Assembly: GCA_050015495.1 (NCBI GenBank) | Contig: JBEKBH010000001.1 | Coordinates: 28,284 to 92,283, forward strand | DNA: 64,000 nucleotides | Direction of reading: 5' to 3' | From: Verrucomicrobiia bacterium | Lineage (GTDB): Bacteria; Verrucomicrobiota; Verrucomicrobiia; Palsa-1439 | Shown here: positions 1-64,000 of the stretch, in pieces | Layout of the letters: the number at the start of each line of letters is the position of its first letter | How positions within the stretch are numbered: the stretch's first letter is position 1 | Translations under genes and position numbers: made by a program | The notes under the pieces: model-generated | Database searches by the model: none | What the model saw: only the letters and a program-made list of their open reading frames with translations | Told to the model about the DNA's origin: nothing

Positions 1-137
1 TCCGTCGCCCGCGCCAACAGGTACGCCAGCGAGATTTGCGGTCGAATCTCGGGTGGCAAAACGCGTAGCGTGAGGTAAAACGAGCGCGACACGTCGCGCA
101 GCAACGGGCCGATCAATTCTGTTTGCGTGGTCGCCAT
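1..137 (-). CDS. Partial CDS (5' end only, runs off the window): squalene/phytoene synthase family protein (HpnC/HpnD-like)
   Basis: Reverse-strand translation from ATG (rc at 135-137) reads MATTQTELIGPLLRDVSRSFYLTLRVLPPEIRPQISLAYLLARATD. This matches the conserved N-terminus of the squalene/phytoene synthase family. The ORF is open to the window edge. Confidence 0.5.
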   Translation of the reverse strand, partial: MATTQTELIGPLLRDVSRSFYLTLRVLPPEIRPQISLAYLLARAT

Positions 138-282
138 CGGCGACGGACACGATAAGGCCGCGAGACTCGCGCGGCAAGCCAACAAGAGGCAACTAGGAAT
201 CTCATGTCGCCGGCACTGACCACGAACACACCGTCCGCCCTCCTCTCTTGCAGTTTCCCCCGACCCGTCACATACTCGACCC

Positions 283-1005
283 ATGCGGAGGCGAAACTTT
301 GCGCAAATCCTGTGCGGACTGACCCTGGCACTCGCCGTCAATTCCGCGCGCGCCGATTCAACCAACGCGCCACCCATCGCCCGTGATCCCCGCTACCCGG
401 CCCGCTGGTGGACACCCGTGCCGACCAACAACGTGCCCGCATGGGAAATTCTGCCGCAGGAAGCCGGCCCCGGCGAAGTGATCCTCTCGAAACGCAACGA
501 GCTCGGCTTGCTCTCCAATTTCGCGCCCACACCTTTCACCTTCCACGGCAAACGTTACGCCAGCCTCGAAGGCTTCTGGCAGATGATGAAGTACCCCGAG
601 GGCGCTGACGATTCGCGAGCGACATTTCCGGGTTTGGAATGGAAATTCACGCGCGACCAGGTCGGACAACTCACCGCGTTCGACGCGAAGCACGCCGGCG
701 ATCTCGCCAACGAGAACATGAAAAAGATGGGCATCACGTGGGTCACGTTCGAGGGCAAACGCATCGAGTACAGGCCCGCCACACCCGGCGAGCACTATCA
801 ATTGATCGTGGAAGCGACGCGCGAGAAAATCCGCCAGAATCCCGAAGTCCAAAAAGTCTTGCTCGCCACCGGTAATCTCGTGTTAAAGCCCGACCATCAT
901 CAAGAACCCGACGCGCCCGCCGCGTGGCATTACTTCGACATTCTGATGATGATCCGCGGCGAATTGCAGAAGCCTAGCTACAGCCCTGCCTCTCAGTCTC
1001 GCTGA
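283..1005 (+). CDS. Secreted NADAR-domain (YbiA/DUF1768-like) protein with N-terminal signal peptide
   Basis: 240-aa ORF. The signal-like N-terminus is MRRRNFAQILCGLTLALAVNSARA. The motif GLLSNFAPTPFTFHGKRYASLEGFWQMMKY is typical of NADAR/YbiA-family proteins. Confidence 0.65.
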   Translation: MRRRNFAQILCGLTLALAVNSARADSTNAPPIARDPRYPARWWTPVPTNNVPAWEILPQEAGPGEVILSKRNELGLLSNFAPTPFTFHGKRYASLEGFWQMMKYPEGADDSRATFPGLEWKFTRDQVGQLTAFDAKHAGDLANENMKKMGITWVTFEGKRIEYRPATPGEHYQLIVEATREKIRQNPEVQKVLLATGNLVLKPDHHQEPDAPAAWHYFDILMMIRGELQKPSYSPASQSR

Positions 1006-1547
1006 TACGTTCCGACCAATTCCGTCTGCGCGAGGATATGTCCCTTCATCGCGGCGTCCAATTGGTGGCGCGTTACGCGCGGCGCGAGTTTCAATTCCGC
1101 ATCCAACGCATACAGCCGAAAATGATAGTGATGCACCCCATGCCCGCGCGGCGGACACGGCCCGCCGTAACCGACTCGTCCAAAATCGTTCATGCCCTGC
1201 TTCACACCGCTCAGCGCGGCAACCGTATCGGTTTTCGCAACGCTTTCTGGCAGTTCCGTCATGGTCGACGGAATCGCGTACGCCACCCAATGGATCCACG
1301 TCCCGCCAGGCGCATCGGGATCGTCCGCTATCAGCGCAAAACTTTTCGTCCCCGCCGGTGCGCCTTCCCATTTCAACGTCGGCGATGCATCCTCGCCTTC
1401 GCACGAAAACTTGGCCGGCATCGGCTGGTTATTCCGAAAGCTCGGGCTGGTCAGAGTCAATTGCGACATGGTGGTCTCCTTTCCGTCTCCGCGCGCCCAA
1501 AGGCACGCGCTCAGCACTATCGCGATAACACACGCACTCGTTCTCAT
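993..1547 (-). CDS. YbhB/YbcL-family phosphatidylethanolamine-binding (PEBP/Raf-kinase-inhibitor-like) protein, secreted
   Basis: The C-terminal 184 aa of the longer ORF hold the conserved block. It begins FSCEGEDASPTLKWEGAPAGTKSFALIADDPDAPGG and ends with the HHYHFRLYALD motif of bacterial PEBP proteins. The ATG at rc 1545-1547 is preceded by GGAGGAGG and followed by a signal-like stretch MRTSACVIAIVLSACLWA. The longer 421-aa track ORF is an upstream extension in GC-rich DNA. Confidence 0.8.
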   Translation of the reverse strand: MRTSACVIAIVLSACLWARGDGKETTMSQLTLTSPSFRNNQPMPAKFSCEGEDASPTLKWEGAPAGTKSFALIADDPDAPGGTWIHWVAYAIPSTMTELPESVAKTDTVAALSGVKQGMNDFGRVGYGGPCPPRGHGVHHYHFRLYALDAELKLAPRVTRHQLDAAMKGHILAQTELVGTYQRD

Positions 1548-1848
1548 CGCGCTCTCCTCCTCCCGCATTCTCCCCCAAACGTTTTCGTCGCGCAAGTTCT
1601 GCTTGCAAATCGCTCGCCGCCGCGTATATTCACGCCCAGCATCAGGAGTGTCCCGAAGAATTTCGGGACTGCCAACCGAGGCCGGAGCGCCTACGGTGGC
1701 TTCTCCGAGGCAGGCTGCCCCGGAGGATGTGCGGCCCCGAATGGTTTCCGGCCGAACAATCCGCTCCGCGCAATTGACCGCGCTCGCTGATGCGAACGCG
1801 GTTTTTGTTTTCCCTGATGCCGACAGGTTGTTAACGTAGGCGGATTCC

Positions 1849-4800
1849 ATGGGCAATCGCGACGAACGTACCAAGCTGCTGACCGCATTGCTGGACGAAC
1901 GCATCCTCGTGCTCGATGGCGCGATGGGCACGATGATCCAGCAGCGCAACCTTTCTGCCGACGACTTTGGCGGCCCCGCGCTCGAGGGCTGCAACGAAAA
2001 CCTCGTGCTCACGCGGCCCGACGTGATTCTCGACATCCATCGCCAGTACTTCGAGGCGGGCGCGGACATCGTCGAGACCGACACGTTCGGCGGCACGCCG
2101 CTCGTGCTCAACGAATACGGCCTCGCCGACAAATGTTTCGCACTCAATGCCACCGCAGCGAAACTCGCGCGCCAAGCCGCCGCCGAGTTCTCGACCCCGG
2201 CGAAGCCGCGCTTCGTCGCCGCGTCCATCGGCCCGACCACGAAAGCCATCACGGTCACGGGCGGTGTGACGTTCGCGCAATTGATCGACCATTTCTATCA
2301 ACAGGTCCGCGGACTCGCTGAAGGCGGCGCCGACATCCTCCTCGTCGAAACCTGCCAGGACACGCGCAACATCAAGGCCGCGCTCATCGGCATCCAGCAG
2401 GCCTTCGACGAACTCGGTTATAAACTTCCGATCATGGTCTCGGGCACGATCGAACCCATGGGCACGATGCTCGCCGGCCAGGCCGCCGACGCCCTCGTCG
2501 CGTCGCTCCAGCACGTCGACCTGCTCAGCATCGGCCTCAACTGTGCGACCGGTCCCGAATTCATGACCGATCACATCCGCACCATCCATCAGATGGCCAA
2601 CACGCGCGTCTCCTGCTATCCCAACGCAGGTTTGCCGAACGAGGAAGGTCTGTACCTCGAAACGCCGACCTCGCTGGCGTCGGCGTTGGAGCGGTTCGTG
2701 AAAAACGGCTGGCTCAACATCGTCGGCGGCTGTTGCGGCACCACGCCGCCCCACATTAAAGCCATCGCGCAGATGGTCGACGGCAAACCCCCGCGCACAT
2801 TCCGGGCCGCGCGCAAATCCTGGTACACCGGCATCGAACTCGTCGAGGCGACCGACGACAATCGCCCGCTCATCGTCGGCGAGCGCACCAACGAGGTCGG
2901 CTCGCGCGCGTTCAAGCGCCTTATCACCGACGAGAAATTCGAAGAAGCCACCGAGATCGCCCGCGCCCAGGTCAAGAGCGGCGCACACATCATTGACATC
3001 AACCTCGAAAACACCGACCGCGACGAGTTGGCCGACATCGACCGCTTTTACGAGAAGGTCATTCACAAGGTCAAAGTGCCGTTCATGATCGATACGACGA
3101 ACGCTCGCGCCATCGAGCGCGCGCTCACGTATTGCCTCGGCAAAAGCATCATCAACTCGATCAATTTCGAGGACGGCGAGGAAAAATTCCACAAAGTCCT
3201 GCCGCTCGTAAAGAAGTTCGGCGCGGCCATCGTCATCGGTTCCATCGACGAGGACAAACTCCAGGCCCAGGCCATCACGCGCGAACGCAAACTCGCCGTC
3301 GCCCGGCGCGCCCGGGATTATTGCGTCGAGCGCGGGATCGCGGAAGAGGATTTGATCTTTGACGCGCTCGTGTTCCCGTGCGCCACCGGCGACGAGAACT
3401 ACATCGGCAGCGCCGTCGAGACCATCGAGGGCGTGCGCCTGATCAAACAAGCCCTGCCCAAATGCAAGACCGTCCTCGGCGTGAGCAACGTCAGTTTCGG
3501 TCTGCCGCCCGCCGCGCGCGAGGTCATCAATTCCGTCTTCCTCTATCACGCGACGAAAGCAGGTCTCGACCTCGCCATCGTCAACGCCGAGAAACTGGAG
3601 CGTTACGCCACGATTCCCGACAAGGAAAAGAAGCTCGTCGAACATCTTCTCTGGAACCTGCCGTTCGCCGGCTTCGATGCGCCCGACGATTACCGCCAGC
3701 AGACCCGCGAACAGCGCATCGCGATCAACCAGCATCACATCGCCGCCATCAATGAGCATTTTCGCACCGCCGAGAGCCGCGTCAAAAAGAAAACGTCGGA
3801 CCTCCCGCTGAATGGTCGCCTCGCCAATTACATCCTCGAAGGCTCGAAGGAAGGTCTCATCGACGATCTCAACCTCAAGCTGAAGGAAGCCGCGCCGCTC
3901 GACATCATCAACGGCCCGCTCATGGACGGGATGAAAGAGGTCGGCCGCCTGTTCAACGCCAACGAGTTGATCGTCGCCGAGGTGCTGCAAAGCGCCGAGG
4001 CCATGAAAGCCGCCGTCGCGCACCTCGAACAATTCATGGAGAAGAAAGCCGATTCGACGAAGGGCAAGGTCCTCCTCGCCACCGTCAAGGGCGACGTGCA
4101 CGACATCGGCAAGAACCTCGTCGAGATCATCCTCTCGAACAACGGGTTCAATGTCATCAATCTCGGCATTAAAGTCCCGCCCGAGGACCTGATCAAGGCC
4201 TACCGCGAGCACAAGCCCGACGCGATCGGCTTGTCCGGCCTGCTCGTCAAAAGCGCCCAGCAAATGGTCATCACCGCGGGCGACCTGAAACAGGCGGGCA
4301 TCACCGTCCCGTTGCTCGTCGGCGGCGCCGCGCTCAGCGACAAGTTTACCCGCACCCGTATCTCGCCCAGCTACGAGCGCGTCGTCGTCTATTGCAAGGA
4401 CGCCATGACCGGCCTGTCGATCATGAACCGGCTCATGGACCCCGCCGAACGCGACAAACTCGCCGTGGAACATGCCCCATCTGGAGGGCCACGCTCCGTC
4501 GTGGCCGCTGTAGACGAATTCCCGGAAACCACGCAGCGCAGTTCGCGCGTGCGGATCCTGCCGCCGCGCCCCGCGCCGTACGCCGACCGCAAAGTGCGCG
4601 ACGTGCCGCAGCTCCGCGAGATTTGGGAATACATCAACCCCCAGATGCTCTACGTCCGCCATCTCGGGTTCAAATCCAATTTCGAGAAGGCGCTCGCCGC
4701 CCGCGACCCGAAAGCGCTGGAATTGGCGAGCCTCGTCGACGACGTGAAAGCCGAGGCCGCCAAATTCATGAAGGTCAAAGCCGTCTGGCAATTCTTCGAT

Positions 4801-5493
4801 GCCGAAGCGGCGGGTAATTCGATTAAACTCTTTACCGCCGGAAGTTGTCATTCTGAGCGAAGCGAAGAATCTCAGTCGTCCGGGAAAACGACAGAGACCC
4901 TTCGACAAGCTCAGGGTGACAGATCGGAGAAAGCGGTGTCACTCCATACCTTCCATTTCCACCGTCAGCGGAAGCCGGATGGGCTTTGCCTGTCCGATTA
5001 CGTCATGCCTCCGGCTCGTTCCCCTCGCCCCTCGGGGGGAGAGGGTCAGGGTGAGGGGGTGCTCGTCCGTGATTCGACTGCCCTCTTCGTCGTTGGCGCG
5101 GGCGCCGGCATCCGCCACCGCGCCGAGGAATACAAAGCCAAAGGCGAATACCTCAAATCGCACGCCCTGCAAGCGCTCGCCATCGAGACCGCCGAAGGCT
5201 GCGCCGAATGGCTCCATCGCCGAATCCGTGAGGACTGGGGGTTCCCCGATCCCGCCGACACGACCATGATCGACCGTTTCCAGGCCCGCTACCAGGGCAA
5301 ACGCTACAGCTTCGGCTACCCCGCCTGCCCCGCCCTCGAGGATCAGGCCGGGATTTGGAAATTATTGAGGCCGGAGGACATTGGTGTTCAACTCACGGAA
5401 GGGTTTATGATGGACCCAGAGGCGTCGGTGAGTGCGCTGGTGTTTCACCATCCCGATTGCACGTATTTTGGTGTGGGAGATGTGACGGAATGA
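1849..5493 (+). CDS. metH: Cobalamin-dependent methionine synthase MetH (Hcy-binding, pterin-binding, B12-binding and AdoMet activation domains)
   Basis: A 1214-aa ORF carries the expected MetH domain order. The N-terminus reads LDGAMGTMIQ, with GLNCATGP and GGCCGTTP in the Hcy-binding domain. The B12-binding region includes VKGDVHDIGKNLV, and the C-terminus has GYPACPALEDQ in the activation domain. Two short in-frame repeat-derived insertions sit in the activation domain (see the repeat features). Confidence 0.95.
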   Translation: MGNRDERTKLLTALLDERILVLDGAMGTMIQQRNLSADDFGGPALEGCNENLVLTRPDVILDIHRQYFEAGADIVETDTFGGTPLVLNEYGLADKCFALNATAAKLARQAAAEFSTPAKPRFVAASIGPTTKAITVTGGVTFAQLIDHFYQQVRGLAEGGADILLVETCQDTRNIKAALIGIQQAFDELGYKLPIMVSGTIEPMGTMLAGQAADALVASLQHVDLLSIGLNCATGPEFMTDHIRTIHQMANTRVSCYPNAGLPNEEGLYLETPTSLASALERFVKNGWLNIVGGCCGTTPPHIKAIAQMVDGKPPRTFRAARKSWYTGIELVEATDDNRPLIVGERTNEVGSRAFKRLITDEKFEEATEIARAQVKSGAHIIDINLENTDRDELADIDRFYEKVIHKVKVPFMIDTTNARAIERALTYCLGKSIINSINFEDGEEKFHKVLPLVKKFGAAIVIGSIDEDKLQAQAITRERKLAVARRARDYCVERGIAEEDLIFDALVFPCATGDENYIGSAVETIEGVRLIKQALPKCKTVLGVSNVSFGLPPAAREVINSVFLYHATKAGLDLAIVNAEKLERYATIPDKEKKLVEHLLWNLPFAGFDAPDDYRQQTREQRIAINQHHIAAINEHFRTAESRVKKKTSDLPLNGRLANYILEGSKEGLIDDLNLKLKEAAPLDIINGPLMDGMKEVGRLFNANELIVAEVLQSAEAMKAAVAHLEQFMEKKADSTKGKVLLATVKGDVHDIGKNLVEIILSNNGFNVINLGIKVPPEDLIKAYREHKPDAIGLSGLLVKSAQQMVITAGDLKQAGITVPLLVGGAALSDKFTRTRISPSYERVVVYCKDAMTGLSIMNRLMDPAERDKLAVEHAPSGGPRSVVAAVDEFPETTQRSSRVRILPPRPAPYADRKVRDVPQLREIWEYINPQMLYVRHLGFKSNFEKALAARDPKALELASLVDDVKAEAAKFMKVKAVWQFFDAEAAGNSIKLFTAGSCHSERSEESQSSGKTTETLRQAQGDRSEKAVSLHTFHFHRQRKPDGLCLSDYVMPPARSPRPSGGEGQGEGVLVRDSTALFVVGAGAGIRHRAEEYKAKGEYLKSHALQALAIETAEGCAEWLHRRIREDWGFPDPADTTMIDRFQARYQGKRYSFGYPACPALEDQAGIWKLLRPEDIGVQLTEGFMMDPEASVSALVFHHPDCTYFGVGDVTE
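4845..4940. repeat. Miniature inverted-repeat element (core GTCATTCTGAGCGAAGCGAAGAATC) inserted in-frame in metH
   Basis: Imperfect terminal inverted repeats are gtcattctgagcgaagc (left) and gacaagctcagggtgac (right). The three-frame translations give the recognisable CHSERSEESQ / VILSEAKNL peptides. In the MetH frame the element encodes SCHSERSEESQSSGKTTETLRQAQGDRSEKAV, an extra ~30 aa relative to the canonical MetH activation-domain loop. Confidence 0.55.
5022..5059. repeat. GC-rich miniature repeat (CTCGCCCCTCGGGGGGAGAGGGTCAGGGTGAGGGG family) inserted in-frame in metH
   Basis: It is the same family as the intergenic copy at 16743-16779 (ctcgccccttcagggagaggattaaggtgagggg). In metH it encodes RSPRPSGGEGQGEG, inserted between conserved blocks LCLSDYVMPPA and VLVRDSTALF. 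Confidence 0.6.
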
Positions 5494-6875
5494 ATGATTT
5501 GCCGACTGAACTTGTTCCGAGATTTCGGACTGATAGGCCGAATGAAACCGTCAAGGTCATAGCCGACCGGATGTCGTTGATCCGCGATGACGAGGTGCTC
5601 CTCTCGGGGGATGGGGAGATCGAAATGTGCTGGCTGCCTAGCCCGGGCGTACGTTTTTCCATAAAGAGGAAGTCGGAATATCCGCATGAATTCTTCAAAT
5701 ATTTGGGCGATCCCATTCCGCAGGGGTGCAAGATCGTTCTTGAGTCTTCTGGCAAGAGGTTACCCGTTTTTGTCACCAGCCATAGCTTTCCCGAGGGATT
5801 CAGGATGTATCACGGACGTGTCCAAGACGATGCGATTCCAAGCACCTTTGAGATTAAGGAAGCGACGTTCCATTTGGCGAACTTTAAAGCCGTTTTGTGT
5901 GAGGCAGTTGCATATCAGCAAGGGGGTGGCTCGCGGCTGGGTCGCTTCCGATTGGAGGCAGACGGATGGACGATTATTGTGGATGACATCCAAAACGGCG
6001 GACGGCACGGCGATTTGGAGAAGCAGCTGGATGCACAGGGCGGTTACGCGATTACGCACGTAGGGCGAATTGCACGAGCAGACGGCGGGGCTTTTACGGG
6101 TGACCAATGTACTGTTCTGCACGACAGGCTGTTTTGGTTCTTCTCGTTCTGTCGTTGCTGCAAAACAGGTCCCATCCTTGTGGGGCTAACCGGGAAGAAC
6201 GAGAACGAGAACCGGCTATCGCTGGTGGAGCGTTCGGTCAGCAGCTGGCAGTATCGCTCGAGCTGGGTGCCGGAAACCGAATTTCAAGTTCTCCCGTTGC
6301 TGTTTCCGGGTTTCCTCAAACGGATAAATGAACCCTCTTGGTCGGACACGATAGCATACGCGATTCATTGGTATTTGGAAGTGCACGATCAGTCGGGAGC
6401 TATCCAAGGGGCAATTGTGTTCGGTCAGACGGCCCTCGAAATGTTAGGCTGGAGTCTACTGGTTGATGACCTTCGAAATATAAGTCGTGAAGGCTACGAT
6501 AAGTTACCGGCAAGTGATAAGATTCGCCTGCTCTTGACCACAGTCGGTGTACCTCGGGAAATCCCGCTGTCTTTCACGAGGCTCTTGCAGGCGGCAAAAG
6601 CGGAGAACTGGCAAGACGGTCCGGACGCTGTTTCAGGGATTCGCAATCGAATAGTCCATTCAAGCGCGGATAAGCGTAAGGCTCTAAGCAGGGTAGAGTT
6701 CTCGGCCATCTGTGAGGCTTGGGAGCTCTGTCTTTGGTACAACGAGCTTACGCTTTTGCGTCTGTTCGATTATTCCGGCCAGTATTTCGACAGGACACGG
6801 AGCGCGAAATACCGATCGGAGGGACACGCGCCCGTGCCTTGGGCCGCAAACGGTCAGGTGGGCAAGCCCTTATGA
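5490..6875 (+). CDS. Hypothetical 461-aa protein with a C-terminal RN-x3-H (HEPN-like) motif, ApeA-like architecture; candidate abortive-infection/toxin gene
   Basis: The ATG at 5490 overlaps the metH TGA (ATGA overlap). The gene has visibly lower GC than its flanks. The C-terminal region has GIRNRIVHSSADKRKAL, which fits the HEPN R-x4-6-H signature. The N-terminal ~300 aa have no motif I recognise. The ApeA N-terminal-domain plus HEPN architecture is named from memory. Confidence 0.6.
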   Translation: MNDLPTELVPRFRTDRPNETVKVIADRMSLIRDDEVLLSGDGEIEMCWLPSPGVRFSIKRKSEYPHEFFKYLGDPIPQGCKIVLESSGKRLPVFVTSHSFPEGFRMYHGRVQDDAIPSTFEIKEATFHLANFKAVLCEAVAYQQGGGSRLGRFRLEADGWTIIVDDIQNGGRHGDLEKQLDAQGGYAITHVGRIARADGGAFTGDQCTVLHDRLFWFFSFCRCCKTGPILVGLTGKNENENRLSLVERSVSSWQYRSSWVPETEFQVLPLLFPGFLKRINEPSWSDTIAYAIHWYLEVHDQSGAIQGAIVFGQTALEMLGWSLLVDDLRNISREGYDKLPASDKIRLLLTTVGVPREIPLSFTRLLQAAKAENWQDGPDAVSGIRNRIVHSSADKRKALSRVEFSAICEAWELCLWYNELTLLRLFDYSGQYFDRTRSAKYRSEGHAPVPWAANGQVGKPL

Positions 6876-6978
6876 GGCATCGGGGTCACGTCTAATCATT
6901 GGTACATTTGCAACTCTGCCCCTTTGAACACCGCCACGCGCGGATCAACCACTTCCCGGTTGCTCGGAGCACATCGGC

Positions 6979-7242
6979 TCAACGGAAGTACAGCTTCTCG
7001 ACAATCACGACGCATAGCGCAATTCCCAATCCCCACAGGGCGCCACAGAACAACAACCATGCCGCCGTGCGTTCCCGCTGCGCCATCTCCTGCGCGTGAA
7101 CTTCCTTGAGATGCGCGATTTCCTGCGCATGACGCTCGTCGGTGGCGCGGGCTTCCTCACGCAGAAGTTCGACGTGTTCCCTGGAGATCGAGCCGCTGCC
7201 GTGCTCTCGAATCAGTTTATCCGCCAATTCCACGAGTGCCAT
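6979..7242 (-). CDS. Small hypothetical protein (87 aa) with C-terminal transmembrane anchor
   Basis: The ATG lies at rc 7240-7242. The protein begins [18 protein letters not shown], has a His/Glu-rich coiled stretch, and ends in the hydrophobic helix [22 protein letters not shown]. The longer 156-aa track ORF is an upstream extension. Confidence 0.35.
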
Positions 7243-7509
7243 AATGCGGTCCCTCCGATGAGTCGGGGTTGTCGGTTGCCCGGCATCGACCCGAATTCTG
7301 CCACGGGCGGGCCGCTTCCCGAAAGCCAAAACCGGCGGGTCCGCCACCGCGAGCAAGCGCTGTCCCAATCTCCGGGTGGAGGGACGCGCTCCGTCGCGTC
7401 CGCTGATATGAGAGATTACAGACGGCCACGACGGAGCGTGGCCCTCCAAGTCCGGTCATTGCACGGCTTGCAATCGGTTCTGCCTGTCACTACACTTTGC
7501 GTCAAACCC

Positions 7510-8025
7510 ATGAAGAAGACATCCATGACGTTACATCGATTTGCCGCCACACACGGACTCGTTCTCGCGCTTGTCGCTTTTGCGACGGGTTGTTCGCAGA
7601 GCGAGGCGCCCAAACAAGACCAACCGGCGGCGCCACCCGTCGTCGCCACAACATCTCAATCAGTGGCCGCCGTTGCGGCACCTCAACAGGGAGCTACTGT
7701 GACCGAATTGAAAATGGAAGACACCAAGGTCGGCACGGGCGCCGAAGCCGTGACGGGCAAGAGCGTGACGGTCCACTACACGGGCTGGCTCACCGACGGC
7801 ACCAAGTTCGACTCGTCCAAGGACCACGGTCAGCCGTTCACTTTCCAACTGGGTGCTGGTCAGGTCATCAAGGGCTGGGACCAGGGCGTTGTGGGCATGA
7901 AGGTGGGCGGCGTCCGCAAGCTCACCATCCCCGCCAGCCTGGCCTATGGCGACAGGGGCGCGGGCGGCGTGATTCCTCCCGGCGCCACGCTGGTGTTCGA
8001 AGTGGAACTCTTGGGCGTAAACTAA
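7510..8025 (+). CDS. FKBP-type peptidyl-prolyl cis-trans isomerase, lipoprotein
   Basis: The N-terminus [30 protein letters not shown] contains a lipobox. The FKBP domain is shown by [34 protein letters not shown] and [13 protein letters not shown]. Confidence 0.85.
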
Positions 8026-8115
8026 TTCCCAGCTACAATGGCGGTTGCCGTGTCGGCAAATCCCGACATCCTCAAGCACGTTATCTTGTAGACTCGTCAA
8101 TCAGGAACACACGAA

Positions 8116-8484
8116 ATGAAGCGAATGGTGATGGTCATGCTGATGGTCTTGGCGTTGGGATGTCACACCCCATCGAAGAAGGAACGCGAACAAGCGACTG
8201 CCGAGCAGCAACTGAAGAAAGAGGAGACAGCCCGTCGCCTGGAATATCTCGAAGCTCATCCCGACCTTTCGCCGGCGGTCAAGAAGGCCATTGCGCATGG
8301 AGATGTTCTGCCCGGAATGACCGAATCCGACGTGCGTGCCTCGATCGGAGAGCCCGACCAAATCGGCAGCACCGAGATGGAACATGGCACCCACGAGCAG
8401 TGGTATTATAAGACCGGCTCGCCCGGCAAGGAATACCTGTATTTCGATGGCGGCACGCTCACCAGTTGGCAATCGGACCATTAG
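8116..8484 (+). CDS. Small lipoprotein with SmpA/OmlA (BamE-like) fold features
   Basis: The N-terminus MKRMVMVMLMVLALGCHTPS contains a lipobox. The motif GMTESDVRASIGEPD resembles the BamE/SmpA_OmlA beta-alpha motif. Confidence 0.5.
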   Translation: MKRMVMVMLMVLALGCHTPSKKEREQATAEQQLKKEETARRLEYLEAHPDLSPAVKKAIAHGDVLPGMTESDVRASIGEPDQIGSTEMEHGTHEQWYYKTGSPGKEYLYFDGGTLTSWQSDH

Positions 8485-8518
8485 CCGCGCCCGCCCAATT
8501 CACCGCAAATTCAGGACC

Positions 8519-8740
8519 TTACGATTCAAATACCGACCGGAGCAACTGCGACTGCCGCACGATGGAAGACATCGTGCCAGACGCCAGTTCACGGTGATTG
8601 GGAACGGGGACGGTGATCGTCGAGCCAGCGACGCGCTTCTGCATGATGACGTGACTACCCCGCTGGCGTACCTGCACAAATCCGTGCTCGGCAAGAATCG
8701 CGCACACCTGTTTGCCAGACAGGACGCGCAGTTTACCCAA
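8519..8740 (-). CDS. hicA: HicA-family toxin (mRNA interferase, YcfA-like)
   Basis: The 73-aa protein reads MGKLRVLSGKQVCAILAEHGFVQVRQRGSHVIMQKR, typical of HicA. It overlaps the upstream hicB by 8 nt. Confidence 0.8.
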   Translation of the reverse strand: MGKLRVLSGKQVCAILAEHGFVQVRQRGSHVIMQKRVAGSTITVPVPNHRELASGTMSSIVRQSQLLRSVFES

Positions 8741-8960
8741 TGGCGACCTCCACCTGCGTCACGTAGGTTTGTTTGTGAAGCCGCTGCTTGATCTCCGCAG
8801 GTGACGCCTCCTCCAAAAACAACTCAACGGCCTCGGCAATGTTCCGCCGCGCTTCCTCGACGTTTCGTCCCTGGCTGGCCACGTCCAATTCGGGACAAAG
8901 CGCCACGAAATACTTGCCCTCTTGCTGAATGATCGCCGTGAAGTGTTTGGTTGCCTTCAT
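8733..8960 (-). CDS. hicB: HicB-family antitoxin (UPF0150)
   Basis: The 75-aa protein reads MKATKHFTAIIQQEGKYFVALCPELDVASQGRNVEEARRNIAEAVELFLE. The ATG at rc 8958-8960 is preceded by a GGAGG ribosome-binding site. The longer 219-aa track ORF is an upstream extension. Confidence 0.8.
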   Translation of the reverse strand: MKATKHFTAIIQQEGKYFVALCPELDVASQGRNVEEARRNIAEAVELFLEEASPAEIKQRLHKQTYVTQVEVAIG

Positions 8961-9075
8961 GTACCTCCAGTATGCAGGAGAATCGCCCAAAACGCAACCC
9001 GCCTTGAGTTCACATCGAGGTTGACCGGATTTATTGTTTTCCCAACGCGAGGCCGCGTGGTCTAATTGCCACACG

Positions 9076-9423
9076 ATGGCTGACTGGGAGATTTTGCCAA
9101 AGGAAGAGTCCGTGTCGCCTGCGGACGAACCGCGGGTGCCGGTCCGGCGCAAGGCGCGGCTCATCGCGGCATTCGCCGTCGCCGCGGTCTCGGACATTCT
9201 CTCGGCGGCGTTCGAATTCGTGCCGCCGATCCAGTGGATACTCGACATCGTCACCGCCGCAGCGCTGTTCTTCATCCTCGGCCGGCAATGGATCATTCTT
9301 CCCGCGTTGATCGCTGAAGCCATTCCCGGGTTGGCCGTCTTCCCCTTCTGGCTGCTGGTCGTTGGCTCGATCGCCCTCTGGGGGACGGTCAAACCCTTGC
9401 GCCGTCAACCGCCCCGCACGTAA
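9076..9423 (+). CDS. Hypothetical small membrane protein (~115 aa, 2-3 predicted TM helices)
   Basis: It starts at the MADWEIL ATG. Hydrophobic segments include LIAAFAVAAVSDILSAAF, ILDIVTAAALFFILG and LAVFPFWLLVVGSIALW. Confidence 0.4.
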   Translation: MADWEILPKEESVSPADEPRVPVRRKARLIAAFAVAAVSDILSAAFEFVPPIQWILDIVTAAALFFILGRQWIILPALIAEAIPGLAVFPFWLLVVGSIALWGTVKPLRRQPPRT

Positions 9424-9526
9424 CTTTAAGTGCGCGCACCGCACTCATTCGCGGCAAGGCCGCGAAGGGGAGTTGCCTTTCGGCCGGGCTTTCGGTAGAA
9501 AATGGAGACGGAGAGGCAACGGATCT

Positions 9527-11857
9527 ATGGCGATGACCAACTCATACAAATGGCGTTTCTTTCGCGCGGGCGGATTCGACCAGGTGAAGCTGGACCGGGG
9601 CGCCGACCTCGCCCATCTCGACGAACTCGACCAGAAACTGTGGGTCGCGCTGGCCTGTCCCACACGCGGGATCGAGTTCGACACGAAAACGCTCGACCTC
9701 GTCGACACGGACAAGGACGGTCGGATTCGCGCCCCGGAAATCATCACGGCGGCGAAATGGGCCGCCGGTTGCCTCAAGAACCCCGACGATCTGTTGAAGT
9801 CGTCCCCGGCCCTGCCCTTGGCCGCCATCAACGACGCGACGCCCGAAGGCAAAACCTTGTTGTCGTCCGCGCGCCAAATCCTCTCCGATCTCGGCAAGAA
9901 AAACGCGACGGAAATCACGGTCGAGGACACGGCAGACACGACCAAGATCTTTTCGCAGACCAATTTCAATGGCGACGGCATCATTCCCGTCGATGCCGCG
10001 GCCGACGACGCCACCAAGGCGGTCATCACCGACATCATCAACTGTCTCGGCGCGGAAACCGACCGCAGCGGCAAGCCGGGCATCAACCAAGCCAAGCTCG
10101 ACCAGTTTTTCGCGGACGCCGCGGCCTATTCGGATTGGTGGAAGAAAGCCGAGGGCGACCTGAACGTGCTGCCGCTTCGCGACGCGACTCCCGCCGCCGC
10201 CGCCGCGCTCGCTGCCGTGAAAGCGAAAATTGACGATTACTTCGCCCGCTGTCGCCTGGCCGCGTTCGATCCGCGCGCGCTCGGCGCGCTCAACCGTGAA
10301 GAAAAAGAATACCTCGTACTGGGCGCCAAGGACCTTACCACCGGGTCGGCGGAAGTGGCCGGGTTTCCGCTGGCGCAGGTCGGTGCCGACCGTCCACTGC
10401 CGTTGCGCGCCGGAGTAAACCCGTCGTGGGCAGCAGCGCTGACACGATTTCAAGCGGAGGTTGTCAAACCGTTGGTCGGCGACAAAACGGCGCTGACCGA
10501 AGCGGATTGGGCGACTGTCCTTGGCAAATTTGCGGCCTACGACGCGTGGGCCGCCAGCAAAGCCGGCGCGTCGGTCGAGAAACTTGCCATCAAGCGCGTG
10601 CGCGAGATTCTGTCGAGCAAAGCCAGGGACGCAATCGCTGCTCTAATCGCCAAGGACCAGGCATTGGAACCCGAGTTCAACTCGATTTCGGCGGTGGATC
10701 GTCTGACGCGGTACTATCGCGACTTGTACAAGCTGCTGGTCAACTTCGTTTCCTTCCGCGACTTTTACGGTCGCAAAGCCAAGGCCGTTTTCCAGGCCGG
10801 GACGCTGTACCTCGACCAGAGAAGCTGCGAGTTGTGCGTCCGCGTGGAGGACATCGCCAAGCACAGCCTGATGGCGGCGTTGAGCGGTTCGTATCTGGCT
10901 TATTGCGAGTGCACGCGCAAGAGCACGGGTGAGACGATGACCATCGCCGCGGCGTTCACCGACGGTGACTCGGACAACCTGATGGTCGGACGCAACGGCA
11001 TCTTCTACGACCGCGCAGGACGTGACTGGGACGCCACCATCGTCAAATTGGTCGACAATCCAATCAGTCTGCGCCAGGCCTTTTGGTCGCCGTACAAGAA
11101 GCTGGTGCGGATGATCGAGGAACAGGTCGCCAAGCGGGCTGCCGTAGCCGACGCGGCCACGAACACGCAGTTGGCGCAAACCGCCGAGCAGGCCGCGAAC
11201 GCCGAGAAAGCCACGACCGCCGCCGCCGCGCAGCCGACAAAGAAATTCGACGTTGGCACCGTGGCTGCCCTGGGTGTGGCGTTCGGTTCGCTCGCCACGG
11301 CATTCGGCCTGATCTTTACGAAGCTGGCCGACATCGCGCCATGGAAGCTGTTATTTGTCGTGCTCGCGGTCATTCTGGCAATCTCGCTGCCGGCCGTGAT
11401 TATCGCGGCGCTAAAGCTGCGCAAGCGCAACCTCGGCCCGATCCTCGACGCCAACGGCTGGGCGGTCAACGCCAAGGCGAGGATCAATATCCCGTTCGGC
11501 GCGTCGTTGACGGAAGTGGCGGCGTTGCCGCCGGGTTCACAGCGGGATTTGACCGACCCGTTTGCCGAGAGCCACGCGGGACGCAATAAATTGGCCGTGG
11601 TACTCGTGCTGTTGGGAGTGTTGTGGAGCATGTGGTATTTCGGCTGCGTGTTGAACTATCTCCCGCAAGGCCTGCAAGACGCGTTGCCGAAATCGGGTTA
11701 CGTCCTGCGCAAGGAAAAACGCATGGCGGAAGCACAAGCCCGGGCCGCCGCTGCTGCAGCGACTCAAGCCCCCACACCGGTGCCGGCACCCGCTCTGCCG
11801 CCTCCACCCACGCCTCCGCCCGCACCGGCTCCCGCACCGGCACCAGCAACGCCATAA
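9527..11857 (+). CDS. Large hypothetical protein (776 aa) with canonical EF-hand Ca-binding loop, C-terminal TM helices and Pro/Ala-rich tail
   Basis: The start is MAMTNSYKWRFF. The 12-residue loop DTDKDGRIRAPE fits the EF-hand consensus D-x-D-x-DG-x-I-x-x-x-E. A second degenerate loop is NFNGDGIIPVD. Two TM segments lie near residues 610-640 and 700-720. The C-terminus is PTPVPAPALPPPPTPPPAPAPAPAPATP. It matches no family I can name. Confidence 0.55.
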   Translation: MAMTNSYKWRFFRAGGFDQVKLDRGADLAHLDELDQKLWVALACPTRGIEFDTKTLDLVDTDKDGRIRAPEIITAAKWAAGCLKNPDDLLKSSPALPLAAINDATPEGKTLLSSARQILSDLGKKNATEITVEDTADTTKIFSQTNFNGDGIIPVDAAADDATKAVITDIINCLGAETDRSGKPGINQAKLDQFFADAAAYSDWWKKAEGDLNVLPLRDATPAAAAALAAVKAKIDDYFARCRLAAFDPRALGALNREEKEYLVLGAKDLTTGSAEVAGFPLAQVGADRPLPLRAGVNPSWAAALTRFQAEVVKPLVGDKTALTEADWATVLGKFAAYDAWAASKAGASVEKLAIKRVREILSSKARDAIAALIAKDQALEPEFNSISAVDRLTRYYRDLYKLLVNFVSFRDFYGRKAKAVFQAGTLYLDQRSCELCVRVEDIAKHSLMAALSGSYLAYCECTRKSTGETMTIAAAFTDGDSDNLMVGRNGIFYDRAGRDWDATIVKLVDNPISLRQAFWSPYKKLVRMIEEQVAKRAAVADAATNTQLAQTAEQAANAEKATTAAAAQPTKKFDVGTVAALGVAFGSLATAFGLIFTKLADIAPWKLLFVVLAVILAISLPAVIIAALKLRKRNLGPILDANGWAVNAKARINIPFGASLTEVAALPPGSQRDLTDPFAESHAGRNKLAVVLVLLGVLWSMWYFGCVLNYLPQGLQDALPKSGYVLRKEKRMAEAQARAAAAAATQAPTPVPAPALPPPPTPPPAPAPAPAPATP

Positions 11858-11888
11858 GTGATCGCCACGCGCTGCGCGGGCGGTTAGA

Positions 11889-13100
11889 ATGGGGAGCATG
11901 GGCAACGCAGCAACTGCCACCGATGAATTTGTCCGTCACGCGACCGAGAGTCTCGGCGACGGTTCGTTCGTGCGTCTTGTGTTGTCGCGCAGCGTCGATC
12001 CCGCCGATGCCCCCGAGAAAGTGATCGGACGGCTCGTCGAACTGAAGACGGGCCCGCATCTATCACTCACGTTTCGCTATCCAACCCGCGACACCACGAA
12101 GAATGTGCCCCTGGATCAGGCGGCGATCTGGGCGAAGGACCAGGTTGGCGTTCGGTTCCGCAGCGCGCTCCTCAACACAACCAAGCGGGATTGGCAGCTG
12201 TTTGTGGATGACTCGGGATCCGCCACGCTTGTGGCGCACAAACCCGCGAAAGCCGAAGCGCCATCTCGCGCTCACGATAGGCCGCGACAGGCAATCCTCG
12301 ATGATTCCGCGCGCGATTGGCTCCGCGGTCTGGGCGTCCTGAATGACCGGGGCAACGTTCGCCCCACCATGGCGGACAAACATGCCCAGATCAACCGGTA
12401 CCTGGAGATTTTCACGCATCTGGCGAAGGACTGCGGATGGCTGGAGCACGGGAACGGTTGTCCGACAATCGTCGATATGGGTTGCGGCAAAGGATATTTG
12501 ACATTCGGCCTGTGGCACTTGTTTGCGCGCGTGTGGAAGCGGCCCGTGAAAGTGATCGGCGTCGAAGTGCGCGAGGAATTGGTTATTTCGGCCAATGCGC
12601 TGGCGCACCAGATCGGAGCAGATGGATTGGAGTTTGCCGCAGGCACCATCGAAACTGCGCAGTTACCGGCCATCGATGCGTTGATCGCCCTGCACGCCTG
12701 CAACACGGCCACGGACGACGCCATCCGCCGCGGGGTCGAAGCGGGCGCACAATTGATTATCGTCGCGCCGTGCTGTCACAAGGAGGTGCGATCCCAACTC
12801 GGGCAGCCGGCGGCCCTCGCGGCCGTGCTCGAACACGGCCTCATGGCGGAACGGATGGCCGAATGGGCGACGGATGGCCTGCGCGCGCTGTTTCTCGAAT
12901 GGGCGGGCTATCGCACCAAGATGATCGAATTCGTTTCCACGGAACACACGCCAAAGAACCTGATGATTGCGGCGGTGCGCGACGACAAACCGTTCGTCTC
13001 GACGGACGCCCGGGCGCGCGTCGAGCAATTCAAAGAGTTCTTCGGCATCCACCACCACGCGCTGGATGAATGGCTGCGCCATGGACTGGCAGACCATTGA
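11889..13100 (+). CDS. Class I SAM-dependent methyltransferase (Methyltransf_32/METTL25-like)
   Basis: The motif I sequence is IVDMGCGKGYLTF. The blocks IGVEVREELV, ALHACNTATDDAI and IVAPCCHKE are characteristic of this methyltransferase family. Confidence 0.7.
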   Translation: MGSMGNAATATDEFVRHATESLGDGSFVRLVLSRSVDPADAPEKVIGRLVELKTGPHLSLTFRYPTRDTTKNVPLDQAAIWAKDQVGVRFRSALLNTTKRDWQLFVDDSGSATLVAHKPAKAEAPSRAHDRPRQAILDDSARDWLRGLGVLNDRGNVRPTMADKHAQINRYLEIFTHLAKDCGWLEHGNGCPTIVDMGCGKGYLTFGLWHLFARVWKRPVKVIGVEVREELVISANALAHQIGADGLEFAAGTIETAQLPAIDALIALHACNTATDDAIRRGVEAGAQLIIVAPCCHKEVRSQLGQPAALAAVLEHGLMAERMAEWATDGLRALFLEWAGYRTKMIEFVSTEHTPKNLMIAAVRDDKPFVSTDARARVEQFKEFFGIHHHALDEWLRHGLADH

Positions 13101-14049
13101 CTGGAAGGCGCTGGAACGACTGCGTGCCGCATTCCTGGACGGTACCGCGGGTGCTCGTGACTATTGGCGCAACGACCGCGATCTGGAGAGCTACGATCAG
13201 ACATTCGGCCAACGCATTCGCTGGAAATGGGACTATGTCCTGAAGGAGCTTGCGCGGCGCGGCTGGCGGCCGGCTCCGGGAGACGTGGTTGACTGGGGAT
13301 GCGGAAGCGGGATTGCCACGCGAGCATTCCTCGAACATTTCGGAGCGAAACTCCCATCGAAGCTGATTCTCTGGGACCGTTCCCCTGTGGCGATGCAGTT
13401 CGCCGCCCGCAAGGCGCGAGAAGCATTTCCCGATGTCCGCGTTTGGCTGGATCGCCCCGCCGACAGTGATTTCGGCACGCTCTTGATCAGCCACGTCCTC
13501 ACGGAGTTGTCGGAGGAGCAGACTGCGGAACTGCTCGCTCTGGGCGCGCGCGCGACGAGTGTGATCTGGGTCGAACCTGGCGCCTACGACGTCAGCCGAC
13601 GGTTGATTGCCGCGCGCGAGCGTTTACGCGCCACGTTTCAAATCGTCGCTCCCTGCACCCATCAAGCCCCTTGCGGAATGCTCACGCCCGAAAACGACCG
13701 GCATTGGTGCCATCAATTCGCACCGTCGCCGCCAGAGGTTTTCACCAACGGCAACTGGGCACGTTTTGCAAAACTGGCAGGTGTCGACCTGCGCAGTTTG
13801 CCCGTCAGCTTTCTTGTTCTCGACAAGCGACCGCCGCCGGCCCAATCCGATCCCATCCGCGTCGTTGGCCGTCCGCGCGTGTACAAGGCCCACGCCTTGG
13901 TACTCGGTTGCGACGAAGACGGGATCAAGGAATATCGGTACACCAAGCGCGACCAACCGGAAGAATTTCGCCGCCTGAAGAAAGGTGGTGTTCCATCATA
14001 CCTGCCGCGGCGCGACGACAGTCAGCCGGCCGCAAACCTTCCCCGCTAA
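13081..14049 (+). CDS. Rsm22-like SAM-dependent methyltransferase (rRNA/ribosomal methyltransferase family)
   Basis: The motif VVDWGCGSGIAT is the SAM-binding motif I. The C-terminal QIVAPCTHQAPCGML Cys-His cluster is typical of bacterial Rsm22-like proteins. The start at the MDWQTIDWKAL ATG overlaps the upstream methyltransferase by about 20 nt, and an alternative ATG lies at 13066. Confidence 0.6.
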   Translation: MDWQTIDWKALERLRAAFLDGTAGARDYWRNDRDLESYDQTFGQRIRWKWDYVLKELARRGWRPAPGDVVDWGCGSGIATRAFLEHFGAKLPSKLILWDRSPVAMQFAARKAREAFPDVRVWLDRPADSDFGTLLISHVLTELSEEQTAELLALGARATSVIWVEPGAYDVSRRLIAARERLRATFQIVAPCTHQAPCGMLTPENDRHWCHQFAPSPPEVFTNGNWARFAKLAGVDLRSLPVSFLVLDKRPPPAQSDPIRVVGRPRVYKAHALVLGCDEDGIKEYRYTKRDQPEEFRRLKKGGVPSYLPRRDDSQPAANLPR

Positions 14050-14056
14050 AAAAGAA

Positions 14057-14082
14057 CCCCCGGCAACTCGCGTTGCCAGGGG
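14057..14082. terminator. Bidirectional rho-independent terminator hairpin between convergent genes
   Basis: The stem cccccggcaac / gttgccagggg has 10 bp with one mismatch and a 4-nt loop. It is flanked by an A-tract on the left (aaaaaag) and a T-rich stretch on the right (tctgtattgtctgg). It lies between the methyltransferase gene (+) and the csp gene (-). Confidence 0.55.
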
Positions 14083-14105
14083 TCTGTATTGTCTGGAATC
14101 CTGCT

Positions 14106-14306
14106 TTATTTCGCCACGACGTTGGACGCCTTCGGTCCCTTGGGGGAATCAACCAGCTCAAACTCCACTGTTTGACCTTCCTCCAAGTTCTTGAAGCCGT
14201 TGCCAGAAATGCTCGTGTAATGCACGAACACATCGGGGCCACCCTCCTGTTGAATAAATCCAAAACCCTTTTTCGTATCGAACCACTTCACTTTTCCAGA
14301 TGCCAT
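14106..14306 (-). CDS. Cold-shock protein (CspA family, 66 aa)
   Basis: The protein reads [63 protein letters not shown]. The ATG at rc 14304-14306 is preceded by a GGAG ribosome-binding site. The longer 80-aa track ORF is an upstream extension. Confidence 0.9.
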
Positions 14307-14802
14307 AGCTTCTCCATCCACCTTTCTTCGTTTAGTCCTGTATGGCAAAACGCCGTTCCAAAACCTTCGGAACGGCGGTGCACTTCCAAAGACTTCGCGC
14401 GCAGTATAAAAGATGCCTTGCCCATGTCAACGCTGTAGTTGAAGCGCGCCCAACCATCTCCCAAATCAGCCCACAATCCGCGTATTCCCCTCACTCCACA
14501 GCAGTTACACCATCGGACGATTCAGGAGGTCGCGCCATTTCAGCACATCCATTTCGCCCCCTGCCAGTTGTGGGTTTTTTCACAAAAAAGCGTCGTTTTC
14601 CACTGACAATGGCTCGCCAATGCCGTCGAGCTTCAGGTGCCAACTCACTGTAAAAAAACGCATTTGCGCCTTCCAAAATTGGCCGTTCGCGTCCTCCCAA
14701 ACACAAAATCGTTCCCCCAAGCTCCCCGATCAGCGGGTTTTGCACTCCGGCACCCCCGACTCGATCCCTTGGCATCTCAGTTGCTCTTCCATCCTCATAC
14801 AT

Positions 14803-15219
14803 ATGGATTTCAAGCCTCAACCCGACACGGCGGTGCGCCCTTCCGATGCCATTGAATTCAAGGCCCTCCTGCTCGTCGATGACGACAAGCAACTCGCTTC
14901 CGCCCTCCAATGGATCCTCGCCGACGAAAATTTCCTCGTCGATGTCGCCAACGATGGCGACGAGGCCCTCATGAAGGTGCGAGCCAACGAGTACGATGCG
15001 GTCGTTTGCGACGTGATGATGCCGAAACTCCGCGGCGACGAATTCTACCTCCGAGCCCGCGAACTGCGGCCCGTCCTCGCTGATCGCTTCATTTTCATTA
15101 CGGGCTTCGCCGCCGACCCCAAGATCAATCTGTTCCTGACCCAGACCGATTCGAAGTACCTCATGAAGCCGTTCCCCATCCAGCACCTCATCAATTGTCT
15201 CAAAGAACTTCTCGAATAG
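14803..15219 (+). CDS. Stand-alone response-regulator receiver domain protein (CheY-like)
   Basis: The protein begins MDFKPQ. The receiver acidic pocket LLVDDD, the DVMMP phospho-acceptor Asp and the conserved Lys in KPF are all present. Confidence 0.8.
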   Translation: MDFKPQPDTAVRPSDAIEFKALLLVDDDKQLASALQWILADENFLVDVANDGDEALMKVRANEYDAVVCDVMMPKLRGDEFYLRARELRPVLADRFIFITGFAADPKINLFLTQTDSKYLMKPFPIQHLINCLKELLE

Positions 15220-15225
15220 TACAGG

Positions 15226-16494
15226 TCACACCAGCCACGACGGTATCGTCTCGCCCGAAACCAGGTCCTTGACCGACTCCCGACGCCGCACCAGTTCGCA
15301 CCGGCTCCCGTTCACCATCACTTCCGCCGGACGCGGCCGCGCATTGTAGTTCGACGCCATCGCCATCCCGTACGCGCCCGCGCTCATCACGGCCAGCAGC
15401 GCATCCTCCTCCACCGCCGCCACACGCCGCCCTTGGGCCAGAAAATCGCCCGACTCGCAAACCGGCCCGACGACGTCCGCCGTGATTTTCCGGCGCGCCG
15501 ACCTCTCGGCCACAGGAATGATCTCGTGATGGCTCCCGTACAGCGACGGACGAATCAGGTCGTTCATCGCCGCGTCGACAATCACAAACCGTTTCACGGG
15601 CGTCTGTTTGATGTGTACGACCCGCGTGACCAGCACGCCGCCGTTGCCGACAATGAAACGTCCCGGCTCCAATAAAATCCTCAGCCCCAGCTTCTTCACG
15701 TGCGGCGTGACCGCGCGGGCAAATTCCACCGCCGTCGGCGGACGTTCCTTTCGATACCGAATGCCGAGCCCGCCTCCCATGTCGAAGGATTGCAGCGTCC
15801 GGGGCGCAATCTCGCGCACCTGCTCGATCAATGGCGTGATTTTGCGAATCGCCAGCACGAACGGCGCGGTCTTGGTGATTTGCGAGCCGATGTGCATCTG
15901 GACGCCGCGGATTTCGATGCCGTCCAACCGCGCCGCCTGACGGTACACATCCAGGGCGTTCCGGAGCGAAATCCCGAACTTGCTTTCGTGTTTGCCCGTC
16001 GAGATGTAGTGGTGCGTGTCCGGGTCAACTCCCGGGTTCACGCGAATTGCAATCGGCGCCCGCCGGCCCATGCGTCGGGCCACCCCGGCAATCCGCCGCA
16101 ACTCCGGCTCGCTTTCCACGTTGAACATGTAGATCCCCAGTTTCAACGCGTACTCGATCTCGTCCCGCGTTTTGCCCACGCCCGAGAACACGCATTTCCT
16201 CGGATCGCCACCCGCCTGCACCACCCGATACAATTCGCCGCCGCTGACGATGTCAAAACCCGTTCCCGACCGCGCCAGCGCGCGGAGCACTGCCAGGTTG
16301 CTGTTGGCCTTGACCGCAAAACAAATCAGGTGATCGAGCGACCCCAGGGCCTTGTGCAGATCGTCGCACTGGCCCGTGATATGTCCCTGGCTGTACACGT
16401 ACAACGGCGTGCCGAATTCCCGGGCGAGACGCCGCAGCGGCACACCCTCGCAATACAACTCGCCCTTCCGGTATCGGAACGCGTTCATTGGCAT
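15226..16494 (-). CDS. lysA: Diaminopimelate decarboxylase LysA
   Basis: The 422-aa protein has the PLP site FAVKANSN. The blocks GFDIVSGGEL, HIGSQI, GGGLGIRY, EPGRFIVGN and CESGDFL match the Orn/DAP decarboxylase family. Confidence 0.95.
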   Translation of the reverse strand: MPMNAFRYRKGELYCEGVPLRRLAREFGTPLYVYSQGHITGQCDDLHKALGSLDHLICFAVKANSNLAVLRALARSGTGFDIVSGGELYRVVQAGGDPRKCVFSGVGKTRDEIEYALKLGIYMFNVESEPELRRIAGVARRMGRRAPIAIRVNPGVDPDTHHYISTGKHESKFGISLRNALDVYRQAARLDGIEIRGVQMHIGSQITKTAPFVLAIRKITPLIEQVREIAPRTLQSFDMGGGLGIRYRKERPPTAVEFARAVTPHVKKLGLRILLEPGRFIVGNGGVLVTRVVHIKQTPVKRFVIVDAAMNDLIRPSLYGSHHEIIPVAERSARRKITADVVGPVCESGDFLAQGRRVAAVEEDALLAVMSAGAYGMAMASNYNARPRPAEVMVNGSRCELVRRRESVKDLVSGETIPSWLV

Positions 16495-16620
16495 AGTGAG
16501 TTTACCAACAAGCCTTTACACCCGCAACCCTCCGCTCCGCCCCGAAGACTCTCGGGGTTGTAGCGTCCGCTGTCCCCAGCGGAATTCCCTCTTTCTCTTG
16601 CTCCTGCCCTTCCTCCCCCC

Positions 16621-16701
16621 AACTTGGCTTCGTTTTTGGCTTTGTTTCAGTAACTTTTCCACGCCGGCTTGCATAAACTTGGGTTCGTTTTGCGAAAAAC
16701 C
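16621..16701. repeat. Two tandem copies of a TTGG(C/G)TTCGTTTT-core intergenic motif; the same core recurs at 47447-47570
   Basis: The first copy is aacttggcttcgtttttggc at 16621-16640. The second is aacttgggttcgttttgcgaaaaacc at 16676-16701. The second copy is nearly identical to agcttgggttcgtttcgcaaaaacccc at 47544-47570. Confidence 0.5.
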
Positions 16702-16742
16702 ATTTTTTTGGAGGGCGAGCCTCATCCCCAGCCCCCCGCGTC

Positions 16743-16779
16743 TCCTCGCCCCTTCAGGGAGAGGATTAAGGTGAGGGGT
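16743..16779. repeat. GC-rich miniature repeat (same family as the in-frame metH copy at 5022-5059)
   Basis: The sequence ctcgccccttcagggagaggattaaggtgagggg can be compared with ctcgcccctcggggggagagggtcagggtgagggg in metH. It is intergenic, upstream of lysA. Confidence 0.6.
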
Positions 16780-17047
16780 ACTCCCGTGTCCTACGCCGCC
16801 TACCCCCATCAGCCACTTGTCCGCCTCCGGCGGATTCTCCATTAACCATTTTCTCATCGCCTATATCAAAAACCAATCCGACCCCGTAATAATATCGTAC
16901 ATCAATACCAGAGTCAAATCTAATAATCGACAGCCCACGCCGCGCTACAGCGACGCAAACCCACGTCCTTGTAACGCTGCTGATTGCGCTATCGCTGGTC
17001 TTCCTGGCGCTTGCACGGATGGCCTTGATGATGCCGGCGCGTTAGTC

Positions 17048-17908
17048 TCACGACAGAACGTCATCGGGCGAAACTTCAAGAATATCTCTGCAAAACTCTG
17101 ACATTATATTTCTACAGCGAACCATCGCTGGCTTCTCAACCGTTCCTTCGTTTGCCCACTTCGGAAATCCAAATCCAGCCTTCCACGAGGCGTTAAGAGG
17201 TAGAATCTGTCCAAATTCATCTCCCTCTTGCATGAAAACCCCTCGATAATGAATGAACTTGTAGAACATTCGCTTGTCAAATTGCCGCGTCAACGTCAGG
17301 ACGATAGTAAACGCGGGAATAATTTTTCCAGTGCCTAGGGTCTTTAGGTAAGGCGCTTCCATCGAGCCGCTTCCCGCATGAATCAAAAGTCCATTACAAT
17401 CTTCAAATGGCTTTATGAGCACACTCTCTTTTGGTAGGAATTGTGCTTTTAGCCTACGGTCCAATGTGGCACCCCCCGCTTCGTTTAGTGTGCTTTTTTC
17501 TCGGTCAAATACCGAGCATACAACCGCGAGAAGGCGCAACTCCTCAAACTTTTGTCGAGACGTGTTCGTGACCATGATTGTGCTTTTAAACGAACCTTCG
17601 CCGTGGTCGATAACTACCGAAATGGTGGGCTTGCTGGCATTCTGTATTTGTTCTTGGGTTTGTCTTATCTGCTCACGTTGCAACCACAGGGCGCAAACGA
17701 CACCAGCAAACGCTAGACCGGCAAATAGAGAATTCACTGCACCGAACATGTCTCCGAATTGTCCACGGTCAGAATAGGGTGAATTCGGATTTGGGGGAAC
17801 GAAATGCAAAATCAACAACCACGCTGACCCCCATAGTGCAATCACTACTGCGAAAACTAAAAACACCCACCAGTACCGCTTTGCAAATTCCAGTGCCTTC
17901 TTCATCAC
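17048..17908 (-). CDS. Island gene D: hypothetical 2-TM membrane protein with ~200-aa C-terminal soluble domain (candidate membrane-disrupting effector)
   Basis: The 286-aa protein has TM helices near residues 12-33 (WWVFLVFAVVIALWGSAWLLILHF) and 55-76 (FGAVNSLFAGLAFAGVVCALWL). The gene sits in a low-GC segment, 19 nt downstream of gene C. It has no motif I recognise. Confidence 0.6.
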   Translation of the reverse strand: MMKKALEFAKRYWWVFLVFAVVIALWGSAWLLILHFVPPNPNSPYSDRGQFGDMFGAVNSLFAGLAFAGVVCALWLQREQIRQTQEQIQNASKPTISVVIDHGEGSFKSTIMVTNTSRQKFEELRLLAVVCSVFDREKSTLNEAGGATLDRRLKAQFLPKESVLIKPFEDCNGLLIHAGSGSMEAPYLKTLGTGKIIPAFTIVLTLTRQFDKRMFYKFIHYRGVFMQEGDEFGQILPLNASWKAGFGFPKWANEGTVEKPAMVRCRNIMSEFCRDILEVSPDDVLS

Positions 17909-17927
17909 TTGCTCCTAACGGCTCACT

Positions 17928-18389
17928 TCAATGTGCAACAGCCTGAGCCAACTTCGTTACAAACTGTTTGAGGCAATCCTGTGGTACGAGAACGCTGAAC
18001 CCATCGTCGCCATAGAATTCGATTTTGGTAATCTCCGAGCCGTCACCATGTGGTCGGATGTCCAAGTGGGAAATGCTGTTCCTCATGCGATAGATGAGTT
18101 CGCATAGTGTTCCGTAATGTTCAGGTTTGACCTTCTCCGGGCGCTTTCCCCAATTCTTCACGAATTCAAGGTGAAATCCCCAATCTCCGAGTTGTTCGAT
18201 TGGGATAGGTGGTAGACGGTTAAATCGCCGCTCATTCGGCAGCACCAACAAACCGAGCAGGCAGTTAATCAGGAGCGTCACTTCAACTTGCTCTCGCTTT
18301 TCCACCGCGCTTTGTACGTGCGTCTCGTACTGCTGAATAATAGCGAGCGTTCTGGTGATGAAGTCTCTCTCAAACACTTCGTATTCCAT
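17928..18389 (-). CDS. Island gene C: small (153 aa) HEPN-motif protein
   Basis: The sequence LIYRMRNSISHLDIRP contains R-N-x3-H, which fits the HEPN Rx4-6H catalytic motif. The gene lies in the low-GC segment, and its size is typical of a minimal HEPN domain. Confidence 0.5.
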   Translation of the reverse strand: MEYEVFERDFITRTLAIIQQYETHVQSAVEKREQVEVTLLINCLLGLLVLPNERRFNRLPPIPIEQLGDWGFHLEFVKNWGKRPEKVKPEHYGTLCELIYRMRNSISHLDIRPHGDGSEITKIEFYGDDGFSVLVPQDCLKQFVTKLAQAVAH

Positions 18390-18410
18390 AAATGCAGTCT
18401 CGCAGCTTCA

Positions 18411-19151
18411 TCAGGCAACAGGTGTAGACTCCCTCCATCTCTCTTCAAACAATTTCAACTGAGCGGCAGGATTCGCAATCCGGTTCAACTGCGTGTCCTT
18501 TGTGCCAAGGTCTTTCATCGAGTGACCAACGTGGAACCCATGAGACTTGTCCCACAACACAAAACGGTCATGAATTTGTTGAAAGCCATGCAGGCGCATC
18601 TCGACTTTGCCGTATTCGGCTTTGAATGCACCGTATGCGATGATTGCTGCACTTTTTGTTTGGTCGGAAGTGATAATCCGTACAGATGCCCCGGTTTCCG
18701 CGTCCTGAATCAAATCGAACACCTTTGCGCCGATGTAAGGGTCAAGGATGCAGAGTTCGGCCTTTGCGAGACTGAAAATTTCTCGTAGAATGCGATTGGC
18801 CTTGAAGTGTTCTCCTGCCCTTACGAGAATTTCATCTTTTTGAATATTGGACACACGGATGATGGGCTGACTTTCCCATTCCTGTTGAGCGTGGCTCATT
18901 GATGCGTAAAGCTCCGCTCCATAATCCGTCAATCTGACCATATGCCCGTCTGGTGAAAGACTCAGAACATTTTTATCAATAAGAGATTGGAGTATCTGGT
19001 CTCCGGTTTCGCAATGCAATCTGGCGAGTGCTATTTGAACTTGTACAAGCTCGTGCGGCATCGTCCACGACATGAACTTCATAAAGTAGACACCGACGAC
19101 CCAAAATTCTTTTTTGGAGAGTTCTGCCATAGGCTTTAGACAGTCTCCCAT
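18411..19151 (-). CDS. Island gene B: hypothetical 246-aa protein, N-terminal winged-helix-like region plus C-terminal acidic/His-rich domain of unassigned fold
   Basis: The N-terminal stretch ILQSLIDKNVLSLSPDGHMVRLTDYGAELY resembles a wHTH recognition helix and wing. The C-terminal half has the conserved-looking blocks CILDPYIGAKVFDLIQD, VRIITSD, IHDRFVLWD and GFHVGHSMKDLG. These give only weak PLD- or PIN-like resemblance. Its start overlaps gene A by 16 nt. Confidence 0.5.
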   Translation of the reverse strand: MGDCLKPMAELSKKEFWVVGVYFMKFMSWTMPHELVQVQIALARLHCETGDQILQSLIDKNVLSLSPDGHMVRLTDYGAELYASMSHAQQEWESQPIIRVSNIQKDEILVRAGEHFKANRILREIFSLAKAELCILDPYIGAKVFDLIQDAETGASVRIITSDQTKSAAIIAYGAFKAEYGKVEMRLHGFQQIHDRFVLWDKSHGFHVGHSMKDLGTKDTQLNRIANPAAQLKLFEERWRESTPVA

Positions 19152-19798
19152 CCTGCATCAACGGAGCGCAACTGTCCCCAATGGAACTTGCGCGGAACTG
19201 TGTCGAGAATTGTTGCGATGTAAACAAAAAGATTCTGTTTCGCGATGTCGTCACACCCAACCACATCACAGGCGAAACGTAACGCGGCCCTAAGATTTGT
19301 TTCAGGAGCCTGCAAGTGTCGTTGATTTCCCTTCTTCGCACCCGCCAATATCGCGCAAATGAGCTTAGGTTCTTCGGGTGCTGTCTTGTCGAGAAGTTTA
19401 AGACAAACCTGAGCAAATTCCATTTTGTTTGGCATCCATGGCCCCTTCCATTCGACCCGTATGCGTGGGCAGGTGTGGATAACAAAATCGTGGTTCCCTC
19501 TCTGGCCCCGTAGCACTTCTTGCCTCTCCTTCTGAACATTCTCAAGCCTCAGAGCTTTCCAACTGAATTTGCCAGCAGTTTTTCCTTCCGGTGTCAACAG
19601 GTGCTCCGTCCACATGTCAACCCCATCTTCTTTGAAATGCTTCCAAAGCAGGCACGAAAATTTGTGGTGAAAAAATCGTTCGTTCGCTAAATCCTTAAAC
19701 GAGTCATACCCAACAGTATTCCGATGCGCAGCCGTCACTGCCAGAATCTGCTCAAGGATTGCTTCCCAATCCGATCGATTCAGTTCGTATTGCACCAA
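19136..19798 (-). CDS. Island gene A: hypothetical ~220-aa protein with possible PD-(D/E)xK nuclease motif
   Basis: The likely start is TTG/GTG at rc 19795-19798, 8-9 nt after AGGAG, and the protein begins VQYELNRSDWEAIL. The longer track ORF extends upstream into the tandem-repeat region. The stretch WTEHLL...GNHDFVIHTCPRIRVEWKG gives E...D...ExK spacing compatible with a restriction-endonuclease-like fold. This is speculative. Confidence 0.45.
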   Translation of the reverse strand: MVQYELNRSDWEAILEQILAVTAAHRNTVGYDSFKDLANERFFHHKFSCLLWKHFKEDGVDMWTEHLLTPEGKTAGKFSWKALRLENVQKERQEVLRGQRGNHDFVIHTCPRIRVEWKGPWMPNKMEFAQVCLKLLDKTAPEEPKLICAILAGAKKGNQRHLQAPETNLRAALRFACDVVGCDDIAKQNLFVYIATILDTVPRKFHWGQLRSVDAGWETV

Positions 19799-19891
19799 GC
19801 AGCTTCTCCTTCTGCGCGTACGGATAGGGGTCAGACCTATGATCTTGACACCATCCCCTCCCGCCTCCGCCCGAAGTGCCGTCACCCCCCA

Positions 19892-19970
19892 CTTCGAATT
19901 TCGACATTCGGACTTCGAGTTCTGCCCGCACCCGTGCGCTTCGAATTTCGACATTCCGATTTCGAGTTTC
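19892..19970. repeat. Tandem direct repeat (2 x ~31-nt unit, period ~47 nt) at the right boundary of the low-GC island
   Basis: The first unit is cttcgaatttcgacattcggacttcgagttc at 19892-19922. The second is cttcgaatttcgacattccgatttcgagtttc at 19939-19970. Confidence 0.6.
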
Positions 19971-20056
19971 GCGCCCTTATTCGCCTGCCCTGAGCCTGTC
20001 GAAGGGTGTTGAACATCCGCGCCGATCTGTGCGTGAATCTGTGGCTCCGCCCTCTT

Positions 20057-20093
20057 GAACGTTGAGCGTTTAGCGTTGGACGTTGAGCGTTAA
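20057..20093. repeat. Tandem hexa/heptamer repeat (A/G)CGTTG(A/G) x5-6
   Basis: The sequence is gaACGTTGAGCGTTTAGCGTTGGACGTTGAGCGTTaa. A related three-unit copy, cttagcgttgagcgttgagggcgtttg, lies at 41744-41770 and overlaps the 5' end of the YfhO-like gene. Confidence 0.55.
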
Positions 20094-20113
20094 TCTGTCT
20101 CCCGTTCCCGCCC

Positions 20114-20920
20114 CTACAGCCACCCTGCAATCCGGTCGGCAATGCCCTTCTCGCAGACCGGGCCCAACACCTTGCGGACACGCTCCTTGGCCTGGTCGCG
20201 CGGATACTCGACGTTGTACTTCTCGACCTGCCACTCCTTGCCCTCGAGCTCGTCGAGGATCAGGTATTCCGGATGCCGCTTCGGATTCGTCGGGAAACCG
20301 ACCGACCCCGTGCCGATCCACCCAAGATCGTCCTTTCGCAATCGGACCGGGTGCGGGTCGCGCCCTTCCCCCTCGTGCGCCGTCATCGGCACGAGCATGA
20401 CCGGTTTCTCTTCCTGGGATATCTCCGCCCGCAGCGTGTGTGTGTGGCCGTAGAAACACACCCGCCCGTTGTTGTGCCGCAAACAGGCCAGTTCGCCCTT
20501 GGCGTTCCGCGCGGAGCGGTGATACCCGCCGCTGCTCGGCGCCACCAACGAGTCGTGCGTCAACCAGATCGTCTCATTCACGCACGTCGTCAGGCACGGC
20601 GCGTCGATGAACTCTTTTGCCCACGGGTTGACCTCCATTTGCTCCCACGTCCACGCCAGCGTTTGAACCGCTTCGGGACTGTACCCGGTCTCTTCCACGT
20701 CCCCGCGTAGCGCCAGTTCGTGGTTTCCCGCCACCCAGGCCAGATTGCCGTTGTCCGCCCAGGGTTTCAACCGCGCCATGCACTCCAACGGGTCCGGGCC
20801 GTACCCGACAATATCCCCAACGAACAAATACGCCTCCACGCCGCGGGCCTGCCCGGCCGCCAGCACGGCCTCGAGCGCCAACAGGTTCGCGTGTACGTCT
20901 CCAAATACCAGGAATCTCAT
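20114..20920 (-). CDS. Calcineurin-like metallophosphoesterase
   Basis: The protein begins MRFLVFGDVHANLLALEAVL. The motifs GDIVGYGPDP, GNHE and GHTH match the metallophosphatase motifs GDxHG / GDxxDRG / GNHE / GH. Confidence 0.8.
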   Translation of the reverse strand: MRFLVFGDVHANLLALEAVLAAGQARGVEAYLFVGDIVGYGPDPLECMARLKPWADNGNLAWVAGNHELALRGDVEETGYSPEAVQTLAWTWEQMEVNPWAKEFIDAPCLTTCVNETIWLTHDSLVAPSSGGYHRSARNAKGELACLRHNNGRVCFYGHTHTLRAEISQEEKPVMLVPMTAHEGEGRDPHPVRLRKDDLGWIGTGSVGFPTNPKRHPEYLILDELEGKEWQVEKYNVEYPRDQAKERVRKVLGPVCEKGIADRIAGWL

Positions 20921-20923
20921 CGG

Positions 20924-21745
20924 TCAACCTTCATCCGCTGCGGTTCGACCGTGCTCACCACAGGCCAACAACGCCGCGCCGGCCACGACCACCGTGTCCC
21001 CCAGCGCGGCGCGCACAATCCGATAATTACGCCGATACGGGCCGAATACAAATCGCTCCACCGTCTCGCGCACGGGCCGCAAAAACTTCTCGCCCGCCCG
21101 CGCCACGCCGCCGCCGACGACGACAATGTCGGGATTCAGCAACGTGATCGCGTTGGCGAGGGCCACGCCATAATATTTCGCCGATTCCGCCAGCGTGGTC
21201 TTTCCCTTCTCGATGGACAATCCCGACGACAATTCTTCCAGAATCCGCCACCGGCCGCGCGCGAAGAATCGGGTGTGCCCGATCTCCGTCGCGCCGAATC
21301 GTCCGTTGTGGATCTTCCCGTCAACCACAAACCCGCCCCCGATGCCGGTCCCGACGTTCGAGTACAGCACGGCGCGCCGTCCCCGACCCGCGCCGATCAA
21401 CGCTTCCGCCAGCGTGGCGACGTTGGTATCGTTTTCGATAACGGTCGGCAGCCCGAAGCGCCGCCGAAACCAGCGCCGCAAGGCAAAACCGTCCCAACCG
21501 TTGATGTGATAGGAGCGCACGACTCGGCCATGCGGAGCATCTACCGGGCCACCAAACCCGACCCCGATAGCTGTCACGCGATGCCCGTCGAGCAGCGGGG
21601 CAATCATCCGATCGAGTTGCTTGAGAATCCCGCGTGCGCCGCCACGTCGCACAACCGTAACCCGCGCCAGTTGCGCGATTCGACCTCGCCGGTCGCACAC
21701 ACCGGCTTGCAGCTTCGTCCCGCCGATCTCTACGCCGAGGTACAT
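20924..21745 (-). CDS. ROK-family sugar kinase/regulator (glucokinase-like)
   Basis: The protein begins MYLGVEIGGTKLQAGV. The blocks AIGVGFGGPVD, IENDTNVA and GTGIGGGFVVDGKIHNG are ROK glucokinase signatures. Confidence 0.85.
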   Translation of the reverse strand: MYLGVEIGGTKLQAGVCDRRGRIAQLARVTVVRRGGARGILKQLDRMIAPLLDGHRVTAIGVGFGGPVDAPHGRVVRSYHINGWDGFALRRWFRRRFGLPTVIENDTNVATLAEALIGAGRGRRAVLYSNVGTGIGGGFVVDGKIHNGRFGATEIGHTRFFARGRWRILEELSSGLSIEKGKTTLAESAKYYGVALANAITLLNPDIVVVGGGVARAGEKFLRPVRETVERFVFGPYRRNYRIVRAALGDTVVVAGAALLACGEHGRTAADEG

Positions 21746-21903
21746 GACATGAACTGATCGAGCCTATTTTACGGACGCCCTAGAGGCCAATCCAGAGCTA
21801 ATTCGCGCGAATACGCCCGTAATCAGTCATGTCAGGTATTGCTACCCTGCGGACCCTGCGTGCTCGCAGGCCGGATGCGAATGAGCCGTGCCCGGTCAGC
21901 CAA

Positions 21904-22041
21904 TCACCACGCGGGCGGACCGTCGGTCCCCCACGGAGTGAGGGCGTGGAGAATGACGATCAGCAGCCAACAAACAACCAGCATCCCGATTACGCCGAGG
22001 AACAACCTCGTCGCGATGATTCGTATGCGTCGCATGGTCAT
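21904..22041 (-). CDS. Possible small (45 aa) single-TM protein
   Basis: It is not in the provided track because it is under 60 aa. The translation reads MTMRRIRIIATRLFLGVIGMLVVCWLLIVILHALTPWGTDGPPAW. A GGGAG sequence lies 9 nt upstream. The gene sits just downstream of the ECF-sigma operon. Confidence 0.25.
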   Translation of the reverse strand: MTMRRIRIIATRLFLGVIGMLVVCWLLIVILHALTPWGTDGPPAW

Positions 22042-22083
22042 ACCCGATAACTCCCACAAGACTTCGACACAATTGTGTCCATA

Positions 22084-23424
22084 TCATTCCGCCTTCTTCG
22101 TGATTCGAATGTTGTCACCAACGACCCACCGATAGTTCGCATCCTGATCCAACGGTTTCAGCGCGTAGGAAATCCCCGGTTCCATTTTGCCGTATTCTCC
22201 GGCGGGAATGCGGATGTAACATTCCGAGTTCCAGAAACCCCGCTCGGCCTGAGCCTGAATGTCGCCATGACCATCGGCGGACAAGACAAACTTCTTGCCG
22301 AGGTGTGGATAGATCTCTTTCAAGTCATCGAACGAGACGTTTACATGAACGAGCAGATGGCCGTCGCCTTGAGACTGAGCAGCGTCCCAATGTTCAGGAA
22401 TCGACTGAGGGCGGTCACTGGAAAAGAACCAATAGGCTTTGGTGATCGTGACGTTCTTTTTATCAGTAGCGGTTGGGTTAGAAATCTGGCCGCTGAGCTT
22501 GTCAAAGAGCATCTGTTGCCTCAGCCAGACCCGATGTGTAATGCGTTGACTGGTTCCGGAAGGATACGCGCTCCACGGAACAAGGTTGAATGCATTGCAG
22601 GTGTCGCTGCCGATCGAGCCGTTGTATTCGTATCCGTCCAGCTTCTTGATCTGGTCCTTTAGCTTGGCGAAATCAGACCCGCTGCTGACGACGCCAACGA
22701 GGAATGGATATTCCGAGTCGTCAATCACGTCTTTCTTGAGGGTGATTCCGGCGTTCCGGGCCGCGAGTTGGATGGCATTGATCAGACCTTCCTTGGTGTA
22801 TTTGGCATCCATGTTCGCCGGCGGTTCAACGGGGTTTCCCAAATATTCGAGGAGGGCTTGATTGGGGCCGGACGCCGATGCTGGCTCCTCCGAGGAACCG
22901 CCGGTGCCGTTCTGATCAAGGTAGCTCCATCCTTTATTGCGGAGAACCCTGTTCCCTTGGCCGAAATACACTCCACCGAAATCGCTGCGATTGAAATCAC
23001 TACCTCCGTGGCCCGGGTAGAAGCTGACGTGAAGGTAGCCGTCCTCGGTCATGGTCTGAACCAGGCGGAACGAACCGGTGCCTTTCTTGATCCAGATGCG
23101 TTGTTCCGGGCCAATGGGGGTAGGATTCGGCGAGATGGTGGTCGTATAAAAGGACAGACGAGCTTCATCCTTGGAACTCAGGGTGTAGGTGCCCTCCACG
23201 CAATATGTCCCCCCGGTCGTGATCGTATCACTCGTCCCGCGCACTTGTTGGATCGTGATATTGTCACCGGGGGCAAATTCCGCATCGCCCAGTTCAAACG
23301 GCACCGCATAGGGAAAGCTCTCCAAGGTCCCATCAGTTGCCGCTGTGCCTGCCACCGCGCAGGACATGCTGATGGTAAACAGAGCCGCAAAGGCCCGGGG
23401 CAGGCGTGCACGGTGTGTTTTCAT
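22084..23424 (-). CDS. Hypothetical secreted protein (446 aa), last gene of ECF sigma / anti-sigma operon
   Basis: The start MKTHRARLPRAFAALFTISMSCAVAG is a signal peptide. The start codon overlaps the anti-sigma stop by 4 nt. It has no motif I recognise. Confidence 0.6.
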   Translation of the reverse strand: MKTHRARLPRAFAALFTISMSCAVAGTAATDGTLESFPYAVPFELGDAEFAPGDNITIQQVRGTSDTITTGGTYCVEGTYTLSSKDEARLSFYTTTISPNPTPIGPEQRIWIKKGTGSFRLVQTMTEDGYLHVSFYPGHGGSDFNRSDFGGVYFGQGNRVLRNKGWSYLDQNGTGGSSEEPASASGPNQALLEYLGNPVEPPANMDAKYTKEGLINAIQLAARNAGITLKKDVIDDSEYPFLVGVVSSGSDFAKLKDQIKKLDGYEYNGSIGSDTCNAFNLVPWSAYPSGTSQRITHRVWLRQQMLFDKLSGQISNPTATDKKNVTITKAYWFFSSDRPQSIPEHWDAAQSQGDGHLLVHVNVSFDDLKEIYPHLGKKFVLSADGHGDIQAQAERGFWNSECYIRIPAGEYGKMEPGISYALKPLDQDANYRWVVGDNIRITKKAE

Positions 23425-23999
23425 AGTGGTATCCTCTTTTCTTGTGTCGGCTGGACAGGTGTTTGGCCCCCGGTCCAAAGCGTCTCATTGGCGACCACGG
23501 TCTCGCATGACAGCGTGTCCACCACCAGATTGCCTTCCCGGCGGAACTTGTAGATTGGCGCACAATACGAAATCTGGATGGAAATTGCGGAAGATATATC
23601 ACGGCCATCGGATCGGGCAATTTCCGTTCGATGGGTTCGTACGCCGGGAAAATGGTTGACCAGTAGGAAGCCAACGACTAGCAACAGGCAAACCGCACCA
23701 GCCAGAGGCCACGCAAAACGGTTCCATAAACCAACCAAAGGCTCCCGATCCATGAGCGGGACGGACTTGTGCTCGAGAACCGTCAGGATGCGCCGTCGGA
23801 CATCCGGCCGTAGCGCAAGGGTTTTAGTCCCTTGACGAAGACGCTCGGACAGGGATTGCGCCAGTTGTTGCTCCTGCCGCACGGCTTGCCGACAGATGCC
23901 GCACCGGGCAAGATGCTGGTCCGCCGCAGCCCGCGTCCCGGGGGAAAGCGTTCCCTCCGCATATTCGTACAATCGATTCTGAAAACGTCGGCAGTTCAT
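23421..23999 (-). CDS. Zinc-finger anti-sigma factor (zf-HC2/ChrR-like) with one TM helix
   Basis: The motif HLARCGICRQ is an HxxxCxxC zinc motif. A TM helix is WPLAGAVCLLLVVGFLLV. The gene overlaps the upstream ECF sigma gene by 4 nt. Confidence 0.65.
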   Translation of the reverse strand: MNCRRFQNRLYEYAEGTLSPGTRAAADQHLARCGICRQAVRQEQQLAQSLSERLRQGTKTLALRPDVRRRILTVLEHKSVPLMDREPLVGLWNRFAWPLAGAVCLLLVVGFLLVNHFPGVRTHRTEIARSDGRDISSAISIQISYCAPIYKFRREGNLVVDTLSCETVVANETLWTGGQTPVQPTQEKRIPL

Positions 24000-24589
24000 C
24001 GTGGTTTCATTTCCTCTGTGCCACTCGCCCCGAAAAGGTTCAATTCGCCGGGCAGGAGTTTCTGCATTTCGCCGATGGCGTAGTGGAGCCTCGATTTGAC
24101 GGTTCCCGTGGAGATTCCCAGATGCCTGGCGATTTCGTGGATCTTCATGTCTTCGTAGTAGCGCAGGATAAGCACCTCCCGGTGCGCATCAGAAAGTCGG
24201 CACATGGCCTTCAACAGTGCCGACGTAGCGGCCCCGGCATCCAGTGGGCTCGGGCTTTCGTCCGCCGGAGAAACCTCCCGTCCCACCAACTCGTTGTCGC
24301 AGACGATCCGTTTGCGGTCTCGATGGTAGTGGCGGGTCAGGTTGAGAAGGATGGCGTGGAGCCACGTGTAAATGGTCGAGTCGCCCCGAAAGCGATGAAC
24401 CGATCGCATCGCCTGAAGAAATGTCTCCTGGACGATGTCCTCGGCGTCGGCCTCATTTCCGCAGAGCAAGAAAGCGGACCGAAACAGCCGATCCCCGTAA
24501 GAACTGACCAGTTCCTGCGCGGCTCCGGGGACATGAGCTTTGAGGGCCGTGATGAGACGCTCCTCGTCCATGCTGGTTTGTGCCACCAA
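23996..24589 (-). CDS. RNA polymerase sigma-70 factor, ECF subfamily
   Basis: Region 2 is shown by ETFLQAMRSVHRFRG. Region 4 is shown by SDAHREVLILRYYEDMKIHEIARHLGISTGTVKSRL. Confidence 0.85.
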   Translation of the reverse strand: MVAQTSMDEERLITALKAHVPGAAQELVSSYGDRLFRSAFLLCGNEADAEDIVQETFLQAMRSVHRFRGDSTIYTWLHAILLNLTRHYHRDRKRIVCDNELVGREVSPADESPSPLDAGAATSALLKAMCRLSDAHREVLILRYYEDMKIHEIARHLGISTGTVKSRLHYAIGEMQKLLPGELNLFGASGTEEMKPR

Positions 24590-24651
24590 CAGGAAAAAGG
24601 TTCAAGGAATGAGCGCAACACCACACAGCGCAGTCCGCGTCGAGAAGACAG

Positions 24652-26022
24652 CTAGGACCGGGCTAGCAGCTTCTTCCACCGGCCGATTTGCGCGCGCACA
24701 TTCTTCGGCGAGGGCGCGCCGATGGCCGTGCGGGCCGCGAGGGCGCGCCGCACGTCGAACACGTTTCCGGCTGCCGTGCCGTACTTTTTGGTTGCCAGCT
24801 TCGGCAACGGCGTATGCGTGCGCTCCGATTCCACGACGAGCGCGCCCACCGCGTGGTGCGCCTCACGGAACGGCATCCCGCGTTTCACCAGAAAATCAAC
24901 GAGATCGGTCGCCAGCAACATCGGGTCGCTGGCTGCCGCTTCGCATCGGGCCCGATTCACCTTCGTATGACCGAGCATGTCCGCCATGACCCGCAAGGAC
25001 GCGACCAACGTGTCCACCGAGTCAAACAGCGGTTCCTTGTCCTCTTGCATGTCGCGGTTGTAGGTCAGCGGCAGGCCTTTCATCATCGTCAGCACCGCGA
25101 CGAGATTTCCATAGAGTCGGCCCGTCTTGCCGCGAACCAGTTCCGCGACATCGGGATTCTTCTTCTGCGGCATCAACGACGAACCCGTCGTGTACGCGTC
25201 CCCAATCGTGACGAAACCAAATTCCGCCGTCGACCACAAAATCAGGTCTTCCGCGAGCCGCGAGAGATGCGTCCCGCAAATCGCCGCGTTACTCAAAAAC
25301 GCCACGACGAAATCGCGGTCGCTCACCGCATCCATCGAATTCTCGGTCACCAATGCATGACCAAGTTGCCGCGCGACGTACGCCCGGTCGAGCTTCAACG
25401 TGGTTCCCGCCAGCGCCCCCGAGCCGAGCGGGCAACGGAACAAACTCAGCAACGACCACGCGAAGCGGCTGTGATCGCGCTGGAACATTTCCCCGTACGC
25501 GAGCATGGCATGGCTGAAGACCACGGGTTGTGCCCGCTGCAAGTGTGTGTAACCAGGCATGACAACATCGACGTTGTCTTCCGCCAACGCGACCAGGGAT
25601 TTCTGAAGCCCACGAATGGCCTCCAGCGCGCGCACGACTTCGTCGCGCACCCACAGCCGCAGGTCGGTGGCGACCTGATCATTCCGACTTCGCGCAGTGT
25701 GGAGTTTCTTGCCGGCGGTGCCAATCTTGCGCACCAGCGCGGCTTCGATGTTCATGTGCACGTCTTCGCACGCGGCATCCCACTTGAATTTGCCCGATTC
25801 GATCTCCCGTTCAATCGAACGCAGCCCGCGCTCGATCTTCGTCGCCTCGGCCTTGGTGAGAATGCCGACTTTCGCCAGGCCCTTCGCGTGCGCAATCGAG
25901 CCGGCGATGTCCTGTCGGTAGAGCCGCCAGTCGAAGCTCACGCTCTCGGTGAACGCCTTGACCGATTCCGCAGGGCCGGCCGAGAACCGGCCGCCCCACG
26001 TTCGTTGGGCTGATTTCTTCAT
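24652..26022 (-). CDS. argH: Argininosuccinate lyase ArgH
   Basis: The protein begins MKKSAQRTWGGRFSAGPAESV. The blocks TARSRNDQVATD, GYTHLQRAQP and the fumarate-lyase signature GSSLMPQKKNPD are all present. Confidence 0.95.
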   Translation of the reverse strand: MKKSAQRTWGGRFSAGPAESVKAFTESVSFDWRLYRQDIAGSIAHAKGLAKVGILTKAEATKIERGLRSIEREIESGKFKWDAACEDVHMNIEAALVRKIGTAGKKLHTARSRNDQVATDLRLWVRDEVVRALEAIRGLQKSLVALAEDNVDVVMPGYTHLQRAQPVVFSHAMLAYGEMFQRDHSRFAWSLLSLFRCPLGSGALAGTTLKLDRAYVARQLGHALVTENSMDAVSDRDFVVAFLSNAAICGTHLSRLAEDLILWSTAEFGFVTIGDAYTTGSSLMPQKKNPDVAELVRGKTGRLYGNLVAVLTMMKGLPLTYNRDMQEDKEPLFDSVDTLVASLRVMADMLGHTKVNRARCEAAASDPMLLATDLVDFLVKRGMPFREAHHAVGALVVESERTHTPLPKLATKKYGTAAGNVFDVRRALAARTAIGAPSPKNVRAQIGRWKKLLARS

Positions 26023-26032
26023 CGCTCGATCA

Positions 26033-26797
26033 TCAGTTGTTACCGCGCGGCGGCATCATGCGCTGCATGCTGCCCATCATCATCTCTTGGATGCTGCCGT
26101 ACTTGGTGAAATCGCCCGGCGGATCGAATAGCGCCGCGTCCGGGGCCGACAGCTTGACGTTGCTGAAGTGCGTCGTTATCGTCGCGCCATTGGCCTGCAT
26201 TTCGGTCTTGATCGGGAAATTGTTGAGATCGGTCGCCTGCCACGTGAGCATCTCGTGTTGCGTGCCGTCATCCGCCGTGAACGTGATCTTGTTCTCGATG
26301 CTCGGATGACCGTCCACGATGTCCTTGCCAATCTGGGTGACATCGATCTTGGGTTCCTTTGGTGCCGGTTTGTCGGTCGGCGGAGCCTGCGACGAGCTGA
26401 TTTCCGTGTACGATTTCAACCCCGGATACACGAGGTACATGACCTTCTTGTCGCCACGATAAATGTTCACGGCCCGGTCCATGCCCATCTGTTTCATCTG
26501 GGCGACGGCTTGCGGAGGCATTTGCCTGCCTTTCATGCTCGTCATATCGATCTCAGTGCGCAGGTTGCCCTTGAGGAACGCGTAGGAAGTGTCCATCTCC
26601 ATGGGCGGGCCGTGCTGCGCATCCACAATCGAGATGTTCGCGGTCGCTGTGAACGCCTGGTTGTGGCCGAATATCTTCGCCATGTCCGCGCTGCCGATAT
26701 TCCCCGGCCCGGCGCCGACCATCCGTTGCGCAAACCCCGTCGGGATTGTTAGACACGCTATCACCGCCATCATTGAGTAGACACGCCATGCCTTCAT
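26033..26797 (-). CDS. Hypothetical secreted protein (254 aa, Met/Gln-rich)
   Basis: The start is MKAWRVYSMMAVIACLTIPTGFAQ, with the ATG at rc 26795-26797 after a GGAAG sequence. The longer 493-aa track ORF is an upstream extension. Confidence 0.5.
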   Translation of the reverse strand: MKAWRVYSMMAVIACLTIPTGFAQRMVGAGPGNIGSADMAKIFGHNQAFTATANISIVDAQHGPPMEMDTSYAFLKGNLRTEIDMTSMKGRQMPPQAVAQMKQMGMDRAVNIYRGDKKVMYLVYPGLKSYTEISSSQAPPTDKPAPKEPKIDVTQIGKDIVDGHPSIENKITFTADDGTQHEMLTWQATDLNNFPIKTEMQANGATITTHFSNVKLSAPDAALFDPPGDFTKYGSIQEMMMGSMQRMMPPRGNN

Positions 26798-26902
26798 TGG
26801 TTGTTCTTCCTTTCGCTTGGTGCCGCCGACCGTAGCAAGCCCGGCGCGGCCACAACAACAAAAAAATCGCCGACCACGCCGCGCTTCGCTACAGTATCCC
26901 TC

Positions 26903-27553
26903 GTGAAACACGATATCCGCGCGGTGCTCTTCGACCTGGATGGGACGTTGGCCGATACGCTGGCTGATCTGGCCAACGCGACCAATTGGGCGCTTCAGCA
27001 GGTCGGTTGCCCCACCCATCCGACCGACAGTTACCGCTACAGGGTCGGCGACGGCGCGCGCGAACTCTGCGCCCGCGCGTTGCCCGCGGACAAGCAGGGT
27101 TTGGCCGATGAAGTCCTGCGGCTGATGCGGCAGCGGTACGACGAGCATTGTTTCGACCTCACGCGGTTGTATCCGGGGATTACCGAATTGGTCTCGGCCC
27201 TCACGCAACGACGCCTCCGGCTGGCGGTGCTGTCCAACAAACCCGACGAGTTCACCAAACGGGTGATCGCGCATTATTTCCAGCCGGTGCCGTTTGCCAT
27301 CGTGCGCGGACAGTTGCCCAACGTCCCGCTGAAGCCTGACCCGACCGCCGCACTCCAGATCGCGCGGGAACTCAGGATCCCGCCCACGCACTGGTTGTAT
27401 CTCGGCGACACCAACACCGACATGCGCACCGCGCGCGCCGCGGGAATGCATCCCGTTGGCGTGCTCTGGGGTTTTCGCGACCGCGACGAGTTGGTGGCCA
27501 GCGGCGCGGAGCACATCGTGGCGAAACCAGGCGACGTGCTCGATTTGTTGTAG
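26903..27553 (+). CDS. HAD-superfamily hydrolase (phosphoglycolate phosphatase-like)
   Basis: The protein begins VKHDIRAVLFDLDGTLADT, which is HAD motif I (DxDGT). The block LAVLSNK is motif II and YLGDTNTDMRTARAAG is motif III/IV. The start is probably GTG at 26903, and an upstream ATG at 26801 is an alternative. Confidence 0.7.
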   Translation: MKHDIRAVLFDLDGTLADTLADLANATNWALQQVGCPTHPTDSYRYRVGDGARELCARALPADKQGLADEVLRLMRQRYDEHCFDLTRLYPGITELVSALTQRRLRLAVLSNKPDEFTKRVIAHYFQPVPFAIVRGQLPNVPLKPDPTAALQIARELRIPPTHWLYLGDTNTDMRTARAAGMHPVGVLWGFRDRDELVASGAEHIVAKPGDVLDLL

Positions 27554-27631
27554 GGACAGCGGAAAAGCGAAAGGGACGCCCCGCTTCCGCGAGACGCCCC
27601 TTCGCGTGAATGCTACAAGCTGATTGTCGAA

Positions 27632-27976
27632 TTAACGACGACCGCGACCGCCGCCACCACCGAAGTCGCGCTTGCCGCCACGACCGCCGCCGCCACCGCC
27701 GCCGCCGAAGTCGCCGCGGGGACGTTCCTCGCGCGGACGCGCCTCATTGACGGTCAGGGCGCGGCCATCGATTTCCTTGCCGTTGAAATCGGTGACGGCC
27801 TTGTTCGCTTCTTCCTGCGTCCCCATCTGGACGAACGCAAAGCCGCGGGACTTGCCCGTGAACTTGTCCATGATGAGTTCGCAACTGACCACGTTGCCCG
27901 CCTGCTTGAACAGGTCGAGAATCTGCCCCTCGGTCGTGTTGAACGAGAGGTTGCCTACGAATAACTTGGTTGCCAT
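27632..27976 (-). CDS. RRM-type RNA-binding protein with Gly/Arg-rich C-terminal tail
   Basis: The block KLFVGNLSF is the RNP2 motif and KSRGFAFVQM is the RNP1 motif. The C-terminus is GGGGGGGRGGKRDFGGGGGRGRR. Confidence 0.9.
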   Translation of the reverse strand: MATKLFVGNLSFNTTEGQILDLFKQAGNVVSCELIMDKFTGKSRGFAFVQMGTQEEANKAVTDFNGKEIDGRALTVNEARPREERPRGDFGGGGGGGGRGGKRDFGGGGGRGRR

Positions 27977-28122
27977 ACTGGGTTTCTTGGTATCCTTCTG
28001 CTGCGGTAGGAGGTCTCAGTGACTGTTCCCGCTCGTCGGGTTTCGGACTGCCACCTTAGCAAACGAGGCTGACTGACATTCCACCAATCTCACTGCGGCG
28101 TCTTCCATTGCTAGCGACAAAA

Positions 28123-28150
28123 AGCATAGGCTAGATTCCCGAAATTGCAA
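28123..28150 (-). promoter_or_regulatory. Candidate sigma70-type promoter for the RRM-protein gene (-35 TTGCAA, 16-nt spacer, -10 TATGCT on the minus strand)
   Basis: The minus-strand reading is ttgcaatttcgggaatctagcctatgct. This implies a 5' leader of roughly 140 nt for the RRM gene. It is a pattern match only. Confidence 0.3.
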
Positions 28151-28311
28151 CAAGATTTTGGCTGTCGCAACTGGCTGCCCCACAACTTGTTTCGCCAGTC
28201 CTACCCCCGGATTCGGCGAGCACAAACCCACAACGGAAACCCAGACGGACGCCCGCCGACACCGACGGCCTCGCCAGATTTCGGTGGATTTGCCGACAAA
28301 AACTTCCTATC

Positions 28312-29490
28312 GTGGCGGTCGTGTTCCGAAGCTTTCGCGGCCTTATACGCCTTCTGCTGGCCATTCAGTTGACCTGCGGAATCGCCGCAGGCGTGGAAGC
28401 CGCTACGCCACATCCTGACACGAATACCTGCTTCGTCTACTTCGGCACTTACACCCGCGCGCAGAGCAAAGGGATTTATGTGTGCCGCTTGGACACGACC
28501 ACGGGCGCGCTGACACCGCCCGCGCTGGCGGTTGCCACCGCCAACCCCTCGTTCCTCGCGCTCGACCCGAACCATCAGTTTCTGTATTCGTGCGGCGCAA
28601 TCAGCAGCATGTCGAACGGCCTCGTGAATGCGTTTCGCGTCGACAACCAGACGGGAACGTTGACGTTCCTCAACCAGCAACCCTCCGCCGGTCTCGGTCC
28701 GTGCCACCTCGCGGTGGACGCGTCGAGCCGGTGCGTTCTGGTGGCGAACTACGGCAACGGCAGCATCGCCGCGTTGCCGATTCATGCCGATGGATCGCTC
28801 GGCCCGCCGGCGACGACGATTCAGCATCACGGCTCGAGCGTTAATCCGCAGCGGCAACAAGGCCCGCACGCCCACTGCGTTGGGTTCGATCCCGCCAACC
28901 GTCGCGCGTTCTGCGCCGACCTCGGCCTGGACAAAGTTCTCGTCTACCGGTTCGATCCCGCGACCGCCACGCTCACGCCCAACGATCCGCCATGTGGTGT
29001 GGTCAAGCCCGGCGCGGGTGCGCGCCATTTCGTTTTCGGTCCTAATGGCCGCCGCGTCTACGTCATCAATGAAATCCAATCGACGATCACCGCGTTCGAC
29101 TACGATCCGCAACGGGGTTCGCTCACCGAATTCCAGACCGTCCCCACGCTCCCCGAGACATTCACCGGAACCAACACCGCCGCCGAGATCGCCATTCATC
29201 CCAACGGTAAATTCCTCTACGGTTCCAATCGCGGTGACAACAGCGTCGTGGTCTACGCCATCGACGACGCGACCGGCAAGCTTGCGTTCGTCGAGCGTCA
29301 ATCCACCTTGGGGAAAACCCCGCGTATGTTCGCCATCGATCCCACTGGAAAATTCCTCCTCGCCGCCAATCAGGATTCCAACACGATCGTCGAATTTCGC
29401 ATCGACCCGGTCACCGGCCGTCTCACTCCCACCGGCCAATCCATCGAGGTCTCCCTGCCCTGCTGCGTTGTGTTTGTGACGATGGAGTAG
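28312..29490 (+). CDS. Secreted 6-phosphogluconolactonase-like / lactonase 7-bladed beta-propeller protein (3-carboxymuconate-cyclase family)
   Basis: The N-terminus is signal-like. Repeated blocks FLYSCG, LVANYGNGSIAALP, FCADLGLDKVLVY, VYVINEIQSTITAF, FLYGSNRGDNSVVVYAID and FLLAANQDSNTIVEF are typical of the Pgl/lactonase propeller family. Confidence 0.7.
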   Translation: MAVVFRSFRGLIRLLLAIQLTCGIAAGVEAATPHPDTNTCFVYFGTYTRAQSKGIYVCRLDTTTGALTPPALAVATANPSFLALDPNHQFLYSCGAISSMSNGLVNAFRVDNQTGTLTFLNQQPSAGLGPCHLAVDASSRCVLVANYGNGSIAALPIHADGSLGPPATTIQHHGSSVNPQRQQGPHAHCVGFDPANRRAFCADLGLDKVLVYRFDPATATLTPNDPPCGVVKPGAGARHFVFGPNGRRVYVINEIQSTITAFDYDPQRGSLTEFQTVPTLPETFTGTNTAAEIAIHPNGKFLYGSNRGDNSVVVYAIDDATGKLAFVERQSTLGKTPRMFAIDPTGKFLLAANQDSNTIVEFRIDPVTGRLTPTGQSIEVSLPCCVVFVTME

Positions 29491-29493
29491 CGA

Positions 29494-30255
29494 TCAGTGG
29501 CCTTGGAGTTTGGCGGCTTGGGCGAAATCCTCATCCGCTCCCATCTGATCCCCCTTGGTTTTCTTGGCATTGCCACGTCCGAGGTAGGCTTCGGCATGTT
29601 TTGGATCGAGTTCGATGGCCTTCGAGTAGTCGGCTAGAGCTCCGTCCAAATCGCCCTTTTTTACTTTAGCGACGCCACGCTTGAAGTAAGCGTTGGCGTC
29701 TTTGGGGTGAAGCTCAATAGCTCTTGTGTAGTCAACGATGGCACCATTTGGATTGCCACTGATACCACCCATATCGCCCTTGGCCATCTCGCCACTGAAG
29801 AAGTCCTCAATGGCTCCCGCTTGATCGCCCTTTGCTTTCTTGACCTCGCCACGGCTGAGGTAGGCAACAGGGACTCTTGGGTTGAGTTCAATGGTTTTGG
29901 AGTAGTCGGCTATGGCACCATCCAGATCGCCCTTGGACACTTTCGCATGGCCCCGTTGAGCATAAGCGGTGGAATTTCTTGGGTTGACTTCGATGGCTTT
30001 CGTGAAGTCAGTGACGGCGCCATCCAAATCGCCCTTGTGTCTCTTGATAACGCCACGGCTAACGTAGGCGAAGTCGTATTTCGGATTAAGTTCAATGGCC
30101 TTTGTGAAATCAGCGATGGCACCATCCCAATCGCCGGTTTCTACCTTCACCTGACCACTACCGACAAGCTGCTCTGCGGTCTGTTGGCCGAACGCGATGC
30201 CCGTCAGTGTCAAAGCAAACAGAATCAGGAAGGTTGTGCGGAATCTGGCTGACAT
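29494..30255 (-). CDS. Secreted TPR-repeat protein
   Basis: A signal peptide is followed by about six repeats of the type DxDGAIADFTKAIELNPKYAxAYxxRG. Confidence 0.8.
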   Translation of the reverse strand: MSARFRTTFLILFALTLTGIAFGQQTAEQLVGSGQVKVETGDWDGAIADFTKAIELNPKYDFAYVSRGVIKRHKGDLDGAVTDFTKAIEVNPRNSTAYAQRGHAKVSKGDLDGAIADYSKTIELNPRVPVAYLSRGEVKKAKGDQAGAIEDFFSGEMAKGDMGGISGNPNGAIVDYTRAIELHPKDANAYFKRGVAKVKKGDLDGALADYSKAIELDPKHAEAYLGRGNAKKTKGDQMGADEDFAQAAKLQGH

Positions 30256-30314
30256 AACATTCCTTTCGCCGGTTGTCCTGCTGATCCGCTCAAACCCGCG
30301 GCTTCGCGGTCAGA

Positions 30315-31529
30315 CTATTTCTTCTTTTTGCTCAACACCGCCGCTCGCGTCCGCAGACGCAGCGCATTTAACCGGATGAAGCCGGTGGCGTCGGTCTGGT
30401 TGTACGCGCCTTTGTCGGCTTCCATGGTGGCGATGGACGGGTTGTAGAGCGACACGGGACTTTTGCGGCCGGCCGTGATGATGTTGCCCTTGTAGAGCTT
30501 CAACCGGACCGTGCCCGTGACGTTCTTCTGGCTCTCGGTGACGAATGCCTGGAGCGCCTCGCGTTCGGGACTGAACCAGAATCCGTAGTAGACCAGTTCG
30601 GCGTACCGCGGGATCAGCGAATCCCGCAGGTGCATGACTTCGCGGTCGAGCGTCAACGTCTCGACCTGTCGATGGGCGAAATGCAGGATCGTCCCGCCCG
30701 GCGTTTCGTACACGCCCCGCGATTTCATGCCCACGAACCGGTTCTCGACGAGATCGACCCGGCCGATGCCGTGTTTGCCGCCGAGCTTGTTGAGCGTCCG
30801 CAAGACATTGGCGGGCGACAACGCTTTGCCATTGACCGCCACGCAGTCGCCCGATTCGAACTCGAGTTCGATGTACTCGGGCTTCTTCGGGGCGTCCTCG
30901 GGCGACACGGTGAGCTTGAACATGTCTTTCGGCGGCTCGACCCACGGGTCTTCGAGGATGCCGCTCTCGAACGAAATGTGCAGGAGATTGCGGTCCATCG
31001 AATACGGCTTTTTCGCGCTCGCCTCGACCTTGATCCCCTTCTTGGCGCAATAGGCGAGCATCTCTGCCCGGCCCTTGAACCGATTGTGGTACTCGGGCAA
31101 CCGCCACGGCGCAATGATTTTCAAATCAGGCGCGAGCGCGGCATAGGTGAACTCGAACCGGCACTGGTCGTTGCCCTTCCCTGTCGCGCCGTGGGCCACG
31201 GTGTCGGCGTGTTCCTGTCGCGCGATCTCGACCTGCGCCTTGGCGATCAGCGGCCGGGCGATGCTGGTGCCGAGATAATACTGGCTCTCGTAGATCGCTC
31301 CCGCCTGGACCATCGGAAAAATAAAATCGCGCGCGAATTCCTCGACGAGATCGAGCGCGTAGAACTTGCTCGCGCCGGTGGCCCAGGCTTTCTTGTCGAG
31401 GCCCTTGAGTTCCTCTTCCTGGCCGATGTCGGCGCAGTACGCGACAACCTCGCACCGGTAGGTTTCTTTCAACCAATGCAAAATGACCGACGTATCCAGT
31501 CCGCCTGAGTAAGCAACAACGATTTTCAT
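30315..31529 (-). CDS. argG: Argininosuccinate synthase ArgG
   Basis: The protein begins [15 protein letters not shown], an ATP PPi-loop. The block [13 protein letters not shown] is also present. The track ORF has an 82-aa upstream extension that I reject, with the ATG at rc 31527-31529. Confidence 0.95.
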
Positions 31530-31717
31530 AAGGCCGAACCTTGTACGGCTGTTTGCGGCAAAAATCACGACAAATCTCGACTCCCCCGGCGTCAGGCGTC
31601 CAGTCGTCGAGCCGCAAAAAGCTTGATGGCGCGGGCAGAATCGCCAACCACCGTTGGTCATCGCAAGCAATGCGTTTGCTTGCATAACTCCGCCAAATCT
31701 GGCATGGGAATCCCTCC

Positions 31718-33448
31718 ATGAAGTCACGCCTGCCGTTGATTGCCTTCGCGTTGCTCCTGCTTGTGATGGCGGCATTGATGTTTGGGGCGACGCGACGAGA
31801 CAGCGCCACTGTGGACGAGACCACCCATCTGAGCGCCGGTTATATACTTTGGCAGGGCTATCATTACCGTCTCATGCCCGATCACTCGCCTGCAGACCAA
31901 CTGCTCCCCAGCCTCCCGCTGTTGGCGATGGACATACGCCTGTCCGACAACGCGAAAGCCCTCCTCAGCAAACAGGCCGGATATCCCTGGACGCTCACTT
32001 GGGACTGTCAAATGCAGGCTCTGAACACGCTGTTTCCCCAAGGCCGGGACAATTGGTACTTCTGGCCCATGCCAGAGAGCCAATTGTTCGGCCAGATGTT
32101 TGTGTACGACGGCTCGAACGACGCGGATGCCATGATGGTATCCGCGCGCTCGGTACAGGTGGTCCTGACGCTGCTCGCCGGCGTCTTTATTTTTTGGTGG
32201 GCGCGACGGCTGACCGGGCCCATCGCCGCCGTCCTGGCGTTGGCGACATGGGCATTCAACCCGATCATCCTGGCTTACGGGCATTTGATCATCACCGACG
32301 TCGGCGCGATGGTAATGATGCCCGTCGCTGTGTTTGCCCTGGGAAGGTTTGTGGAGGCGCCCACTCGAAGGACAGCCCTATGGGCTGGCGCAACCCTCGC
32401 CGGGGCGCTGGCCATGAAGTACACGTCGCTGACGTTGGGTCCGACTCTGCTCGCGCTGGCTGCCCTCTATCAAGTGAAGCGCCGACCGCCATTGAACCAT
32501 TGGAAATCGCTGTTGCAACACTGCGGCTGGGCGGCGCTCGCTGGTTGGCTCGTCCTGATGATCGCCTACCTGCCGGAATGGAAGGTACCGCCGCCGATTG
32601 GTGCCGAGCAGGCGCGTCAACTCGGCGTGCCGGACTGGTTCCAGTCACTGCGCCTGATCCTGATGCCCCGCGATTTCTTCAAGGGACTGGCGCTCAGCAT
32701 CGCCCAGGCCCATCACCCGCGCGAGGCGTATCTCGATGGCCAGTGGCAGGCCGGCGGCTGGTGGTACTACTTCCCCATGGCGTTGTGGCTCAAGACTCCC
32801 ATTCCGCTGTTGATACTCGCCGGCGCGGCCCTCTGGTTGTTGTGTGCCCGAATCCAGAAGCAGGCTTTTGCCGTTCTGGTGCCGTGGTGCGCCATTGCGG
32901 TGTATTTGCTTTTCGCCATTACCAGCAAAGTTGACATCGGAATTCGCCATACCCTGTCCATCTTCCCTCTGCTGGCGGTTGGCATCGCCAGCCAATGGCC
33001 CGCGGTGTCCCGCCGATGGCAACCCGTGGCGTGGGGGTTGGCGGTCTGGCTCGGAATCGAGGCCCTCCTCGCCTATCCGCTTTACATCCAGTACTTCAAC
33101 GAGTTCGCGGGCGGCTCCGAGAACGGATATCGGCACCTGATCGATTCCAACTTTGACTGGGGGCAGGACGCCAACCGGCTGAAGAAATTCCTCGACGACC
33201 GCGGCATCTCGCACATTTATCTCGATTACTTCGGGACGCAGTACAATATCGAGTACCTCAAGATCCCGAATACCCGCGTGAACGCGGATCAGGCGCGTCA
33301 AATCAAGGATGGCTGGCTCGTGGTTTCCGCGTCGGAGTTGATGCGCCCGGAGTGGGCCTGGCTTCGTGAATCGCGGCAGCCGACAGCGCGCGTGGCCGAG
33401 ACGCTGTTCGTCTATCAGGTCAATGGTCAGGCAATCCCCGCCCAATAA
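31718..33448 (+). CDS. Polytopic membrane protein, probable GT-C-type (ArnT/PMT/family-39-like) glycosyltransferase
   Basis: The 576-aa protein has 10 or more hydrophobic helices. The first periplasmic loop carries an acidic motif ([11 protein letters not shown]), as in GT-C enzymes. It has a large C-terminal soluble domain. Confidence 0.55.
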
Positions 33449-33532
33449 GCCTGCCCGGTTCGTCTCGGTTCGGGAGCAGACGCAGGGGCAGCGCTCCAGC
33501 AATCATCATCACCCAAATGGAAGAAGGCCGCG

Positions 33533-35017
33533 CTACGGAGCGAGGGGGACGGATTCGCGCCGCCGAAACACGAACATGTTGTTCTCGTTCAGGATCAATT
33601 GATAATTCGTATTCGTGTAATAGGACATCACCAGATCGCGGGTGACCGCCTCCTCGGGAAACCGGCGTTCGTTCCCGTCGAGAATGACATAATCAAGGTC
33701 GTACATTTTCTCCTGCGGCCACAGTTCCACCATCGGATGCCGCGGGTTAAACAGTAATTGGAGCAAGGCGAAGCGCCGGTCCGCAAGATGCGCCCGCATG
33801 GTCACCGGCGACAGGACCGATGCGTCCCGCGGAATGAGCGCCAACACTTTTTGCATCGTCTCCGCGTAGGGAGTCGAGAAGTAGTCCCCGATGTTGAGCC
33901 AGAGAAACCAACTGGAGATCGACAGCACGCAGATGCTGAAAGCGATGCCCGCCTGCGAGGGCAGCCAGCGCCATTTGTTGTCCGCCAGCGCCGACAGCCG
34001 GCGCACTCCGTAAACGGCCGCCACGCACAGCAACGCGCCCGACGTCGGGTTGTAATGCCACGGGATCACCCGAAAGGCCTGTTCGTTGACCACCAAGCTG
34101 ATTCCCAGGCTCGGCAACGCAAAGAGGATTTCCCAGCAAAGCAACGGCGCCACCCACAGCAACGGTTGCAGCATCTCGATCAGATACACCCCGCGATCCA
34201 GGTCCCAGACCTGCGCCACCACCCGCCACGGCTGCGTCAGACACGTCTTGATCAACTCGCCGGGCGTATTGCCCAGGTCCCCAAAATAGTGCGCCACGAT
34301 ATACCCATGGGCCCCCGCAAAATGCGGAATCACCACGGTGAAGATGAACATCCCGTACGCGATCGCCATGGCGATGGGCGTAACGATCCATTTGATCCCG
34401 CGACGGCGGACGGCCGCATACACGCCAAACATCCCCGTCGTCAGCGGCATGCTCTCTTGTCCCGTCATCGCGAGCAGCGCAAACACCACAAACGGCCAGA
34501 ATCGTTCTTGTTCGAGGAAGTAGACGGCGGCAATCACATAGGGCAACGCCCAGTACTCCCAATGAATCTGGTTGACGTGGTTGGTGACAACCGTCGGGTA
34601 AAAGAGAAAGGCAATCGTCATCAGCCACGCCCCGCGATCCGTCTCCAATACTTTTCGTGCCAGGAAGAAAAAGGGGACGCCCGCCGCCGCAATCACGATG
34701 GATTGGAGCAGCAGCAACGTGTAGGCGCTGGGAACCAGCCAGTAGGCGGGCAGCGCCGCCAGTATGGCCGGTGTTACATGCACGCCAAAGTGGCTCATGC
34801 CCACGTCGGTGGCGTAGAAGAACCGCCCATGCAGCGTGTTCCAGAACGCGTTGATGATGACCGAGATGTCACCGGAAGCGGAGTTCATCGCGCCGTACTT
34901 GCGCGCGGCCAGCGCGAAAAACCCGAGGGCATACAACCCGAGAAACACCAACAGCCGCCGCAAGGGTGGAGGCGGCAGTTTGTCGAACGCGGGTCGCGCC
35001 GTCGGCTCGGTCTTCAT
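33533..35017 (-). CDS. DUF2079-family polytopic membrane protein (putative glycan-processing membrane enzyme)
   Basis: The motif NAFWNTLHGRFF and multiple TM helices are present. The ATG at rc 35015-35017 overlaps the stop of the upstream GT2 gene (ATGA). Confidence 0.6.
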   Translation of the reverse strand: MKTEPTARPAFDKLPPPPLRRLLVFLGLYALGFFALAARKYGAMNSASGDISVIINAFWNTLHGRFFYATDVGMSHFGVHVTPAILAALPAYWLVPSAYTLLLLQSIVIAAAGVPFFFLARKVLETDRGAWLMTIAFLFYPTVVTNHVNQIHWEYWALPYVIAAVYFLEQERFWPFVVFALLAMTGQESMPLTTGMFGVYAAVRRRGIKWIVTPIAMAIAYGMFIFTVVIPHFAGAHGYIVAHYFGDLGNTPGELIKTCLTQPWRVVAQVWDLDRGVYLIEMLQPLLWVAPLLCWEILFALPSLGISLVVNEQAFRVIPWHYNPTSGALLCVAAVYGVRRLSALADNKWRWLPSQAGIAFSICVLSISSWFLWLNIGDYFSTPYAETMQKVLALIPRDASVLSPVTMRAHLADRRFALLQLLFNPRHPMVELWPQEKMYDLDYVILDGNERRFPEEAVTRDLVMSYYTNTNYQLILNENNMFVFRRRESVPLAP

Positions 35018-35787
35018 GAGGGTTTGGCGGCCATCTTTGTATAACGCGCCCGCAAACTGATGAACTGTCGACCGGGAATGATCTTCCACTTGTACAGCAG
35101 GAACCGCGCAGTCAACGTGAGTATCTTCAGACCGTACACGACGCTGGCTGTAAAACTCGCCGACGACGCCTCGGGAAAATACCGCGTCGGCACGCCAATC
35201 TCGGCGATGCGGAACCGCGCCGCCACAACCTGGGCGATGATTTCCTGGTCGAAAATGAATCCATCGGAATCAATCGAGTAGTTGACCGATTCGAGGACCT
35301 CCTTGCGAAACGCCCGATAGCCGGTGTGAAATTCGGAGAGATCCAACCCGAAAGTCGTGTTCTCCACCCAGGTCAGAAACCGGTTCGAGAAGTATTTCCA
35401 CCACGGCATCCCCTGCTGCAGCGCCGTGCCCCCCTTGAGCCGCGAGCCCAGAACGACGTCCGCCTCTCCCCTGCTGATCGGTTCCACGATCTGCGGCACC
35501 AGCCGGGGGTCATATTGATAATCCGGATGCACCATCACCACGATGTCCGCACCCGCCTTCAACGCTTCCGTATAGCAGGTCTTTTGGTTGGCGCCGTACC
35601 CGTAATTCCGATCGTGCATGAACACTTCCAGGTTCAGCTCACGCGCAATCTTCAATGTCTCGTCCGTCGAACCGTCGTCCACCAAAATCACCGTGCTCAC
35701 CGTGTCCTTGGGCAGTTCTTCGTACGTCATCCGCAACGTGCGGCCGGCGTTATAGGCGGGCATGACGACAATGACCTTGGGTTTCAT
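35014..35787 (-). CDS. Family 2 glycosyltransferase (dolichyl/polyprenyl-phosphate sugar transferase-like)
   Basis: The protein begins MKPKVIVVMPAYNAGRT. The DxD region LVDDGSTDET and the blocks YGYGANQK and VVLGSR are present. Confidence 0.85.
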   Translation of the reverse strand: MKPKVIVVMPAYNAGRTLRMTYEELPKDTVSTVILVDDGSTDETLKIARELNLEVFMHDRNYGYGANQKTCYTEALKAGADIVVMVHPDYQYDPRLVPQIVEPISRGEADVVLGSRLKGGTALQQGMPWWKYFSNRFLTWVENTTFGLDLSEFHTGYRAFRKEVLESVNYSIDSDGFIFDQEIIAQVVAARFRIAEIGVPTRYFPEASSASFTASVVYGLKILTLTARFLLYKWKIIPGRQFISLRARYTKMAAKPS

Positions 35788-36536
35788 GACATCTTCCTCG
35801 GATGTGCTAGCGCGACAAATTGAAAGCCGAACATGGTTTTCCAGCCCCTCGTGACCATCGCGTTAAACGCCTGCAACGTCCACAACCACCGGCCATGGTA
35901 CCGCCTGGGCACCACCAGAAACAGCGGCACGGGCGTCCCGACGATCCACTCGTACTCCAGTCCCGCCTCGCTCAGGAACCGGCGGAAGGAGGAGAGGGTG
36001 AAGAACCGCAGGTGGGTCCGGTCCAATATCCCGCGGTCGGCGTATTCGTATCGGCCCAACAACAAGTTCAGCCGCACCCACAAATGCGCCATATTGGGCA
36101 CCGAAACGATCACCTGGCCTCCCGGTCGCAAGCAGCGATTGAACCCGGTGAATACTTCCATGGGGTTTCTCAGATGTTCCAAGATGTCACCGTACACGAT
36201 CACGTCAAACTGTCCGTTCAGTTGCGGCAACGGCTTGTCCAAATCCGCCACAATCATTTCATGACACTTGTCTTTGCCCAGCGCCGCCAATTCCGGGCTG
36301 CCCTCGACACACGTCACCTCGAATCCGCGCTCGGTAAACCTCTGGGCCAGTACGCCTTGTGCCGAGCCTACATCCAGCAGCCGTTTCCCCTTCCCATCCC
36401 CGACACTCCGTAAAATGACCGAATGGCTCGAATACGGGTCGTCCACCTTGGATTGGTAGGTGAGCCGCGCCGTCGGATAATAAGCGTCGGCACGTGGCTG
36501 GGTCTCGTTTCGCTCACCGCTTTTCCCCACGGACAT
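35784..36536 (-). CDS. Class I SAM-dependent methyltransferase
   Basis: The block LLDVGSAQGVLA is motif I and VIVYGDILEHL is motif II/III. The gene overlaps the GT2 start by 4 nt. Confidence 0.8.
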   Translation of the reverse strand: MSVGKSGERNETQPRADAYYPTARLTYQSKVDDPYSSHSVILRSVGDGKGKRLLDVGSAQGVLAQRFTERGFEVTCVEGSPELAALGKDKCHEMIVADLDKPLPQLNGQFDVIVYGDILEHLRNPMEVFTGFNRCLRPGGQVIVSVPNMAHLWVRLNLLLGRYEYADRGILDRTHLRFFTLSSFRRFLSEAGLEYEWIVGTPVPLFLVVPRRYHGRWLWTLQAFNAMVTRGWKTMFGFQFVALAHPRKMS

Positions 36537-36686
36537 ACAAGTGTAAAGAGCCGCAACGGGAATCCAAAGTCAAGCACCATGATTCGGTCAACCGGCCAGC
36601 GTTGACTTGAGCCAGCCGCTTGGCTACTCTCCCGCGCCATGACACCGAACCAGTTCGCGGCATCGCGGCCGCTCTAGGAATCCGCC

Positions 36687-37438
36687 ATGAAAGGCATTAT
36701 TCTCGCCGGTGGTTTGGGCACGCGGCTCGCGCCCTTGACCAAGATCACCAACAAGCATCTTCTGCCGATTTACGACAAGCCGATGATTTTCTATCCCATC
36801 AAGACCCTCGTCGATGCGGGCGTGCGCGACCTGCTTATCGTCACCGGCGGCAATAACGCGGGCGACTTCCTGCGGTTGCTCGGGAACGGCAGCGCCTTCA
36901 GTCTTCCCCACATCAACTACACCTATCAGGAAGGCGAAGGCGGGATCGCCGACGCGCTGCGGTTGGCGGAACACTTCGCCGAGCGGCAGAAGATCGTCGT
37001 CATGCTCGGCGATAACGTCATTGAGAAGGACATTCGCCAGGGCGTCGCGGCGTTTCGCAAGCAGAAGCGCGGGGCCCGCGTCTACCTCAAGGAAGTGGCC
37101 AATCCCCGCGCGTACGGTGTCGCCGAGTTGCGCGGCCAGCATATCGTCAGCATCGTCGAGAAGCCGACCCGTCCGAAATCCAATCTCGCGGTGATCGGCA
37201 TCTACATGTACGACCCCGCCGTCTTCGATATCATCCGTACCTTGAAACCGTCCGGCCGCGGCGAACTCGAAATCACCGACGTCAACAATGCCTACATCAA
37301 ACGGCGCCAACTGTCCTACGATGTCCTCGACGGCTGGTGGGCGGACGCCGGTGCTTCTCACGAGAAACTTTTGGAAACCAGCCTGCTCGTGGCCCAACGC
37401 GACGGCATGAAACTCAGCGTGTCGCGAGGAAAGACCTG

Positions 37439-37439
<1 letters not shown>
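36687..37439 (+). CDS. rmlA: Glucose-1-phosphate thymidylyltransferase (short-form RmlA/RfbA-like sugar nucleotidyltransferase)
   Basis: The protein begins MKGIILAGGLGTRLAPLT. The blocks KHLLPIYDKPMIFYPI, VMLGDN, EKP and GIYMYD are present. Confidence 0.8.
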
Positions 37440-38439
<1,000 letters not shown>

Positions 38440-38443
<4 letters not shown>

Positions 38444-39327
38444 AAGTTCTCCTCACGGGAGCCGTCGGGTTCATCGGTTCGCATATCACGCGCGAGTTGG
38501 TGCATCAGGGTCACGAGGTGCACGCCCTTGTGCTGCCGGGAATCGACCGCTCGCGCATCGCCGACGTGGCCGCGTCGGTCCGCTTTATCGAAGCCGATTT
38601 GCTGGCTCCTTCCATCGCCCTTCCGGACTGGCGGTTTGACGTGTGTATCCACCTGGCGTGGTACGTCGAGCCGGGCAAATATCTTCACGCCCCGCAAAAT
38701 CAGGAGTGGGTCGGCGCCAGCTTGCAACTGGCGCGGCGGCTCAAAGAGGAAGGCTGTCAACGTTTCATCGGGGCTGGCACGTGCTTCGAGTATGCGACGA
38801 GCGACCCACCTCAGAGCGAATCCACGCCGACGGCTCCCGCCACCGTGTACGCGCAGTCGAAGCTCGACCTGTTTCAGGCGCTTCCCTCGACCGGGATCGA
38901 TTTTGCGTGGGTGCGCATCTTCTACCAGTACGGTCCCTACGAAGACCAGCGGCGGCTGGTGCCGGTCGTGATCAACAAGCTCCGGCAGGGCCAGGAGGCC
39001 AGGCTCGTGACCGGCGACCGACTTCGCGACTACCTGCACATCGAAGACGTCGCCAGCGCCATCTGCGCCGTGGCGCAAAGCGAGCTGACCGGAGCCGTCA
39101 ACATCGGCAGTGGCGTGCGCGCCACCGTACGCGATATCGCGCTGAAAATCGGCGAGTTGCTGGACCGTGTCGATTTGATCAAGCTGGGCGCCTTCCCCGA
39201 TTCCCCGACCGAACCCATGCACATCCTCGCCGACAACTCGAAACTCCGCGAAGGCACCGGCTGGAAGCCCCGGTACAACCTTGAAGATGGCCTCCGCCAG
39301 ACGATTGACTGGTGGAAAAGCCGGTAG
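38440..39327 (+). CDS. NAD-dependent epimerase/dehydratase family protein
   Basis: The GTG start overlaps the rmlB stop. The Rossmann motif is VKVLLTGAVGFIGSHI and the catalytic YAQSK is present. The specific reaction is uncertain. Confidence 0.75.
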
Positions 39328-39343
39328 ACGCGGGGCCGCTGGG

Positions 39344-41773
39344 CTACCGATTGCGGACTGCCAATCCCAACCCCGCAAGGAACGCCACGATGCTGACCAC
39401 GGCCGCCACCGCGTACGCTCGCGGCGGTTGATACCGCAGGAGAATCGCGTGGGCGCCCGCTGGCACTTGCACGCCCATGAGACCGCAACTCACCCGCACA
39501 ACCTCGGCGGGTTGGCCGTCGATTTCCGCGCGCCAGAACGGATAGTAGCTCTCGGCGATGACCGCCACGCACGCCGACGGCGCCGTCAACTGGATGCGCA
39601 CCAATTGCGCGTTCTCTCGCGTGAGTCGCACATCTCCCAACGATACGGGCGTGCCGGCATCGACCGGTGGAACCGGTGAGCTGTCCTCGCCATATACGCG
39701 CTCATACTTCTGCGCTTCGTCGGCGGGGACTTCACCCGGGCTTGCCTGTTTGGCTTGCACCAGCGGCCAGTTTCTTGCCGAGAGAACCAGCGCGAGGACC
39801 GGCGACTTGTGAACGTCACCGGCGTAGAGACAGGCGCGCGCGTACGCCGTCACGTACGGCCGGGCGGTATCGTTGCGGAACACCGCGAAATCTTCATTCG
39901 TCAAGACAGCGGCATAGTTATGCGACAGATCATCGAGGATCGTCTGCGGCTCGGGAGCGCCGGGGCTGGCCATGTCGAAGACGACATAGCGTGCCCCCAT
40001 CAAGTCGAGGAAGGCCCGATTCATGATGATGCGGCGGTCCGGCAACTGGATGAGGGCCTCCTGGTTCAGCAGGCCCGTGCCCAGCGGACACATCCAGTTG
40101 TAAAAGGCTTCATAGACCTGTGGTTTGCCGCCCCACATCGGCCCGAGCAGGTGAAAGTAGCGCCCGGAAAGCGCGTAGGTCTTGACCCAATCCGGGTCCT
40201 TCTCGAGCGATTGATACGCCGACTGCAGGTTCGCCAACGTGTGAGCGGGGACGCCGTTGTCCCATGTCGGTTTTTGATACGGCCAGTAGTCGAACAACAT
40301 CAACAGGCCGAGACCCGCCACAATCTTCGGCGCGTGCGCCCGCCATTTCTCCGCCTGGAGCACATCCGTGACGAAGAATCCCGCCAGCACCGCCCCCAGA
40401 AATACTGCGGGTGTATCGTAAAAGGCGTATGGCGCCCGGATATCCTTGAAATACGGGAGCGTGGCCAACAATTGGAAACCCGGCACAAACAGGAAAATCG
40501 CCAGCGCCACGCCGGCAATCACCCGCTTACGTCCCGTGGTCAATTTTCGCCGATAGAACACCACCAAAAATGCGAGGCTCACCAACACCCACGCGAGGGC
40601 AACCCCGGACACTTGGTGCGACGAAAGCGCCGTCCAGGTCGTCCAGTTGGCCGACCACACGCTGCTCGGTCCCGTCGCCAGCATTACGCTCACCAATAAC
40701 GCCCCCACGAAAAACCAAAATGCCCGTCGCTCCGCCCGGCGCGTATTCCACAGCGCGGTGGCCCCAAGAATCACCAGCAATACGATCCCCATGTATTTCT
40801 CGGGAGAGTCCGAGCCCAGTGACATCAACCGTTGCACCTGGTCCAATTCCGCCTGGCTGTTCACGCGCCCGCCGTTGGCCTGGATCCGCGAGATCACAAC
40901 GCCGACAAGGTTGCTCGTGGCCGAGCCGTTGCGATCGACCAAACCCAGCAGACTCTTGAACGAGAAGCCTTTCTGCCAGGCCGCCAATGGATCGCCGTAA
41001 AACAGCTTCACGTACCGCGATTCCACAAAGCCGGGCGCCAGCACCCACGTGCCCATCGCCAGCCCCATGGCCGCCAGGAATCCGCACGTGCGGGCGGTCA
41101 GTCGCCATTGCTGGCGTCGGGGCCACAGCCAGTAGAGCGCGTAGCCAAACAGAAACAGAAACACGGTGAACGCCTGCTTGTTGTCCGTCCACCAGGCCAG
41201 CACGGCGACGAGGGCGCATAGAAACGTATCCCGAACGGTGTTGGTTTCGAGGGCTCGGGCCATCGTCAGCCAGAGGAGCGGCATGAAGGGAAAGAACAGG
41301 ATGATGGTCATGTGTTCCGCGCCCGCCGCCCGGATGATCTGTTCCGGATGCAGCAAGAACGCCACCGCGGCCAACGCCGCTCCCCAGTCATGCTTCAAGA
41401 AATGCCAAGCGCAAAAGTACATGGCCACCGCCCCCGTAAAGATCGCCAACAACGCCATGAGCTTGCCGGCGGTGATGAGGTCGGTGAACATCGAAAAGAA
41501 CATCCACGGCAGCAGATAAAAACCTCTGACATGGTTGAGGCCGTAGCTCGATCCGCTCATGAAATACGGCGTCCACCACGGAAGCGCATGATGTTGCGAG
41601 ATTTCGCGCTGGATGTCCCAAACGCGTGAAGCCGAGCCGCTCAACTCGTTTGCACTCAACCCCAACGGCAGCCAGTGCGCACCGAGCCAGACGCAGTACC
41701 CCGCCGCCACCGCGATTGTCAACCACAGCCCGGGGCCGGGCCGCTTAGCGTTGAGCGTTGAGGGCGTTTGCAT
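39344..41773 (-). CDS. Large (809 aa) polytopic membrane protein, YfhO/GT-C-like
   Basis: The ATG at rc 41771-41773 gives MQTPSTLNAKRPG. More than 12 hydrophobic helices are followed by a ~250-aa C-terminal soluble domain. The architecture resembles YfhO/ArnT-type glycosyltransferases. The longer 834-aa track ORF is an upstream extension. Confidence 0.5.
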   Translation of the reverse strand: MQTPSTLNAKRPGPGLWLTIAVAAGYCVWLGAHWLPLGLSANELSGSASRVWDIQREISQHHALPWWTPYFMSGSSYGLNHVRGFYLLPWMFFSMFTDLITAGKLMALLAIFTGAVAMYFCAWHFLKHDWGAALAAVAFLLHPEQIIRAAGAEHMTIILFFPFMPLLWLTMARALETNTVRDTFLCALVAVLAWWTDNKQAFTVFLFLFGYALYWLWPRRQQWRLTARTCGFLAAMGLAMGTWVLAPGFVESRYVKLFYGDPLAAWQKGFSFKSLLGLVDRNGSATSNLVGVVISRIQANGGRVNSQAELDQVQRLMSLGSDSPEKYMGIVLLVILGATALWNTRRAERRAFWFFVGALLVSVMLATGPSSVWSANWTTWTALSSHQVSGVALAWVLVSLAFLVVFYRRKLTTGRKRVIAGVALAIFLFVPGFQLLATLPYFKDIRAPYAFYDTPAVFLGAVLAGFFVTDVLQAEKWRAHAPKIVAGLGLLMLFDYWPYQKPTWDNGVPAHTLANLQSAYQSLEKDPDWVKTYALSGRYFHLLGPMWGGKPQVYEAFYNWMCPLGTGLLNQEALIQLPDRRIIMNRAFLDLMGARYVVFDMASPGAPEPQTILDDLSHNYAAVLTNEDFAVFRNDTARPYVTAYARACLYAGDVHKSPVLALVLSARNWPLVQAKQASPGEVPADEAQKYERVYGEDSSPVPPVDAGTPVSLGDVRLTRENAQLVRIQLTAPSACVAVIAESYYPFWRAEIDGQPAEVVRVSCGLMGVQVPAGAHAILLRYQPPRAYAVAAVVSIVAFLAGLGLAVRNR

Positions 41774-42152
41774 GAGGTTGGTATAACAGTTGCCAGGCGG
41801 CGTTTTCCACGGATTCCAACGGCAGGTCGCGCAGGCGGGCGGCGGCATTGTATTCGATTCGATTGTGCGAGTACGTCGGAACGCTCACGTCAAATCGTTC
41901 CTGGCGTAACCGCCAGGGATCCCGCAGGATCCGGGCCTTGGAGTTGCCCGGGAAATCCGCAAACCGCACATCTTCGGTGAAGCGCTGCTCGCGCAGGTAT
42001 TCGGCAACGCTGCCGAACATCGTCAAGAGCGTCAGGCGGAATCGTTCCGGCTCGGCCGCCAATGCGGCGATCGAGGGCGACGCCATAATCACGTCGCCAA
42101 GACCCGAAAGACAAAAAATCAATACTCGTCGTTGCCGTTGATCGGACTGCAT
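41745..42152 (-). pseudogene. Family 9 glycosyltransferase (heptosyltransferase-like) N-terminal fragment, probably a truncated remnant
   Basis: The block RVLIFCLSGLGDVIMASPSIAAL matches the GT9 N-terminus. Only 135 aa are present, against the ~330 aa expected. Its 3' end overlaps the start of the downstream membrane-protein gene by about 29 nt. Confidence 0.35.
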
Positions 42153-42264
42153 GGATTTATAATAGACGCGATTCCCTGCGCTCCGAACATACTACCATGC
42201 TTCGGGTCGCCCCGGCAAGTGGGGGCATTCGCAACCGTCCGACGAGGAACAGGCGCGCGGCGCC

Positions 42265-44511
42265 CTAGCTGGCGGCGATGACCGTTCCCTCACGCAACGC
42301 GCTGATGACGATGCGTTCGATCTCACTAATGTCGAACGGTTTGTTGAGCCAACGGGCGCCAGACTGCTCCAAAAACTTCCGCGAGGACGGGCTGACCGTG
42401 TCACCGGTGACGAAGACAATCCGCTCTCGCAAATGCGGGTACCGTTCCCCGATCGCGGCATGAAGTTTTTCGCCACTCATTTCCGGCATGCAAATGTCGG
42501 AAATGATCAGGTCGTACTCGTTTGTCGCCAGGCGCGACAGCGCCTCCGCGCCGTTGCAAGCTGACTCCGTCTGAAAACCCTTTTCGTCCAGCGCCCGTTT
42601 CAATACGTCAACGATTCCCGGTTCGTCGTCGACGATCAACAAGCGCCGCGCCGGCGCCTCGGGCACGCGCTCGGCGACGGGCGCCTCGACCGGTGGCGGA
42701 TGCACCGCCTCGGCGCATTTCACCACCGGCAACTCGACGATAAACCGTGTGCCCTTGCCGGCCTTGGTCTCCACCCAGATCTTCCCCCTGTGCTCTTCCA
42801 CAATGCTGTAGCAGATTGACAAGCCGAGTCCCGTGCCTTTCCCCGGACCCTTCGTGGTAAAGAACGGGTCGAAGATCCTTTCCATAATCGGGTCGGGGAT
42901 GCCGGGCCCGTTGTCCGCGACCGCAATGCGGATCCGATCGTTGCTGTATTCGGTGGCGACCTCGACGATCCGCTTGTCCGGACGGTTCTCCAGCGCCTGA
43001 ACGGCGTTGGTGATCAGGTTGACCAGCACCTGCTCGATCTGACCGGCGTCGGCCATCGTTGGCGGCAGGTTCTTGCCCAATCGGCGCACGATCTCGACCT
43101 TGGCCCGCTGCACCTGCATTTCTCGCGTCTCCAAAGAATCCACGACAATGCGGTTGATGTCCACCATGGTCATATGCGGCTCGCGTGGACGCGCAAACGT
43201 CAGCAGGTTCCGCACAATCTTCGCGGCCCGCTCGCTTTCATGAAGGACCTTCTGCAAATCCTTGCGGACCTTTTCATCGAGGCCCTTGTTCTTCACAGAT
43301 AGTTGCGCGTATCCCATCACCACCGCGAGTGGATTGTTCAATTCGTGGGCGACGCCGGCCACGAGTTGGCCGAGCGCCGATAATTTCTCCGCCTGCCGCA
43401 GTCGTTGCTCCATTTTCTTGCGGGTGGTAATTTCCCGGGCATTGATCTGGAGCACCGGCCGCTTCTGACAATCCACCAGCGTCACCGCTCCTTCACAAAG
43501 CACGTGTTCCCCCTCCCCCTGGGCGATCTGAATTTCGCCGGCCTCGTCGAAGAGCGCTTCGACCCGCTTCTTGTTCTCCAACAGGCTGTCCGTGCAACCG
43601 CGCAGCTGCGGGCAAAGCGTACACAAGGGCTGGCCGACCAACTGGTCCGCCTTGCGCGCCGTCAACTCTTCGGCGGCGGGGTTCGCCTGAACGATCTGAA
43701 ATGTCGCGATGTCAACCTGAAGGATCGCATCACATGCGGACGCGAACAGGTGCTGGTATTTCTGCTCGGCGATGTGCAACTCGTGCTCCAGCGCATGCCG
43801 TTGCACGGTGCCGTCGCGACATTCCTGCTGCAACGCGATCTGGCTCGCGCGCGCCTGTTCCAACGCCAACGCAATGAACCCCACCGTCACCCCGAAGGCG
43901 AGGACAGCGGACGCGATGTATTCCAGGGCGCCCAGCGTCGGCTCCCGGGCGATCAGCCAGTGGAAGATACATTGATGCAGTGACCACAGCAGCAAACTCA
44001 CGGAGAGCACGCGCGCTCCCGGGTGTTCCTTCCATTGCTTCGTGTGAAGGAGTGCGACAGCCAGACCCGATAATCCCAGCAACACAAATGTCGGACAGTT
44101 GATCCAGACATGGTTCCCCGCCACGGAACGAATCGCGAAACTCCACGCCAGCATGACCAGCGATGCGATCCCCAGTTCCCGATCCGACCGCACATGATTG
44201 GCCAGATGCAACGCCCCCCACGCCATACACAACGCGCTCACGCCCACGCAGGCGCGGCCCAACGTCGCGAGGATCGCGAGGTCTGGCCGTTCGTCCAGCC
44301 CCAGCGCCGTCGCCAGGTACATCGAGTAGTACAGCCAGGCGACCGCCCAAAACCGATAGCAGGCCTGCCGTGTGTGGAAGTTCAGGTAGGCCAACACGAC
44401 CACCACCAACCACGTGCTGCACACGGCCAGCGCCAGCGCGACCCTCAATCCGTCCGGCGGAAAGGTCGCGCTAACGAACGCGATGACGTTCGTCAATAAA
44501 CTTTGGATCAT
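42265..44511 (-). CDS. Hybrid sensor histidine kinase / response regulator (TM sensor region, PAS-like, HisKA, HATPase_c, REC)
   Basis: The likely start MIQSLL lies at rc 44509-44511. At least six N-terminal TM helices are present. The H-box is [21 protein letters not shown]. The N and G boxes are NLITNAVQA and DNGPGIP...GTGLGLSI. The C-terminal receiver is LLIVDDEP...[11 protein letters not shown]...KPF. The additional 384 N-terminal residues in the track ORF are antisense to pepA and I reject them. Confidence 0.85.
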
Positions 44512-44763
44512 GGATGCTCTCGCACGGTCCGACACTCGATTGCCACGGGCAATGCCAGCGTCGTAACGTACAGAAAGCACGAAACTTGCCACGGAAACTG
44601 CCACCCTCCAGACCGTTGGACGATCTGCCAGAAAGTCGTCGCACAAGCGCGAGTTTTTCCAGAGGCACGATGCAACGCGTTGATTATAAAGAGTTAACGA
44701 TGGTAATCTGCCGCGCGTTGACGGATGTGCACACGTTGCTATAATCCCCCACGGAACAAACCT

Positions 44764-46257
44764 ATGAATCTTTCTGTCACCACCGCCGCCGCCCTCTCTC
44801 AAAAGCAACCGGCCGCCGTTTTGTTCGCGTTCGAGAAGGAACGCCTCGACGGGCCCGCCGCCTTCAAGAATCTGCTTCGTCATGTCGGCCCGAAAGAGTT
44901 TCGCGGGGCCGAGCGCCAGCTCTTTCTCCTCCACTCGTCGGGCAAACTCGCGCCCCAACGCGTCCTGCTGGTCGGCTTGGGTCTTCGCAGCAAGTTCACA
45001 ACCGAAACTCTGCGCCGCGCCATGGGCATTGCCGCCAAGAAACTGCGCGACTTGGGCATCGAGCGGGCCGCCGTGCAGGCTTGCCCGCCTCAGGCGGGTG
45101 AACCGGCCGATGTTGACGAGTCGGTGGGGGCCATCGTCGAGGCCGCGATCCTCGCGACATACCAATTCCGCCAGTTCAAACCCGACGACGACGGCGAGGC
45201 GACGGAATTGAAGACGCTCACGCTTTGTCTTCCCGCACGCGCCGACGTGAAGACGGCCAAAAGAGCCGCCGCCGACGCACAGATCGTTGCCGAAGCGACC
45301 AATTACGCCCGCGAAATTGGCAATCTCCCCGGCAACGTCGTCACGCCGCGCGTCATGGCGGATTACGCCCGCAAACTGGCCGACGATTCGGGTCTGGTGT
45401 GCACTGTCCTCGCCAAAAAGGAACTCGAAGCCGGCAACTTCGGTGGATTGCTGGCCGTGGGCGGCGGCAGCGCGAATGAGCCGCACCTGATCGTCCTCGA
45501 ATATTACGGCTCGAAGGACGCCACGCCGATTGCGCTTGTCGGGAAAGCCATCACGTTCGATTCCGGCGGCATTTCGATCAAGCCGTCCGACAAGATGGAC
45601 GAAATGAAATTCGACAAGTGCGGCGGCGTCGCCGTTCTCGCGATTCTCAAGGCCGTTGCCCAATTGAAACTGCCGCTCAATATCATCGGCGTCATTTCAT
45701 CCGCCGAAAACATGCCCAGTTCCACCAGCTACCGTCCGGGCGACATCGTGACCAGTTACCGCGGGGCGGACAAGCGGGCCGTGACCATCGAGGTGCTCAA
45801 TACGGACGCCGAAGGCCGGGTCGTGCTCGGCGACGCTCTCGTTTACGCCCGCGAACGCGGCGCGAAGACCATCATCGACTTCGCCACGCTGACCGGCGCG
45901 TGCGTCGTCGCGCTCGGCAGTATCGCCGCCGGCCTTCTGGGCAATGACGATGTGCTCCAGAAGAAGATCCGCGAGTCAGCGGACCGCACCGGCGACCGGG
46001 TCTGGCCGTTGCCGCTCTGGCCGGAGTACAAGGACAAGATCAAAAGCGACGTGGCCGACATCAAGAACACCGGGGGCCGTTACGGCGGCGCAATCACGGC
46101 GGCGGCGTTCCTCGCGAAGTACGTCAGTGACACGCCCTGGGCGCACCTGGACATCGCGGGCACGGCCTGGACCACGGAGGAACTTCCCTATCTGACCAAG
46201 GGGGCCACAGGCTTCGGCGTGCGCCTAGTGATTGACCTGCTCCGCCGCTGGAACTGA
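44764..46257 (+). CDS. pepA: Leucyl aminopeptidase (M17 family, PepA)
   Basis: The M17 signature NTDAEGRVVLGDAL is present, with the blocks VGKAITFDSGGISIKP and DIAG. Confidence 0.9.
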   Translation: MNLSVTTAAALSQKQPAAVLFAFEKERLDGPAAFKNLLRHVGPKEFRGAERQLFLLHSSGKLAPQRVLLVGLGLRSKFTTETLRRAMGIAAKKLRDLGIERAAVQACPPQAGEPADVDESVGAIVEAAILATYQFRQFKPDDDGEATELKTLTLCLPARADVKTAKRAAADAQIVAEATNYAREIGNLPGNVVTPRVMADYARKLADDSGLVCTVLAKKELEAGNFGGLLAVGGGSANEPHLIVLEYYGSKDATPIALVGKAITFDSGGISIKPSDKMDEMKFDKCGGVAVLAILKAVAQLKLPLNIIGVISSAENMPSSTSYRPGDIVTSYRGADKRAVTIEVLNTDAEGRVVLGDALVYARERGAKTIIDFATLTGACVVALGSIAAGLLGNDDVLQKKIRESADRTGDRVWPLPLWPEYKDKIKSDVADIKNTGGRYGGAITAAAFLAKYVSDTPWAHLDIAGTAWTTEELPYLTKGATGFGVRLVIDLLRRWN

Positions 46258-46405
46258 CGGGCGGGGGGACGTACGCCCTTTCCAAGCGCCGATGACAAGG
46301 ATCACCACCACGGCGACGCTCAGCAAAAAAAAACCGACCACCAGCACATTTTCCTTAAACTTTCGGCTGGGTTTCATACAATGGGGGCCAGTTTAGGCGA
46401 GCACG

Positions 46406-47359
46406 ATGACGAACACAATCACGCAAATCGATCTGGCGGGCGTCCCGAAACTCAAGAGCGGCAAAGTCCGCGAGGTCTTCGACCTCGGGGATTCGCTGCT
46501 GTTCGTGGCCACCGACCGCATCAGCGCGTTCGATGTCATCCTGCCCAACCCGATCCCCGAAAAGGGCCGCGTCCTCACCGCCCTGAGCGAATTCTGGTTT
46601 GGCAAGACCCGGCACATCGTCGAGAACCATTTCATCACGTCCGATTTGGCCGGGCAGGCGCGCCGTTTGCCGAAATCGGTGGCCGCCGCGCGGGCCGCGC
46701 TGCAGGGCCGCTCGATGCTCGTGCGCAAGTGCCAGCCGCTCCCGGTCGAATGCGTCGTGCGCGGGTACCTCGCCGGTTCCGGGCTTAAAGAATACAAGCA
46801 GTCGCAAACCGTCTGCGGCATCAAGCTGCCCGACGGGCTTGTCGAATCCAGCCCGCTCCCCCAACCCATTTTCACGCCCGCGACCAAGGCCGAGACCGGC
46901 CACGACGAGAACATCGATTTCGACCGGTGCGCGCAAATCCTCGGCAGACCGCTCGCCGAGAAAGTGCGCGACACCTCGCTCGCCCTGTACAGTTACGCCC
47001 GTGATTATGCGGCCACGCGCGGCATCATCATCGCCGATACCAAATTCGAGTTCGGGCTCCGTTCTGAAACTGTAGCGGCGGTCTATGACCGCCGAGCGGA
47101 TTCGGCGCTCGCAGAGCGCCGCTACAGCGGCCAGTTGATTCTCATCGACGAAGCGCTCACGCCTGACAGTTCCCGTTTCTGGCCCGCCGACGGCTACGCG
47201 CCGGGCAAACCCCAACCGAGTTTCGACAAGCAATTCGTCCGCGATTACCTCGAAACCCTCGATTGGGACAAGACACCGCCGGGACCGGTCCTGCCCGACA
47301 CCGTCATCCGCAAGACCACCGAGAAATACCTCGAAGCGCTCACAAAGCTCACCTCCTAG
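46406..47359 (+). CDS. purC: Phosphoribosylaminoimidazole-succinocarboxamide synthase (SAICAR synthetase, long form)
   Basis: The blocks GKVREVF, FVATDRISAFD, DTKFEFG and LILIDEALTPDSSRFW match SAICAR synthetase. A ~22-aa palindromic-repeat-encoded insertion sits after DTKFEFG. Confidence 0.9.
   Translation: MTNTITQIDLAGVPKLKSGKVREVFDLGDSLLFVATDRISAFDVILPNPIPEKGRVLTALSEFWFGKTRHIVENHFITSDLAGQARRLPKSVAAARAALQGRSMLVRKCQPLPVECVVRGYLAGSGLKEYKQSQTVCGIKLPDGLVESSPLPQPIFTPATKAETGHDENIDFDRCAQILGRPLAEKVRDTSLALYSYARDYAATRGIIIADTKFEFGLRSETVAAVYDRRADSALAERRYSGQLILIDEALTPDSSRFWPADGYAPGKPQPSFDKQFVRDYLETLDWDKTPPGPVLPDTVIRKTTEKYLEALTKLTS
47070..47128. repeat. Palindromic miniature element inserted in-frame in purC
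   Basis: The outer arms are ctgtagcggcg and cgccgctacag. The internal sub-palindrome is ggcgctc gca gagcgcc. In the purC frame it encodes RSETVAAVYDRRADSALAERRYSGQ, sitting between conserved blocks TKFEFG and LILIDE. Confidence 0.55.
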
Positions 47360-47446
47360 AAGCGATCTGCTCACCGTTGGCGCGAGCGTCCCTGCTTGCG
47401 GTCGTGTATAAAGAGCTCGAATCGTCGTTTGGACATGCGAATACCC

Positions 47447-47570
47447 CCAAACCGAACCCAAACGAACCCAACGCAAAAATCATTTTTCAAAAGTTCTAAC
47501 TACCCGTCCCACAACCTCATTCACACGCACTTTTGATCCAAAAAGCTTGGGTTCGTTTCGCAAAAACCCC
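47447..47570. repeat. Inverted plus direct copies of the TTGGGTTCGTTT-core motif also found at 16621-16701
   Basis: The inverted copy at 47447-47479 is ccaaaccgaacccaaacgaacccaacgcaaaaa. The direct copy at 47544-47570 is agcttgggttcgtttcgcaaaaacccc. It lies in the 600-nt leader upstream of the giant surface-protein gene. Confidence 0.45.
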
Positions 47571-47595
47571 CTTTTTGTGGCTGCGCCCCTTCTAG

Positions 47596-47689
47596 CCGCG
47601 TTTCGTAAACGCGGACCGGCCGCCTGCCCCGACAACCGACGTCGGGGCCGAAGGGTGCCGTGCTTCGTGACCTTCGTGACTTCGTGGTG
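47596..47689 (+). promoter_or_regulatory. Structured segment in the giant-protein leader: two perfect hairpins followed by 3 tandem CTTCGTGAC units
   Basis: The first hairpin is ccgcgttt-cgt-aaacgcgg at 47596-47614. The second is ccccgac-aaccgac-gtcgggg at 47627-47647. The tandem run gcttcgtgaccttcgtgacttcgtggtg lies at 47662-47689. The function is unknown. Confidence 0.3.
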
Positions 47690-47976
47690 AACATCTATGC
47701 CCCTATGTCAAACAACCCAAAACGTCGCCGACTATACGCTATCGTATACACCTTGTCCAGAAGATTCTGATGGTGGATCAAAACAAATGCCCCCCTTCCC
47801 CCTTCTCTCCCGGCGAAGCCCGCGTTTGGCCGAACTCTTTCGGCCATCACGTGGCCCCCCCCGCGAGCCTTGATTTGGCTTGCTTCAACGACCGCTGAAA
47901 GTTACTATCACGTCTGAGCGCGAGGTTTGATTCACCCCGAAGTGATTGACGGCCTTCCGAGGCTGAGAGGCATACC

Positions 47977-50900
47977 ATGCACCGAATGCGGCGCGGTTGT
48001 CTGATCGCGGGATTTCTCGTCTGGATTGCGCTGCCGGCTATCTCGCACGCGCAAACCATTCCCAGCGCTCCAACCAATCTTCAGGCCACCGCGGCATCGC
48101 CATTCCAGATCAACCTGACTTGGATCGACACGTCCACCAACGAAAGCGGATACATGGTCGAGCGGTCGCTCGACGGGATCAATTTCACCCAGATCGCACA
48201 ACTGCTGCCCCAAACAGCGACTTACCGCGACACCGGAGCGTGGCCTGGCACGACTTATTACTACCGCGTACGCGCGTACAATACATCGGGCGACTCGGGT
48301 GTTTCCGCGATTGCGAGTGGGGCTACACCGGCGGTGTGCAACGCATCGGCTGTGGCTTGGGGGTGGAACGGGTACGGCCAAACGGCGGTCCCGACGAATC
48401 TGAGTGGCGTGGTAGCCGTCTCTGCCGGCATGGAGGACAGTTTCGTCTTGCGCAGTGATGGCACAGTCCTCGGTTGGGGCGACAACAGTTATGGGATATT
48501 GACACCGCCCGCCGGTCTTACCGGCGTGGTGGCCGTATCTGCCAATGTTGCCAGTACGCTCGCGCTGAAGAGCGACGGCACCATGGTGATGTGGGGCTTT
48601 GAGTGGGATCAGTTGCCGAATGTGACCGGGGTGGTGGCCATCGCGAATGGATGGCAGCATAGTCTGGCTTTGTTAAGCGACGGCACTGTTATTGGTTGGG
48701 GATTGAACGAGTCGGGTCAGATCAGCATCCCCACAAATCTAGCGGGGGTTGTGGCCATCGCAGCGGGTGGTTATCACAGCCTGGCGTTGAAAAGCGACGG
48801 TACCGTCGTCGGCTGGGGAAATGGCGGGTCGGGACTGGCGACTCCACCGACCAACCTCACCGGAGTGGTCGCGATCGCAGCTGGCGGCCACCATAGTCTG
48901 GCGCTGAAGAGCGACGGCACGGTTGTCGGCTGGGGCGATAACACCTACGGCCAGGCAACACCGCCTGCCGGATTAACTGGAGTGACGGCGATCTCGGCGG
49001 GTTGGCAACATAGTTTGGCCTTGATGAGCGACGGCACCATCATCGGATGGGGCGACGATAGCAATGGCCAAATCAGTCCCCCTGCCGGGCTGGCCGGGGT
49101 CACGGCCATTTCCGCCGGCTACCTTCACAGCTTGGCGGTGGCGCCAGTGATCAACGCGCCGTCAAATCTTACCGCGACGGCAGTTTCGACCAATCAGATC
49201 AATCTGGCGTGGACAAGCAGTGGCCCTGTGGACGGCTTCAACATTCGGCGGGCACCGGACAATGGCGGCAGCCCGGGGGCTTGGACTCAAATCGCGACGG
49301 TGGGTCCCAACACCACGAATTACAATGACGCCGGACTTGCCTCGAACGCAACGTATTGGTACCAACTGCAGGCTTTCACGGTCTGTGGAGTATCCTTTTT
49401 CACGGATCCGGCAAGCGCCGCTGTGCCATCGGTAGCCGCGCCGTCGGGACTCTCGGCAACGGGTGTTTCGGCTGGCCAAATCAATCTCACTTGGACAAAT
49501 AACAGCACGACGGAGAACGGCTTCCTCATCGAACGCGCTCCGGACAACGGTGGCGTTCCGGGCACGTGGACGCAAATCGCCTCGGTCAACTCAAGTACCA
49601 CGGCTTACAGCGATACAGGGCTTCTGCCGTTCACACTATATTGGTACCGCGTACGAGCGTATGACAATAGTGGGGATTCTGTTTATAGCAACTTGGCCAG
49701 CGCGTTCGTCCCGGCTCCGTGTCCGAGATACGTCGCCGGCTGGGGATACAATGCGAGTGGTCAGGCAACGGCCCTGACAGGACTGGTTTCGGCCATTGCC
49801 ATTGCCGCGTTTGGCGATGGGAGCCTCGCACTCACGAGTGATGGCACCGTCCCGTTGTGGGATACGCAAGTGACACCACCAGCAACGTTAACGGGGGTTG
49901 TGGCCATCGCTATGGGCTCTGGATTCAATCTGGCATTGAAGGGCGACGGGACCGTGATCGGCTCGGGTAATGACATGTGGGGTCAACTCACTCCGCCGGC
50001 GGGAACGACGGGCGTTGTTGCCATCGCCGCCGGCGGGTTCGAAAGCCTGGCACTCCAGAGTAATGGCATTCTTGTTGTCTGGGGTGACACCCGCGGCGTC
50101 ACCTCGCTAACCGGAATCGTCGCCATGGCCTCGGGCGATTACCACAGCCTGGCGGTGTACACCAATGGCACGGTGGTTGGCTGGGGTAACAATAACTACG
50201 GCCAAGCGACTTCCCCGCCGGGGTTGACTGGCGTGGTCGCTGTCGCTGTCGGTGACTATCATAGTCTGGCATTGAAGAGCGATGGCACCGTTGTGCAATG
50301 GGGCACCACCATTTATGGGGAGTCCGTGCCGCCGGCAGGTTTGTCGGGCGTCGTGGCCATCGCCGCCGGTGGAACTTTCAGTCTGGCACTCAAGAGCGAC
50401 GGCACCGTCGTCGCTTGGGGTGACAATCAGTATGGGGAGTCGACTCCGCCGGAGGGCCTTGCGAACGTGATCGCCATCGCCGCCGGCTGGGACCACAGTT
50501 TGGCATTGAGCCTGCCATGTCCGTTGAGCGCTCCTTCGGCGTTGACCGCGACCCTTCTCTGGCCAAGCCAGATCAATCTCTCTTGGCTTAACAATTCGTT
50601 TGACGAGGACGGGTTCAAGATTGAGCGCGCTCCGGACAACGGCGGAGTTCCGGGCACTTGGGCGCAAATTGCCACGGTCAGTTCCAACGTCGCCACTTAC
50701 AGCGATACCGGACTTTCCCAAGGTGTGACATATTGGTACCGCGTACGAACCTACAACGTGGCAGGAAATTCCGATTACAGCAACCTGACGAACGCCACGA
50801 TTCTACTACCGCCCGTGGCTCCGTCGGGTCTGACCGCGACGCCGTTGTCCAGTGTCCAAATCAGTTTGTCGTGGACGGACACCGCCAATGATGAGACCGG

Positions 50901-53151
50901 GTTTGCCATTGAGCGCGCTCCCGACACCGGGGGTAGTCCGGGGACGTTCGCTCAGATCGCCACCGTCAATTCGAATGTGACCGCCTATACCGACACGAGC
51001 TTGACGACAAACACGACGTATTGGTATCGCGTGCGGGCGTCCAACGCCGGCGGTTATTCCCCCTACAGTAACCAAGCGGACGCAACGACCTTCCGTCCCC
51101 CTCCTGATTCCTGGATTAGTCTGGCGAGCGGAAAATGGGAAGCAGCAGGAAGTTGGTCGTTGGGCGTGCCGCCTTCGATCCTCCTCACCGGGGAGCTGAT
51201 CACCAACGACAATTCCAAGACAGTCACAATCGATGCTACGACCGTCAGCAATTCCCCCAGCACCCTCACCATCAGCAACCTGACGGTGTCCGCCCCGTCA
51301 GGAGGGACGAATACGCTCCTGTTGACCACCGGGGGCAGTCCAACGCCGCTCCACGTGTTGCGCGGAATCTCGCTTGGGTCGGGCGGCCTGCTGGACATCG
51401 AGAATTCTTCGTTGCAGGTCGACGCGAACACTTTCTGGATTGACGGTACGCTGCTCGTCCAGAACGGTGGTCAAGTTACACCTCCGACACGGCCTGAAGG
51501 GGTCAACCAACTCGTGATCGGCAATGTGGCTACCGGCATGATGGTCGTATCGGCGGGGACGGTTGTGAGCGAAGGGGGTACCGTCGCCTATGAGGCTGGT
51601 TCGCAGGGGACGCTCGTCATTTCGAACGGAGCGACTATCCGGCTCTCATACCTCGCCATCGCTGAGTCTGGCTACTACTCGACGGGCGCTGTGTGGCTCT
51701 CGGGTAGTGAGTTGACCACGACAAACTACGGACAGCCGAATTTTGTGTTCGTTGGCCAGTGGGGCGCAGGCCAGATGACGGTGTCGAATGGCATGGTGCT
51801 GTCAGGTCAAGCCTACGTGGGATACTACCCTGGCTCGTGCGGAACTTTGACCGTGGTCGGTGGCAGCGTAACCCTTTCCTCGGCACTCACTGTCGGCTAC
51901 GACTCCGGTGCGACGGGCGCGGTCTGGCTGGCCGGTGGCCAGCTTGTCGCAAGTGGTAAGGGCACCGCGAGTATCGGCGCGAACGGGGCTGGTCAATTGA
52001 CAGTCACGGGCGGCACCATGCAAGCTTCGTCGATGGTTATCGGGCAGTACGGCGGCTCGCAGGGTTCATTGACGGTGTCGGGCGGCGCGGTTTCGGTCTT
52101 GTCGAGCCTCGTGATCGGCGATTGTACTACGACCGCGAGCGGCCAGGTCGCTGTGGCTGGCAGCGGAAGCCTGTTTGTAACCAACGCGAGCCACACGGCG
52201 TTTCTCGACGTGCGTCATGGCACGCTGATGGTCGGCGCCGGCGGCGTGCTCGTGGCGGACAGGATCGTGGCCACCAACGCCTGCGGGCGGGTCATTCGCT
52301 CAAGCGGAGGCACGATCACCGCCACGACAATGACTCTGGATCCCTCCCTCAGCGCGGTCGGCGACGGTATCCCGAACGGATGGAAACAACAATACGGCTT
52401 CGACCCGTTCGATCCCAACCTCGCCAATGAGGACCTGGACGGCTCCGGGTTCACTGTTTTGCAAGACTACTTGGCCGGCCTCGACCCCACCAATCCTGCG
52501 TCGTCGTTCCGGATTACGGCGATCACTCCGGTCGGTACCGATATCCGGGTGTACTTCACGTCTGTCGGCGGGAAGTATTATTCGTTGCAAAGGTCTGACT
52601 TCATGGGCGGCGCGTGGACGGCCATCGCGACCAATATCCCCGGCAATGACAGCATCCAATGGGTCAAAGATATCGGCGCGGCCTCGCGCCCGAGTGCGTT
52701 CTACCGAATCCTGCTCGAACAGTTGACCAACGCTCCGCCGGTGGACAGCGATGGCGATGGCGTACCGGACTGGTGGACGCAAGAATACTTCGGACATCCC
52801 ACAGGCCAGGCGTCCGATAATTCACTGGCGACGGACGATCCCGACGGTACCGGATTCACCGTCCTGCAGGATTATCTGGCCGGCCTCGACCCGACCAACA
52901 GTGCGTCGTCGTTCCGGATCACTTCGGTCGTGCCGAGCGGCATCGACTTGTTGGTGACGTGGACGATGGGTCCCGGCCGGACCAACGCCCTGCAGGCGAC
53001 GGCGGGGGACGCGACCGGCAGCTACAACACCAACGACTTCGCCGACATCTTTACCGTCACCAACACGGTCGGCACGACGACCAACTACCTCGACACCGGC
53101 GCCGCGACCAACTTCCCTGCGAGATACTATCGTGTGCGTCTGATACCATAA
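47977..53151 (+). CDS. Giant (1724 aa) secreted surface protein: RCC1-like repeats, multiple fibronectin type III domains, PATR/beta-helix repeat region, C-terminal DxDGDG (thrombospondin-3-like) Ca-binding-like repeats
   Basis: A signal peptide is followed by more than 15 repeats of the type GWGxNxYGQxTPPAGLTGVVAIAAGxxHSLAL, which are RCC1-like. FN3-like units have the pattern INLTWTxxSxxExGFxIERAPDNGG..YWYRVRAYN. The region 1100-1450 has repeated GxxxVxxGGxLxV beta-helix-like strands. DSDGDGVPDWW-type motifs sit near the C-terminus. Confidence 0.85.
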   Translation: MHRMRRGCLIAGFLVWIALPAISHAQTIPSAPTNLQATAASPFQINLTWIDTSTNESGYMVERSLDGINFTQIAQLLPQTATYRDTGAWPGTTYYYRVRAYNTSGDSGVSAIASGATPAVCNASAVAWGWNGYGQTAVPTNLSGVVAVSAGMEDSFVLRSDGTVLGWGDNSYGILTPPAGLTGVVAVSANVASTLALKSDGTMVMWGFEWDQLPNVTGVVAIANGWQHSLALLSDGTVIGWGLNESGQISIPTNLAGVVAIAAGGYHSLALKSDGTVVGWGNGGSGLATPPTNLTGVVAIAAGGHHSLALKSDGTVVGWGDNTYGQATPPAGLTGVTAISAGWQHSLALMSDGTIIGWGDDSNGQISPPAGLAGVTAISAGYLHSLAVAPVINAPSNLTATAVSTNQINLAWTSSGPVDGFNIRRAPDNGGSPGAWTQIATVGPNTTNYNDAGLASNATYWYQLQAFTVCGVSFFTDPASAAVPSVAAPSGLSATGVSAGQINLTWTNNSTTENGFLIERAPDNGGVPGTWTQIASVNSSTTAYSDTGLLPFTLYWYRVRAYDNSGDSVYSNLASAFVPAPCPRYVAGWGYNASGQATALTGLVSAIAIAAFGDGSLALTSDGTVPLWDTQVTPPATLTGVVAIAMGSGFNLALKGDGTVIGSGNDMWGQLTPPAGTTGVVAIAAGGFESLALQSNGILVVWGDTRGVTSLTGIVAMASGDYHSLAVYTNGTVVGWGNNNYGQATSPPGLTGVVAVAVGDYHSLALKSDGTVVQWGTTIYGESVPPAGLSGVVAIAAGGTFSLALKSDGTVVAWGDNQYGESTPPEGLANVIAIAAGWDHSLALSLPCPLSAPSALTATLLWPSQINLSWLNNSFDEDGFKIERAPDNGGVPGTWAQIATVSSNVATYSDTGLSQGVTYWYRVRTYNVAGNSDYSNLTNATILLPPVAPSGLTATPLSSVQISLSWTDTANDETGFAIERAPDTGGSPGTFAQIATVNSNVTAYTDTSLTTNTTYWYRVRASNAGGYSPYSNQADATTFRPPPDSWISLASGKWEAAGSWSLGVPPSILLTGELITNDNSKTVTIDATTVSNSPSTLTISNLTVSAPSGGTNTLLLTTGGSPTPLHVLRGISLGSGGLLDIENSSLQVDANTFWIDGTLLVQNGGQVTPPTRPEGVNQLVIGNVATGMMVVSAGTVVSEGGTVAYEAGSQGTLVISNGATIRLSYLAIAESGYYSTGAVWLSGSELTTTNYGQPNFVFVGQWGAGQMTVSNGMVLSGQAYVGYYPGSCGTLTVVGGSVTLSSALTVGYDSGATGAVWLAGGQLVASGKGTASIGANGAGQLTVTGGTMQASSMVIGQYGGSQGSLTVSGGAVSVLSSLVIGDCTTTASGQVAVAGSGSLFVTNASHTAFLDVRHGTLMVGAGGVLVADRIVATNACGRVIRSSGGTITATTMTLDPSLSAVGDGIPNGWKQQYGFDPFDPNLANEDLDGSGFTVLQDYLAGLDPTNPASSFRITAITPVGTDIRVYFTSVGGKYYSLQRSDFMGGAWTAIATNIPGNDSIQWVKDIGAASRPSAFYRILLEQLTNAPPVDSDGDGVPDWWTQEYFGHPTGQASDNSLATDDPDGTGFTVLQDYLAGLDPTNSASSFRITSVVPSGIDLLVTWTMGPGRTNALQATAGDATGSYNTNDFADIFTVTNTVGTTTNYLDTGAATNFPARYYRVRLIP

Positions 53152-53337
53152 GTGGTTGCCGCGAAAACGACATCGCGGCGTCTCGTGCTGCCAGTGCAGC
53201 ACTCGGCTCTACCGCGTCCGGCTTGTCCCGTAAGGCAGCCCTTGTGCCGCCCCTCTTTCGCCCTACTCCGTCCCGCAGCCGGAAACGAACGGTATGCACT
53301 TGACAACATATCCGTTCGCCTATGTAGTCCCGCCACG

Positions 53338-54573
53338 ATGAAACGTCTTTTGACGAGGGCAAGAACGTTCATTTGGGCCAACGCCAGGTCGCTGTTGGTG
53401 TTTTCCGTCCTGTTCCTGACAAGCGTAGTCCCCGCCGCCCTGGGGCAGGAGATCGGCTGCACCTTCGTGTCGCCGTCCCAGCCCCTGATTGCGGGCACTC
53501 GTTCCAGTCTCTGGCTCTACTGCTTCAACGGTTCGTCCAACTATATCGGTCGAGTCTTCGAGCCGAGTCTCAACTGTACCCTCATCTCCCAAGCCGTAAT
53601 CGTCGAAACAGTTCTTGTGTTGAATACCAACAGCAGTCCGATCGCGGCGACGATTCCGCCCGGCGGCTTCGTCAAAGTGGAATACGTGCTCGACCTTCCG
53701 TTGACCAGCAGCGGCCAGGTCACGCTGGACATCAGAAACTATAATCAGGTGGCAGCCCTCGTGGAACAAGCCACCACGGAGGTTCCATTCGCAACGCAGC
53801 GACCGTCAGCGTCGCCGGTAACCAACGCGACTCCCGCGTACCAGTTGGGGGAATATTTCGGCACGCATTTGTCCTTTTACGAGCCGATTTATTTCATCGG
53901 CGGCTCGCATCCCTCCGTTGAATTCCAAGTAAGCTTGAAATACAAGGTCCTCGATTTCAAGGACAATTGGAATCCGTTGACTCACTTCTATTTTGCCTAT
54001 ACGCAAACCGCGTTTTGGTCCGCGTTCGTCAGGGATCCGTCCTTCTACGATACCAGCTACAAACCGTCGGGGTTCTTTTATTATCCCGACATTCTTCGCA
54101 ACCAATTCTGCCAACTCGACCTGCAGTCCGGCGGAGAGCATGAATCGAACGGTCGTGGCGGCACCGAGGAGCGCAGCATCAATACGGTCTATCTGCAACC
54201 CACCGTCACGGTTGACCTGCCGGACAATTTCCAATTCACCCTCCAACCGCGCGCCTGGGTCTATTTTGTCGTGGGTGACAACAACCTGAACATGGCCGAC
54301 TACCGCGGTTACGCCGATCTGCGCACCGCCGTCACCTGGAACGATCCAAATTCAGGGGAAAAAATCCAGTTCGCGACGAGACTGCGACTCGGCGACGAAG
54401 CAAACCATGCCGGCCTGCAATGCGATTTGCGGTTCAACCTGGCCAATGCGCCCCTGTTGCGGAAATTCAACCCGGCCATCCAGTTGCAGTACTTTACCGG
54501 CTACGGTCAAACCTTGCTTCAATACAACCAACCCAGTAACGGCTATCGTGCCGGCATTTGCCTCTGGTATTGA
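53338..54573 (+). CDS. Outer-membrane phospholipase A1 (PldA/OMPLA family)
   Basis: A signal peptide is present. The C-terminal beta-barrel region has YEPIYF and the active-site block GGEHESNGRGG, which corresponds to the His-Ser-containing HxSNG motif of OMPLA. It terminates in an aromatic residue (ICLWY). Confidence 0.7.
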   Translation: MKRLLTRARTFIWANARSLLVFSVLFLTSVVPAALGQEIGCTFVSPSQPLIAGTRSSLWLYCFNGSSNYIGRVFEPSLNCTLISQAVIVETVLVLNTNSSPIAATIPPGGFVKVEYVLDLPLTSSGQVTLDIRNYNQVAALVEQATTEVPFATQRPSASPVTNATPAYQLGEYFGTHLSFYEPIYFIGGSHPSVEFQVSLKYKVLDFKDNWNPLTHFYFAYTQTAFWSAFVRDPSFYDTSYKPSGFFYYPDILRNQFCQLDLQSGGEHESNGRGGTEERSINTVYLQPTVTVDLPDNFQFTLQPRAWVYFVVGDNNLNMADYRGYADLRTAVTWNDPNSGEKIQFATRLRLGDEANHAGLQCDLRFNLANAPLLRKFNPAIQLQYFTGYGQTLLQYNQPSNGYRAGICLWY

Positions 54574-54624
54574 CCGGTGCCAATCCGCACATGATAACTG
54601 GAGGCGATCGCGGTAGAGTTTCCC

Positions 54625-55497
54625 TTACAAGCGCCAGACAAAGCCGGCGCGCGGGTTGTAGTCATAGGGACGGATTTGTCCCGAAACCCAGTCGGGTGCC
54701 GCCAGGCCGAATCCGAATCCAGCGAAGACTTGCAGGTTGCGGGTGAAATTGTATTCCAATCCAACCCCGGTGTAGCCGTACCACGTCTCGGTCGAGTCGG
54801 AGGTAACGGTGGAATCCAAATACCAGTACGCGTTGGCTTTGGAACAAAGAGTTTTGTTGATGCTCATCGCATTGTAAAAACCGGCATATGGCGTGCGATT
54901 ATCCTTCTGGGATGCATGGAATTCCGAATCGAACTTCACGGAGAATCCTTGTGGTAATCGCATCAGCAGCGCCACGTCACCTCCCCCCAACACGCCGCCG
55001 CCTCCCAGCGCATCGCTGTCACTGGTCGGAATGGAGAGATACGGTTTGATGGCCAGGGCAATCATCCCGCCATCATTACCCAGGAGATTGACTTTTACTC
55101 CTGTGGCGATCCGTCCAAACTCACTCGAGGTGACCTTATAGTCATCAAGCCTTATCTCGTATGTGGGGTGAACAAAAAAATCGAGATTGTTCAATAGTCC
55201 CACCGTAATTCGCGGCTCCCAAGCGAATTCGTTGCTGTAGTAGCGGTACGGCGTCACGGAATTATAGAAGTAATTGATGAATTCGCCTTCCACCTGGTAA
55301 TGGCCGGCATCCAGGGTGCAGGCATCCATCACGCCATCGTATGCGTCCGAAGACAATGGCCGCAACTGGTCTGCGGGCACGGGATTGAAAAGTGAATAAT
55401 TGCTTTTGTCCGTGGACGGGGAATCCGTGGCAAACACCGCCAGCGGGAGCATAAAACAAACGATCGTTGCCGGAAGGGATGGTCTCACAGTTTGCAT
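54625..55497 (-). CDS. Hypothetical outer-membrane beta-barrel protein (MetA-pathway/transporter-like)
   Basis: A signal peptide is followed by alternating hydrophobic beta-strand patterns. It ends in GFVWRL with a C-terminal aromatic residue. A Gly-rich loop reads GGGGVLGGGD. Confidence 0.5.
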   Translation of the reverse strand: MQTVRPSLPATIVCFMLPLAVFATDSPSTDKSNYSLFNPVPADQLRPLSSDAYDGVMDACTLDAGHYQVEGEFINYFYNSVTPYRYYSNEFAWEPRITVGLLNNLDFFVHPTYEIRLDDYKVTSSEFGRIATGVKVNLLGNDGGMIALAIKPYLSIPTSDSDALGGGGVLGGGDVALLMRLPQGFSVKFDSEFHASQKDNRTPYAGFYNAMSINKTLCSKANAYWYLDSTVTSDSTETWYGYTGVGLEYNFTRNLQVFAGFGFGLAAPDWVSGQIRPYDYNPRAGFVWRL

Positions 55498-55916
55498 GTT
55501 TGGATTCTATTTCCGGTGCGTTGCCCTTTTCAATCTGCAAGTTCGATTGCCCGGTGACGGACGGATCGTCACAATAAATGGCTTGCAATCCCGATACCCG
55601 ACGCGTATAGGCTTGATGGTACCCCGTTTGGGGGCCGCTTCTCGGTCCCGACGCGTCCCGTCTGCGCAGATTGGCCTCGGAATGACTGCGATGTTCTGCA
55701 GGTGGCCTGCGAGCCCACGCAGAATGATAAGTGAGAACGAATGGGGTGAGACGCTTCTTTTTCGGCGCCAGCCTTCTGGCTGCGTCGAATCTGCGCTTGG
55801 ATGTGAGCCGTCCCTTTGCCGTTCCCGCATTCCGACCAGCAACCACCGCCCCAAAGCGAACGACCTGACCGGATGCGGCGACGGGATCGCGACCAACCCT
55901 GGACCGGAGGCAGATT

Positions 55917-57641
55917 ATGAAGACAACGGATAGCGGTAAGTTCCGCATCATTTCCACGGTCACCTTCGTGGTCCTGCTGACGCTCGGCACGCCCATGGTG
56001 CCGGTGGTTGTTGCTGCAAACACTCCGACCGCTGCGCCGCTTAACCCGGCCTTTCAAGAATACCTTGCCAAATGCCAGGAAGAGGCCGTCGCCCGTCAGC
56101 CAAATGAAATGTCCCGCGGGGCCATCCCGCCACCCATCCATTTGCCCGCGCCCACTGGCGCGTTGGCCGCCCTGGCGGCTGGCCCGTTAACACTGCCGTC
56201 TTCTTACGACCTGCGAACCCTGGGCAAATTGACGCCAATTCGGGACCAGGATGGCTGCGGTGATTGCTGGGCGTTTGCGACCTACTCCTCGATGGAATCC
56301 TGTCTGTTGACCAACGAGACCTGGGATTTTTCAGAGAACAACCTCAATGTCACCAGTGGGTTCGATTACGGCTGTTGCAACGGCGGCAGCAGTTACATGT
56401 CGGCCGCCTACCTGGCCCGCTGGAGCGGCCCGATCAGCCAGTCGGATGACCCCGAAACCTGGACCGGCTGCACGACCGTGTCCGGCGTCGTTCCCCGAAA
56501 ACACGTTCAGGAGGTCTTGTTTCTCCCCTTGCGCACCAGCGCGACGGACAACAACACGATCAAACAAGCCGTGATGACGTACGGCGCGGTGTATACCGCC
56601 ATCCTGGTCACGGGCGGAGCTTCGTATCTGCCGCCGTATTCGGACGCCTACTACAATGCCAGCACCTACGCCTACTATTACTACGGCTCCGAGGGCACCG
56701 ACCATGCCATAGCCATTGTTGGCTGGGACGACAACTTTCCCGCCACCAATTTCAGCACGGTTCCGCCGGGCAACGGCGCCTTCATCATCCGCAACAGTTG
56801 GAGCACCGCGTGGGGCCAGAGTGGCTACTTCTACATGTCGTATTACGACACCTGGGTCGGCAACGCAGAGAACACGGTGTTCGTGAGTCCCGATTCCACA
56901 AACAACTACTCGCGCATCTACCAGTACGATCCGTTGGGGTGGGTCACTTCCCTCGGGTATGGCGCCACGACCGCTTGGGGCGCAAACATCTTCACTGCCA
57001 TCGGCTACGAACAACTCAGGGCGGTGAGTTTCTATACGTCCGCGGTGAATTCCACCTACCAAATTTATGTGTATACAAACGCAACCTCCGGTCCAACCAG
57101 CGGCACTCTGGCCGGCAGCACCAGTGGAGCCAACGCCCTGCCCGGTTACTTCACAATTGCATTGCCCACGCCGGTGAATCTGACGCCGAACCTGATGTTC
57201 TCCGTCGTGGTCGAGTTCACGACACCGGGTTATACGTATCCAATCCCAATCGAATACGCGATTTCCGGATACAGTAGCGCGGCAACGGCGGCGCCCGGGC
57301 AAAGCTATATCAGCCCCGATGGGAGTTCATGGGAGGATGCTACGAGTTGGGATCCCACTTGCAACGTGAACATCAAGGCGTTCACGTCGCTGTTGCCGCC
57401 TCGTATCATCGCGATCACGCGTTCTGGCAACAACATATCGCTCACGTGGACGACCTACGGCGGCACGACCAACGTGGTGCAGGCGACCAATGGCGGCGCC
57501 AGCGGCTGCTATTCCACCAGCTTCACCGACCTCAATCCGCACGTCATCACGACCGGCACCGGTCTGGTGACGACGAACTATACCGACACCAATGGCGCGA
57601 CCAACAGCAGCCGGTACTACCGGGTGCGGCTGGCGCAGTGA
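55917..57641 (+). CDS. Secreted papain-family (C1A) cysteine peptidase with C-terminal beta-sandwich/FN3-like domain
   Basis: A GGAGG ribosome-binding site and signal peptide are present. The catalytic Cys lies in QDGCGDCWAF. The catalytic His lies in HAIAIVGWD. The block NSWSTAWGQSGYFYM supplies the Asn/Trp. The C-terminal ~120 aa (ITRSGNNISLTWT...YYRVRL) look FN3-like. Confidence 0.85.
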   Translation: MKTTDSGKFRIISTVTFVVLLTLGTPMVPVVVAANTPTAAPLNPAFQEYLAKCQEEAVARQPNEMSRGAIPPPIHLPAPTGALAALAAGPLTLPSSYDLRTLGKLTPIRDQDGCGDCWAFATYSSMESCLLTNETWDFSENNLNVTSGFDYGCCNGGSSYMSAAYLARWSGPISQSDDPETWTGCTTVSGVVPRKHVQEVLFLPLRTSATDNNTIKQAVMTYGAVYTAILVTGGASYLPPYSDAYYNASTYAYYYYGSEGTDHAIAIVGWDDNFPATNFSTVPPGNGAFIIRNSWSTAWGQSGYFYMSYYDTWVGNAENTVFVSPDSTNNYSRIYQYDPLGWVTSLGYGATTAWGANIFTAIGYEQLRAVSFYTSAVNSTYQIYVYTNATSGPTSGTLAGSTSGANALPGYFTIALPTPVNLTPNLMFSVVVEFTTPGYTYPIPIEYAISGYSSAATAAPGQSYISPDGSSWEDATSWDPTCNVNIKAFTSLLPPRIIAITRSGNNISLTWTTYGGTTNVVQATNGGASGCYSTSFTDLNPHVITTGTGLVTTNYTDTNGATNSSRYYRVRLAQ

Positions 57642-57676
57642 GACCAGTTGATCGACAAACGCAGTCGAAGAGCGAC

Positions 57677-59629
57677 CTACGGCGCGGTGACGACCGCGCA
57701 CTTCGGGGCGCAATTCGTGGCGGCAACGTTGAACGCGGCGACTCGATACAGGTAGGTCACGCCGGACTGGGCGGTATCGTCCGTGTACCTGGTGATGCCG
57801 TGCCCGACCTCGTCGATCAGGTCGAAGGTGCCGACCGCGCCGCTGGATTTCTCGGCGCGTTCGATCATGAACCCCTGCTCGTTGTCCGACCGGTCCGTCC
57901 AATTCAATTCCACGGTTCCCGCGCCCGCAGGCTGGGCCGTTAACCGGCTCGGCGCGGCGGGCGCGGTCACCAGTTGCGGGCCGATCTGCTGGATAGCCGC
58001 CAGGTAATCCACGCGTCCGTGCCCGGCCCAATCAGGCCCGGCATTGGCCGGGGAATTCGTGTCAGCGCCGAGATACGTCGTGGCGTTCAGGATGACCGTC
58101 TCAATCGCATCGGGGCTGATCGAACCATCCAGGCCGAGCTGCTCCGCGCGGGACAACAACAACGCCGCTTCGCCGGCCACCAGCGGCGAGGCGAACGACG
58201 TGCCGTCGCCGACAAAATACGTCGGGCTGCCGGCCGTGCCCAGGCCGTTGGTCTGGTCGGTCATGCTCAACACCGCCGTGCTGACGATGTCCACCGCCGG
58301 GGCAACGACATCGACGGCTTTCCGTCCGTACTCGGAGAAACTGGCGCGCGACCGCATATTGGCGGCGCTGCCACCGCTCACGGCGCTGCCGCTGCCGCTC
58401 CCGCCCACGGAGATCACGTAGCGATACGATGCGGGATAACTCCGCTGGCTGGAATTGTTGTTGCCGGCCGCGGCGACCATGATGATTCCCTGGGCGTGGG
58501 CGTACTGGATCGCCCTGTCGATGCTGCGGGTCGGGTAGAGGCTACCGAAGCTCATATTGATGATGTTCGCGCCGTGGTCGGCGGCGAACTGGATCGCCTC
58601 GGCAATCGCCGTCGAGGGCGCGCCACCCTCGCTGGTAAACACTTTCAAAGGCATGATCTGGCTGTACCAGCTCGCACCGGCGACCCCGATGCCGTTGTCG
58701 GACACCGCCGCCGCCACGCCGGCTACGAACGTCCCGTGAAACACGTTTTCATCGCCGCTGCCATCGCCCAAATCCGGATCGGGATCGGGACCGTTGTTAT
58801 AGAAATCCCAGCCGTGAATATCGCCCGGGTAGCCGTTGGTGGCGTCTTCGGCGACATTCGGATTCGTCCAGAGATTGGCCGCGAGATCCGGGTGATTGGT
58901 CAGCACGCCGGTGTCAATGATCGCAATGACAATGTTTGAGCTGCCGGTCGTGACGTTCCACGCCGCTTCGGCTTCGAGGTTGGAGTCGGAGCCGATTCCA
59001 TTGAAATACCAGCGCTGGAGTTCCGTCGAGTCGCCGTCGTACGACGTGTAGTATTCGACATTGGGCATGTCATTGATATAATGGAGCACGTTCGGCTCGG
59101 CAAAATCGACTTCCTGCAGTTTGGCGAGTTGCTCCGCCGCGGCGGGCACCGATATCCCGCCCCCCAGAACCACCAGATACTCGCCGTGCCGCACGTCCAA
59201 CGTCCGCAGAATTCGACCGCCCAGTTCGTCGACGATTTCATCCTGCCGGTGATGGGGGACACCGCCACGGAACCGCACGATCAACTGCCCGGGCACGTAG
59301 TTGGGTCGGCCCGAATCGTCTTGCGGAGGAATGTCCCGAGCGGAGGCGAACACCACCTGTTTGTCGCCCACCGAATTGCCGTTGTCCTGACTGGCGTTTC
59401 CGTCAGCCAACTCATGGCGCAGTTGCATGTTGGAGTCACGCTCGGCTGATTTTTGGCCGCCCAGAAGCGCGTGTTCAAATCCCTCGAACGTCCACAGCGA
59501 CGGCGAGCCGTTGCCGGTGACGCTCTGACCGAACCCGCGCCCCAGGAACAGCGCCAGCAGGAGCACGGCCACGGACCCGCCGTAGACGATGATGCGGCGA
59601 ATTACAAATGGGTGATAAAGGAATCCCAT
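57677..59629 (-). CDS. Secreted subtilisin-like serine protease (S8) with C-terminal FN3-like domain
   Basis: The catalytic Asp lies in AIIDTGV. The catalytic His lies in HGTFVAGVAAA. The catalytic Ser lies in GTSFASPLVAG. A C-terminal FN3-like region reads VELNWTDRSDNEQGFMIERA. Confidence 0.9.
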   Translation of the reverse strand: MGFLYHPFVIRRIIVYGGSVAVLLLALFLGRGFGQSVTGNGSPSLWTFEGFEHALLGGQKSAERDSNMQLRHELADGNASQDNGNSVGDKQVVFASARDIPPQDDSGRPNYVPGQLIVRFRGGVPHHRQDEIVDELGGRILRTLDVRHGEYLVVLGGGISVPAAAEQLAKLQEVDFAEPNVLHYINDMPNVEYYTSYDGDSTELQRWYFNGIGSDSNLEAEAAWNVTTGSSNIVIAIIDTGVLTNHPDLAANLWTNPNVAEDATNGYPGDIHGWDFYNNGPDPDPDLGDGSGDENVFHGTFVAGVAAAVSDNGIGVAGASWYSQIMPLKVFTSEGGAPSTAIAEAIQFAADHGANIINMSFGSLYPTRSIDRAIQYAHAQGIIMVAAAGNNNSSQRSYPASYRYVISVGGSGSGSAVSGGSAANMRSRASFSEYGRKAVDVVAPAVDIVSTAVLSMTDQTNGLGTAGSPTYFVGDGTSFASPLVAGEAALLLSRAEQLGLDGSISPDAIETVILNATTYLGADTNSPANAGPDWAGHGRVDYLAAIQQIGPQLVTAPAAPSRLTAQPAGAGTVELNWTDRSDNEQGFMIERAEKSSGAVGTFDLIDEVGHGITRYTDDTAQSGVTYLYRVAAFNVAATNCAPKCAVVTAP

Positions 59630-60975
59630 TGTCGCTCCAGTGTGTTGCGGTCCGTTTTCAACTGAGCTTCCAGCAGCGTTTCCGGCTCAGTCCGTTCCAC
59701 GGCGGTAATCTGGCGGTAGGTGGAAATGTCCCGGTACGACTTGACATAGTTGAAAAATTGCGGGCGGACGCCGTCCTGCATCAACATATAGACCAGCGCC
59801 CAACTCTCGGCGTAGGCGAGTTCGACGTGGCCCTCCCCGAGGGCGAAGAAGCCGGAGGCGTCCCGGTGATTGAGCAGCGTCGTCAGCGGGAGAAGTTGGC
59901 CCGCCTGTCGCGCTCGCGTGACCCGCTCCGCCAGCGTGGCATGGTACTGCCCAATCTCCGGGGTCTCGCAGTACTGCGCCAGGCCCTCCGTGAGCCAGGT
60001 CGGCTCCAATCCGTAGCGGGAGTGAATGTGATACGCGTGAAACAATTGGTGCGCGCCCTCGTGGCGAATCAGGCGCTCGTTGATCGACTTCGCCTCCGAA
60101 GTGATATCGGAGCGGAGGGCGGCCAGTTGCGGTCCCGCGTCCGGGGAATCGTGGTACTGGCGGCTGCGTTCCTCGAGACGGTCGCGAGCCTGAAAATACC
60201 GGGAAGTGCTAAGCTGGTTGAGCAACGCCAGACGGTTTTCACCCGAGGAAAAGAAGCCCGCGCTGTTCACGAACTGGGGCGCCACCCGCCGCGCGTAGGC
60301 GCGGAAGGCGTCCTCGGCGCCGAAGAAGACCACGTCAACATCCCGCAACTCGTCGTCCCGCCGGATCAGCGGCGCGAAATGATGGCGGAACTGCTCGCGC
60401 AGGTCGGTCAGTACGCCCAGGGTTTTCTGCACCTCGCCATACGATTCGTCCGTGACGATCGTATACGGCGGGCTCTTGACGAAGTGGAAATCGGGAAACT
60501 CGGCGCTGAACCGCACGTCGCGTGATGTCACATCAAACGAAGCCGCCGGCAACGCCTCCACCGTGGCCACGTCGCCCCACCGATAGGACTCGACCACGTA
60601 ACCGGAGTAGCCAAACCCGTCGCGAAACCGGATGGTGGTCGGCGATTCGGAAATCATCCAGCCATCCAGGACGCGGCCATCACGGAACTTGAGACGGTGC
60701 GTCGGGCGTTCGGCGGCGAGCTCTGACTCCAATTGATGTTTGCGAGCCAGTTCGTCGGGCGCCAGTGGACGATTGGCATCCGTCTCCATGGGGACGACCG
60801 CGACCCGTTGGCCGCGCTCCGGCACCGCGTCGAGAGCCGTCGGTTTGTCGGTGGACACGGCGGACGGTCCGCAACCGCTAAGCACCACAATGGCGGTCGC
60901 CAAGAGGATGACGCGGCGCACCCGCGCCACGCCCGGAGGCAAGGCAAAGCCCAGTCGTTTATGCTGGGGGTGCAT
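59602..60975 (-). CDS. DUF1570-family lipoprotein
   Basis: The lipobox is VLSGCGP. The conserved blocks RHEGAHQLFHAYHIHS and WLTEGLAQYCE are characteristic of DUF1570. The 3' end overlaps the S8 gene start by 28 nt, which suggests an operon. Confidence 0.65.
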   Translation of the reverse strand: MHPQHKRLGFALPPGVARVRRVILLATAIVVLSGCGPSAVSTDKPTALDAVPERGQRVAVVPMETDANRPLAPDELARKHQLESELAAERPTHRLKFRDGRVLDGWMISESPTTIRFRDGFGYSGYVVESYRWGDVATVEALPAASFDVTSRDVRFSAEFPDFHFVKSPPYTIVTDESYGEVQKTLGVLTDLREQFRHHFAPLIRRDDELRDVDVVFFGAEDAFRAYARRVAPQFVNSAGFFSSGENRLALLNQLSTSRYFQARDRLEERSRQYHDSPDAGPQLAALRSDITSEAKSINERLIRHEGAHQLFHAYHIHSRYGLEPTWLTEGLAQYCETPEIGQYHATLAERVTRARQAGQLLPLTTLLNHRDASGFFALGEGHVELAYAESWALVYMLMQDGVRPQFFNYVKSYRDISTYRQITAVERTEPETLLEAQLKTDRNTLERQWDSFITHL

Positions 60976-61126
60976 TGCCTGGTTGAAATAGCAGCAAATA
61001 TGCCCATGCCTGCCGGAGGGAAGCTACCCCCGTCCGCTTTTGCTGTTGACCGATGTGGCTGGCTTCTTTACATTTCGGGTCGACAGTTTTTTTGGCCCGT
61101 CGGGATTTTTTGGAGCGCTCCCGCAG

Positions 61127-61726
61127 ATGGCATATATGAGCAATCGAATGGCAATAGTAACTTTGTCGGTGTCAGTCGCGTTTCTGATACCCGCCGTTCT
61201 CAATTTTGCCCAGGGGCCGGCTGCTCCCCCGTTCCAGATCCGGGCTGTCCGGCAGCGACTCGTCAATCCGCCCGATTACCGGTCGATTATCCAGGACACC
61301 GGCAGTCGTGCCGTGAGCGCCAGCCAGTTCTGGCTGGAAATTGACACAGAATTTGCAAGCTCGCCTGATTGGGCCGACGACGTTCAATTGAAGTATTATG
61401 TGCTGCTGGGACGGGGCGAAAACGCGCATTGTCTTGTCGGCGATATCACCTACATCAACGTTGCCAGGGGCGACCTCCACCGCTCAGCCATGTTCGTGCA
61501 TCCGAACACCGTCGAACGCTACGGCAATGGACGGGTCGAGGCTGTCGCGGTGCAGTTGCTTTACAAAGGGCAGCTGATTGACCAAAGCAGTTATCCTCCC
61601 TCCGGCGACCGCTGGTGGGAGCGGCTGACGCCGGTCAGCGGCCTTGTGCTGCCTCCCCGGGAAACTCCATGGTCTGTTCTTGCCTTTGACCGCTATGAGT
61701 CACCCAAACCTACACCGTCACCATAA
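61127..61726 (+). CDS. Hypothetical secreted protein (199 aa) immediately upstream of the pilus-assembly genes
   Basis: The signal-like N-terminus is MAYMSNRMAIVTLSVSVAFLIPAVLNFAQG. It has no motif I recognise. Confidence 0.45.
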   Translation: MAYMSNRMAIVTLSVSVAFLIPAVLNFAQGPAAPPFQIRAVRQRLVNPPDYRSIIQDTGSRAVSASQFWLEIDTEFASSPDWADDVQLKYYVLLGRGENAHCLVGDITYINVARGDLHRSAMFVHPNTVERYGNGRVEAVAVQLLYKGQLIDQSSYPPSGDRWWERLTPVSGLVLPPRETPWSVLAFDRYESPKPTPSP

Positions 61727-61744
61727 CCGCACCATGAACCATTT

Positions 61745-63523
61745 ATGTTAGGCTCCGACCGAATGCTGGCGCTGGACATCGGCGCGTCCACCATCAAGGT
61801 GGGAGAATTTCAAGCCGTCAAGGGCCAGGGATTGCGGCTGACGAATTTCAACTATGCCGAACTCGGGATCGATCCCGAACACGAGGAAAATCGCAAGGCG
61901 CTGATCGTTTCCACCGTTCGCAATGTGATCCGCGAGAGAAACATCAAGGCCCGGAGTGTCGTGTTCAGCGTCTCCGGCCAATCCGTCTTCACCCGCTTCG
62001 TCAAGTTGCCGCCGGTCGATGAATCGAAGGTCGCCCAGATCATCCAGTATGAGGCCCAGCAGAACGTTCCCTTCCCGATCGATGAAGTCATTTGGGACTA
62101 TCAATTGCTCGGCAGCAACCCGCAAGGGGAGTTGGAGGTCGTGCTGCTGGCCATCAAGAGTGACATCATTGAAGACCTGACCGAAGGCGTGGAATCCTCC
62201 GGATTGCGGACGGACATCGTGGATGTGGCCCCGATGGCACTCTACAACTCGGTCCGGTACAACTACGGCGAGCTCGAGGGATGCACCATGGTTGTCGACC
62301 TCGGGGCGCGCACCACCAACCTCCTGTTCCTGGAACAAAATCGCGTCTTCTCACGGTCCATCCCCATCGCCGGCAACGCCATCACGCAAAGCATCGCCTC
62401 GGAGTTCAACGTGCCGTTCCTCGAAGCGGAGCACATGAAAAAGACCCACGGCTTCGTGGCGTTGGGCGGGGCCTACGAGGAACCCGAAAACGAAACTCAG
62501 GCCCGCGTCAGCAAGATCATCCGCAACGTGATGACCCGTCTCCACGCCGAGATTGCCCGTTCCATCAATTTCTACAAGGGACAACAGGGGGGCAACCTTC
62601 CCGCCCGCGTCCTGCTTTCGGGCGGCACCTCGATCATCCCGTACACGGATCGCTTCTTTAAGGAAAAGATCCAGACGGACATCGAATACTTCAATCCCTT
62701 CCGCAACGTGGAGATTGACCCGCAAGTTTCCCGTGAAGAACTGGCCCGATGCGCGCATTTCTTTGGAGAGGTCGTCGGCTTGGGCTTGCGCAAGACCACC
62801 GAATGCCCCATCGAGGTCAATCTCCTTCCCAAATCGGCCCGCCGTCGCGAGCAGATGCAACACCAACGGCCGTATCTCGCCACCGCGGCTGCCTGTGTGC
62901 TGCTCATTCCGCTCTGCTGGATCGGGTACACACACAAAACGGTGGCCTTGAAGACCGCCCAACTGCGGGAATTGACCGACGAGGTCAAGAACCTGGACAA
63001 CCTCAGCCAGCGCCTCGGCCGCGAACAGAACCAGTTGTCCGCGGTTCAGGGCAAAGCCGATCAAATCGTCTCGCTGGTTGACCAGCGGTCGCTCTGGCCG
63101 GAGCTGCTGCAAGACCTGACTTCGAGGCTCAGCTCGAACATATGGATCGTCTCCTTTACCCCGGATTCGGATGTCCCCGCCGGCGCCGCGCCCACAGCCG
63201 CGGCGCGTCCCCGGATGTCCGGTCGTGATGGACGCCGGGAAGGCGAGGAAAACGTTCCACCTCCGACAGCCACCTCCGGCTCCGCGGGTGGCGGCCCTGG
63301 CAGGGGCATCGCCGAAATTCGCATCGAGGGCGCGGGGATTCACTCCGCAGACAATCCGGAGCAGGACATCCAGTTGGTCGATGATTTTGCCAAGAACCTG
63401 CGTGAGTCATCCTTCTACGACAAGACGGACGTCGTGATTGATGTACCGCCAAACCCGACCTTGCAAGGGAAGACCTTTACCTTCACCATCCGCGCGAAAC
63501 TGCTAAAACCCATCTCCATGTAA
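61745..63523 (+). CDS. pilM: Type IV pilus assembly PilM-PilN fusion protein (actin-like ATPase fold fused to PilN TM/periplasmic segment)
   Basis: The N-terminal LALDIGASTIKVGEF and the later VVDLGARTTNLLFLEQN are the PilM/FtsA-like phosphate motifs. The sequence EVNLLPKSARRREQ, followed by a TM helix at about residue 375, matches the PilN N-terminus. Confidence 0.75.
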   Translation: MLGSDRMLALDIGASTIKVGEFQAVKGQGLRLTNFNYAELGIDPEHEENRKALIVSTVRNVIRERNIKARSVVFSVSGQSVFTRFVKLPPVDESKVAQIIQYEAQQNVPFPIDEVIWDYQLLGSNPQGELEVVLLAIKSDIIEDLTEGVESSGLRTDIVDVAPMALYNSVRYNYGELEGCTMVVDLGARTTNLLFLEQNRVFSRSIPIAGNAITQSIASEFNVPFLEAEHMKKTHGFVALGGAYEEPENETQARVSKIIRNVMTRLHAEIARSINFYKGQQGGNLPARVLLSGGTSIIPYTDRFFKEKIQTDIEYFNPFRNVEIDPQVSREELARCAHFFGEVVGLGLRKTTECPIEVNLLPKSARRREQMQHQRPYLATAAACVLLIPLCWIGYTHKTVALKTAQLRELTDEVKNLDNLSQRLGREQNQLSAVQGKADQIVSLVDQRSLWPELLQDLTSRLSSNIWIVSFTPDSDVPAGAAPTAAARPRMSGRDGRREGEENVPPPTATSGSAGGGPGRGIAEIRIEGAGIHSADNPEQDIQLVDDFAKNLRESSFYDKTDVVIDVPPNPTLQGKTFTFTIRAKLLKPISM

Positions 63524-63524
63524 T

Positions 63525-64000
63525 ATGAATCTCAAGTGGCTGAAACAGAACGCGTTGACGGTGGGGTTCGCGGCGGCTTTCGTCGTCGTGCTCGGGGTGT
63601 TAATCTGGCTGCAACAGGTTGCCGCGTCGAAGCGCGCTGAGGTCGATGCCGCCCTGGAGGAGCAACAGTCGCAATTCGACCATTTACGACAGCAGAAATC
63701 CGCGCCCTCGCGCGAGAGCATTGACGTCATCAAGCAAGACCGGGAGCAGGTTGACCAACTGTACGGTCGACTGGTGGGAGCCGTCGGCCACAGCATCGAA
63801 GTCCCGCCCGATCTCCGGCCTGTCGGTTTTCTTCAACTCATGGCCACGACGTTCTCGCGTCTTCATCAGGCGGCCGTGGCGGCGGGGACCAAACTTCAAG
63901 ACGGATTCGCCTTCGGGTTTGACCGTTACGCCGGGGCATCCTCGACTCTCCCCGCGAAGAACCTTTCCCCCGAAGACACGAAGCGTGTCCTGACCCTGCT
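63525..64000 (+). CDS. Partial CDS (3' end beyond window): PilO-like pilus-assembly membrane protein
   Basis: The ATG at 63525 gives MNLKWLKQNALTVGFAAAFVVVLGVLIWLQQ, an N-terminal TM helix, followed by a coiled-coil-like region. The ORF is open to the end of the window. It is not in the track because no stop lies within the window. Confidence 0.5.
   Translation, partial: MNLKWLKQNALTVGFAAAFVVVLGVLIWLQQVAASKRAEVDAALEEQQSQFDHLRQQKSAPSRESIDVIKQDREQVDQLYGRLVGAVGHSIEVPPDLRPVGFLQLMATTFSRLHQAAVAAGTKLQDGFAFGFDRYAGASSTLPAKNLSPEDTKRVLTL

Follow-up and report, generated by a model that had tools for sequence, protein, structure and literature searches.

A YopA-family gene at the 3' end of metH in a Verrucomicrobiia bacterium encodes a predicted single-protein HEPN ribonuclease

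The metH locus

The window analysed here is a stretch of 64,000 nucleotides from a Verrucomicrobiia bacterium (GenBank assembly GCA_050015495.1, contig JBEKBH010000001.1), in which a YopA-family gene directly follows metH. The metH product includes all five of the expected Pfam domains (S-methyl_trans, Pterin_bind, B12-binding_2, B12-binding and Met_synt_B12). Downstream of the YopA-family ORF lie an ORF for a 156-aa protein on the minus strand (6979-7449), for which no Pfam match was found, and a gene for an FKBP. Features of the locus are listed in Table 1.

Table 1. Features of the metH locus and of the adjoining YopA-family gene, in window coordinates.
Feature	Position	Strand	Remarks
Sigma-70-like promoter match	1603..1630	+	TTGCAA-16-TATATT, directly 5' of the aptamer
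SAM-I/IV riboswitch-like aptamer, metH leader	1634..1770	+	Rfam RF01725, full-length match
Hairpin plus U-tract	1776..1811	+	candidate intrinsic terminator (expression platform) after the aptamer
metH, cobalamin-dependent methionine synthase	1849..5493	+	1214 aa; upstream gene, stop codon overlapped
Shine-Dalgarno-like GGGAG	5475..5479	+	10 nt 5' of the ATG; sequence reading, putative function
Variable cassette segment	5483..6879	+	no homology to L010; last 3 metH codons plus stop, whole ORF, ~4 nt
YopA-family gene	5490..6875	+	461 aa plus stop; predicted single-protein HEPN RNase
N-terminal beta-rich region, aa 1-166	5490..5987	+	putative module for sensing or regulation
Middle alpha/beta region, aa 173-244	6006..6221	+	holds the best-conserved motif of the family, GGYAITHVG
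C-terminal all-helical HEPN-fold domain, aa 267-425	6288..6764	+	
Rx4H catalytic motif RNRIVH (R385, N386, H390)	6642..6659	+	sequence reading

An earlier note on this DNA, made from the sequence alone, had described a 461-aa ORF with an ATGA overlap on the metH stop codon, and this description was correct: the ATG of the YopA-family ORF (5490-5492) shares ATGA with the TGA of metH (5491-5493). The homologue in genome L001, which is 74% identical to the window protein, opens with the same MNDLP, and an in-frame TAA lies one codon upstream of its ATG, within an 8-nt overlap with metH (ATGAATGA). Hence, the ATG at 5490 is the supported start, and a TTG at 5355 was rejected as a start codon because of the in-frame stop in L001. 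The overlap between the two ORFs is preserved in both of these diverged genomes. The Shine-Dalgarno-like GGGAG is encoded by the conserved GVGD codons of metH.

The match of the metH leader to RF01725 scored 37.2 bits against a gathering cutoff of 41.1 (E 1.4e-4 on a 401-nt stretch). Similar aptamers were found 5' of metH in L010, L012 and L013 (35-38.6 bits), all of the matches being just below the Rfam gathering score, and the first hairpin stem shows compensatory changes between the window and L010/L011. The candidate terminator hairpin (-21.1 kcal/mol, z -3.68; none of 200 shuffles folds as stably) is identical in sequence in L010 and L011. The promoter upstream of the aptamer is a consensus match only, with one seen against 0.1 expected in shuffles. 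A scan for sigma-70-type consensus sites revealed no promoter-like site on the + strand in 4800-8200, and the only terminator-like match on this strand in the same segment is a weak 5-pair stem within the YopA-family ORF (5635-5649). A terminator after the ORF was rejected, as the fold is no stabler than shuffled sequence (z +1.17). Since no promoter- or terminator-like site lies between them, metH and the YopA-family gene are probably transcribed together. This plausible co-transcription would proceed from the SAM-I/IV OFF-riboswitch-like leader, and translation of the YopA-family ORF would be by coupling.

Domain architecture and family of the encoded protein

Single-chain structure prediction gave a confident model of the window protein (pLDDT 93.1, pTM 0.93), in which a beta-rich N-terminal module and an alpha/beta middle domain precede the C-terminal HEPN fold. 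In the GGYAITHVG motif of the middle region, G185 is invariant, and T189 and H190 are conserved at 90% or more. The C-terminal domain includes GIRNRIVHSSAD at residues 383-394 (window 6636-6671), of which R385, N386 and H390 are conserved at 90% or more among 58 homologues, far above the expectation for a chance motif. HEPN domains are defined by a conserved Rx4-6H motif at the end of a helix, with a polar residue (N, D or H) directly after the R (PMC3710099). RNRIVH has this spacing and a polar residue after the R, and in the model it falls where helix 377-389 ends and the next loop begins. A second acidic residue upstream of the motif, E317 within helix 304-327, is invariant in the family alignment; its context is ExxxW, not the usual HEPN Ex3[KR] form. 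In a fold search, HepT and other HEPN structures ranked top, with HepT as the best structural match. These data support the assignment of the C-terminal region to HEPN and the conservation of its RNxxxH motif. The C-terminal Rx4H motif reported in the earlier note is thus present and conserved, though it is located ~70 residues before the C-terminus and not at the literal end.

The N-terminal part, which the same note had described as free of recognisable motifs, indeed gave no match in local Pfam, NCBIfam and PADLOC libraries. Its barrels resemble PilZ-type ligand-binding folds in the fold search. Foldseek searches against PDB and BFVD gave nothing significant; the top rows, HtrA proteases and viral polymerases, were discarded as noise (TM scores <0.15). 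No match to the window protein was found among PDB sequences by single-sequence or profile searches, or in NCBIfam.

Judged by sequence, the window protein is a member of the Pfam YopA_M/YopA_C family. An identical database protein (P0001) carries YopA_M (PF26308) and YopA_C (PF27216) in precomputed Pfam annotation, as do the 57 other strong homologues; with P0001 these make up 58 of the 59 homologues found, all but the weakest hit. A profile search gave 4,537 cluster representatives at E<=1e-3, and nearly all of the best 150 are 430-470 aa in length and match over the full length. The family is scattered over Cyanobacteria, Bacteroidota, Proteobacteria, a Bacillus prophage and plasmids. A scan of metagenomes with the window protein gave two distant relatives only and no further copies linked to metH. 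The yopA CDS of SPbeta (phage SPBc2) matches residues 121-437 of the window protein (tblastn, 27% identity, E 1e-25); it is a direct homologue of similar length (~440-460 aa) and likewise a stand-alone gene in accessory or mobile DNA, whereas in the window, from a Verrucomicrobial MAG, the gene is part of the chromosome and directly adjoins the metH 3' end. In the searchable literature, no experiment on any YopA-family protein and no paper connecting YopA to HEPN or defence was found. The gene is functional and under purifying selection (dN/dS 0.145 between the window and L001).

Variable contents of the site downstream of metH

The YopA-family ORF has a GC content of 0.535 and a GC3 of 0.60, as compared with 0.616 and 0.80 for metH, in agreement with the lower GC noticed earlier; for the 45 long ORFs of the window, the median GC3 is 0.71. 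At seven of 11 other loci, the GC content of the family member is also below that of its flanks. The closest relative, L010, aligns to window positions 608-5482 and 6879-8029 at ~91% identity; between breakpoints 5482/6879 it has 577 bp of other sequence in place of the YopA-family gene. The gene is absent from all 80 metH loci examined in species-representative genomes, and it is linked to metH in two genomes only. It is therefore not conserved 3' of metH in related genomes, and the horizontal acquisition proposed in the earlier note is supported. Between the window and L001, dS of the gene is 1.08, as compared with 0.24-0.37 in the right-flank genes; hence, the history of the site is more complex than one ancestral insertion.

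In relatives, the slot 3' of metH is occupied by ParE, BrnT, HsdR and Mrr-like/PDC-S02 genes. Junction alignments indicated that homology breaks after YFGVGD/E at the end of metH, and duplicated metH 3' ends, forming direct repeats, were found in six Verrucomicrobial loci and in none of the others. Thus, within this Verrucomicrobial lineage, the 3' end of metH is a hot spot for cassettes. It resembles defence and toxin-antitoxin hot spots between core genes, as its variable contents are flanked by metH and the small ORF/FKBP, and the cargo consists of toxin-antitoxin and restriction genes. The direct repeats in six relatives further recall integration at a gene 3' end with duplication of the target end. 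However, neither a duplicated metH end nor an integrase or recombinase gene in or beside the slot was found in the window, and the insert is a single ORF. The candidate TCATTGGTACATTTGC at the right boundary was rejected as a general att-like site, as it was found only in the window, L001 and L010. Taken together with the composition, these data indicate that the gene was acquired horizontally, as a cassette the size of its ORF, within the hot spot. The start codon overlaps the metH stop because the junction falls inside the last metH codons. What had been taken for an unusual fusion to an essential gene thus has an ordinary explanation.

Other family members were found beside a type IIG R-M system plus toxin-antitoxin island, a PIN toxin-antitoxin pair, integrases, and IS110 and ThsB_TIR, as well as in a prophage-like region with a serine recombinase and on an E. 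coli IncY plasmid adjoining type I R-M and DUF262 genes. The yopA gene of SPbeta has the RES-domain gene yopC and the SieB-like yopH in its vicinity. An E. coli homologue, WP_032177718.1, is encoded on plasmid NZ_CP061756. Outside the metH lineage, 11 contexts were sampled, and two of these (L008 and L092) have housekeeping neighbours only. No recurrent partner gene was found across the 12 sampled contexts, which points to a single-gene system.

Predicted function and alternatives

It is probable that the gene encodes a single-protein HEPN endoribonuclease that serves as an anti-phage or abortive-infection effector, acquired as a cassette and expressed with metH. Before a trigger is sensed, the N-terminal and middle modules would keep the nuclease inactive. 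Thereafter, a pair of HEPN domains would build a composite active site and cut cellular RNA in a metal-independent manner. The most likely target would be tRNA anticodon loops, by analogy with ApeA and DARNA, which are precedents for single-protein, ligand-activated HEPN tRNA anticodon nucleases. DARNA (PD-T7-3) is the working analogy for the mechanism: it likewise combines a HEPN RNase and a large sensor in one polypeptide, causes abortive infection and cuts tRNA anticodon loops when activated. It was rejected as a member of the same family due to the opposite domain order, with HEPN N-terminal and an all-helical sensor C-terminal in DARNA, while HEPN is C-terminal in the window protein. PADLOC models, which would include PD-T7-3, gave no match with the window protein or its halves at E<=10, or with seven diverse relatives at E<=1. 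Hence, with no match among eight diverse members, the defence role is proposed from context and analogy.

A rather unlikely alternative is that the protein acts as a selfish HEPN toxin or addiction module and plays no part in phage defence. It would be restrained by the N-terminal domain of the same polypeptide or by an antitoxin that has escaped recognition, and would persist because its loss harms the host. This is in line with the occupation of the same slot by the ParE and BrnT toxins in relatives, with the toxin-antitoxin pairs that often adjoin family members, and with HepT, the best structural match, being itself a toxin of a toxin-antitoxin system. However, no neighbour that could encode an antitoxin is conserved over the 12 sampled contexts. 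The 156-aa minus-strand ORF was rejected in this role, since it is retained in L010, which has no HEPN gene. HepT of the type II HepT/MNT systems is a minimal HEPN protein of ~130-150 aa that is neutralised through AMPylation by the adjacent MNT antitoxin, whereas the window protein is 461 aa long with ~265 extra N-terminal residues, and no MNT-type nucleotidyltransferase adjoins its gene in the window, where the neighbours are metH, the 156-aa ORF and the FKBP gene. In practice, moreover, the line between toxin-antitoxin and defence roles is not sharp.

The earlier note had likened the architecture to that of ApeA, and the window protein could be a true member of the ApeA defence family that has diverged beyond the reach of the models. 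This is considered distinctly unlikely. Both proteins are encoded by single genes and combine a long N-terminal part with a C-terminal HEPN domain carrying RNxxxH, and HepT is the closest solved HEPN structure for both; a description by Anantharaman et al. also resembles the window protein. HEPN_Apea (PF18739) alone among Pfam families matches the homologues repeatedly (seven of 58 at E<=1, best E 2e-5). The C-terminal fragment of the window protein scored 14.1 bits with this model (E 0.066), below the gathering cutoff of 24.4 bits, and the full-length protein gave no match. Thus, judged from the sequences of its relatives, the HEPN_Apea similarity predicted earlier is real, though sub-threshold in the window protein itself. 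The corresponding N-terminal similarity was not found: neither the window protein nor any of the 58 homologues matched ApeA_NTD1 at E<=1, and none of the eight members matched the ApeA models of PADLOC. Solved ApeA proteins are ~580 aa long, consist mainly of alpha-helices, and comprise an N-domain like catenin and a Mid domain like PafA; the long non-catalytic N-terminal part forms a ligand pocket with the HEPN domain, and doughnut-shaped oligomers are activated by a small ligand to cleave tRNA anticodons (bioRxiv 10.64898/2026.01.26.701840). In contrast, the window protein is ~120 aa shorter and beta-rich at the N-terminus, and Pfam classes its family separately as YopA_M/YopA_C. The window protein is therefore not counted as an ApeA family member.

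It is very improbable that the HEPN domain is catalytically silent, as in a nucleotide-binding or regulatory protein tied to methionine/SAM metabolism via metH. Overlap with metH, the position 3' of a SAM riboswitch-like leader and the PilZ-like barrels are consistent with such a role, and some HEPN domains are non-catalytic; however, these typically lose the motif (PMC3710099), whereas in this family R-N-x3-H is conserved at 90% or more and E317 is invariant. Furthermore, only two genomes show the linkage to metH, and the closest relative is not one of them; the settings of other members are unrelated, and the canonical PilZ RxxxR and DxSxxG motifs are not conserved in the family alignment as read by eye.

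A vertically inherited core gene of the lineage, such as one for an RNA-processing enzyme, would account for the purifying selection and for the shared position in two genomes, with no more than ~78-83% identity between their flanks, but is largely refuted by the other cassette at the exact site in L010 and by the 80 metH loci that lack the gene. The atypical composition and the scattered distribution of the family also speak against it.

If the preferred reading, a HEPN ribonuclease effector of defence, is true, a family of several thousand sequence clusters gains a function as a single-protein immune effector, with a sensor module that differs from those of ApeA and DARNA. A broader proposal, regarded as unlikely, is that the metH 3' end serves as a promoter-less, SAM-riboswitch-driven slot for defence and toxin cassettes, and that the YopA family constitutes a new and widespread kind of defence, in which a single HEPN protein carries a beta-barrel sensor. 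Cassettes landing inside the last metH codons would be transcribed from the SAM-riboswitch-controlled leader, so that a fall in SAM, caused by a SAM-degrading anti-restriction enzyme of a phage or by methionine starvation, would raise expression of the HEPN effector. A metabolic alarm signal would thereby be linked to immunity. The locus itself shows a cassette hot spot of small size and exact boundaries where an essential gene under riboswitch control ends, and may be useful as a case of defence-gene exchange and of expression without own promoters. The YopA family, with members in SPbeta, a model prophage, and beside restriction systems on IncY plasmids of E. coli, is annotated only as 'hypothetical protein' and has no entry in PADLOC-DB v2.0, the single defence database tested. 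Given these homologues in Bacillus subtilis and E. coli, the prediction is directly testable.

The gene following metH and its family

The gene that directly follows metH overlaps it, the ORF ATG (5490–5492) and the metH TGA (5491–5493) forming ATGA, as the earlier note had described. The start codon is secured by the 74% identical homologue that follows metH on contig L001: it shares the initial MNDLP, an in-frame TAA precedes its start at a distance of one codon, and its overlap with the metH stop spans 8 nt. GC content falls from about 0.60–0.65 in the flanks to 0.52–0.55 inside the ORF. A composition lower than that of metH, also claimed before, is confirmed by a GC3 of 0.60, as compared with 0.80 for metH and a median of 0.71 for the 45 long ORFs of the window.

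Zero matches to the whole protein were found in the local Pfam, NCBIfam and PADLOC libraries. A database search gave 59 homologues, one of them identical and originating from a Verrucomicrobiia MAG. Each of the 58 strong homologues carries YopA_M (PF26308) and YopA_C (PF27216); this assignment is the precomputed annotation of the homologues, both models being outside the local Pfam copy. Among phage genomes, tblastn matched yopA of the Bacillus prophage SPbeta (27% identity, E 1e-25). A profile of the 58 sequences, searched against 1.84 billion cluster representatives, matched 4,537 proteins at E≤1e-3, of which 2,601 reach E≤1e-30, and nearly all of the best 150 of the 4,537 are 430–470 aa long and align end to end. 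Judged from these matches, the YopA family is large and uniform in architecture. A literature search found neither a YopA function nor a YopA–HEPN link in any paper.

The member on contig L002 adjoins a type IIG R-M gene with ParE/Phd and ImmA/IrrE-type pairs, a Nostoc member adjoins a PIN toxin-antitoxin pair, and another an M78/HTH and DUF3368 pair. Members from Nonlabens and a Methylophaga plasmid adjoin integrases, one has a large serine recombinase as neighbour within a prophage-like region, and one has IS110 and a ThsB-like TIR gene nearby. The RES-domain gene yopC and SieB-like yopH are found near SPbeta yopA. On an E. coli IncY plasmid, the gene for WP_032177718.1 immediately precedes a type I R-M system (M and S subunits) and a pair of DUF262 genes, and it offers an easy entry to experiments on the family. 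At two loci with housekeeping neighbours only, the GC content of the gene is still well below the local value (0.56 versus 0.71 and 0.52 versus 0.60). No neighbour gene recurs among the sampled contexts; the family therefore functions as a single-gene system.

Coordinates of features in the window and at compared loci (L010–L025, relatives compared at the metH locus; L090, E. coli plasmid)
Feature	Locus	Position	Strand	Remarks
ORF	Window	283–1005	+	240 aa
Promoter-like site	Window	1603–1630	+	Upstream of metH
SAM-I/IV riboswitch match	Window	1634–1770	+	Full-length; 37.2 bits versus Rfam gathering score 41.1
Strong hairpin and U-tract	Window	1776–1811	+	-21.1 kcal/mol, z -3.68
metH	Window	1849–5493	+	Complete cobalamin-dependent methionine synthase; 5/5 Pfam domains
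YopA-family ORF	Window	5490–6875	+	461 aa
Beta-rich part	Window protein	aa 1–166		AlphaFold2 model
Alpha/beta part	Window protein	aa 173–244		AlphaFold2 model
All-helical part	Window protein	aa 267–425		AlphaFold2 model
Peptide GIRNRIVHSSAD	Window	6636–6671	+	Residues 383–394; ~70 residues before C-terminus
Low-GC island	Window	17048–19954	-	Four ORFs
HEPN ORF of island	Window	17928–18389	-	pEK499_p136-type, Pfam E 3e-26
Aptamer 5' of metH	L010	1027–1148
Aptamer 5' of metH	L012	764–900
Aptamer 5' of metH	L013	746–882
Low-GC ORF	L010	4954–5382		142 aa; no Pfam or PADLOC match
Low-GC ORF	L011	5610–6434		274 aa; no Pfam or PADLOC match
Low-GC ORF	L025	5587–6753		388 aa; no Pfam or PADLOC match
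Low-GC ORF	L018	6334–7926	-	530 aa; no Pfam or PADLOC match
Duplicated metH 3' end	L011	5379–5588
Duplicated metH 3' end	L012	5650–5946
Duplicated metH 3' end	L014	4338–4412
Duplicated metH 3' end	L015	5542–5601
Duplicated metH 3' end	L018	6082–6300
Duplicated metH 3' end	L025	5431–5526
WP_032177718.1	L090 (NZ_CP061756.1)	6524–7837		437 aa; annotated 'hypothetical protein'

The HEPN domain and comparison with ApeA

In the family alignment, conservation is 90% or higher at R385, N386 and H390, E317 is invariant, and a GGYAITHVG motif is strongly conserved in the middle region. A confident AlphaFold2 model from this alignment (pLDDT 93.1, pTM 0.93) has three parts (Table); helix 377–389 ends with R385 and N386, and H390 starts the following loop. 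This position agrees with the published definition of the HEPN superfamily, Rx4–6H at such a helix-end/loop position with a polar residue after R and a conserved acidic residue upstream (PMC3710099). In a Pfam scan of all 58 members, HEPN_Apea was the sole recurring family (7/58, best E 2e-5). Since the motif placement fits the definition and no other Pfam family recurs, the C-terminal domain is, by alignment and predicted model, an Apea-like HEPN domain with an intact catalytic motif. The HEPN assignment of the earlier note, proposed from the R-x4-H motif, is thereby upheld. The last 161 aa of the window protein itself match HEPN_Apea only below threshold (14.1 bits, E 0.066; local Pfam), and the motif is present but not at the end of the protein, where it had been placed.

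The assignment to an ApeA-like family proved wrong. ApeA_NTD1, suggested for the N-terminal region, matched none of the 58 members, and PADLOC, ApeA models included, matched none of eight diverse members, among them the E. coli and SPbeta proteins. Solved ApeA has about 580 aa, is mostly alpha-helical and comprises a catenin-like N-domain and a Mid domain resembling PafA (bioRxiv 10.64898/2026.01.26.701840), whereas the YopA-family protein is shorter and its N-terminus is beta-rich in the predicted model; its layout and HEPN subtype resemble those of ApeA. ApeA membership was rejected on the two profile searches, length and N-terminal fold. In DARNA/PD-T7-3 the domain order is opposite. The gene, from an uncharacterised family that has a Pfam name, is a putative new form of single-protein HEPN effector.

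Acquisition at the metH 3' end

L010, the closest relative at the metH locus, is about 91% identical to the window in nucleotide sequence over 608–5482 and 6879–8029, and has between these points a different 577 bp including a low-GC 142-aa ORF. Hence, the non-homologous segment of the window is the ORF almost to the base. Among relatives, homology is kept through TATTTTGGnGTnGGnGA (YFGVGD/E) and lost in the last 3–5 metH codons, and restarts 5–10 nt past the ORF stop. When GTDB representatives, one genome per species, were scanned with the metH C-terminal domain, a YopA-like protein was encoded at none of the 80 metH loci returned. The gene thus does not generally follow metH in related genomes, and the horizontal acquisition claimed earlier is supported by this absence and by the replacement segment of L010.

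Other Verrucomicrobial relatives carry at this site an antitoxin-like ORF with a ParE toxin (L011), BrnT with a BrnA-like ORF (L014), the R subunit of a type I restriction system (L020), an Mrr-like/PDC-S02 nuclease (L016) or one of several unknown low-GC ORFs. The low-GC ORFs of 142, 274, 388 and 530 aa are candidate defence or toxin genes; that of 274 aa starts 7 nt past the stop of a duplicated metH end. At six Verrucomicrobial loci, a second, partial metH 3' end lies 0.5–1.3 kb downstream of the intact metH and flanks toxin-antitoxin or unknown cassettes; none was found at non-Verrucomicrobial loci, and the window has a single copy. These ends suggest a footprint of repeated insertions bringing or duplicating the metH end, for which site-specific integration and the Campbell-type homologous integration of circles bearing it are possible mechanisms. 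Very probably, the gene was acquired at a hot spot and its product is a HEPN protein of the YopA family.

The window and L001 share the order metH, YopA-like gene, small minus-strand ORF and FKBP, with 78–83% nucleotide identity. Between the two copies, the YopA-like gene has a dN/dS of 0.145 and is therefore under purifying selection; its dS of 1.08 exceeds that of FKBP (0.37) as well as that of the small ORF (0.24). The final 63 metH codons (window 5302–5490 versus L001 1–192) encode 100% identical protein at nearly saturated synonymous sites (pS 0.72), and right-flank genes have pS 0.2–0.3. The left junction region may have another history than the right flank, such as co-transfer with the cassette. 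The L010 flanks are nearer to the window than those of L001, yet the gene is missing from L010. This is most simply explained by an older acquisition and a later replacement of the cassette in the L010 lineage; alleles may in addition have been exchanged at the hot spot. A scan of metagenomes added no other close copy.

In metH itself, in-frame insertions at ~4850–5090 (Met_synt_B12 domain; '...CHSERSEESQSSGKTTETLRQAQGDRSEK...' and '...SPRPSGGEGQGEGV...') resemble translated repeat elements and vary among close relatives, L010 having the first only, L011 the second only and L012 a longer first.

Possible co-expression with metH and proposed role

Inside the conserved GVGD codons of metH, GGGAG precedes the ORF ATG by 10 nt. 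A scan of the + strand at 4800–8200 gave no promoter-like site and one terminator-like match, a weak 5-pair stem within the ORF (5635–5649); no stable hairpin was found 3' of the ORF. The metH leader comprises, in order, a promoter-like site, an aptamer match and a hairpin with U-tract. The aptamer matches in the window, L010, L012 and L013 are full-length and score 35–38.6 bits, just under the gathering score; conservation of the leader extends to L010 and L011, and the stem of the first aptamer hairpin shows compensatory changes. From these sequence features we infer a putative SAM OFF-switch for metH, as well as putative co-transcription of the cassette gene with metH and its translational coupling.

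HEPN proteins cleave RNA independently of metal at a composite Rx4–6H site formed in the dimer (PMC3710099). ApeA is a single-protein tRNA anticodon nuclease switched on by a nucleic-acid-derived ligand (bioRxiv 10.64898/2026.01.26.701840), and DARNA is likewise. By analogy, the N-terminal barrels and conserved middle domain would keep the HEPN nuclease inactive, sensing of an infection cue would release it, and RNA cleavage would arrest the cell. The full statement, a co-transcribed YopA-family HEPN gene acquired at the hot spot and serving in defence, is on balance probable. The original interpretation of an acquired, metH-coupled HEPN effector was right in outline but wrong in family. The YopA family has many members and can be tested in model organisms; its setting here, at a hot spot and with a riboswitch, adds a neat but still inferential point.

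Elsewhere in the window, the 240-aa ORF has a signal-peptide-like N-terminus and matches Pfam Phage_30_3 (GP30.3) just below threshold (34.8 bits versus a cutoff of 36). The four ORFs of the second low-GC island have a GC content of 0.47–0.51 against a background of about 0.60, and the neighbours of its HEPN ORF have no Pfam match or a weak one (DUF6082). This island is probably another acquired HEPN-containing module.

Follow-up and report, generated by a model that had tools for sequence, protein, structure and literature searches.

Hairpin repeats carried in-frame at three places in a cobalamin-dependent methionine synthase gene

The window, a 64-kb stretch of DNA that was analysed as a whole, contains a metH gene in which sequences resembling mobile repeats form part of the open reading frame. 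The question that this raises is how such repeats come to lie within an essential enzyme. A sequence-only reading of the locus had put forward three answers, namely that MetH can accommodate widespread repeats as insertions in its loops, that the gene is a recently inactivated pseudogene, or that the assembly is at fault. The first is favoured, given that the corresponding sites of orthologues are empty or differently occupied and that the repeat families are abundant. From sequence comparison and a structural model we consider it probable (about 0.8) that metH is a working gene and that REP/REPIN-like hairpin repeats have entered it in-frame, at three positions able to accommodate them. The features concerned are:

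1849-5493, plus strand: metH, cobalamin-dependent methionine synthase; an uninterrupted ORF of 1214 aa with five Pfam domains.
4482-4507, plus strand: element 3, one hairpin unit of REP type, lying in the linker that joins the B12 domain to the activation domain; peptide SGGPRSVVA.
4846-4921, plus strand: element 1, a palindromic double hairpin of 76 nt at site 1, a beta-hairpin turn in the activation domain; peptide CHSERSEESQSSGKTTETLRQAQGD.
4850-4870, plus strand: local hairpin of the element 1 left arm, ATTCT-GA-GC-GAA-GC-GA-AGAAT, of which positions 4857-4863 form the mini-hairpin word d(GCGAAGC).
4896-4921, minus strand: element 1 right arm, a TTGTC-loop variant, reading TGTCACCCTGAGCTTGTCGAAGGGTC on this strand.
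5020-5058, plus strand: element 2, a G-rich hairpin unit of 39 nt (13 codons) at site 2, another loop in the activation domain; peptide SPRPSGGEGQGEG.
7378-7447: intergenic doublet made of two element 3 REP units in inverted orientation, at 7378-7401 (plus) and 7424-7447 (minus), with compensatory stem changes between them.
16741-16778, plus strand: second copy of the element 2 family, probably intergenic, between long minus-strand ORFs at 15226-16494 and 17048-17908.
47070-47127: GTAG-tagged doublet, unrelated to elements 1 and 2.

The elements and their families

Element 1 consists of two 34-nt arms (4846-4879 and 4888-4921) that are 74% complementary and separated by a loop of 8 nt. It folds at -40.8 kcal/mol, with z-scores of -5.7 on the plus strand and -6.2 on the minus strand, and none of 200 shuffled sequences is as stable. 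The sequence from 4845 to 5059 and both peptides read as first described, and the terminal inverted-repeat words quoted for a MITE-like element of about 96 nt are found on both strands. The palindrome is present, but the unit is 76 nt long, and the MITE label is not supported because no target-site duplication was detected in the family. The way in which orthologues align suggests that the residues SEKAVS that follow belong to the native loop and lie outside the element.

There is no second copy of element 1 in the 64-kb window, and it is called a repeat because copies occur in other genomes. Its pattern, a GTCAYYCYGAGC-GNA double hairpin, is present in at least 120 genome stretches from more than 10 bacterial phyla, mostly between genes, with copies ending in (T)GTCA. 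Three variable stem positions form Watson-Crick pairs within the arm in 211-212 of 217 family arms (97-98%), whereas identity between arms at these positions is only 66-96%. The word GCGNAGC occurs in 126 of the 217 arms; mini-hairpins of this type have a Tm of 76.5 C (PMC13037366). The TTGTC-loop variant recurs among Verrucomicrobiae and Methylacidiphilales copies (L019, L060, L096, L115). Long open frames span 10 of 128 family copies, and no Pfam domain surrounds the copy in the nine spanning frames tested (for L055 the larger of two candidates was used). One locus, L065, has a possible in-gene copy inside an unannotated ORF of 1181 aa. A full-text literature search found no paper containing the element 1 sequence, and a protein search with the extended element 1 peptide returned no candidate sharing three 5-residue words.

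Element 2 belongs to a family of 39-nt units with the signature CCTCGCCCC..GGGAGAGG..GGTGAGGGG, and its fold is unexceptional for its G+C content (z = -0.8). The words CCTCGCCCCT..GGGAGAGG..GGTGAGGGG are common to element 2 and the copy at 16741-16778, so that an earlier suggestion of a repeat of about 40 nt akin to a copy at 16743-16779 is borne out with slightly adjusted boundaries. At least 120 metagenome stretches carry the family. Among 122 listed copies, 68 are free of stops in five of six frames, and seven (about 6%, a small sample) lie in-frame within Pfam-matched genes, encoding AlaRS, PGI, PurL, PBP1, AtuA, PolB and Methyltransf_28; five of these have a Pfam match on both sides and two are at a domain edge. 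With both families abundant in other genomes and metagenomes, the two peptides can be taken, as had been proposed, for translations of widespread repeats.

The number of elements in metH is three rather than the two first reported, element 3 having been overlooked. It is 26 nt long with the stem GGCCACG/CGTGGCC, and is identical at 26/26 nt, in inverted orientation, to intergenic positions 7423-7448; a degenerate form of its pattern has three matches in the window against 0.01 expected. The stems of the element 3 units are GGCCACG/CGTGGCC and GGACGCG/CGCGTCC, and only one fold in the 64 kb is more stable than that of the 80-nt segment at the intergenic doublet (-48.0 kcal/mol). Within metH, element 3 takes the place of a linker segment of equal length, the linker being one codon longer overall than in orthologues L001 and L002. 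By alignment it is a replacement of equal length and not a net insertion.

Occupancy of the sites in orthologues

Site 1 corresponds approximately to residues 1015-1020 of E. coli MetH, a beta-hairpin turn, and site 2 to residues 1049-1056, a loop. Among 120 homologues, site 1 is 11 aa long in 54 of 90 parsed sequences and 40 aa in the window, and site 2 is 9 aa long in 62 of 110 sequences and 23 aa in the window.

A varied pattern of occupancy is seen in the related genes. L001 (protein P0004, 87% identical) contains neither element 1 nor element 2, and the close orthologue L002 has element 2 but not element 1. L003 and L004 have inserts of the element 1 family at site 1 and are without element 2, and L245 carries the 39-nt unit at site 1, with 38 of 39 nt the same as in the site 2 copy of the window. 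If the insert residues were native they should recur in close orthologues; the sites are instead empty or differently filled. At least eight different repeat-like peptides are present at sites 1 and 2 in the clade of the window.

In a neighbour-joining tree built from 215 columns, without support values, inserts of the element 1 type are spread over three distinct subclades and may represent either independent gains or an ancient insert that was subsequently lost or replaced. The window and L004 have a common left junction at site 1, GGNAGT directly followed by TGTCATTC. We do not accept this as proof that the two inserts are orthologous, which is unproven because their left-arm loops differ (the 4-nt block GAAG versus TTGT) and nearer relatives lack the insert.

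Mobility and relationship to known repeats

No target-site duplication was detected by two approaches in 128 copies of element 1 and 117 copies of element 2. Flanking common substrings of 6 nt or longer are found at 3.1% of element 1 copies and 2.7% of controls, and at 3.4% and 3.8%, respectively, for element 2. A GCTCGT direct repeat flanks element 2 in the window, and because no target-site duplication is found in the family it is best read as chance. When all ORFs up to about 4 kb away from 240 family copies were clustered (about 1.7 Mb of flanks), no enrichment of transposases was seen, the recurrent ORFs being ABC transporters and other common paralogues only; neither a RAYT (Y1/HUH transposase) nor a parental IS with matching ends was found in these flanks. 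As no transposase is enriched near the copies, we infer the mobilising mechanism.

Elements 1 and 2 resemble REPs or REPINs (inverted REP doublets) rather than classical MITEs, because neither family shows target-site duplications. The arms of element 1 and the units of element 3 show the 20-40-nt imperfect palindromes, compensatory stem changes and inverted doublets of REP sequences. REPINs are mobilised by RAYT transposases (Bertels and Rainey 2011, PMC3116915). Like them, element 1 and the 7378-7447 doublet are composed of two inverted hairpin units that can fold into one long hairpin, their stems are maintained by compensatory changes and, for element 1, target-site duplications are not seen. 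However, published abstracts describe REPIN families as lineage-specific and vertically inherited, whereas the 26-nt arm of element 1 is conserved over more than 10 phyla and no RAYT was found near the copies searched. Bacterial MITEs such as Correia/NEMIS, ERIC and Nezha (reviewed in PMC10969869) are likewise small, have terminal inverted repeats (the 34-nt arms in element 1) and no coding capacity of their own, and occasionally form in-frame fusions with host ORFs (PMC10969869), but in the present families no target-site duplication was detected in 128 and 117 copies, and no parental IS with the same ends was found in the flanks searched.

Palindromic repeats that keep the frame of their host gene have precedents in the RPEs of Rickettsia and the intragenic REPs of Opitutus terrae. 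RPEs, of about 100-150 bp, were reported from Rickettsia (Ogata et al. 2000 Science 290:347, as summarised in PMC10969869 and PMC3733652), and according to these summaries their residues were judged compatible with the protein fold. As outlined there, RPEs and the metH elements are alike in being short palindromes inserted in-frame in housekeeping genes, without stops and translated, and in occurring between genes too; the dispersal of the families outside genes, and presence or absence among orthologues with the frame kept, are both seen here. The metH elements differ from the RPEs so described in their length of 26-76 nt, in the spread of families 1 and 2 over many phyla, and in that the same loops of one gene hold different families in related genomes. 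We know of no sequence relationship between them and RPEs.

Intragenic REPs with GTAG/CGTC tags are most numerous in the verrucomicrobium Opitutus terrae, where single REPs or dimers of them contribute about 7-50 aa to known proteins, sometimes twice per gene, and have been argued to sit in loops or linkers of hosts that include purL and uvrA (Di Nocera et al. 2013, PMC3733652). The window likewise has a GTAG-tagged doublet, at 47070-47127, but elements 1 and 2 carry neither the GTAG nor the CGTC tag of these super-families. Methionine synthase is absent from the supplementary lists of that study, which does not report recurrence at orthologous loops (PMC3733652). What is new here is the recurrence at hot-spot loops, together with two cross-phylum families that appear not to have been catalogued.

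The whole window gives no Rfam match at gathering threshold. Element 2 resembles the consensus of whalefall-1 (RF01762), a CUCUCC..GGAGAG hairpin with a downstream AGGGUGAGG, but membership is rejected at 18.5 bits against a gathering score of 37, with a spacing of 5 nt rather than 24 nt, and whalefall-1 has no match at E <= 0.01 in 20 metagenome loci that each hold an element 2 copy. Similarly, RF02901 (Aggregatibacter sRNA 41, AaHKsRNA41) has CUGAGCUUGCCGAAG...UUCGGCAAGCUCAG in its consensus, like the arms of element 1, which at 23.4 bits against a gathering score of 97 is not a member.

Origin of the inserts and state of the gene

A plausible scenario is that the elements arrived by a process leaving no target-site duplication, for which single-strand hairpin transposition of the HUH/Y1 (RAYT-like) kind and gene conversion from other genomic copies are candidates. 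Selection would then retain just those events that add whole codons, are free of stops and lie in surface loops. The elements suit such a filter because element 2 is 13 codons long, its family copies often being stop-free in five of six frames, and element 1 is open in four of six frames. Of element 1 insertions made at random, an estimated 12% or so would leave an ORF open. Related lineages would refill the same loops with other repeats, either because tolerant loops are few or because a resident hairpin attracts, or recombines with, newcomers.

The last of these options amounts to a reading of the hot spots as targeting rather than tolerance, in which an existing hairpin or REP is the preferred landing place and a founding insert seeds serial replacement. 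It is compatible with the main explanation, not exclusive of it, and we regard it as possible but less likely than not. Different families occupy exactly the same loops of related genomes, and in several orthologues the linker carries differing repeat-like sequences of near-equal length, the REP of the window being itself a replacement with one codon gained. Copies in genes are also nearer to their family than are the synonymous sites of the host (element 2 of the window and that of L002 differ at 3 of 39 nt, and pS for the host gene is 0.50). On the other hand, the structures of Thermus MetH (8ssc, 8ssd) naturally have 17 extra residues at site 2, a native long loop that demonstrates plain tolerance; the target motif of element 1 is limited to T at -1 and A at +1, with nothing further seen. 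Three of about six recognised repeat loci in the window lie within the 3.6 kb of metH, an enrichment that favours targeting but is soft because the repeats were not sought systematically. Doubtful as it is at present, a broader claim would be that both families are undescribed cross-phylum hairpin elements that move via single-stranded DNA without target-site duplication and routinely enter the loops of essential enzymes in bacteria far removed from Rickettsia, resident hairpins being their targeted landing pads.

It is unlikely that the inserts have been exapted, with the peptides, or hairpins in mRNA or DNA, now serving in binding of a reactivation partner, translation pausing or mRNA stability. 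Such a role would fit the better conservation of element sequence than of synonymous sites, the very stable hairpin of element 1 on the mRNA strand and the weak likeness of elements 1 and 2 to sRNA models of Rfam. That likeness scores far under threshold, however, and homogenisation at the family level or recent arrival can account for the conservation. The model confidence across element 1 is low (AF2 pLDDT 52-62, fragment residues 131-160). Occupants of the sites vary among close relatives, some of which have none, and this variation speaks against a required function.

The metH ORF is open for 1214 aa as first stated, on the evidence of the ORF list and translation, with no stop or frameshift. 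Its five Pfam domains are all above cut-offs and in order (S-methyl_trans PF02574, Pterin_bind PF00809, B12-binding_2 PF02607, B12-binding PF02310 and Met_synt_B12 PF02965; E-values 1.7e-88 to 3.6e-20), giving the five-module architecture of Hcy-binding, pterin-binding, B12 cap, B12-binding and AdoMet activation. The AdoMet motif RxxxGY is present as RYSFGY, its R285, G289 and Y290 being invariant in 121 sequences, and 39 invariant columns are retained. Values of dN/dS are 0.08-0.12 (0.076-0.118 in the activation-domain core, window versus four orthologues), a comparison that at dS 0.7-1.4 is insensitive to very recent inactivation. An AF2 model of the activation-domain fragment has pLDDT 88.8 and pTM 0.85, and Foldseek matches it to the MetH reactivation domains 8ssd, 8sse, 6bm5 and 1msk (E = 1e-21 to 6e-18). 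Sites 1 and 2 both fall between secondary-structure elements in this model, in which confidence is lowest at element 1 and in the N-terminal linker, where element 3 lies (62-69), with a smaller dip at element 2 (about 80). We conclude that metH, which is under strong purifying selection, is probably a working gene, with its fold predicted to be intact and its activity likewise predicted.

These observations speak against the proposal of a recently inactivated pseudogene whose frame has been kept by chance. Three foreign segments within one gene, and the frameshifts that split the orthologous metagenome metH loci L002, L003 and L004, would suit it, but comparable inserts persist across several diverged lineages and, together with the intact domains and motifs, the low dN/dS and the confident core fold, make it very unlikely. 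An assembly or sequencing artefact is highly improbable, since, although repeats are classic sites of misassembly and could induce chimeric joins, in-frame metH sequence continues on both sides of each element and assemblies from other samples (L002, L003, L004, L245) have the same families at the same sites.

An essential multi-domain enzyme has thus absorbed three unrelated selfish repeats, as orthologous empty and filled sites show, and two loops of the MetH activation domain are repeat sinks across a whole clade. The observations made in Rickettsia and Opitutus are extended to two families spanning many phyla. The orthologues provide a natural series of loop variants for gauging how far the reactivation domain tolerates insertions. 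There is also a warning for annotation: VILSEAKNL, LRFAQND, SPLPxGEGxGEG and similar peptides, which are frequent in 'hypothetical proteins', are translated elements, and inside real genes they mark insertions, not errors. If resident hairpins do prove to be targeted landing pads, serial replacement at fixed protein positions would be a general route of loop evolution.

Repeat units within an open metH frame

The cobalamin-dependent methionine synthase gene (metH, 1849-5493, forward strand) is open for 1214 codons, as the sequence-only reading had held, and a Pfam search matches all five MetH modules in the expected order. That reading also described two in-frame miniature repeats at 4845-5059, within the AdoMet activation domain. 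The sequence text there is confirmed, but the count was too low, a third unit in the upstream linker having been overlooked. The features are:

4482-4507, within metH: element 3, TGGAGGGCCACGCTCCGTCGTGGCCG, translated as SGGPRSVVA, found by a whole-window repeat search
4846-4921, within metH: element 1, a palindrome with 34-nt arms (4846-4879 and 4888-4921), 74% complementary, around an 8-nt loop
5020-5058, within metH: element 2, a 39-nt G-rich unit of exactly 13 codons
7423-7448: an inverted copy of element 3 (26/26 nt identity), one half of an intergenic inverted doublet
16741-16778: a relative of element 2, probably intergenic

Element 1 had been put at about 96 nt, but the palindromic unit is 76 nt; it occurs once in the 64-kb window. 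Either strand folds at -40.8 kcal/mol (z-scores -5.7 and -6.2), with 0 of 200 shuffles as stable. Its left arm carries ATTCT/AGAAT and its right arm ACCCT/AGGGT. The fold of element 2 is unexceptional given its composition (z = -0.8); its proposed kinship to a copy at 16743-16779 holds, with the boundaries at 16741-16778. Compensatory changes distinguish the two stems of the doublet that includes 7423-7448.

Comparison of the activation-domain core with four orthologues gives dN/dS of 0.076-0.118 at dS of 0.67-1.36, and 39 invariant columns and the RxxxGY motif are kept in an alignment with 120 homologues. As far as sequence can tell, metH is a working gene. A 506-aa open reading frame (5355-6875) begins within its 3' end in another frame (overlap 5355-5493), and its translation probably begins farther downstream than the TTG given as its start. 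In several metagenome assemblies the orthologous metH (loci L002, L003 and L004) is called as at least two reading frames, of 305 and 385 aa in L002 and of 812 and 361 aa in L004, where the frames differ and overlap at ATGA. The same internal methionine is the start of many database homologues (MVITAGDL, MEKKADSTKGK, MDGMKEV). These splits are either assembly frameshifts or real.

Among other repeats in the window, a GTAG-tagged inverted doublet of repetitive extragenic palindromes (REPs) at 47070-47127 (CTGTAGCGGCGGTCTATGACCGCCGA / TCGGCGCTCGCAGAGCGCCGCTACAG, arms 85% complementary) folds at -44.8 kcal/mol in an 80-nt window and is a classical REPIN-type repeat, as in Opitutus terrae. A 34-nt direct repeat, AAACTTGGGTTCGTTTTGCGAAAAACCATTTTTT, lies at 16675-16708, 33 nt upstream of the element 2 relative, and at 47543-47576, some 400 nt from the tagged doublet, with 82% identity between copies. 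The most stable local fold (57913-57992, -50.5 kcal/mol, 78% G+C) has arms GGTTCCCGCGCCCGC / GCGGGCGCGGTCACC. Diverged tandem arrays at 48559-51083 have 117-nt spacing, with larger units of about 285-1092 nt, and their LALKSDGTVVGWG-like translation resembles RCC1-type beta-propeller blades.

Occupancy of the insertion sites among orthologues

Loop lengths were taken between fixed sequence anchors in the 120 homologues. At site 1, which holds element 1, the modal length is 11 aa (54 of 90 parsed homologues) and the window has 40 aa; at site 2, which holds element 2, the mode is 9 aa (62 of 110) and the window has 23 aa. Long loops at either site are confined to the window's own clade, across which the occupants vary as a patchwork. 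The protein P0004, 87% identical, lacks elements 1 and 2, P0001 has element 2 without element 1, and P0009/P0031 and P0017/P0022 carry element-1-type inserts at site 1. At least six more repeat-like peptides occupy one site or the other in further orthologues; examples are GGRASRRAE..SAGASPSQ, GGLRPPNESTAGDAHRAPLQ, VGATSRSRP, VGAVSNRDS and GQASSLP..QAGSSRY. DNA alignment of four orthologous loci gives a clean present/absent pattern at both sites. The sites are empty or differently occupied in close relatives, and on these alignments elements 1 and 2 are insertions and both sites are hot spots. A neighbour-joining tree of the core with the inserts removed (36 sequences, 215 columns, built without support values) places element-1-type inserts in three distinct subclades.

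Locus L245 (protein P0016) strongly supports the view of element 2 as a discrete unit common to different sites and genomes: its 39-nt unit lies at site 1, not site 2, matches the window copy at 38/39 nt and is read in the same frame. Element 3, unlike elements 1 and 2, is a replacement: the linker is of nearly equal length in relatives, so the REP took the place of resident sequence and added one codon net. Other orthologues have different repeat-like sequences there.

A fourth insertion site is seen in L245 (about nt 450-590 of the locus) and also in P0015. The L245 array comprises GGACAGGCGTCTCGCCTGTCC REP-like hairpins, three direct copies and one inverted, in the B12-binding domain directly ahead of VVYCKDAM, and is translated as GVSPVQLATES three times.

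An AlphaFold2 model of the activation-domain fragment (alignment depth 121 sequences; mean pLDDT 88.8, pTM 0.85) aligns with solved MetH reactivation domains, with E-values of 1e-21 to 6e-18. Its main losses of confidence are at element 1 (fragment residues 131-160, pLDDT 52-62) and element 3 (residues 1-20, 62-69); at element 2 (residues 191-200) pLDDT falls only to about 80. By profile alignment to solved structures, the E. coli counterpart of site 1 is at about residues 1015-1020 (RDETRT) and that of site 2 at about 1049-1056 (PKLSGKAD). Solved Thermus MetH is 17 residues longer at site 2, which shows that a crystallised enzyme can naturally have a long loop at this position.

The element families in other genomes

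Both families are widespread, as had been claimed. The element 1 pattern GTCAYYCYGAGC-N(30-60)-GCTCRGRRTGAC, run against a single genome for each species, matched at least 120 stretches; the figures that follow describe the matches listed, a non-random sample. These lie in Acidobacteriota, Chloroflexota, Planctomycetota, Verrucomicrobiota, Bacteroidota, Gemmatimonadota, Nitrospirota, four proteobacterial classes, Clostridia, Cyanobacteria and Armatimonadota, several genomes having more than one. The consensus is (T)GTCATCCTGAGCGNAGCGAAGGATCT, a variable centre and the reverse complement, and every arm is its own hairpin, ATCCT-GA-GC-GNA-GC-GA-AGGAT. The three variable stem positions are Watson-Crick paired within the arm in 211-212 of 217 arms, and their agreement between both arms is limited to 64-93 of 97 elements. 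The word GCGNAGC, which 126 of the 217 arms contain, is a published 'mini-hairpin' DNA word with a Tm of 76.5 C (PMC13037366); together with the arm pairing, we infer, this points to structure in single-stranded DNA.

Among the 128 listed copies, T precedes the element in 103 and A follows it in 99, and no target-site duplications were detected. A mean of 2.2 of six frames is open (four in the window copy) and 43 lengths are divisible by three, so that about 1 in 8 random insertions would keep a reading frame open. Nine long-frame candidates among the matches listed were tested, and none lies within a Pfam domain. A possible further coding insertion is seen in a Thermoguttaceae MAG (L065, 4456-7998), where a copy translated as VILSAAKNL...ILRCAQND lies in a 1181-aa open frame with protein-like flanks and no match in a Pfam search.

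Element 2 was matched by pattern in at least 120 metagenome stretches, likewise a non-random sample. The 122 copies among the matches listed are 33-41 nt long, and 68 lack stops in five of six frames; no target-site duplication was detected in the 117 copies compared. All six frames of element 3 are open. Seven of the 122 are in-frame within real genes (alanyl-tRNA synthetase, phosphoglucose isomerase, PurL, a class A PBP, AtuA, a family B polymerase and a methyltransferase); judged from these hosts, such copies are not peculiar to metH.

Neither element attains an Rfam gathering threshold, resemblances to RF02901 (element 1, 23.4 vs 97 bits) and whalefall-1 RF01762 (element 2, 18.5 vs 37 bits) being sub-threshold, and no transposase recurs in the flanks of the listed copies of either family. 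One metagenome contig, L125, has an Acido-Lenti-1 RNA (RF01687, 726-772, 48.9 bits against a gathering score of 37) and, at 625-659, an element 2 copy about 70 nt away. A full-text literature search found no paper that prints the element 1 sequence, and we could not find either family catalogued.

Origin and precedents

The sequence comparisons place the inserts in repeat families and show them varying among orthologues, within a constrained host gene. The most likely scenario is that the elements came without target-site duplication, through either Y1/HUH-type hairpin transposition or gene conversion, and that selection then retained only those events that kept to whole codons, brought in no stop and fell in permissive loops. 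Elements 1-3 would suit such a filter, given their open frames and the 13 codons of element 2. In-gene copies are better conserved than synonymous sites of the host metH (for element 2, the window and L002 differ at 3 of 39 nt, against a pS of 0.50), which fits recent arrival of the copies, their homogenisation with copies elsewhere, or the targeting of hairpins already in place.

The metH case is of an already known kind, given two precedents. Rickettsia RPEs are in-frame palindromic repeats within housekeeping genes (summarised in PMC10969869). Di Nocera et al. 2013 (PMC3733652) catalogued GTAG/CGTC REPs that lie inside genes, with the highest count in the verrucomicrobium Opitutus terrae, and argued that they occupy loops or linkers; uvrA, purL, a DNA ligase and dnaE2 are among the host genes, and methionine synthase is absent from their host lists. 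The families of elements 1 and 2 go beyond these reports in being cross-phylum and in lacking both GTAG/CGTC tags and target-site duplications. Also beyond the precedents are the recurrence of many families at the same loops across one clade and the presence of one unit at two non-equivalent sites in orthologous genes.

Follow-up and report, generated by a model that had tools for sequence, protein, structure and literature searches.

A dispersed intergenic repeat in a Verrucomicrobiia genome is built on a short core found letter for letter in at least four phyla

Two unrelated intergenic sites in a 64-kb stretch of Verrucomicrobiia DNA (the window, meaning the whole stretch analyzed) share a block of about 25 nt, which raises the question of what this block is and whether it links the genes beside it. 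An earlier note on this DNA had pointed to the 26-mer aacttgggttcgttttgcgaaaaacc (16676-16701, plus strand) near lysA and to its near-identical partner agcttgggttcgtttcgcaaaaacccc (47544-47570, plus strand) in front of a giant adhesin gene, and all strings quoted there are indeed present at the positions given. The gene assignments also hold up. The gene flanking the first site (15226-16494, minus strand) encodes a PLP-dependent decarboxylase of the Orn/DAP/Arg decarboxylase family, which fits the name lysA, and the gene downstream of the second site (47977-53151, plus strand) encodes an RCC1/fn3 protein of 1724 aa; upstream of the second site lies purC (46406-47359, plus strand), which is 100% identical to a protein assigned at NCBI to a Verrucomicrobiia bacterium. 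A repeat search of the window aligned 16675-16708 with 47543-47576 at 82% identity over 34 nt. The exact 12-mer TTGGGTTCGTTT, here called the core, occurs three times in the 64 kb (16679+, 47547+, and 47460-), each time between genes, compared with 0.004 occurrences expected from base composition (Poisson P[≥3] = 1.2e-8), and a chance origin of the repeat is excluded. With up to two mismatches allowed, 13 matches were obtained in the window versus 5.75 expected; the extra ones, several of which lie inside long ORFs by their coordinates, are probably due to chance.

Scanning one genome per species with the pattern TTGGGTTCGTTTNGCNAAAAA, which has 19 specified bases, revealed at least 119 loci, where about 4 would be expected by chance according to our own estimate. 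Among the matches listed, sorted by record title, 54 belong to the Alphaproteobacteria/Pseudomonadota, 20 to the Verrucomicrobiota, 19 to the Planctomycetota, and 11 to the Acidobacteriota, and Armatimonadota, Binataceae, and Methylophilaceae are represented by a single locus each. A handful of the listed matches, located inside genes of AT-rich taxa, are probably fortuitous. Removal of near-identical flanks left 91 contexts; about 90 unrelated contexts, from at least four phyla, share an identical core, and the part that is conserved letter for letter measures 12 to 21 bases. Information content is confined to (a)TTGGGTTCGTTT[T/C/G]GC[A]AAAAA, with A almost never occupying the variable position, and the only addition is a weak T-run at +25 to +30. 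The flanks of these about 90 contexts carry no information and no conserved partner element on either side. One alphaproteobacterial MAG harbors at least 25 copies, in which the motif sits in the middle of a repeat of ~450 to 500 nt.

Several classes of element could be set aside for this motif. Rfam gave no match over the motif, neither at the gathering threshold (window and 18 loci) nor, in a local search, at E ≤ 10. Folding of the 21-mer and of both window copies is not better than that of shuffled sequences (z = 0.07, 0.11, and 0.75), and the core shows no dyad symmetry and is not palindromic. A protein-coding reading, suggested by two variable positions spaced 3 nt apart and by the avoidance of A at position 12, was rejected because the open-frame spans around the motif are the same in all six frames. 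The motif is essentially absent from the plasmid collection, where only partial, chance-level matches occur. A phage pac or cos site or another phage-borne element was likewise discarded, with just five motif matches in the viral collection and no relative there of the linked gene described below. The motif may resemble the terminal repeats of IS6 and ISL3 elements; the reading as an IS end was dropped, as there is no transposase within the 8-kb loci and there are no inverted partners at kilobase scale. Literature searches on the sequence itself and on repeats in these phyla returned nothing relevant.

The motif is part of a larger unit, in which one or more extra cores (the head) are followed by a lineage-specific spacer of 40 to 100 nt and then by the core with NGC and A6 appended (the tail). 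Extra direct cores are about five times more common upstream of the full motif than downstream of it (49 at -150 to -51 versus 9 at +50 to +149), and the unit is therefore polar. Its forms vary and include pairs of a core and an inverted core, pairs of direct cores, and solo cores. In Planctomycetes, three to five tandem cores with a period of 10 to 11 nt, comprising the variants TTGGCTTCGTTT, TTGGCTTTGTTT, and TTGGGTTTGTTT, lie 90 to 135 nt upstream of the full motif; outside the phylum of the window, TTGGCTTCGTTT and TTGGCTTTGTTT are the commonest core variants. Direct cores spaced ~100 to 150 nt apart were found in Bryobacterales and one unclassified MAG, while Verrucomicrobiia show an inverted core ~62 nt upstream and often a degenerate inverted core 18 to 150 nt downstream. 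No consistent terminal inverted repeats were found across the units, and no clean target-site duplications could be defined. The direct cores that flank a spacer could represent a duplication of ~12 nt; no empty single-core site was recovered at the same position.

The lineage of the window possesses two unit families, a direct type and an inverted type, and the window holds one of each. The direct-type unit lies at the lysA locus. Its head (16624-16647, plus strand) consists of TTGGCTTCGTTT (16624-16635) and TTGGCTTTGTTT (16636-16647) at a period of 12 nt, its lineage-specific spacer (16648-16678, plus strand) includes the 17-mer TTTTCCACGCCGGCTTG (16655-16671), and its tail (16679-16709, plus strand) is made up of the full motif TTGGGTTCGTTT-TGC-GAAAAA (16679-16699), CCA, and a T7 run (16703-16709). 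The tail fits the cross-phylum scan pattern and the conservation profile, including the weak T-run at +25 to +30. The head is also present in the homologous units at loci L223 and L224, and the 17-mer is identical in these two and absent elsewhere (in the window and the other 223 loci). What had been described as a tandem degenerate copy of the 26-mer at this locus, aacttggcttcgtttttggc (16621-16640, plus strand), does exist and contains two tandem degenerate cores, but it is not a separate element: together with the 26-mer, it forms the two ends of one unit of ~70 nt (16622-16690) that recurs in relatives. On one side of this unit is lysA, and on the other is a low-GC stretch with four genes, one of which is a HEPN gene. 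Its RNA structure is not significant (z = -0.95).

The inverted-type unit begins ~90 nt past the purC stop codon. Its left arm (47447-47471, minus strand) comprises two overlapping cores, one with a single mismatch (47450-47461) and one exact (47460-47471), in agreement with the inverted copies reported earlier at 47447-47479. A spacer of 75 nt follows (47472-47546, plus strand), which aligns with the spacers of loci L033 and L110, and then the full motif TTGGGTTCGTTT-CGC-AAAAAC (47547-47567) with an overlapping CAAAAA/TTTTTG hairpin (47561-47577), together spanning 47547-47577 on the plus strand. In the predicted fold, the left arm pairs with 47547-47560 and the unit forms a long RNA stem (dG -27.1 kcal/mol, z = -5.0); the small hairpin at 47561-47577, taken alone, does not exceed shuffled sequence (z = 0.1). 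A possible degenerate inverted partner, CAAACAACCCAAA (47709-47721, minus strand), is a core with one base deleted and lies ~160 nt downstream of the full motif. This weak assignment is made by analogy with 8 of 10 Verrucomicrobiia units, which have an inverted degenerate core 18 to 150 nt downstream.

Comparison with relatives revealed that these units come and go. The 75-nt spacer of the inverted-type unit in the window is homologous to L033 and L110 of other Verrucomicrobiia MAGs, where it is found beside a Ser/Thr kinase gene and not beside purC. The earlier note had proposed to look for motif conservation in related genomes, and the spacer downstream of purC, which holds the inverted-type unit in the window, carries a different, direct-type unit homologous to window positions 16622-16690 in L223 (purC 93% identical) and L224 (87%) and is empty of the motif in L225 (84%). 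Since this one spacer may contain an inverted-type unit, a direct-type unit, or none, the repeat is gained, lost, and exchanged, and does not behave as a conserved regulator. L110 and L224 derive from the same MAG, JBEKLM01, with an inverted-type unit beside the kinase gene and a direct-type unit after purC, and this relative therefore carries both unit families, at loci other than those of the window. Furthermore, in two other assemblies of the strain that the window comes from, the sequence stops inside the purC spacer, 340 to 400 nt after purC, as expected for a repeat.

The placement of the copies was assessed with crude gene calls for the fetched loci (ORFs filtered on third-position GC). 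On this basis, 76 of 90 non-redundant copies are intergenic. The neighboring gene ends are 3' ends in 54 cases and 5' ends in 40, with 24 versus 16 on the tail side and 30 versus 24 on the head side, and divergent spacers are the rarest context. Where the tail faces a 3' end, it often lies 5 to 51 nt from the stop codon, and its distance to a 5' end is never below 58 nt. The genes downstream of Verrucomicrobiia units are unrelated housekeeping genes, and the neighbors in other genomes include KduI, ProRS, GlutR, and a class-III aminotransferase. At the motif itself, neither a sigma-70 promoter nor an intrinsic terminator was detected on either strand at either window locus. The nearest promoter-like sites are two unrelated ones on the minus strand, 160 to 190 nt away. 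A sigma-32 look-alike was also considered and rejected, as its -10-like CCCCAT is not general across copies.

These data bear on the regulatory readings that the locus first suggested. The full motif points away from lysA and reads toward the adhesin gene. An alternative-sigma promoter element for these two genes and others, for example of the sigma-54-like form TGG...TGC, might be seen in TTGGGTTCGTTTTGCA, which superficially resembles TGGCACG-N4-TTGCA, and a gene in the same direction does follow 75 to 340 nt downstream in 7 of 10 units from one pair of Verrucomicrobiia MAGs. But the distance from GG to GC is 11 nt in both window copies, compared with 12 in the sigma-54 consensus, the base before GC may be T, C, or G, no -10 or -35 partner is conserved, divergent spacers, which are rich in promoters, are the context in which the motif is rarest, and the motif is gained and lost at orthologous sites. 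We therefore disfavor a promoter element and consider it most improbable. The proposal of a transcription factor site common to lysA and the adhesin gene fares no better, given the opposed orientations of the motif to the two genes, the unrelated neighbors elsewhere, distances and orientations that vary, the lack of a conserved partner, and the turnover in the purC spacer. Regulation of lysA or the adhesin gene specifically by the motif is thus not supported. The third suggestion of the earlier note, a small dispersed non-coding element, was right. The note had added that the motif might turn out to be simply part of a larger interspersed repeat, with hundreds of copies placed at random and also inside genes; the larger repeat and its many copies are essentially what we found, and the random placement is not, as the copies are almost all intergenic. 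The conservation of the core across phyla had not been foreseen.

An all-against-all comparison of the ORFs from the 119 listed loci revealed no recurrent transposase, recombinase, or RAYT-like gene near the copies among the matches listed. One recurrent protein, for which Pfam, NCBIfam, PHROG, and PADLOC all gave no match, adjoins the motif in 11 loci among the matches listed, from Alpha- and Betaproteobacteria, Verrucomicrobia, and one Acidobacteriaceae MAG (L062). At its N terminus, this protein bears the signature ..ANRxNAxxSTGPxTxxG[KR]xxSxxNAxxHG.., and at its C terminus an RYE motif. The structure modeled by AlphaFold is all-helical (pLDDT 76) with no catalytic-looking domain, Foldseek returned generic coiled coils only, and a profile search of the PDB was empty. 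A match to the small-terminase family phrog_1889 (E = 0.004) was too weak to be accepted. The family is very large, with 37,313 representatives of 50%-identity clusters at E ≤ 0.001. The linked gene is absent from the 64-kb window.

We retrieved further loci of this gene through the protein alone, blind to the motif. In five of five genomic contexts, the reverse-complemented motif TTTTTGC[C/A/G]AAACGAACCCA[A/T] lies 8 to 33 nt past the stop codon of the linked gene, and a reverse core occurs within 200 nt downstream of the gene in 24 of 60 usable metagenome loci, compared with 0.45 expected. Nearly all relatives with at least 40% identity have a reverse core downstream, often with a second copy ~80 nt beyond it; the arrangement at the 3' end of the linked gene is the standard unit with its tail abutting the gene. 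In distant relatives, the motif is often absent or stands in forward orientation directly past the stop codon. The interval of 8 to 33 nt between stop codon and motif is unstructured. Of three chromosome-assembled records with one match among the matches listed, two (L004 and L066) have this match adjoining the linked gene, as does a short verrucomicrobial contig (L028).

In Verrucomicrobiia, the linked gene follows a KTSC-domain gene, and the pair is found at the edge of variable islands with MmeI-type restriction-modification or Kinase-PolyVal genes, next to the housekeeping genes rplB, eno, and glgB. The core could accordingly be viewed as a site of site-specific recombination, similar to att, dif, or attC, at which short modules or gene islands enter by crossover, so that a core remains on each side of the module. 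The motif is found precisely where the islands, including the KTSC and linked genes, meet rplB, eno, or glgB, the units have direct cores on either side of a spacer, and the lysA-locus unit borders the HEPN-containing block. Yet the opposite island boundary has no core within 10 kb, the gene lists of eight genomic contexts include no integrase, recombinase, or Xer-type gene, the core lacks the dyad symmetry that is typical of recombinase sites, and spacer-less tandem arrays with a 10- to 11-nt period would not be expected from site-specific integration. We consider a recombination site of this kind quite unlikely.

The fixed orientation past the stop codon of the linked gene could also point to an RNA element in the 3' UTR, read as UUUUUUGCNAAACGAACCCAA, that would terminate transcription in a non-canonical way or load Rho, function as an insulator, or stabilize the transcript. 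The proximity of the tail to 3' ends and its distance from 5' ends are in line with this, as is the long stem predicted for the inverted-type unit downstream of purC. Moreover, since the reverse strand is rich in C and poor in G, its arrays would look similar to rut sites. Against such an element, the T-run has no GC-rich hairpin in front of it and the terminator scan was empty, the orientation bias away from the linked gene is weak, as the above counts for the tail and head sides show, the lysA-locus unit has no significant structure, and an invariant 12- to 21-mer is not required for a terminator or for a rut site. This makes a 3' UTR element improbable in our view.

A chromosomal site for a conserved DNA-binding protein, such as a global regulator, a silencer, or a nucleoid organizer, would account for a core that is invariant across phyla without any flanking partner, and tandem cores at the helical period of 10 to 11 bp would load several protomers on one face of the helix. 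The dispersed copies would in this case be functional sites and not selfish repeats. The location of copies almost exclusively between genes and the copy beside the linked gene would also fit, a cognate site near the protein's own gene being a common arrangement. What speaks against a site of this kind is that presence, absence, and type of the unit vary at one orthologous site in close relatives and that copy numbers are very uneven, from one in some complete chromosomes among the matches listed to at least 25 in one MAG. In addition, the neighboring genes are functionally unrelated, and 3' ends are faced somewhat more often than the 5' ends that carry promoters. We regard such a binding site as unlikely.

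Taken together, we favor, by a modest measure of confidence, that both window sites are copies of a short non-coding intergenic repeat family that behaves much like REP/BIME elements or MITEs and is built on a protein-recognition core. Here, the non-palindromic core TTGGGTTCGTTT, often extended to TTGGGTTCGTTT-[T/C/G]GC-A6, would be the recognition site of a protein acting in trans, which may copy or recombine units next to existing cores. Copying or recombination beside existing cores would account for the core-spacer-core layout as well as for the tandem arrays with a period of 10 to 11 nt. While the dispersal of the units, their polarity, and their turnover at one locus are directly visible, we infer how they spread and what part the linked protein may play. 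The obvious candidate for the trans-acting protein would be the product of the linked gene, with a unit always at the 3' end of this gene, much as RAYT genes have REPs on their flanks. Both copies in the window, like the dispersed copies in general, would largely be passengers in spacer DNA, and such passengers may have side effects, for instance through the 14-bp long-range stem in the 3' region of purC.

The repeat-family reading leaves one feature to be accounted for. Identity of the core across phyla, letter for letter, is unlike REPs and MITEs, and a functional site for a conserved factor fits it at least as well. No known repeat class explains this identity, which keeps the binding-site, recombination-site, and 3'-end RNA alternatives alive. 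We tentatively entertain as a further possibility that the protein family with the ANR signature has its cognate cis site in the core. Protein and site would then constitute a new cross-phylum system, either a repeat-mobilizing or recombination machinery or a means of chromosome marking, and in some lineages the site would have been amplified between genes to hundreds of copies with the polar core-spacer-core layout.

As a rule, short interspersed repeats like REPs and MITEs do not extend beyond one genus. The occurrence of an identical 12- to 21-mer in Verrucomicrobiota, Planctomycetota, Acidobacteriota, and Alphaproteobacteria implies that either a conserved factor reads the motif or the motif travels horizontally with its own machinery. 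A very large protein family without Pfam domain or fold match, to whose stop codon the motif is tightly coupled, provides a concrete candidate. On the practical side, the repeat breaks metagenome assemblies and yields spurious ORF calls, and it sits at the borders of variable islands with restriction-modification genes and a candidate defense gene. For the window, the appealing but mistaken idea that shared regulation ties lysA to the adhesin gene falls away.

Several known systems share individual traits with this repeat. Sigma-54 promoters (TGGCACG-N4-TTGCW) have TGG and TGC within 16 nt as well, but the spacing here is one base short, the -14 position is variable, and orientation and context do not fit. 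The DNA uptake sequences DUS of Neisseria and USS of Pasteurellaceae similarly combine an invariant core of 10 to 12 nt with AT-tract flanks and often form inverted pairs downstream of genes. They occur about once per kb, frequently inside genes, and are family-specific, whereas the present motif has two loci in 64 kb, none in genes, and crosses phyla. Integron attC arrays and pdif modules resemble it in placing a short site directly past the stop codon of the last gene in a cassette and in forming site-module-site arrays. Unlike in these, there is no integron integrase or Xer context, no symmetry of R/L boxes or XerC/XerD half-sites, and no site at the other island boundary. The iteron arrays parC of plasmid R1 and sopC of F consist of tandem direct repeats with a 10- to 11-bp period, in a cis site beside the gene for the binding protein. 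Those arrays are plasmid-borne single loci, in contrast to a motif that is chromosomal, dispersed, rare in the plasmid collection, and not accompanied by a ParA- or ParM-type gene.

Also MITEs, such as Correia, RUP, BOX, and Nezha elements, are small non-coding multicopy modules (70 to 500 nt) that show presence/absence polymorphism at orthologous sites and break assemblies. For the units described here, terminal inverted repeats are not consistent, no target-site duplication could be defined, and no parent IS or transposase was found near the copies among the matches listed; moreover, their conserved part is an internal or terminal 12- to 21-mer common to otherwise unrelated modules. REPs, for their part, have the form of an imperfect palindrome that starts with a GTAG head, and each is confined to one genus or species, whereas the present core is non-palindromic and identical across phyla. 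Likewise, unlike in the REP/RAYT system, the linked protein is all-helical without an HUH or Y1 signature, and the repeat lies only on the 3' side of its gene. With the REP and BIME elements of Enterobacteria and Pseudomonas, the repeat nevertheless has in common that short intergenic sequences reach copy numbers from tens to hundreds, that the copies stand alone, form inverted pairs, or cluster in both orientations with lineage-specific linkers, that they prefer the 3' side of genes and vary between strains, and that a dedicated gene is physically flanked by the repeat.

The purC gene (46406-47359) harbors a 26-nt inverted repeat, CTGTAGCGGCGGTCTATGACCGCCGA / TCGGCGCTCGCAGAGCGCCGCTACAG, at positions 47070-47127 of the window. 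The repeat encodes an in-frame insertion of about 21 amino acids, which was found in the window and in a relative with 93% identity and is missing from relatives of 291 to 303 amino acids. Counterparts of close similarity are located in intergenic DNA in L033 and L110, two loci from Verrucomicrobiia MAGs that carry the inverted-type unit of the motif beside a Ser/Thr kinase gene. The insertion thus has the look of a further dispersed repeat, palindromic and distinct from the motif, that came to lie in frame in a gene. Elsewhere in the window, TGGAGGGCCACGCTCCGTCGTGGCCG occurs as two perfectly matching, inverted 26-nt arms separated by 2.9 kb (4482-4507 and 7423-7448), which probably represent another GC-rich dispersed repeat family.

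Two independent assemblies of the strain from which the window comes (L219 and L220) both stop 340 to 400 nt past purC, within the repeat-rich spacer, and their ends are consistent with multicopy sequence as the cause of the assembly break. Alignment of the window to L219 also revealed an indel of about 8 nt at approximately 47672-47680, in a short CTTCGTGAC tandem repeat.

Both motif loci are accompanied by a sigma-70-like promoter match on the minus strand (10/12 positions each), at 16889-16917 near lysA and at 47731-47759 downstream of purC. These matches lie 160 to 190 nt upstream of the reverse-complemented motif, with a chance expectation of 0.3 to 0.4 per region, and their presence at both loci may be a coincidence.

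Adjoining lysA, a block of four minus-strand genes (17048-19954) shows a low GC content (0.49 to 0.53 versus ~0.60) and looks like an acquired island, with the direct-type repeat unit placed at its lysA-side edge. One of the four, at 17928-18389 on the minus strand, is a HEPN gene of the pEK499_p136 type. Pfam searches of the other three genes gave no match for two of them; for the gene at 17048-17908, the sole signal was a sub-threshold match to DUF6082.

Outside the window, the uncharacterized family linked to the motif is marked by the N-terminal signature ANRxNAxxSTGPxTxxGK..NAxxHG (loci L120-L133, L139-L157, L221, and L222). This very large family, which lacks any Pfam domain, numbers 37,313 clusters when grouped at 50% identity. 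In Verrucomicrobiia, the family's gene is preceded by a KTSC-domain gene and directly followed by the motif, and it sits at the edge of islands with either MmeI-type restriction-modification genes or Kinase-PolyVal genes.

Motif copies were also present in several intergenic gaps of five regions from alphaproteobacterial MAGs (L015, L047, L111, L066, and L013). One reading frame in L047, translated by eye, has a putative XRE-type C terminus, and its stop codon lies about 14 nt ahead of the reverse-complemented motif. The five regions look phage-like or mobile, their genes including an ERF recombinase fused to DUF968/HNH and small XRE-type regulators.

Follow-up and report, generated by a model that had tools for sequence, protein, structure and literature searches.

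A low-GC, four-gene islet between lysA and a phosphoesterase gene of a Verrucomicrobiia bacterium is probably a patchwork of single-gene conflict modules

Abortive infection protein AbiC from lactococci is a membrane protein with two transmembrane (TM) helices (PMC13064643), and proteins of the AbiC type occur as solo genes, sometimes close to restriction-modification (R-M) genes. A representative of the PADLOC family PDC-S05, which likewise is a single-gene unit, protected Escherichia coli from the phages T7, T5, and T4, whereby the plating of T7 and T5 was lowered ca. 1000-fold (bioRxiv 10.1101/2024.09.26.614923). Anantharaman et al. (2013, PMC3710099) described HEPN proteins of the pEK499_p136 family and RhuM-like proteins from the surroundings of R-M and Pgl genes, and the HEPN family from further defence loci as well. 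Type II restriction endonucleases of the BamHI/OkrAI/BstYI/BglII type and the effector nuclease NucC are also among the closest known proteins for the locus described here. This locus lies within a window of 64,000 nucleotides from contig JBEKBH010000001.1 (assembly GCA_050015495.1) and contains four genes, A to D, each of which resembles one of these groups. An earlier note on this DNA had proposed that the four genes make up one undescribed defence cassette.

The islet is located between a lysA-type diaminopimelate/ornithine decarboxylase gene as conserved left anchor (15226–16494, minus strand; PF02784 and PF00278) and a metallophosphoesterase gene as conserved right anchor (20114–20920, minus strand; PF00149). 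The ORF listing yielded four frames on the minus strand, D (17048–17908), C (17928–18389), B (18411–19151 as first listed), and A (19136–19954 as first listed). The 500-nt bins from 17001 to 19500 have a GC content of 47–49% compared to ca. 60% elsewhere, and the block 17048–19798 has 48.0% GC, which corresponds to z = -7.3 relative to the other 2750-nt windows (mean 60.2 ± 1.7%, lowest 55.5%). The GC3 values of genes A–D amount to 48–57%, whereas those of lysA, the phosphoesterase gene, and the ROK gene amount to 74–83%. Thus, the low GC content that had been claimed for the approximately 3 kb between the two anchors is borne out, also at the codon level. For gene A, TTG at 19798 or GTG at 19795 is the likeliest start, since a GGAG sequence precedes it, and a 272-aa version of this ORF would extend into the upstream repeats. 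The start of gene B was set to ATG 19130 according to the family-conserved N-terminus MxELSxxEFW, so that A and B are separated by 5 nt. Consequently, the 16-nt overlap of A and B that had been noted before does not exist, whereas the gaps of 21 nt (B/C) and 19 nt (C/D) were given correctly. Genes A–D probably form a single transcription unit. Unrelated genes brought together by chance would rarely be spaced as tightly as 5–21 nt; functional coupling would fit this spacing too.

With the closest relatives (L023, L036, L026, L027, and L030), homology at the nucleotide level ends at 20106–20114 and restarts at 16488–16530, which is exactly the phosphoesterase stop on one side and a position ca. 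35 nt upstream of lysA on the other. This break delimits a strain-specific variable segment of 3.6 kb (16531–20105), which includes the island and its repeat-rich flanks. The ROK–phosphoesterase–lysA synteny is kept in the relatives, where lysA is 66–91% identical and in each case located downstream of the phosphoesterase gene. Since the two anchors lie only 20–100 nt apart in seven more distant relatives and the close relatives carry different, unrelated inserts of 1.3, 3.0, 4.3, and >7 kb between them, the junction is a general variable hotspot, in agreement with its previous interpretation as a variable insertion site. It is well defined in this Verrucomicrobiia clade and could be used for mining strain-specific cargo. 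The segment shows the features of a genomic island, as it deviates in composition, is absent from relatives, and has an empty counterpart site in relatives. Because of the low GC and GC3 values, the break in homology to the close relatives, and the empty site in the distant ones, the islet DNA is foreign and was acquired horizontally. An att-like flanking direct repeat, a tRNA gene, or an Rfam match was not found at the islet. Integron attC sites were absent as well, and the gaps of 5, 21, and 19 nt contain no inverted repeats between the genes, which rules out an integron cassette array.

Gene A (19136–19798, minus strand) encodes an orphan protein of 220 aa if translated from TTG 19798, or of 219 aa in the NCBI annotation, which uses GTG 19795. 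Its family is rare and comprises six clusters. The previously noticed E...HD...EWK pattern, which had been considered compatible with a PD-(D/E)xK nuclease, is present: D104 is positioned at the start of the strand 105–107 and E116-W-K118 within the strand 113–118, and these three charged residues as well as E71 are invariant in all six family members. D104, E116, and K118 make up a D...ExK motif. Gene A may encode a solitary DNA nuclease with a BamHI-like, restriction-endonuclease-like fold. A type II R-M system was rejected because there is no cognate DNA methyltransferase gene beside gene A; methyltransferase domains were detected neither in B, C, and D nor in the flanking genes, and an adjacent methyltransferase is also missing beside the gene A homologs elsewhere. 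These homologs stand alone, in R-M/toxin-antitoxin (TA) islands, or amid housekeeping genes, and their neighbours (a secreted protein, HigB, cytochrome c, and a coiled-coil lipoprotein) represent no conserved partner type.

Gene B (18411–19130, minus strand; 239 aa, or 246 aa from the alternative ATG 19151) belongs to a small family of 14 clusters. The winged-helix N-terminus and the motifs LDPY, HDRFVLWD, and GHSMKDLG that had been pointed out earlier were all found. A winged helix of the MarR type forms the N-terminus, and the C-terminal domain is modelled as a phospholipase D (PLD) fold of the clan that includes the RhuM C-terminal domain and PDC-S05. Gene B matches the PDC-S05 HMMs with E = 8e-24 and 5e-19, and all 13 analyzed family members match as well (best 3e-29), although the coverage is partial (model positions 169–294 of 306 and 141–278 of 285), with only ca. 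41% of the model matched and a different N-terminal half. The PDC-S05 protein that was tested against phages also differs from gene B in its N-terminal half. The Pfam model PLDc_2 gave 16.8 bits for gene B, which is under the gathering score of 27, and matched 6 of the 13 family members at E ≤ 0.01 (best 5e-7). With RhuM/ORF6N proteins, gene B shares 26–32% identity in the C-terminal domain, the plan of a DNA-binding N-domain followed by this C-domain, and the invariant motif H-D-R-x4-D...G-x-S-x-K-D-x-G. However, the N-terminal half is a winged helix instead of an ORF6N/RhuM N-domain, and Virulence_RhuM (PF13310) did not match gene B at E ≤ 1. The motif reads H187-D-R189-x4-D194-x7-G202-H-S204-x-K206. 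Compared to HxK(x)4D(x)6GSxN, gene B has kept the His and the Asp, whereas the Lys is replaced by Arg and the Asn by Lys; the H-D-R...D...G-H-S-x-K set is invariant in the B family and common to RhuM/ORF6N proteins. Hence, gene B differs from the PLD nucleases Nuc, NucT, Zucchini, BfiI, the SauUSI nuclease domain, DrmC, and MkoC by the Arg in place of the motif Lys and by G-H-S-x-K where they have G-S-x-N. For the C-terminal domain of this widespread and uncharacterised clan, modelling gives a PLD fold, with HxR as the motif, so that RhuM and PDC-S05 proteins might act as phosphodiesterases or nucleases. In the 2013 survey, protein modification had been proposed for the RhuM-type clan instead (PMC3710099).

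Gene C (17928–18389, minus strand; 153 aa) is a stand-alone HEPN protein and a predicted RNase. Residues 2–151 align to model positions 3–145 of 152 of PF18736 (pEK499_p136) with 92.4 bits (gathering cut-off 26.6; E = 3e-26), so that practically the whole model is matched above the cut-off. Its Rx4H motif is R103-N-S-I-S-H108, whereby R103 and H108 are invariant across 27 aligned relatives; the HEPN assignment that had been based on the R-N-x3-H signature in MRNSISH therefore holds. Relatives are numerous (363 representative clusters at E ≤ 1e-3), and homologs on plasmids are annotated as "HEPN family nuclease". They were seen in seven unrelated contexts with no recurring partner type: neighbours are TPR, SDR, DnaJ/KTSC, and AAA_14 proteins as well as unknowns, and a TM protein is not consistently among them. 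Unlike in the described pEK499_p136 settings, gene C is part of a short array with three toxin-type genes and not of an R-M or Pgl operon. A HEPN-MNT toxin-antitoxin pair was rejected, since A, B, and D gave no NTP_transf_2/MNT match and thus none of them is a minimal nucleotidyltransferase partner.

Gene D (17048–17908, minus strand; 286 aa) consists of two N-terminal TM helices and a C-terminal domain of ca. 190 aa. The hydrophobic segments at residues 12–39 and 54–76 confirm the earlier description as a 2TM protein, but not the SLATT-like identity suggested along with it. The latter was rejected, as SLATT families are not among the Pfam matches of gene D at E ≤ 1 and the N-terminal module is instead that of AbiC-type (putAbiC, PF16872), DUF4760, and DUF6082 proteins, with which it shares the sequence DRGxFGDxFGxxNxLFxGLAFAGV and a strongly conserved second helix. 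The module has 17 invariant columns and is followed, as in AbiC-type proteins, by a Q/E/R-rich helix. There are 93 homologs, nearly all of which align over the N-terminal 20–50% only and many of which carry PF16872, PF15956, or PF19560; phmmer E-values against many PF16872-bearing proteins go down to 1e-13 over this N-terminal part, and one protein matched by tblastn is annotated as "putative phage abortive infection protein". Gene D itself reaches no Pfam threshold: its best match is DUF6082 (23.3 bits vs a cut-off of 26.7; E = 5e-5), and neither PF16872 at E ≤ 1 nor PADLOC gave a match. In contrast to AbiC, its C-terminal domain shows no relation to the putAbiC domain and occurs in one other cluster only, P0022, which is the sole full-length match (49%) and the only protein with which these ca. 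190 aa align. A relative of this domain with a solved structure was not found. The full-length homolog adjoins a divergent N6 methyltransferase gene, whereby the sequence of that locus ends before its downstream side.

In line with the earlier note, none of the four proteins belongs to a housekeeping family; their nuclease, RNase, and membrane-protein families are of the sort usually seen in anti-phage defence. The proposal that they constitute one integrated, undescribed defence system, in which for example B senses or regulates and A, C, and D execute, could draw on the shared strand, the 5–21 nt spacing, the uniformly low GC content, and the single upstream non-coding region; moreover, having modules for DNA, RNA, and the membrane side by side recalls the "multilevel" defence neighbourhoods (PMC3710099). 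Yet tblastn searches with A–D against all loci retrieved found each family without the other three, and in ca. 18 independent loci not even two of the four families occur together (A, n = 4 independent contexts; B, n = 4; C, n = 7; D, n = 1 full-length plus 2 partial). With families this rare (A, 6 clusters; B, 14; full-length D, 2), the sample remains small. All four genes recur only in L015, which at 99.97% identity is the same DNA. Homologs of B are solo in L001/2, L003/4, L005/6, and L013, and in L003 the homolog stands alone between the housekeeping genes nrdR and nrdD. The solo homologs of the islet genes mostly have a lower GC content than their own flanks, often as an islet of their own, and both PDC-S05, to which B is related, and AbiC, to which D is related, are listed in the catalogues as systems of one gene. 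The neighbourhood data thus largely refute an integrated four-gene system, which we consider very improbable, and the idea of one cassette, which the note itself would have given up if the genes were never co-conserved, was not upheld in any independent locus. Because each family occurs alone in other genomes, the islet is probably a patchwork of four autonomous single-gene modules and not a new four-part system. The chief value of this result is negative: a tidy, low-GC operon of four genes that looks like a system appears to consist of single genes that move independently of each other and form a mosaic, and therefore should not be catalogued as a system.

Our best explanation, which we regard as likely on the whole, is a small islet that was acquired horizontally, inserted at the variable junction between two conserved housekeeping genes, and in which four autonomous conflict modules would share one transcription unit without acting as a joint system. 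Here, A would be a solitary PD-(D/E)xK DNA nuclease with a BamHI-like fold, B a fusion of a DNA-binding winged helix with a phosphodiesterase/nuclease domain of the PLD type from the RhuM-C/PDC-S05 clan, C a HEPN RNase of the pEK499_p136 family that stands alone, and D a membrane protein with the two helices of the AbiC type and a C-terminal domain of its own. Each gene alone may target invader or host DNA (A, B), RNA (C), or the membrane (D), and the products are probably abortive-infection-type toxins that would be restrained until infection. The function is likely a layered anti-phage or anti-plasmid defence. We infer that the islet proteins would be enzymatically active and may confer a defence phenotype. 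It may be, though we would put the chance somewhat below even, that at least one of the families A, B, and D represents a new type of stand-alone anti-phage gene. With nuclease A, the winged-helix/RhuM-C PLD-variant B, and the AbiC-module protein D, three rare unannotated families have been delimited whose catalytic or signature residues are directly testable. Relatives of A, B, or C were not found on viral contigs, and a PHROG match, a weak one, was obtained for D alone; this result neither supports nor contradicts a defence role.

The islet might also have no defence function at all and be what is left of a degenerating mobile element, for instance a plasmid or an ICE, with genes for addiction, DNA processing, or exclusion, or with non-functional genes. 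Plasmids often carry relatives of the RhuM/ORF6N and pEK499_p136 types, A and D have no experimental tie to defence, and the hotspot holds non-defence cargo in relatives: PADLOC gives no defence call for the alternative inserts, and an IS1595 transposase gene is located at the same junction in L036. On the other hand, all four ORFs are intact and have kept the family-invariant catalytic residues, an integrase, transposase, relaxase, or replication gene is present neither in the islet nor in the adjoining genes, and the contexts of these families elsewhere are mostly chromosomal R-M/TA islands. Therefore, we consider this explanation unlikely.

The upstream non-coding region of the gene array (19799–20113) contains two 30-nt direct repeats, 47 nt apart, at 19892–19921 and 19939–19968 as well as TTGAGCG heptamers at 20055–20091. 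Since a consensus scan of its minus strand detected no sigma-70-like site, it is a presumed promoter zone only. Another conceivable arrangement is a lineage-specific, partial coupling, in which C and D form a pair, A and B form a pair with the winged helix repressing or targeting A, or B regulates the array through the 30-nt repeats in the manner of TrmB. The layout of a winged helix plus a PLD-like domain is also that of the non-catalytic regulators TrmB and TrmBL2. However, neither C nor A relatives have a conserved partner type beside them, and the invariant residue set that B has in common with RhuM points to an active site rather than to a domain with regulatory function alone, so that such coupling seems rather doubtful. 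Still less credible to us is that the families, though solo elsewhere, have here been assembled into a co-regulated multilayer unit, with B exerting control via the repeats and A–D as cooperating effectors. The downstream non-coding flank (16495–17047) carries TTGG(G/C)TTCGTTT at 16624 and 16679 (span 16624–16690) and a GC-rich element at 16758–16778. The TTGAGCG and TTGG(G/C)TTCGTTT motifs recur in the window at 41.7, 26.3, and 47.5 kb, and those of the downstream flank at 26.3, 47.5, and 5.0 kb and in L027 and L036. Repeats are present on both sides, as had been stated, but they are intergenic repeats found throughout the lineage and do not mark the ends of the island. The ORF 16516–16857, which is annotated in L015, is a read-through of these repeats.

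The window originates from a Verrucomicrobiia metagenome-assembled genome. Its four minus-strand ORFs are flanked by two further minus-strand genes, one for a lysA-type decarboxylase (15226-16494) and one for a metallophosphoesterase (20114-20920), both confirmed by Pfam. Identical proteins carry the NCBI locus tags ABSA12_00230 and ABSA12_00235. The block 17048-19798 has a GC content of 48.0% compared to a mean of 60.2 +/- 1.7% for all other 2750-nt windows (z = -7.3), and GC3 is 48-57% in the four genes vs 74-83% in three neighboring host genes, which confirms the deviant composition that had been proposed for this segment. For gene A (19136-19798) the most likely start is TTG 19798, located 7 nt past a GGAG; the NCBI start is GTG 19795. 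The ATG of a 272-aa ORF, which runs into the repeats upstream, is the less likely start of gene A. Two stretches that read through repeats look spurious, namely 19799-19954 (-), a 52-codon N-terminal extension of gene A, and ORF 16516-16857 (-), which has been called as a 113-aa gene on the JGI contig L015. The start of gene B (18411-19130) was set to 19130 on the basis of the conserved N-terminus MxELSxxEFW, 5 nt past the stop of gene A. With the corrected starts, the gaps between genes A, B, C (17928-18389), and D (17048-17908) amount to 5, 21, and 19 nt, so that the 19- and 21-nt gaps reported in the earlier note stand, whereas the overlap of A and B is replaced by a 5-nt gap. Since a scan for consensus sigma-70 promoters and terminators did not yield more sites than shuffled sequence, it is from the spacing that we infer a single transcription unit.

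When metagenome contigs were scanned for the phosphoesterase protein, 53 loci were recovered, and the order ROK-phosphoesterase-lysA is conserved across them. Seven relatives that are more distant (L039-41, L043, L045, L048, L051) have the lysA start 20-100 nt past the phosphoesterase stop. Close relatives, whose phosphoesterases are 77-87% identical, carry other cargo in the phosphoesterase-lysA gap, which differs from relative to relative: an Lcl_C gene in a 1.3-kb gap (L030:7805-9101), unknown genes in a 3.0-kb gap (L023:7805-10810), DUF4932 together with a low-GC MauJ-like gene in a 4.3-kb gap (L027:7805-12142), a kinase fragment, an ankyrin protein, DUF5655, and an IS1595 transposase in a gap of >7 kb (L036:7805-14804), as well as TPR proteins (L026 and L028, gap from 7805). 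Nucleotide homology between the relatives and the window ends precisely at 20106-20114 on one side and at 16488-16530 on the other, and thus the variable segment spans 16531-20105. The insertion hotspot suggested earlier is therefore genuine, being empty in distant and differently occupied in close relatives, but it is a general one: PADLOC recognised nothing among the alternative cargo of the close relatives, and a dedicated defence hotspot is thus not supported.

The flanks are rich in repeats, as had been noted, but these are not specific to the island. They comprise 30-nt direct repeats, 47 nt apart, at 19892-19968, and intergenic motifs with copies elsewhere in the window, namely TTGAGCG heptamer runs (20055-20091 and 41744-41766), the motif TTGGGTTCGTTT (16624-16690, 26349-26360, and 47450-47558), and the GC-rich motif GGAGAGGATTAAGGTGAGGGG (16758-16778 and 5038-5058). 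The 12-mer TTGG(G/C)TTCGTTT is present in the islet flank at 16624 and 16679, and the three short interspersed motifs, which may be REP-like, regulatory, or of another nature, were also found in the relatives L027 and L036. Because the heptamer and the 12-mer recur in the window (at 41.7, 26.3, and 47.5 kb) and in the relatives, they are lineage-wide intergenic elements that do not mark island ends; as termini or att sites the repeats were rejected, also given that long flanking direct repeats are missing. At the islet borders no tRNA, tmRNA, or Rfam element was found, and the islet itself yielded neither an att-like direct repeat nor a mobility gene. A phage origin was rejected as well, since IMG/VR holds no relatives of A, B, or C and the PHROG match is weak and restricted to the TM module of D. 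That the islet is a non-defence remnant of a mobile element seems unlikely to us.

No sequence-level relatives of A, B, C, or D were found among solved structures, and a Foldseek cross-check of the gene A model against the PDB gave no significant match. Gene C matches Pfam PF18736 (HEPN pEK499_p136) end-to-end with 92.4 bits at a cut-off of 26.6, and an alignment with 27 relatives shows no variation at R103 and H108 of its R-N-x3-H motif, which bears out its designation as a HEPN protein. The exhaustive search with gene C yielded 363 representative clusters, and homologs from enterobacterial plasmids are annotated as "HEPN family nuclease". Gene C is an ordinary member of PF18736, a family that the 2013 HEPN survey reports from operons of the R-M, ART/Macro, NamA, and Pgl types (PMC3710099). 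The two hydrophobic segments of gene D span residues 12-39 and 54-76, in agreement with the proposed two-TM layout, but the SLATT-like assignment did not hold, as no Pfam SLATT model matched. None of the Pfam thresholds was reached for D (DUF6082, 23.3 vs 26.7 bits). Nearly all of its 93 homologs match the N-terminal part only, and many of them carry PF16872 (putAbiC), PF15956 (DUF4760), or PF19560 (DUF6082). Seventeen columns of the module DRGxFGDxFGxxNxLFxGLAFAGV are invariant. The C-terminal ~190 residues of D have a counterpart in just one protein cluster (P0022, 49% identity). AbiC of lactococci is an Abi protein with two TM segments and of unknown mechanism (PMC13064643).

The C-terminal domain of B matches the PADLOC defence candidate PDC-S05 with E = 8e-24, covering only model positions 169-294 of 306. 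PDC-S05 is matched by 13/13 members of the B family, 6 of which also touch PLDc_2. Tblastn against plasmids identified this domain as the C-terminal half of "RhuM family" and "ORF6N domain-containing" proteins (L076:1994-2872, L077:1970-2962, L078:2033-3037), and the motif H-D-R-x4-D...G-x-S-x-K-D-x-G is invariant among B relatives, Bacteroides RhuM, Butyrivibrio ORF6N, and a haloarchaeal plasmid protein. Therefore, B belongs to the RhuM-C/PDC-S05 clan, within which its N-terminal domain sets it apart as a new variant. In its HKD motif, Lys is replaced by Arg. By homology to the model of B, the C-terminal half of the RhuM/ORF6N plasmid proteins would adopt a PLD fold. For RhuM, the 2013 HEPN survey proposed protein modification as mechanism (PMC3710099); a phosphodiesterase mechanism of the PLD type may be the better fit. 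A PDC-S05 representative, described as a RhuM-domain protein, reduced T7 and T5 plating ~1000-fold in E. coli (bioRxiv 10.1101/2024.09.26.614923). This protein differs from B in architecture and provides the sole experimental link of the islet to defence.

The earlier note had interpreted the four genes as one undescribed defence system. The neighborhood sample comprised nine homologs of A, B, and D, seven genome loci for C, two putAbiC relatives, and the plasmid hits; the C loci were scanned with an alignment of 10 sequences. Tblastn of A-D against all fetched loci revealed no second family at any locus, and neither a four-gene nor a two-gene neighborhood is conserved. The C relatives in the seven genome loci occur without A, B, or D, and no functional-analogue partner (TM protein, PLD, REase) adjoins them recurrently. 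B homologs are solitary in L001/2 (between a FlgD_ig protein and a DUF885 gene), L005/6 (small-ORF region), L013 (adjoining an IS66 element), and L003/4. In the latter (L003:6001-6765), the B homolog is followed by a 120-aa unknown gene between nrdR and nrdD/nrdG, and this anaerobic ribonucleotide reductase junction is an unusual site for an acquired nuclease-type gene. The two putAbiC relatives are likewise solo. In L014, an island with Mrr, the full-length D homolog faces a divergent N6 methyltransferase. A 208-aa neighbor of an A homolog in L007, whose match to gene C was faint (E = 0.026), was rejected as C relative, given an hhalign probability of 0.1% and its coiled-coil lipoprotein-like sequence. 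B, C, and D occur together in L015 only, which is 99.97% identical and thus represents the same DNA instead of a second instance. As each family is solo in independent loci, an integrated four-gene system is highly improbable. A lineage-specific pairwise coupling of islet genes is doubtful too, though somewhat less so. The data are best explained, with fair probability, by horizontal acquisition of an islet whose four conflict genes are autonomous and probably form one transcription unit. It would consist of a solitary REase-fold nuclease (A), a wHTH-PLD protein of the RhuM-C/PDC-S05 clan (B), a predicted stand-alone HEPN RNase (C), and an AbiC-module membrane protein (D). The solo homologs tend to have a lower GC content than their own surroundings, as expected of individually mobile genes. 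With the "multilevel" R-M/RhuM/HEPN neighborhoods noted in 2013 the islet shares the theme only and no conserved linkage. Useful leads are three rare families, each with clear testable residues, and the model-based assignment of the RhuM-C/PDC-S05 domain to a putative PLD fold with an HxR motif.

Lowered GC (51-56%) with long ORFs was also observed at 5355-6875 (+, 506 aa), 13671-14435 (+, 255 aa), and 22084-23478 (-, 464 aa); these ORFs had no Pfam match and may represent additional genes that were acquired or are lineage-specific. Another stretch of lower GC (52-57%), at 53152-55497, codes for a protein with a phospholipase A1 domain (PF02253) and, in convergent orientation, for a MetA-pathway protein of outer-membrane type (PF13557).
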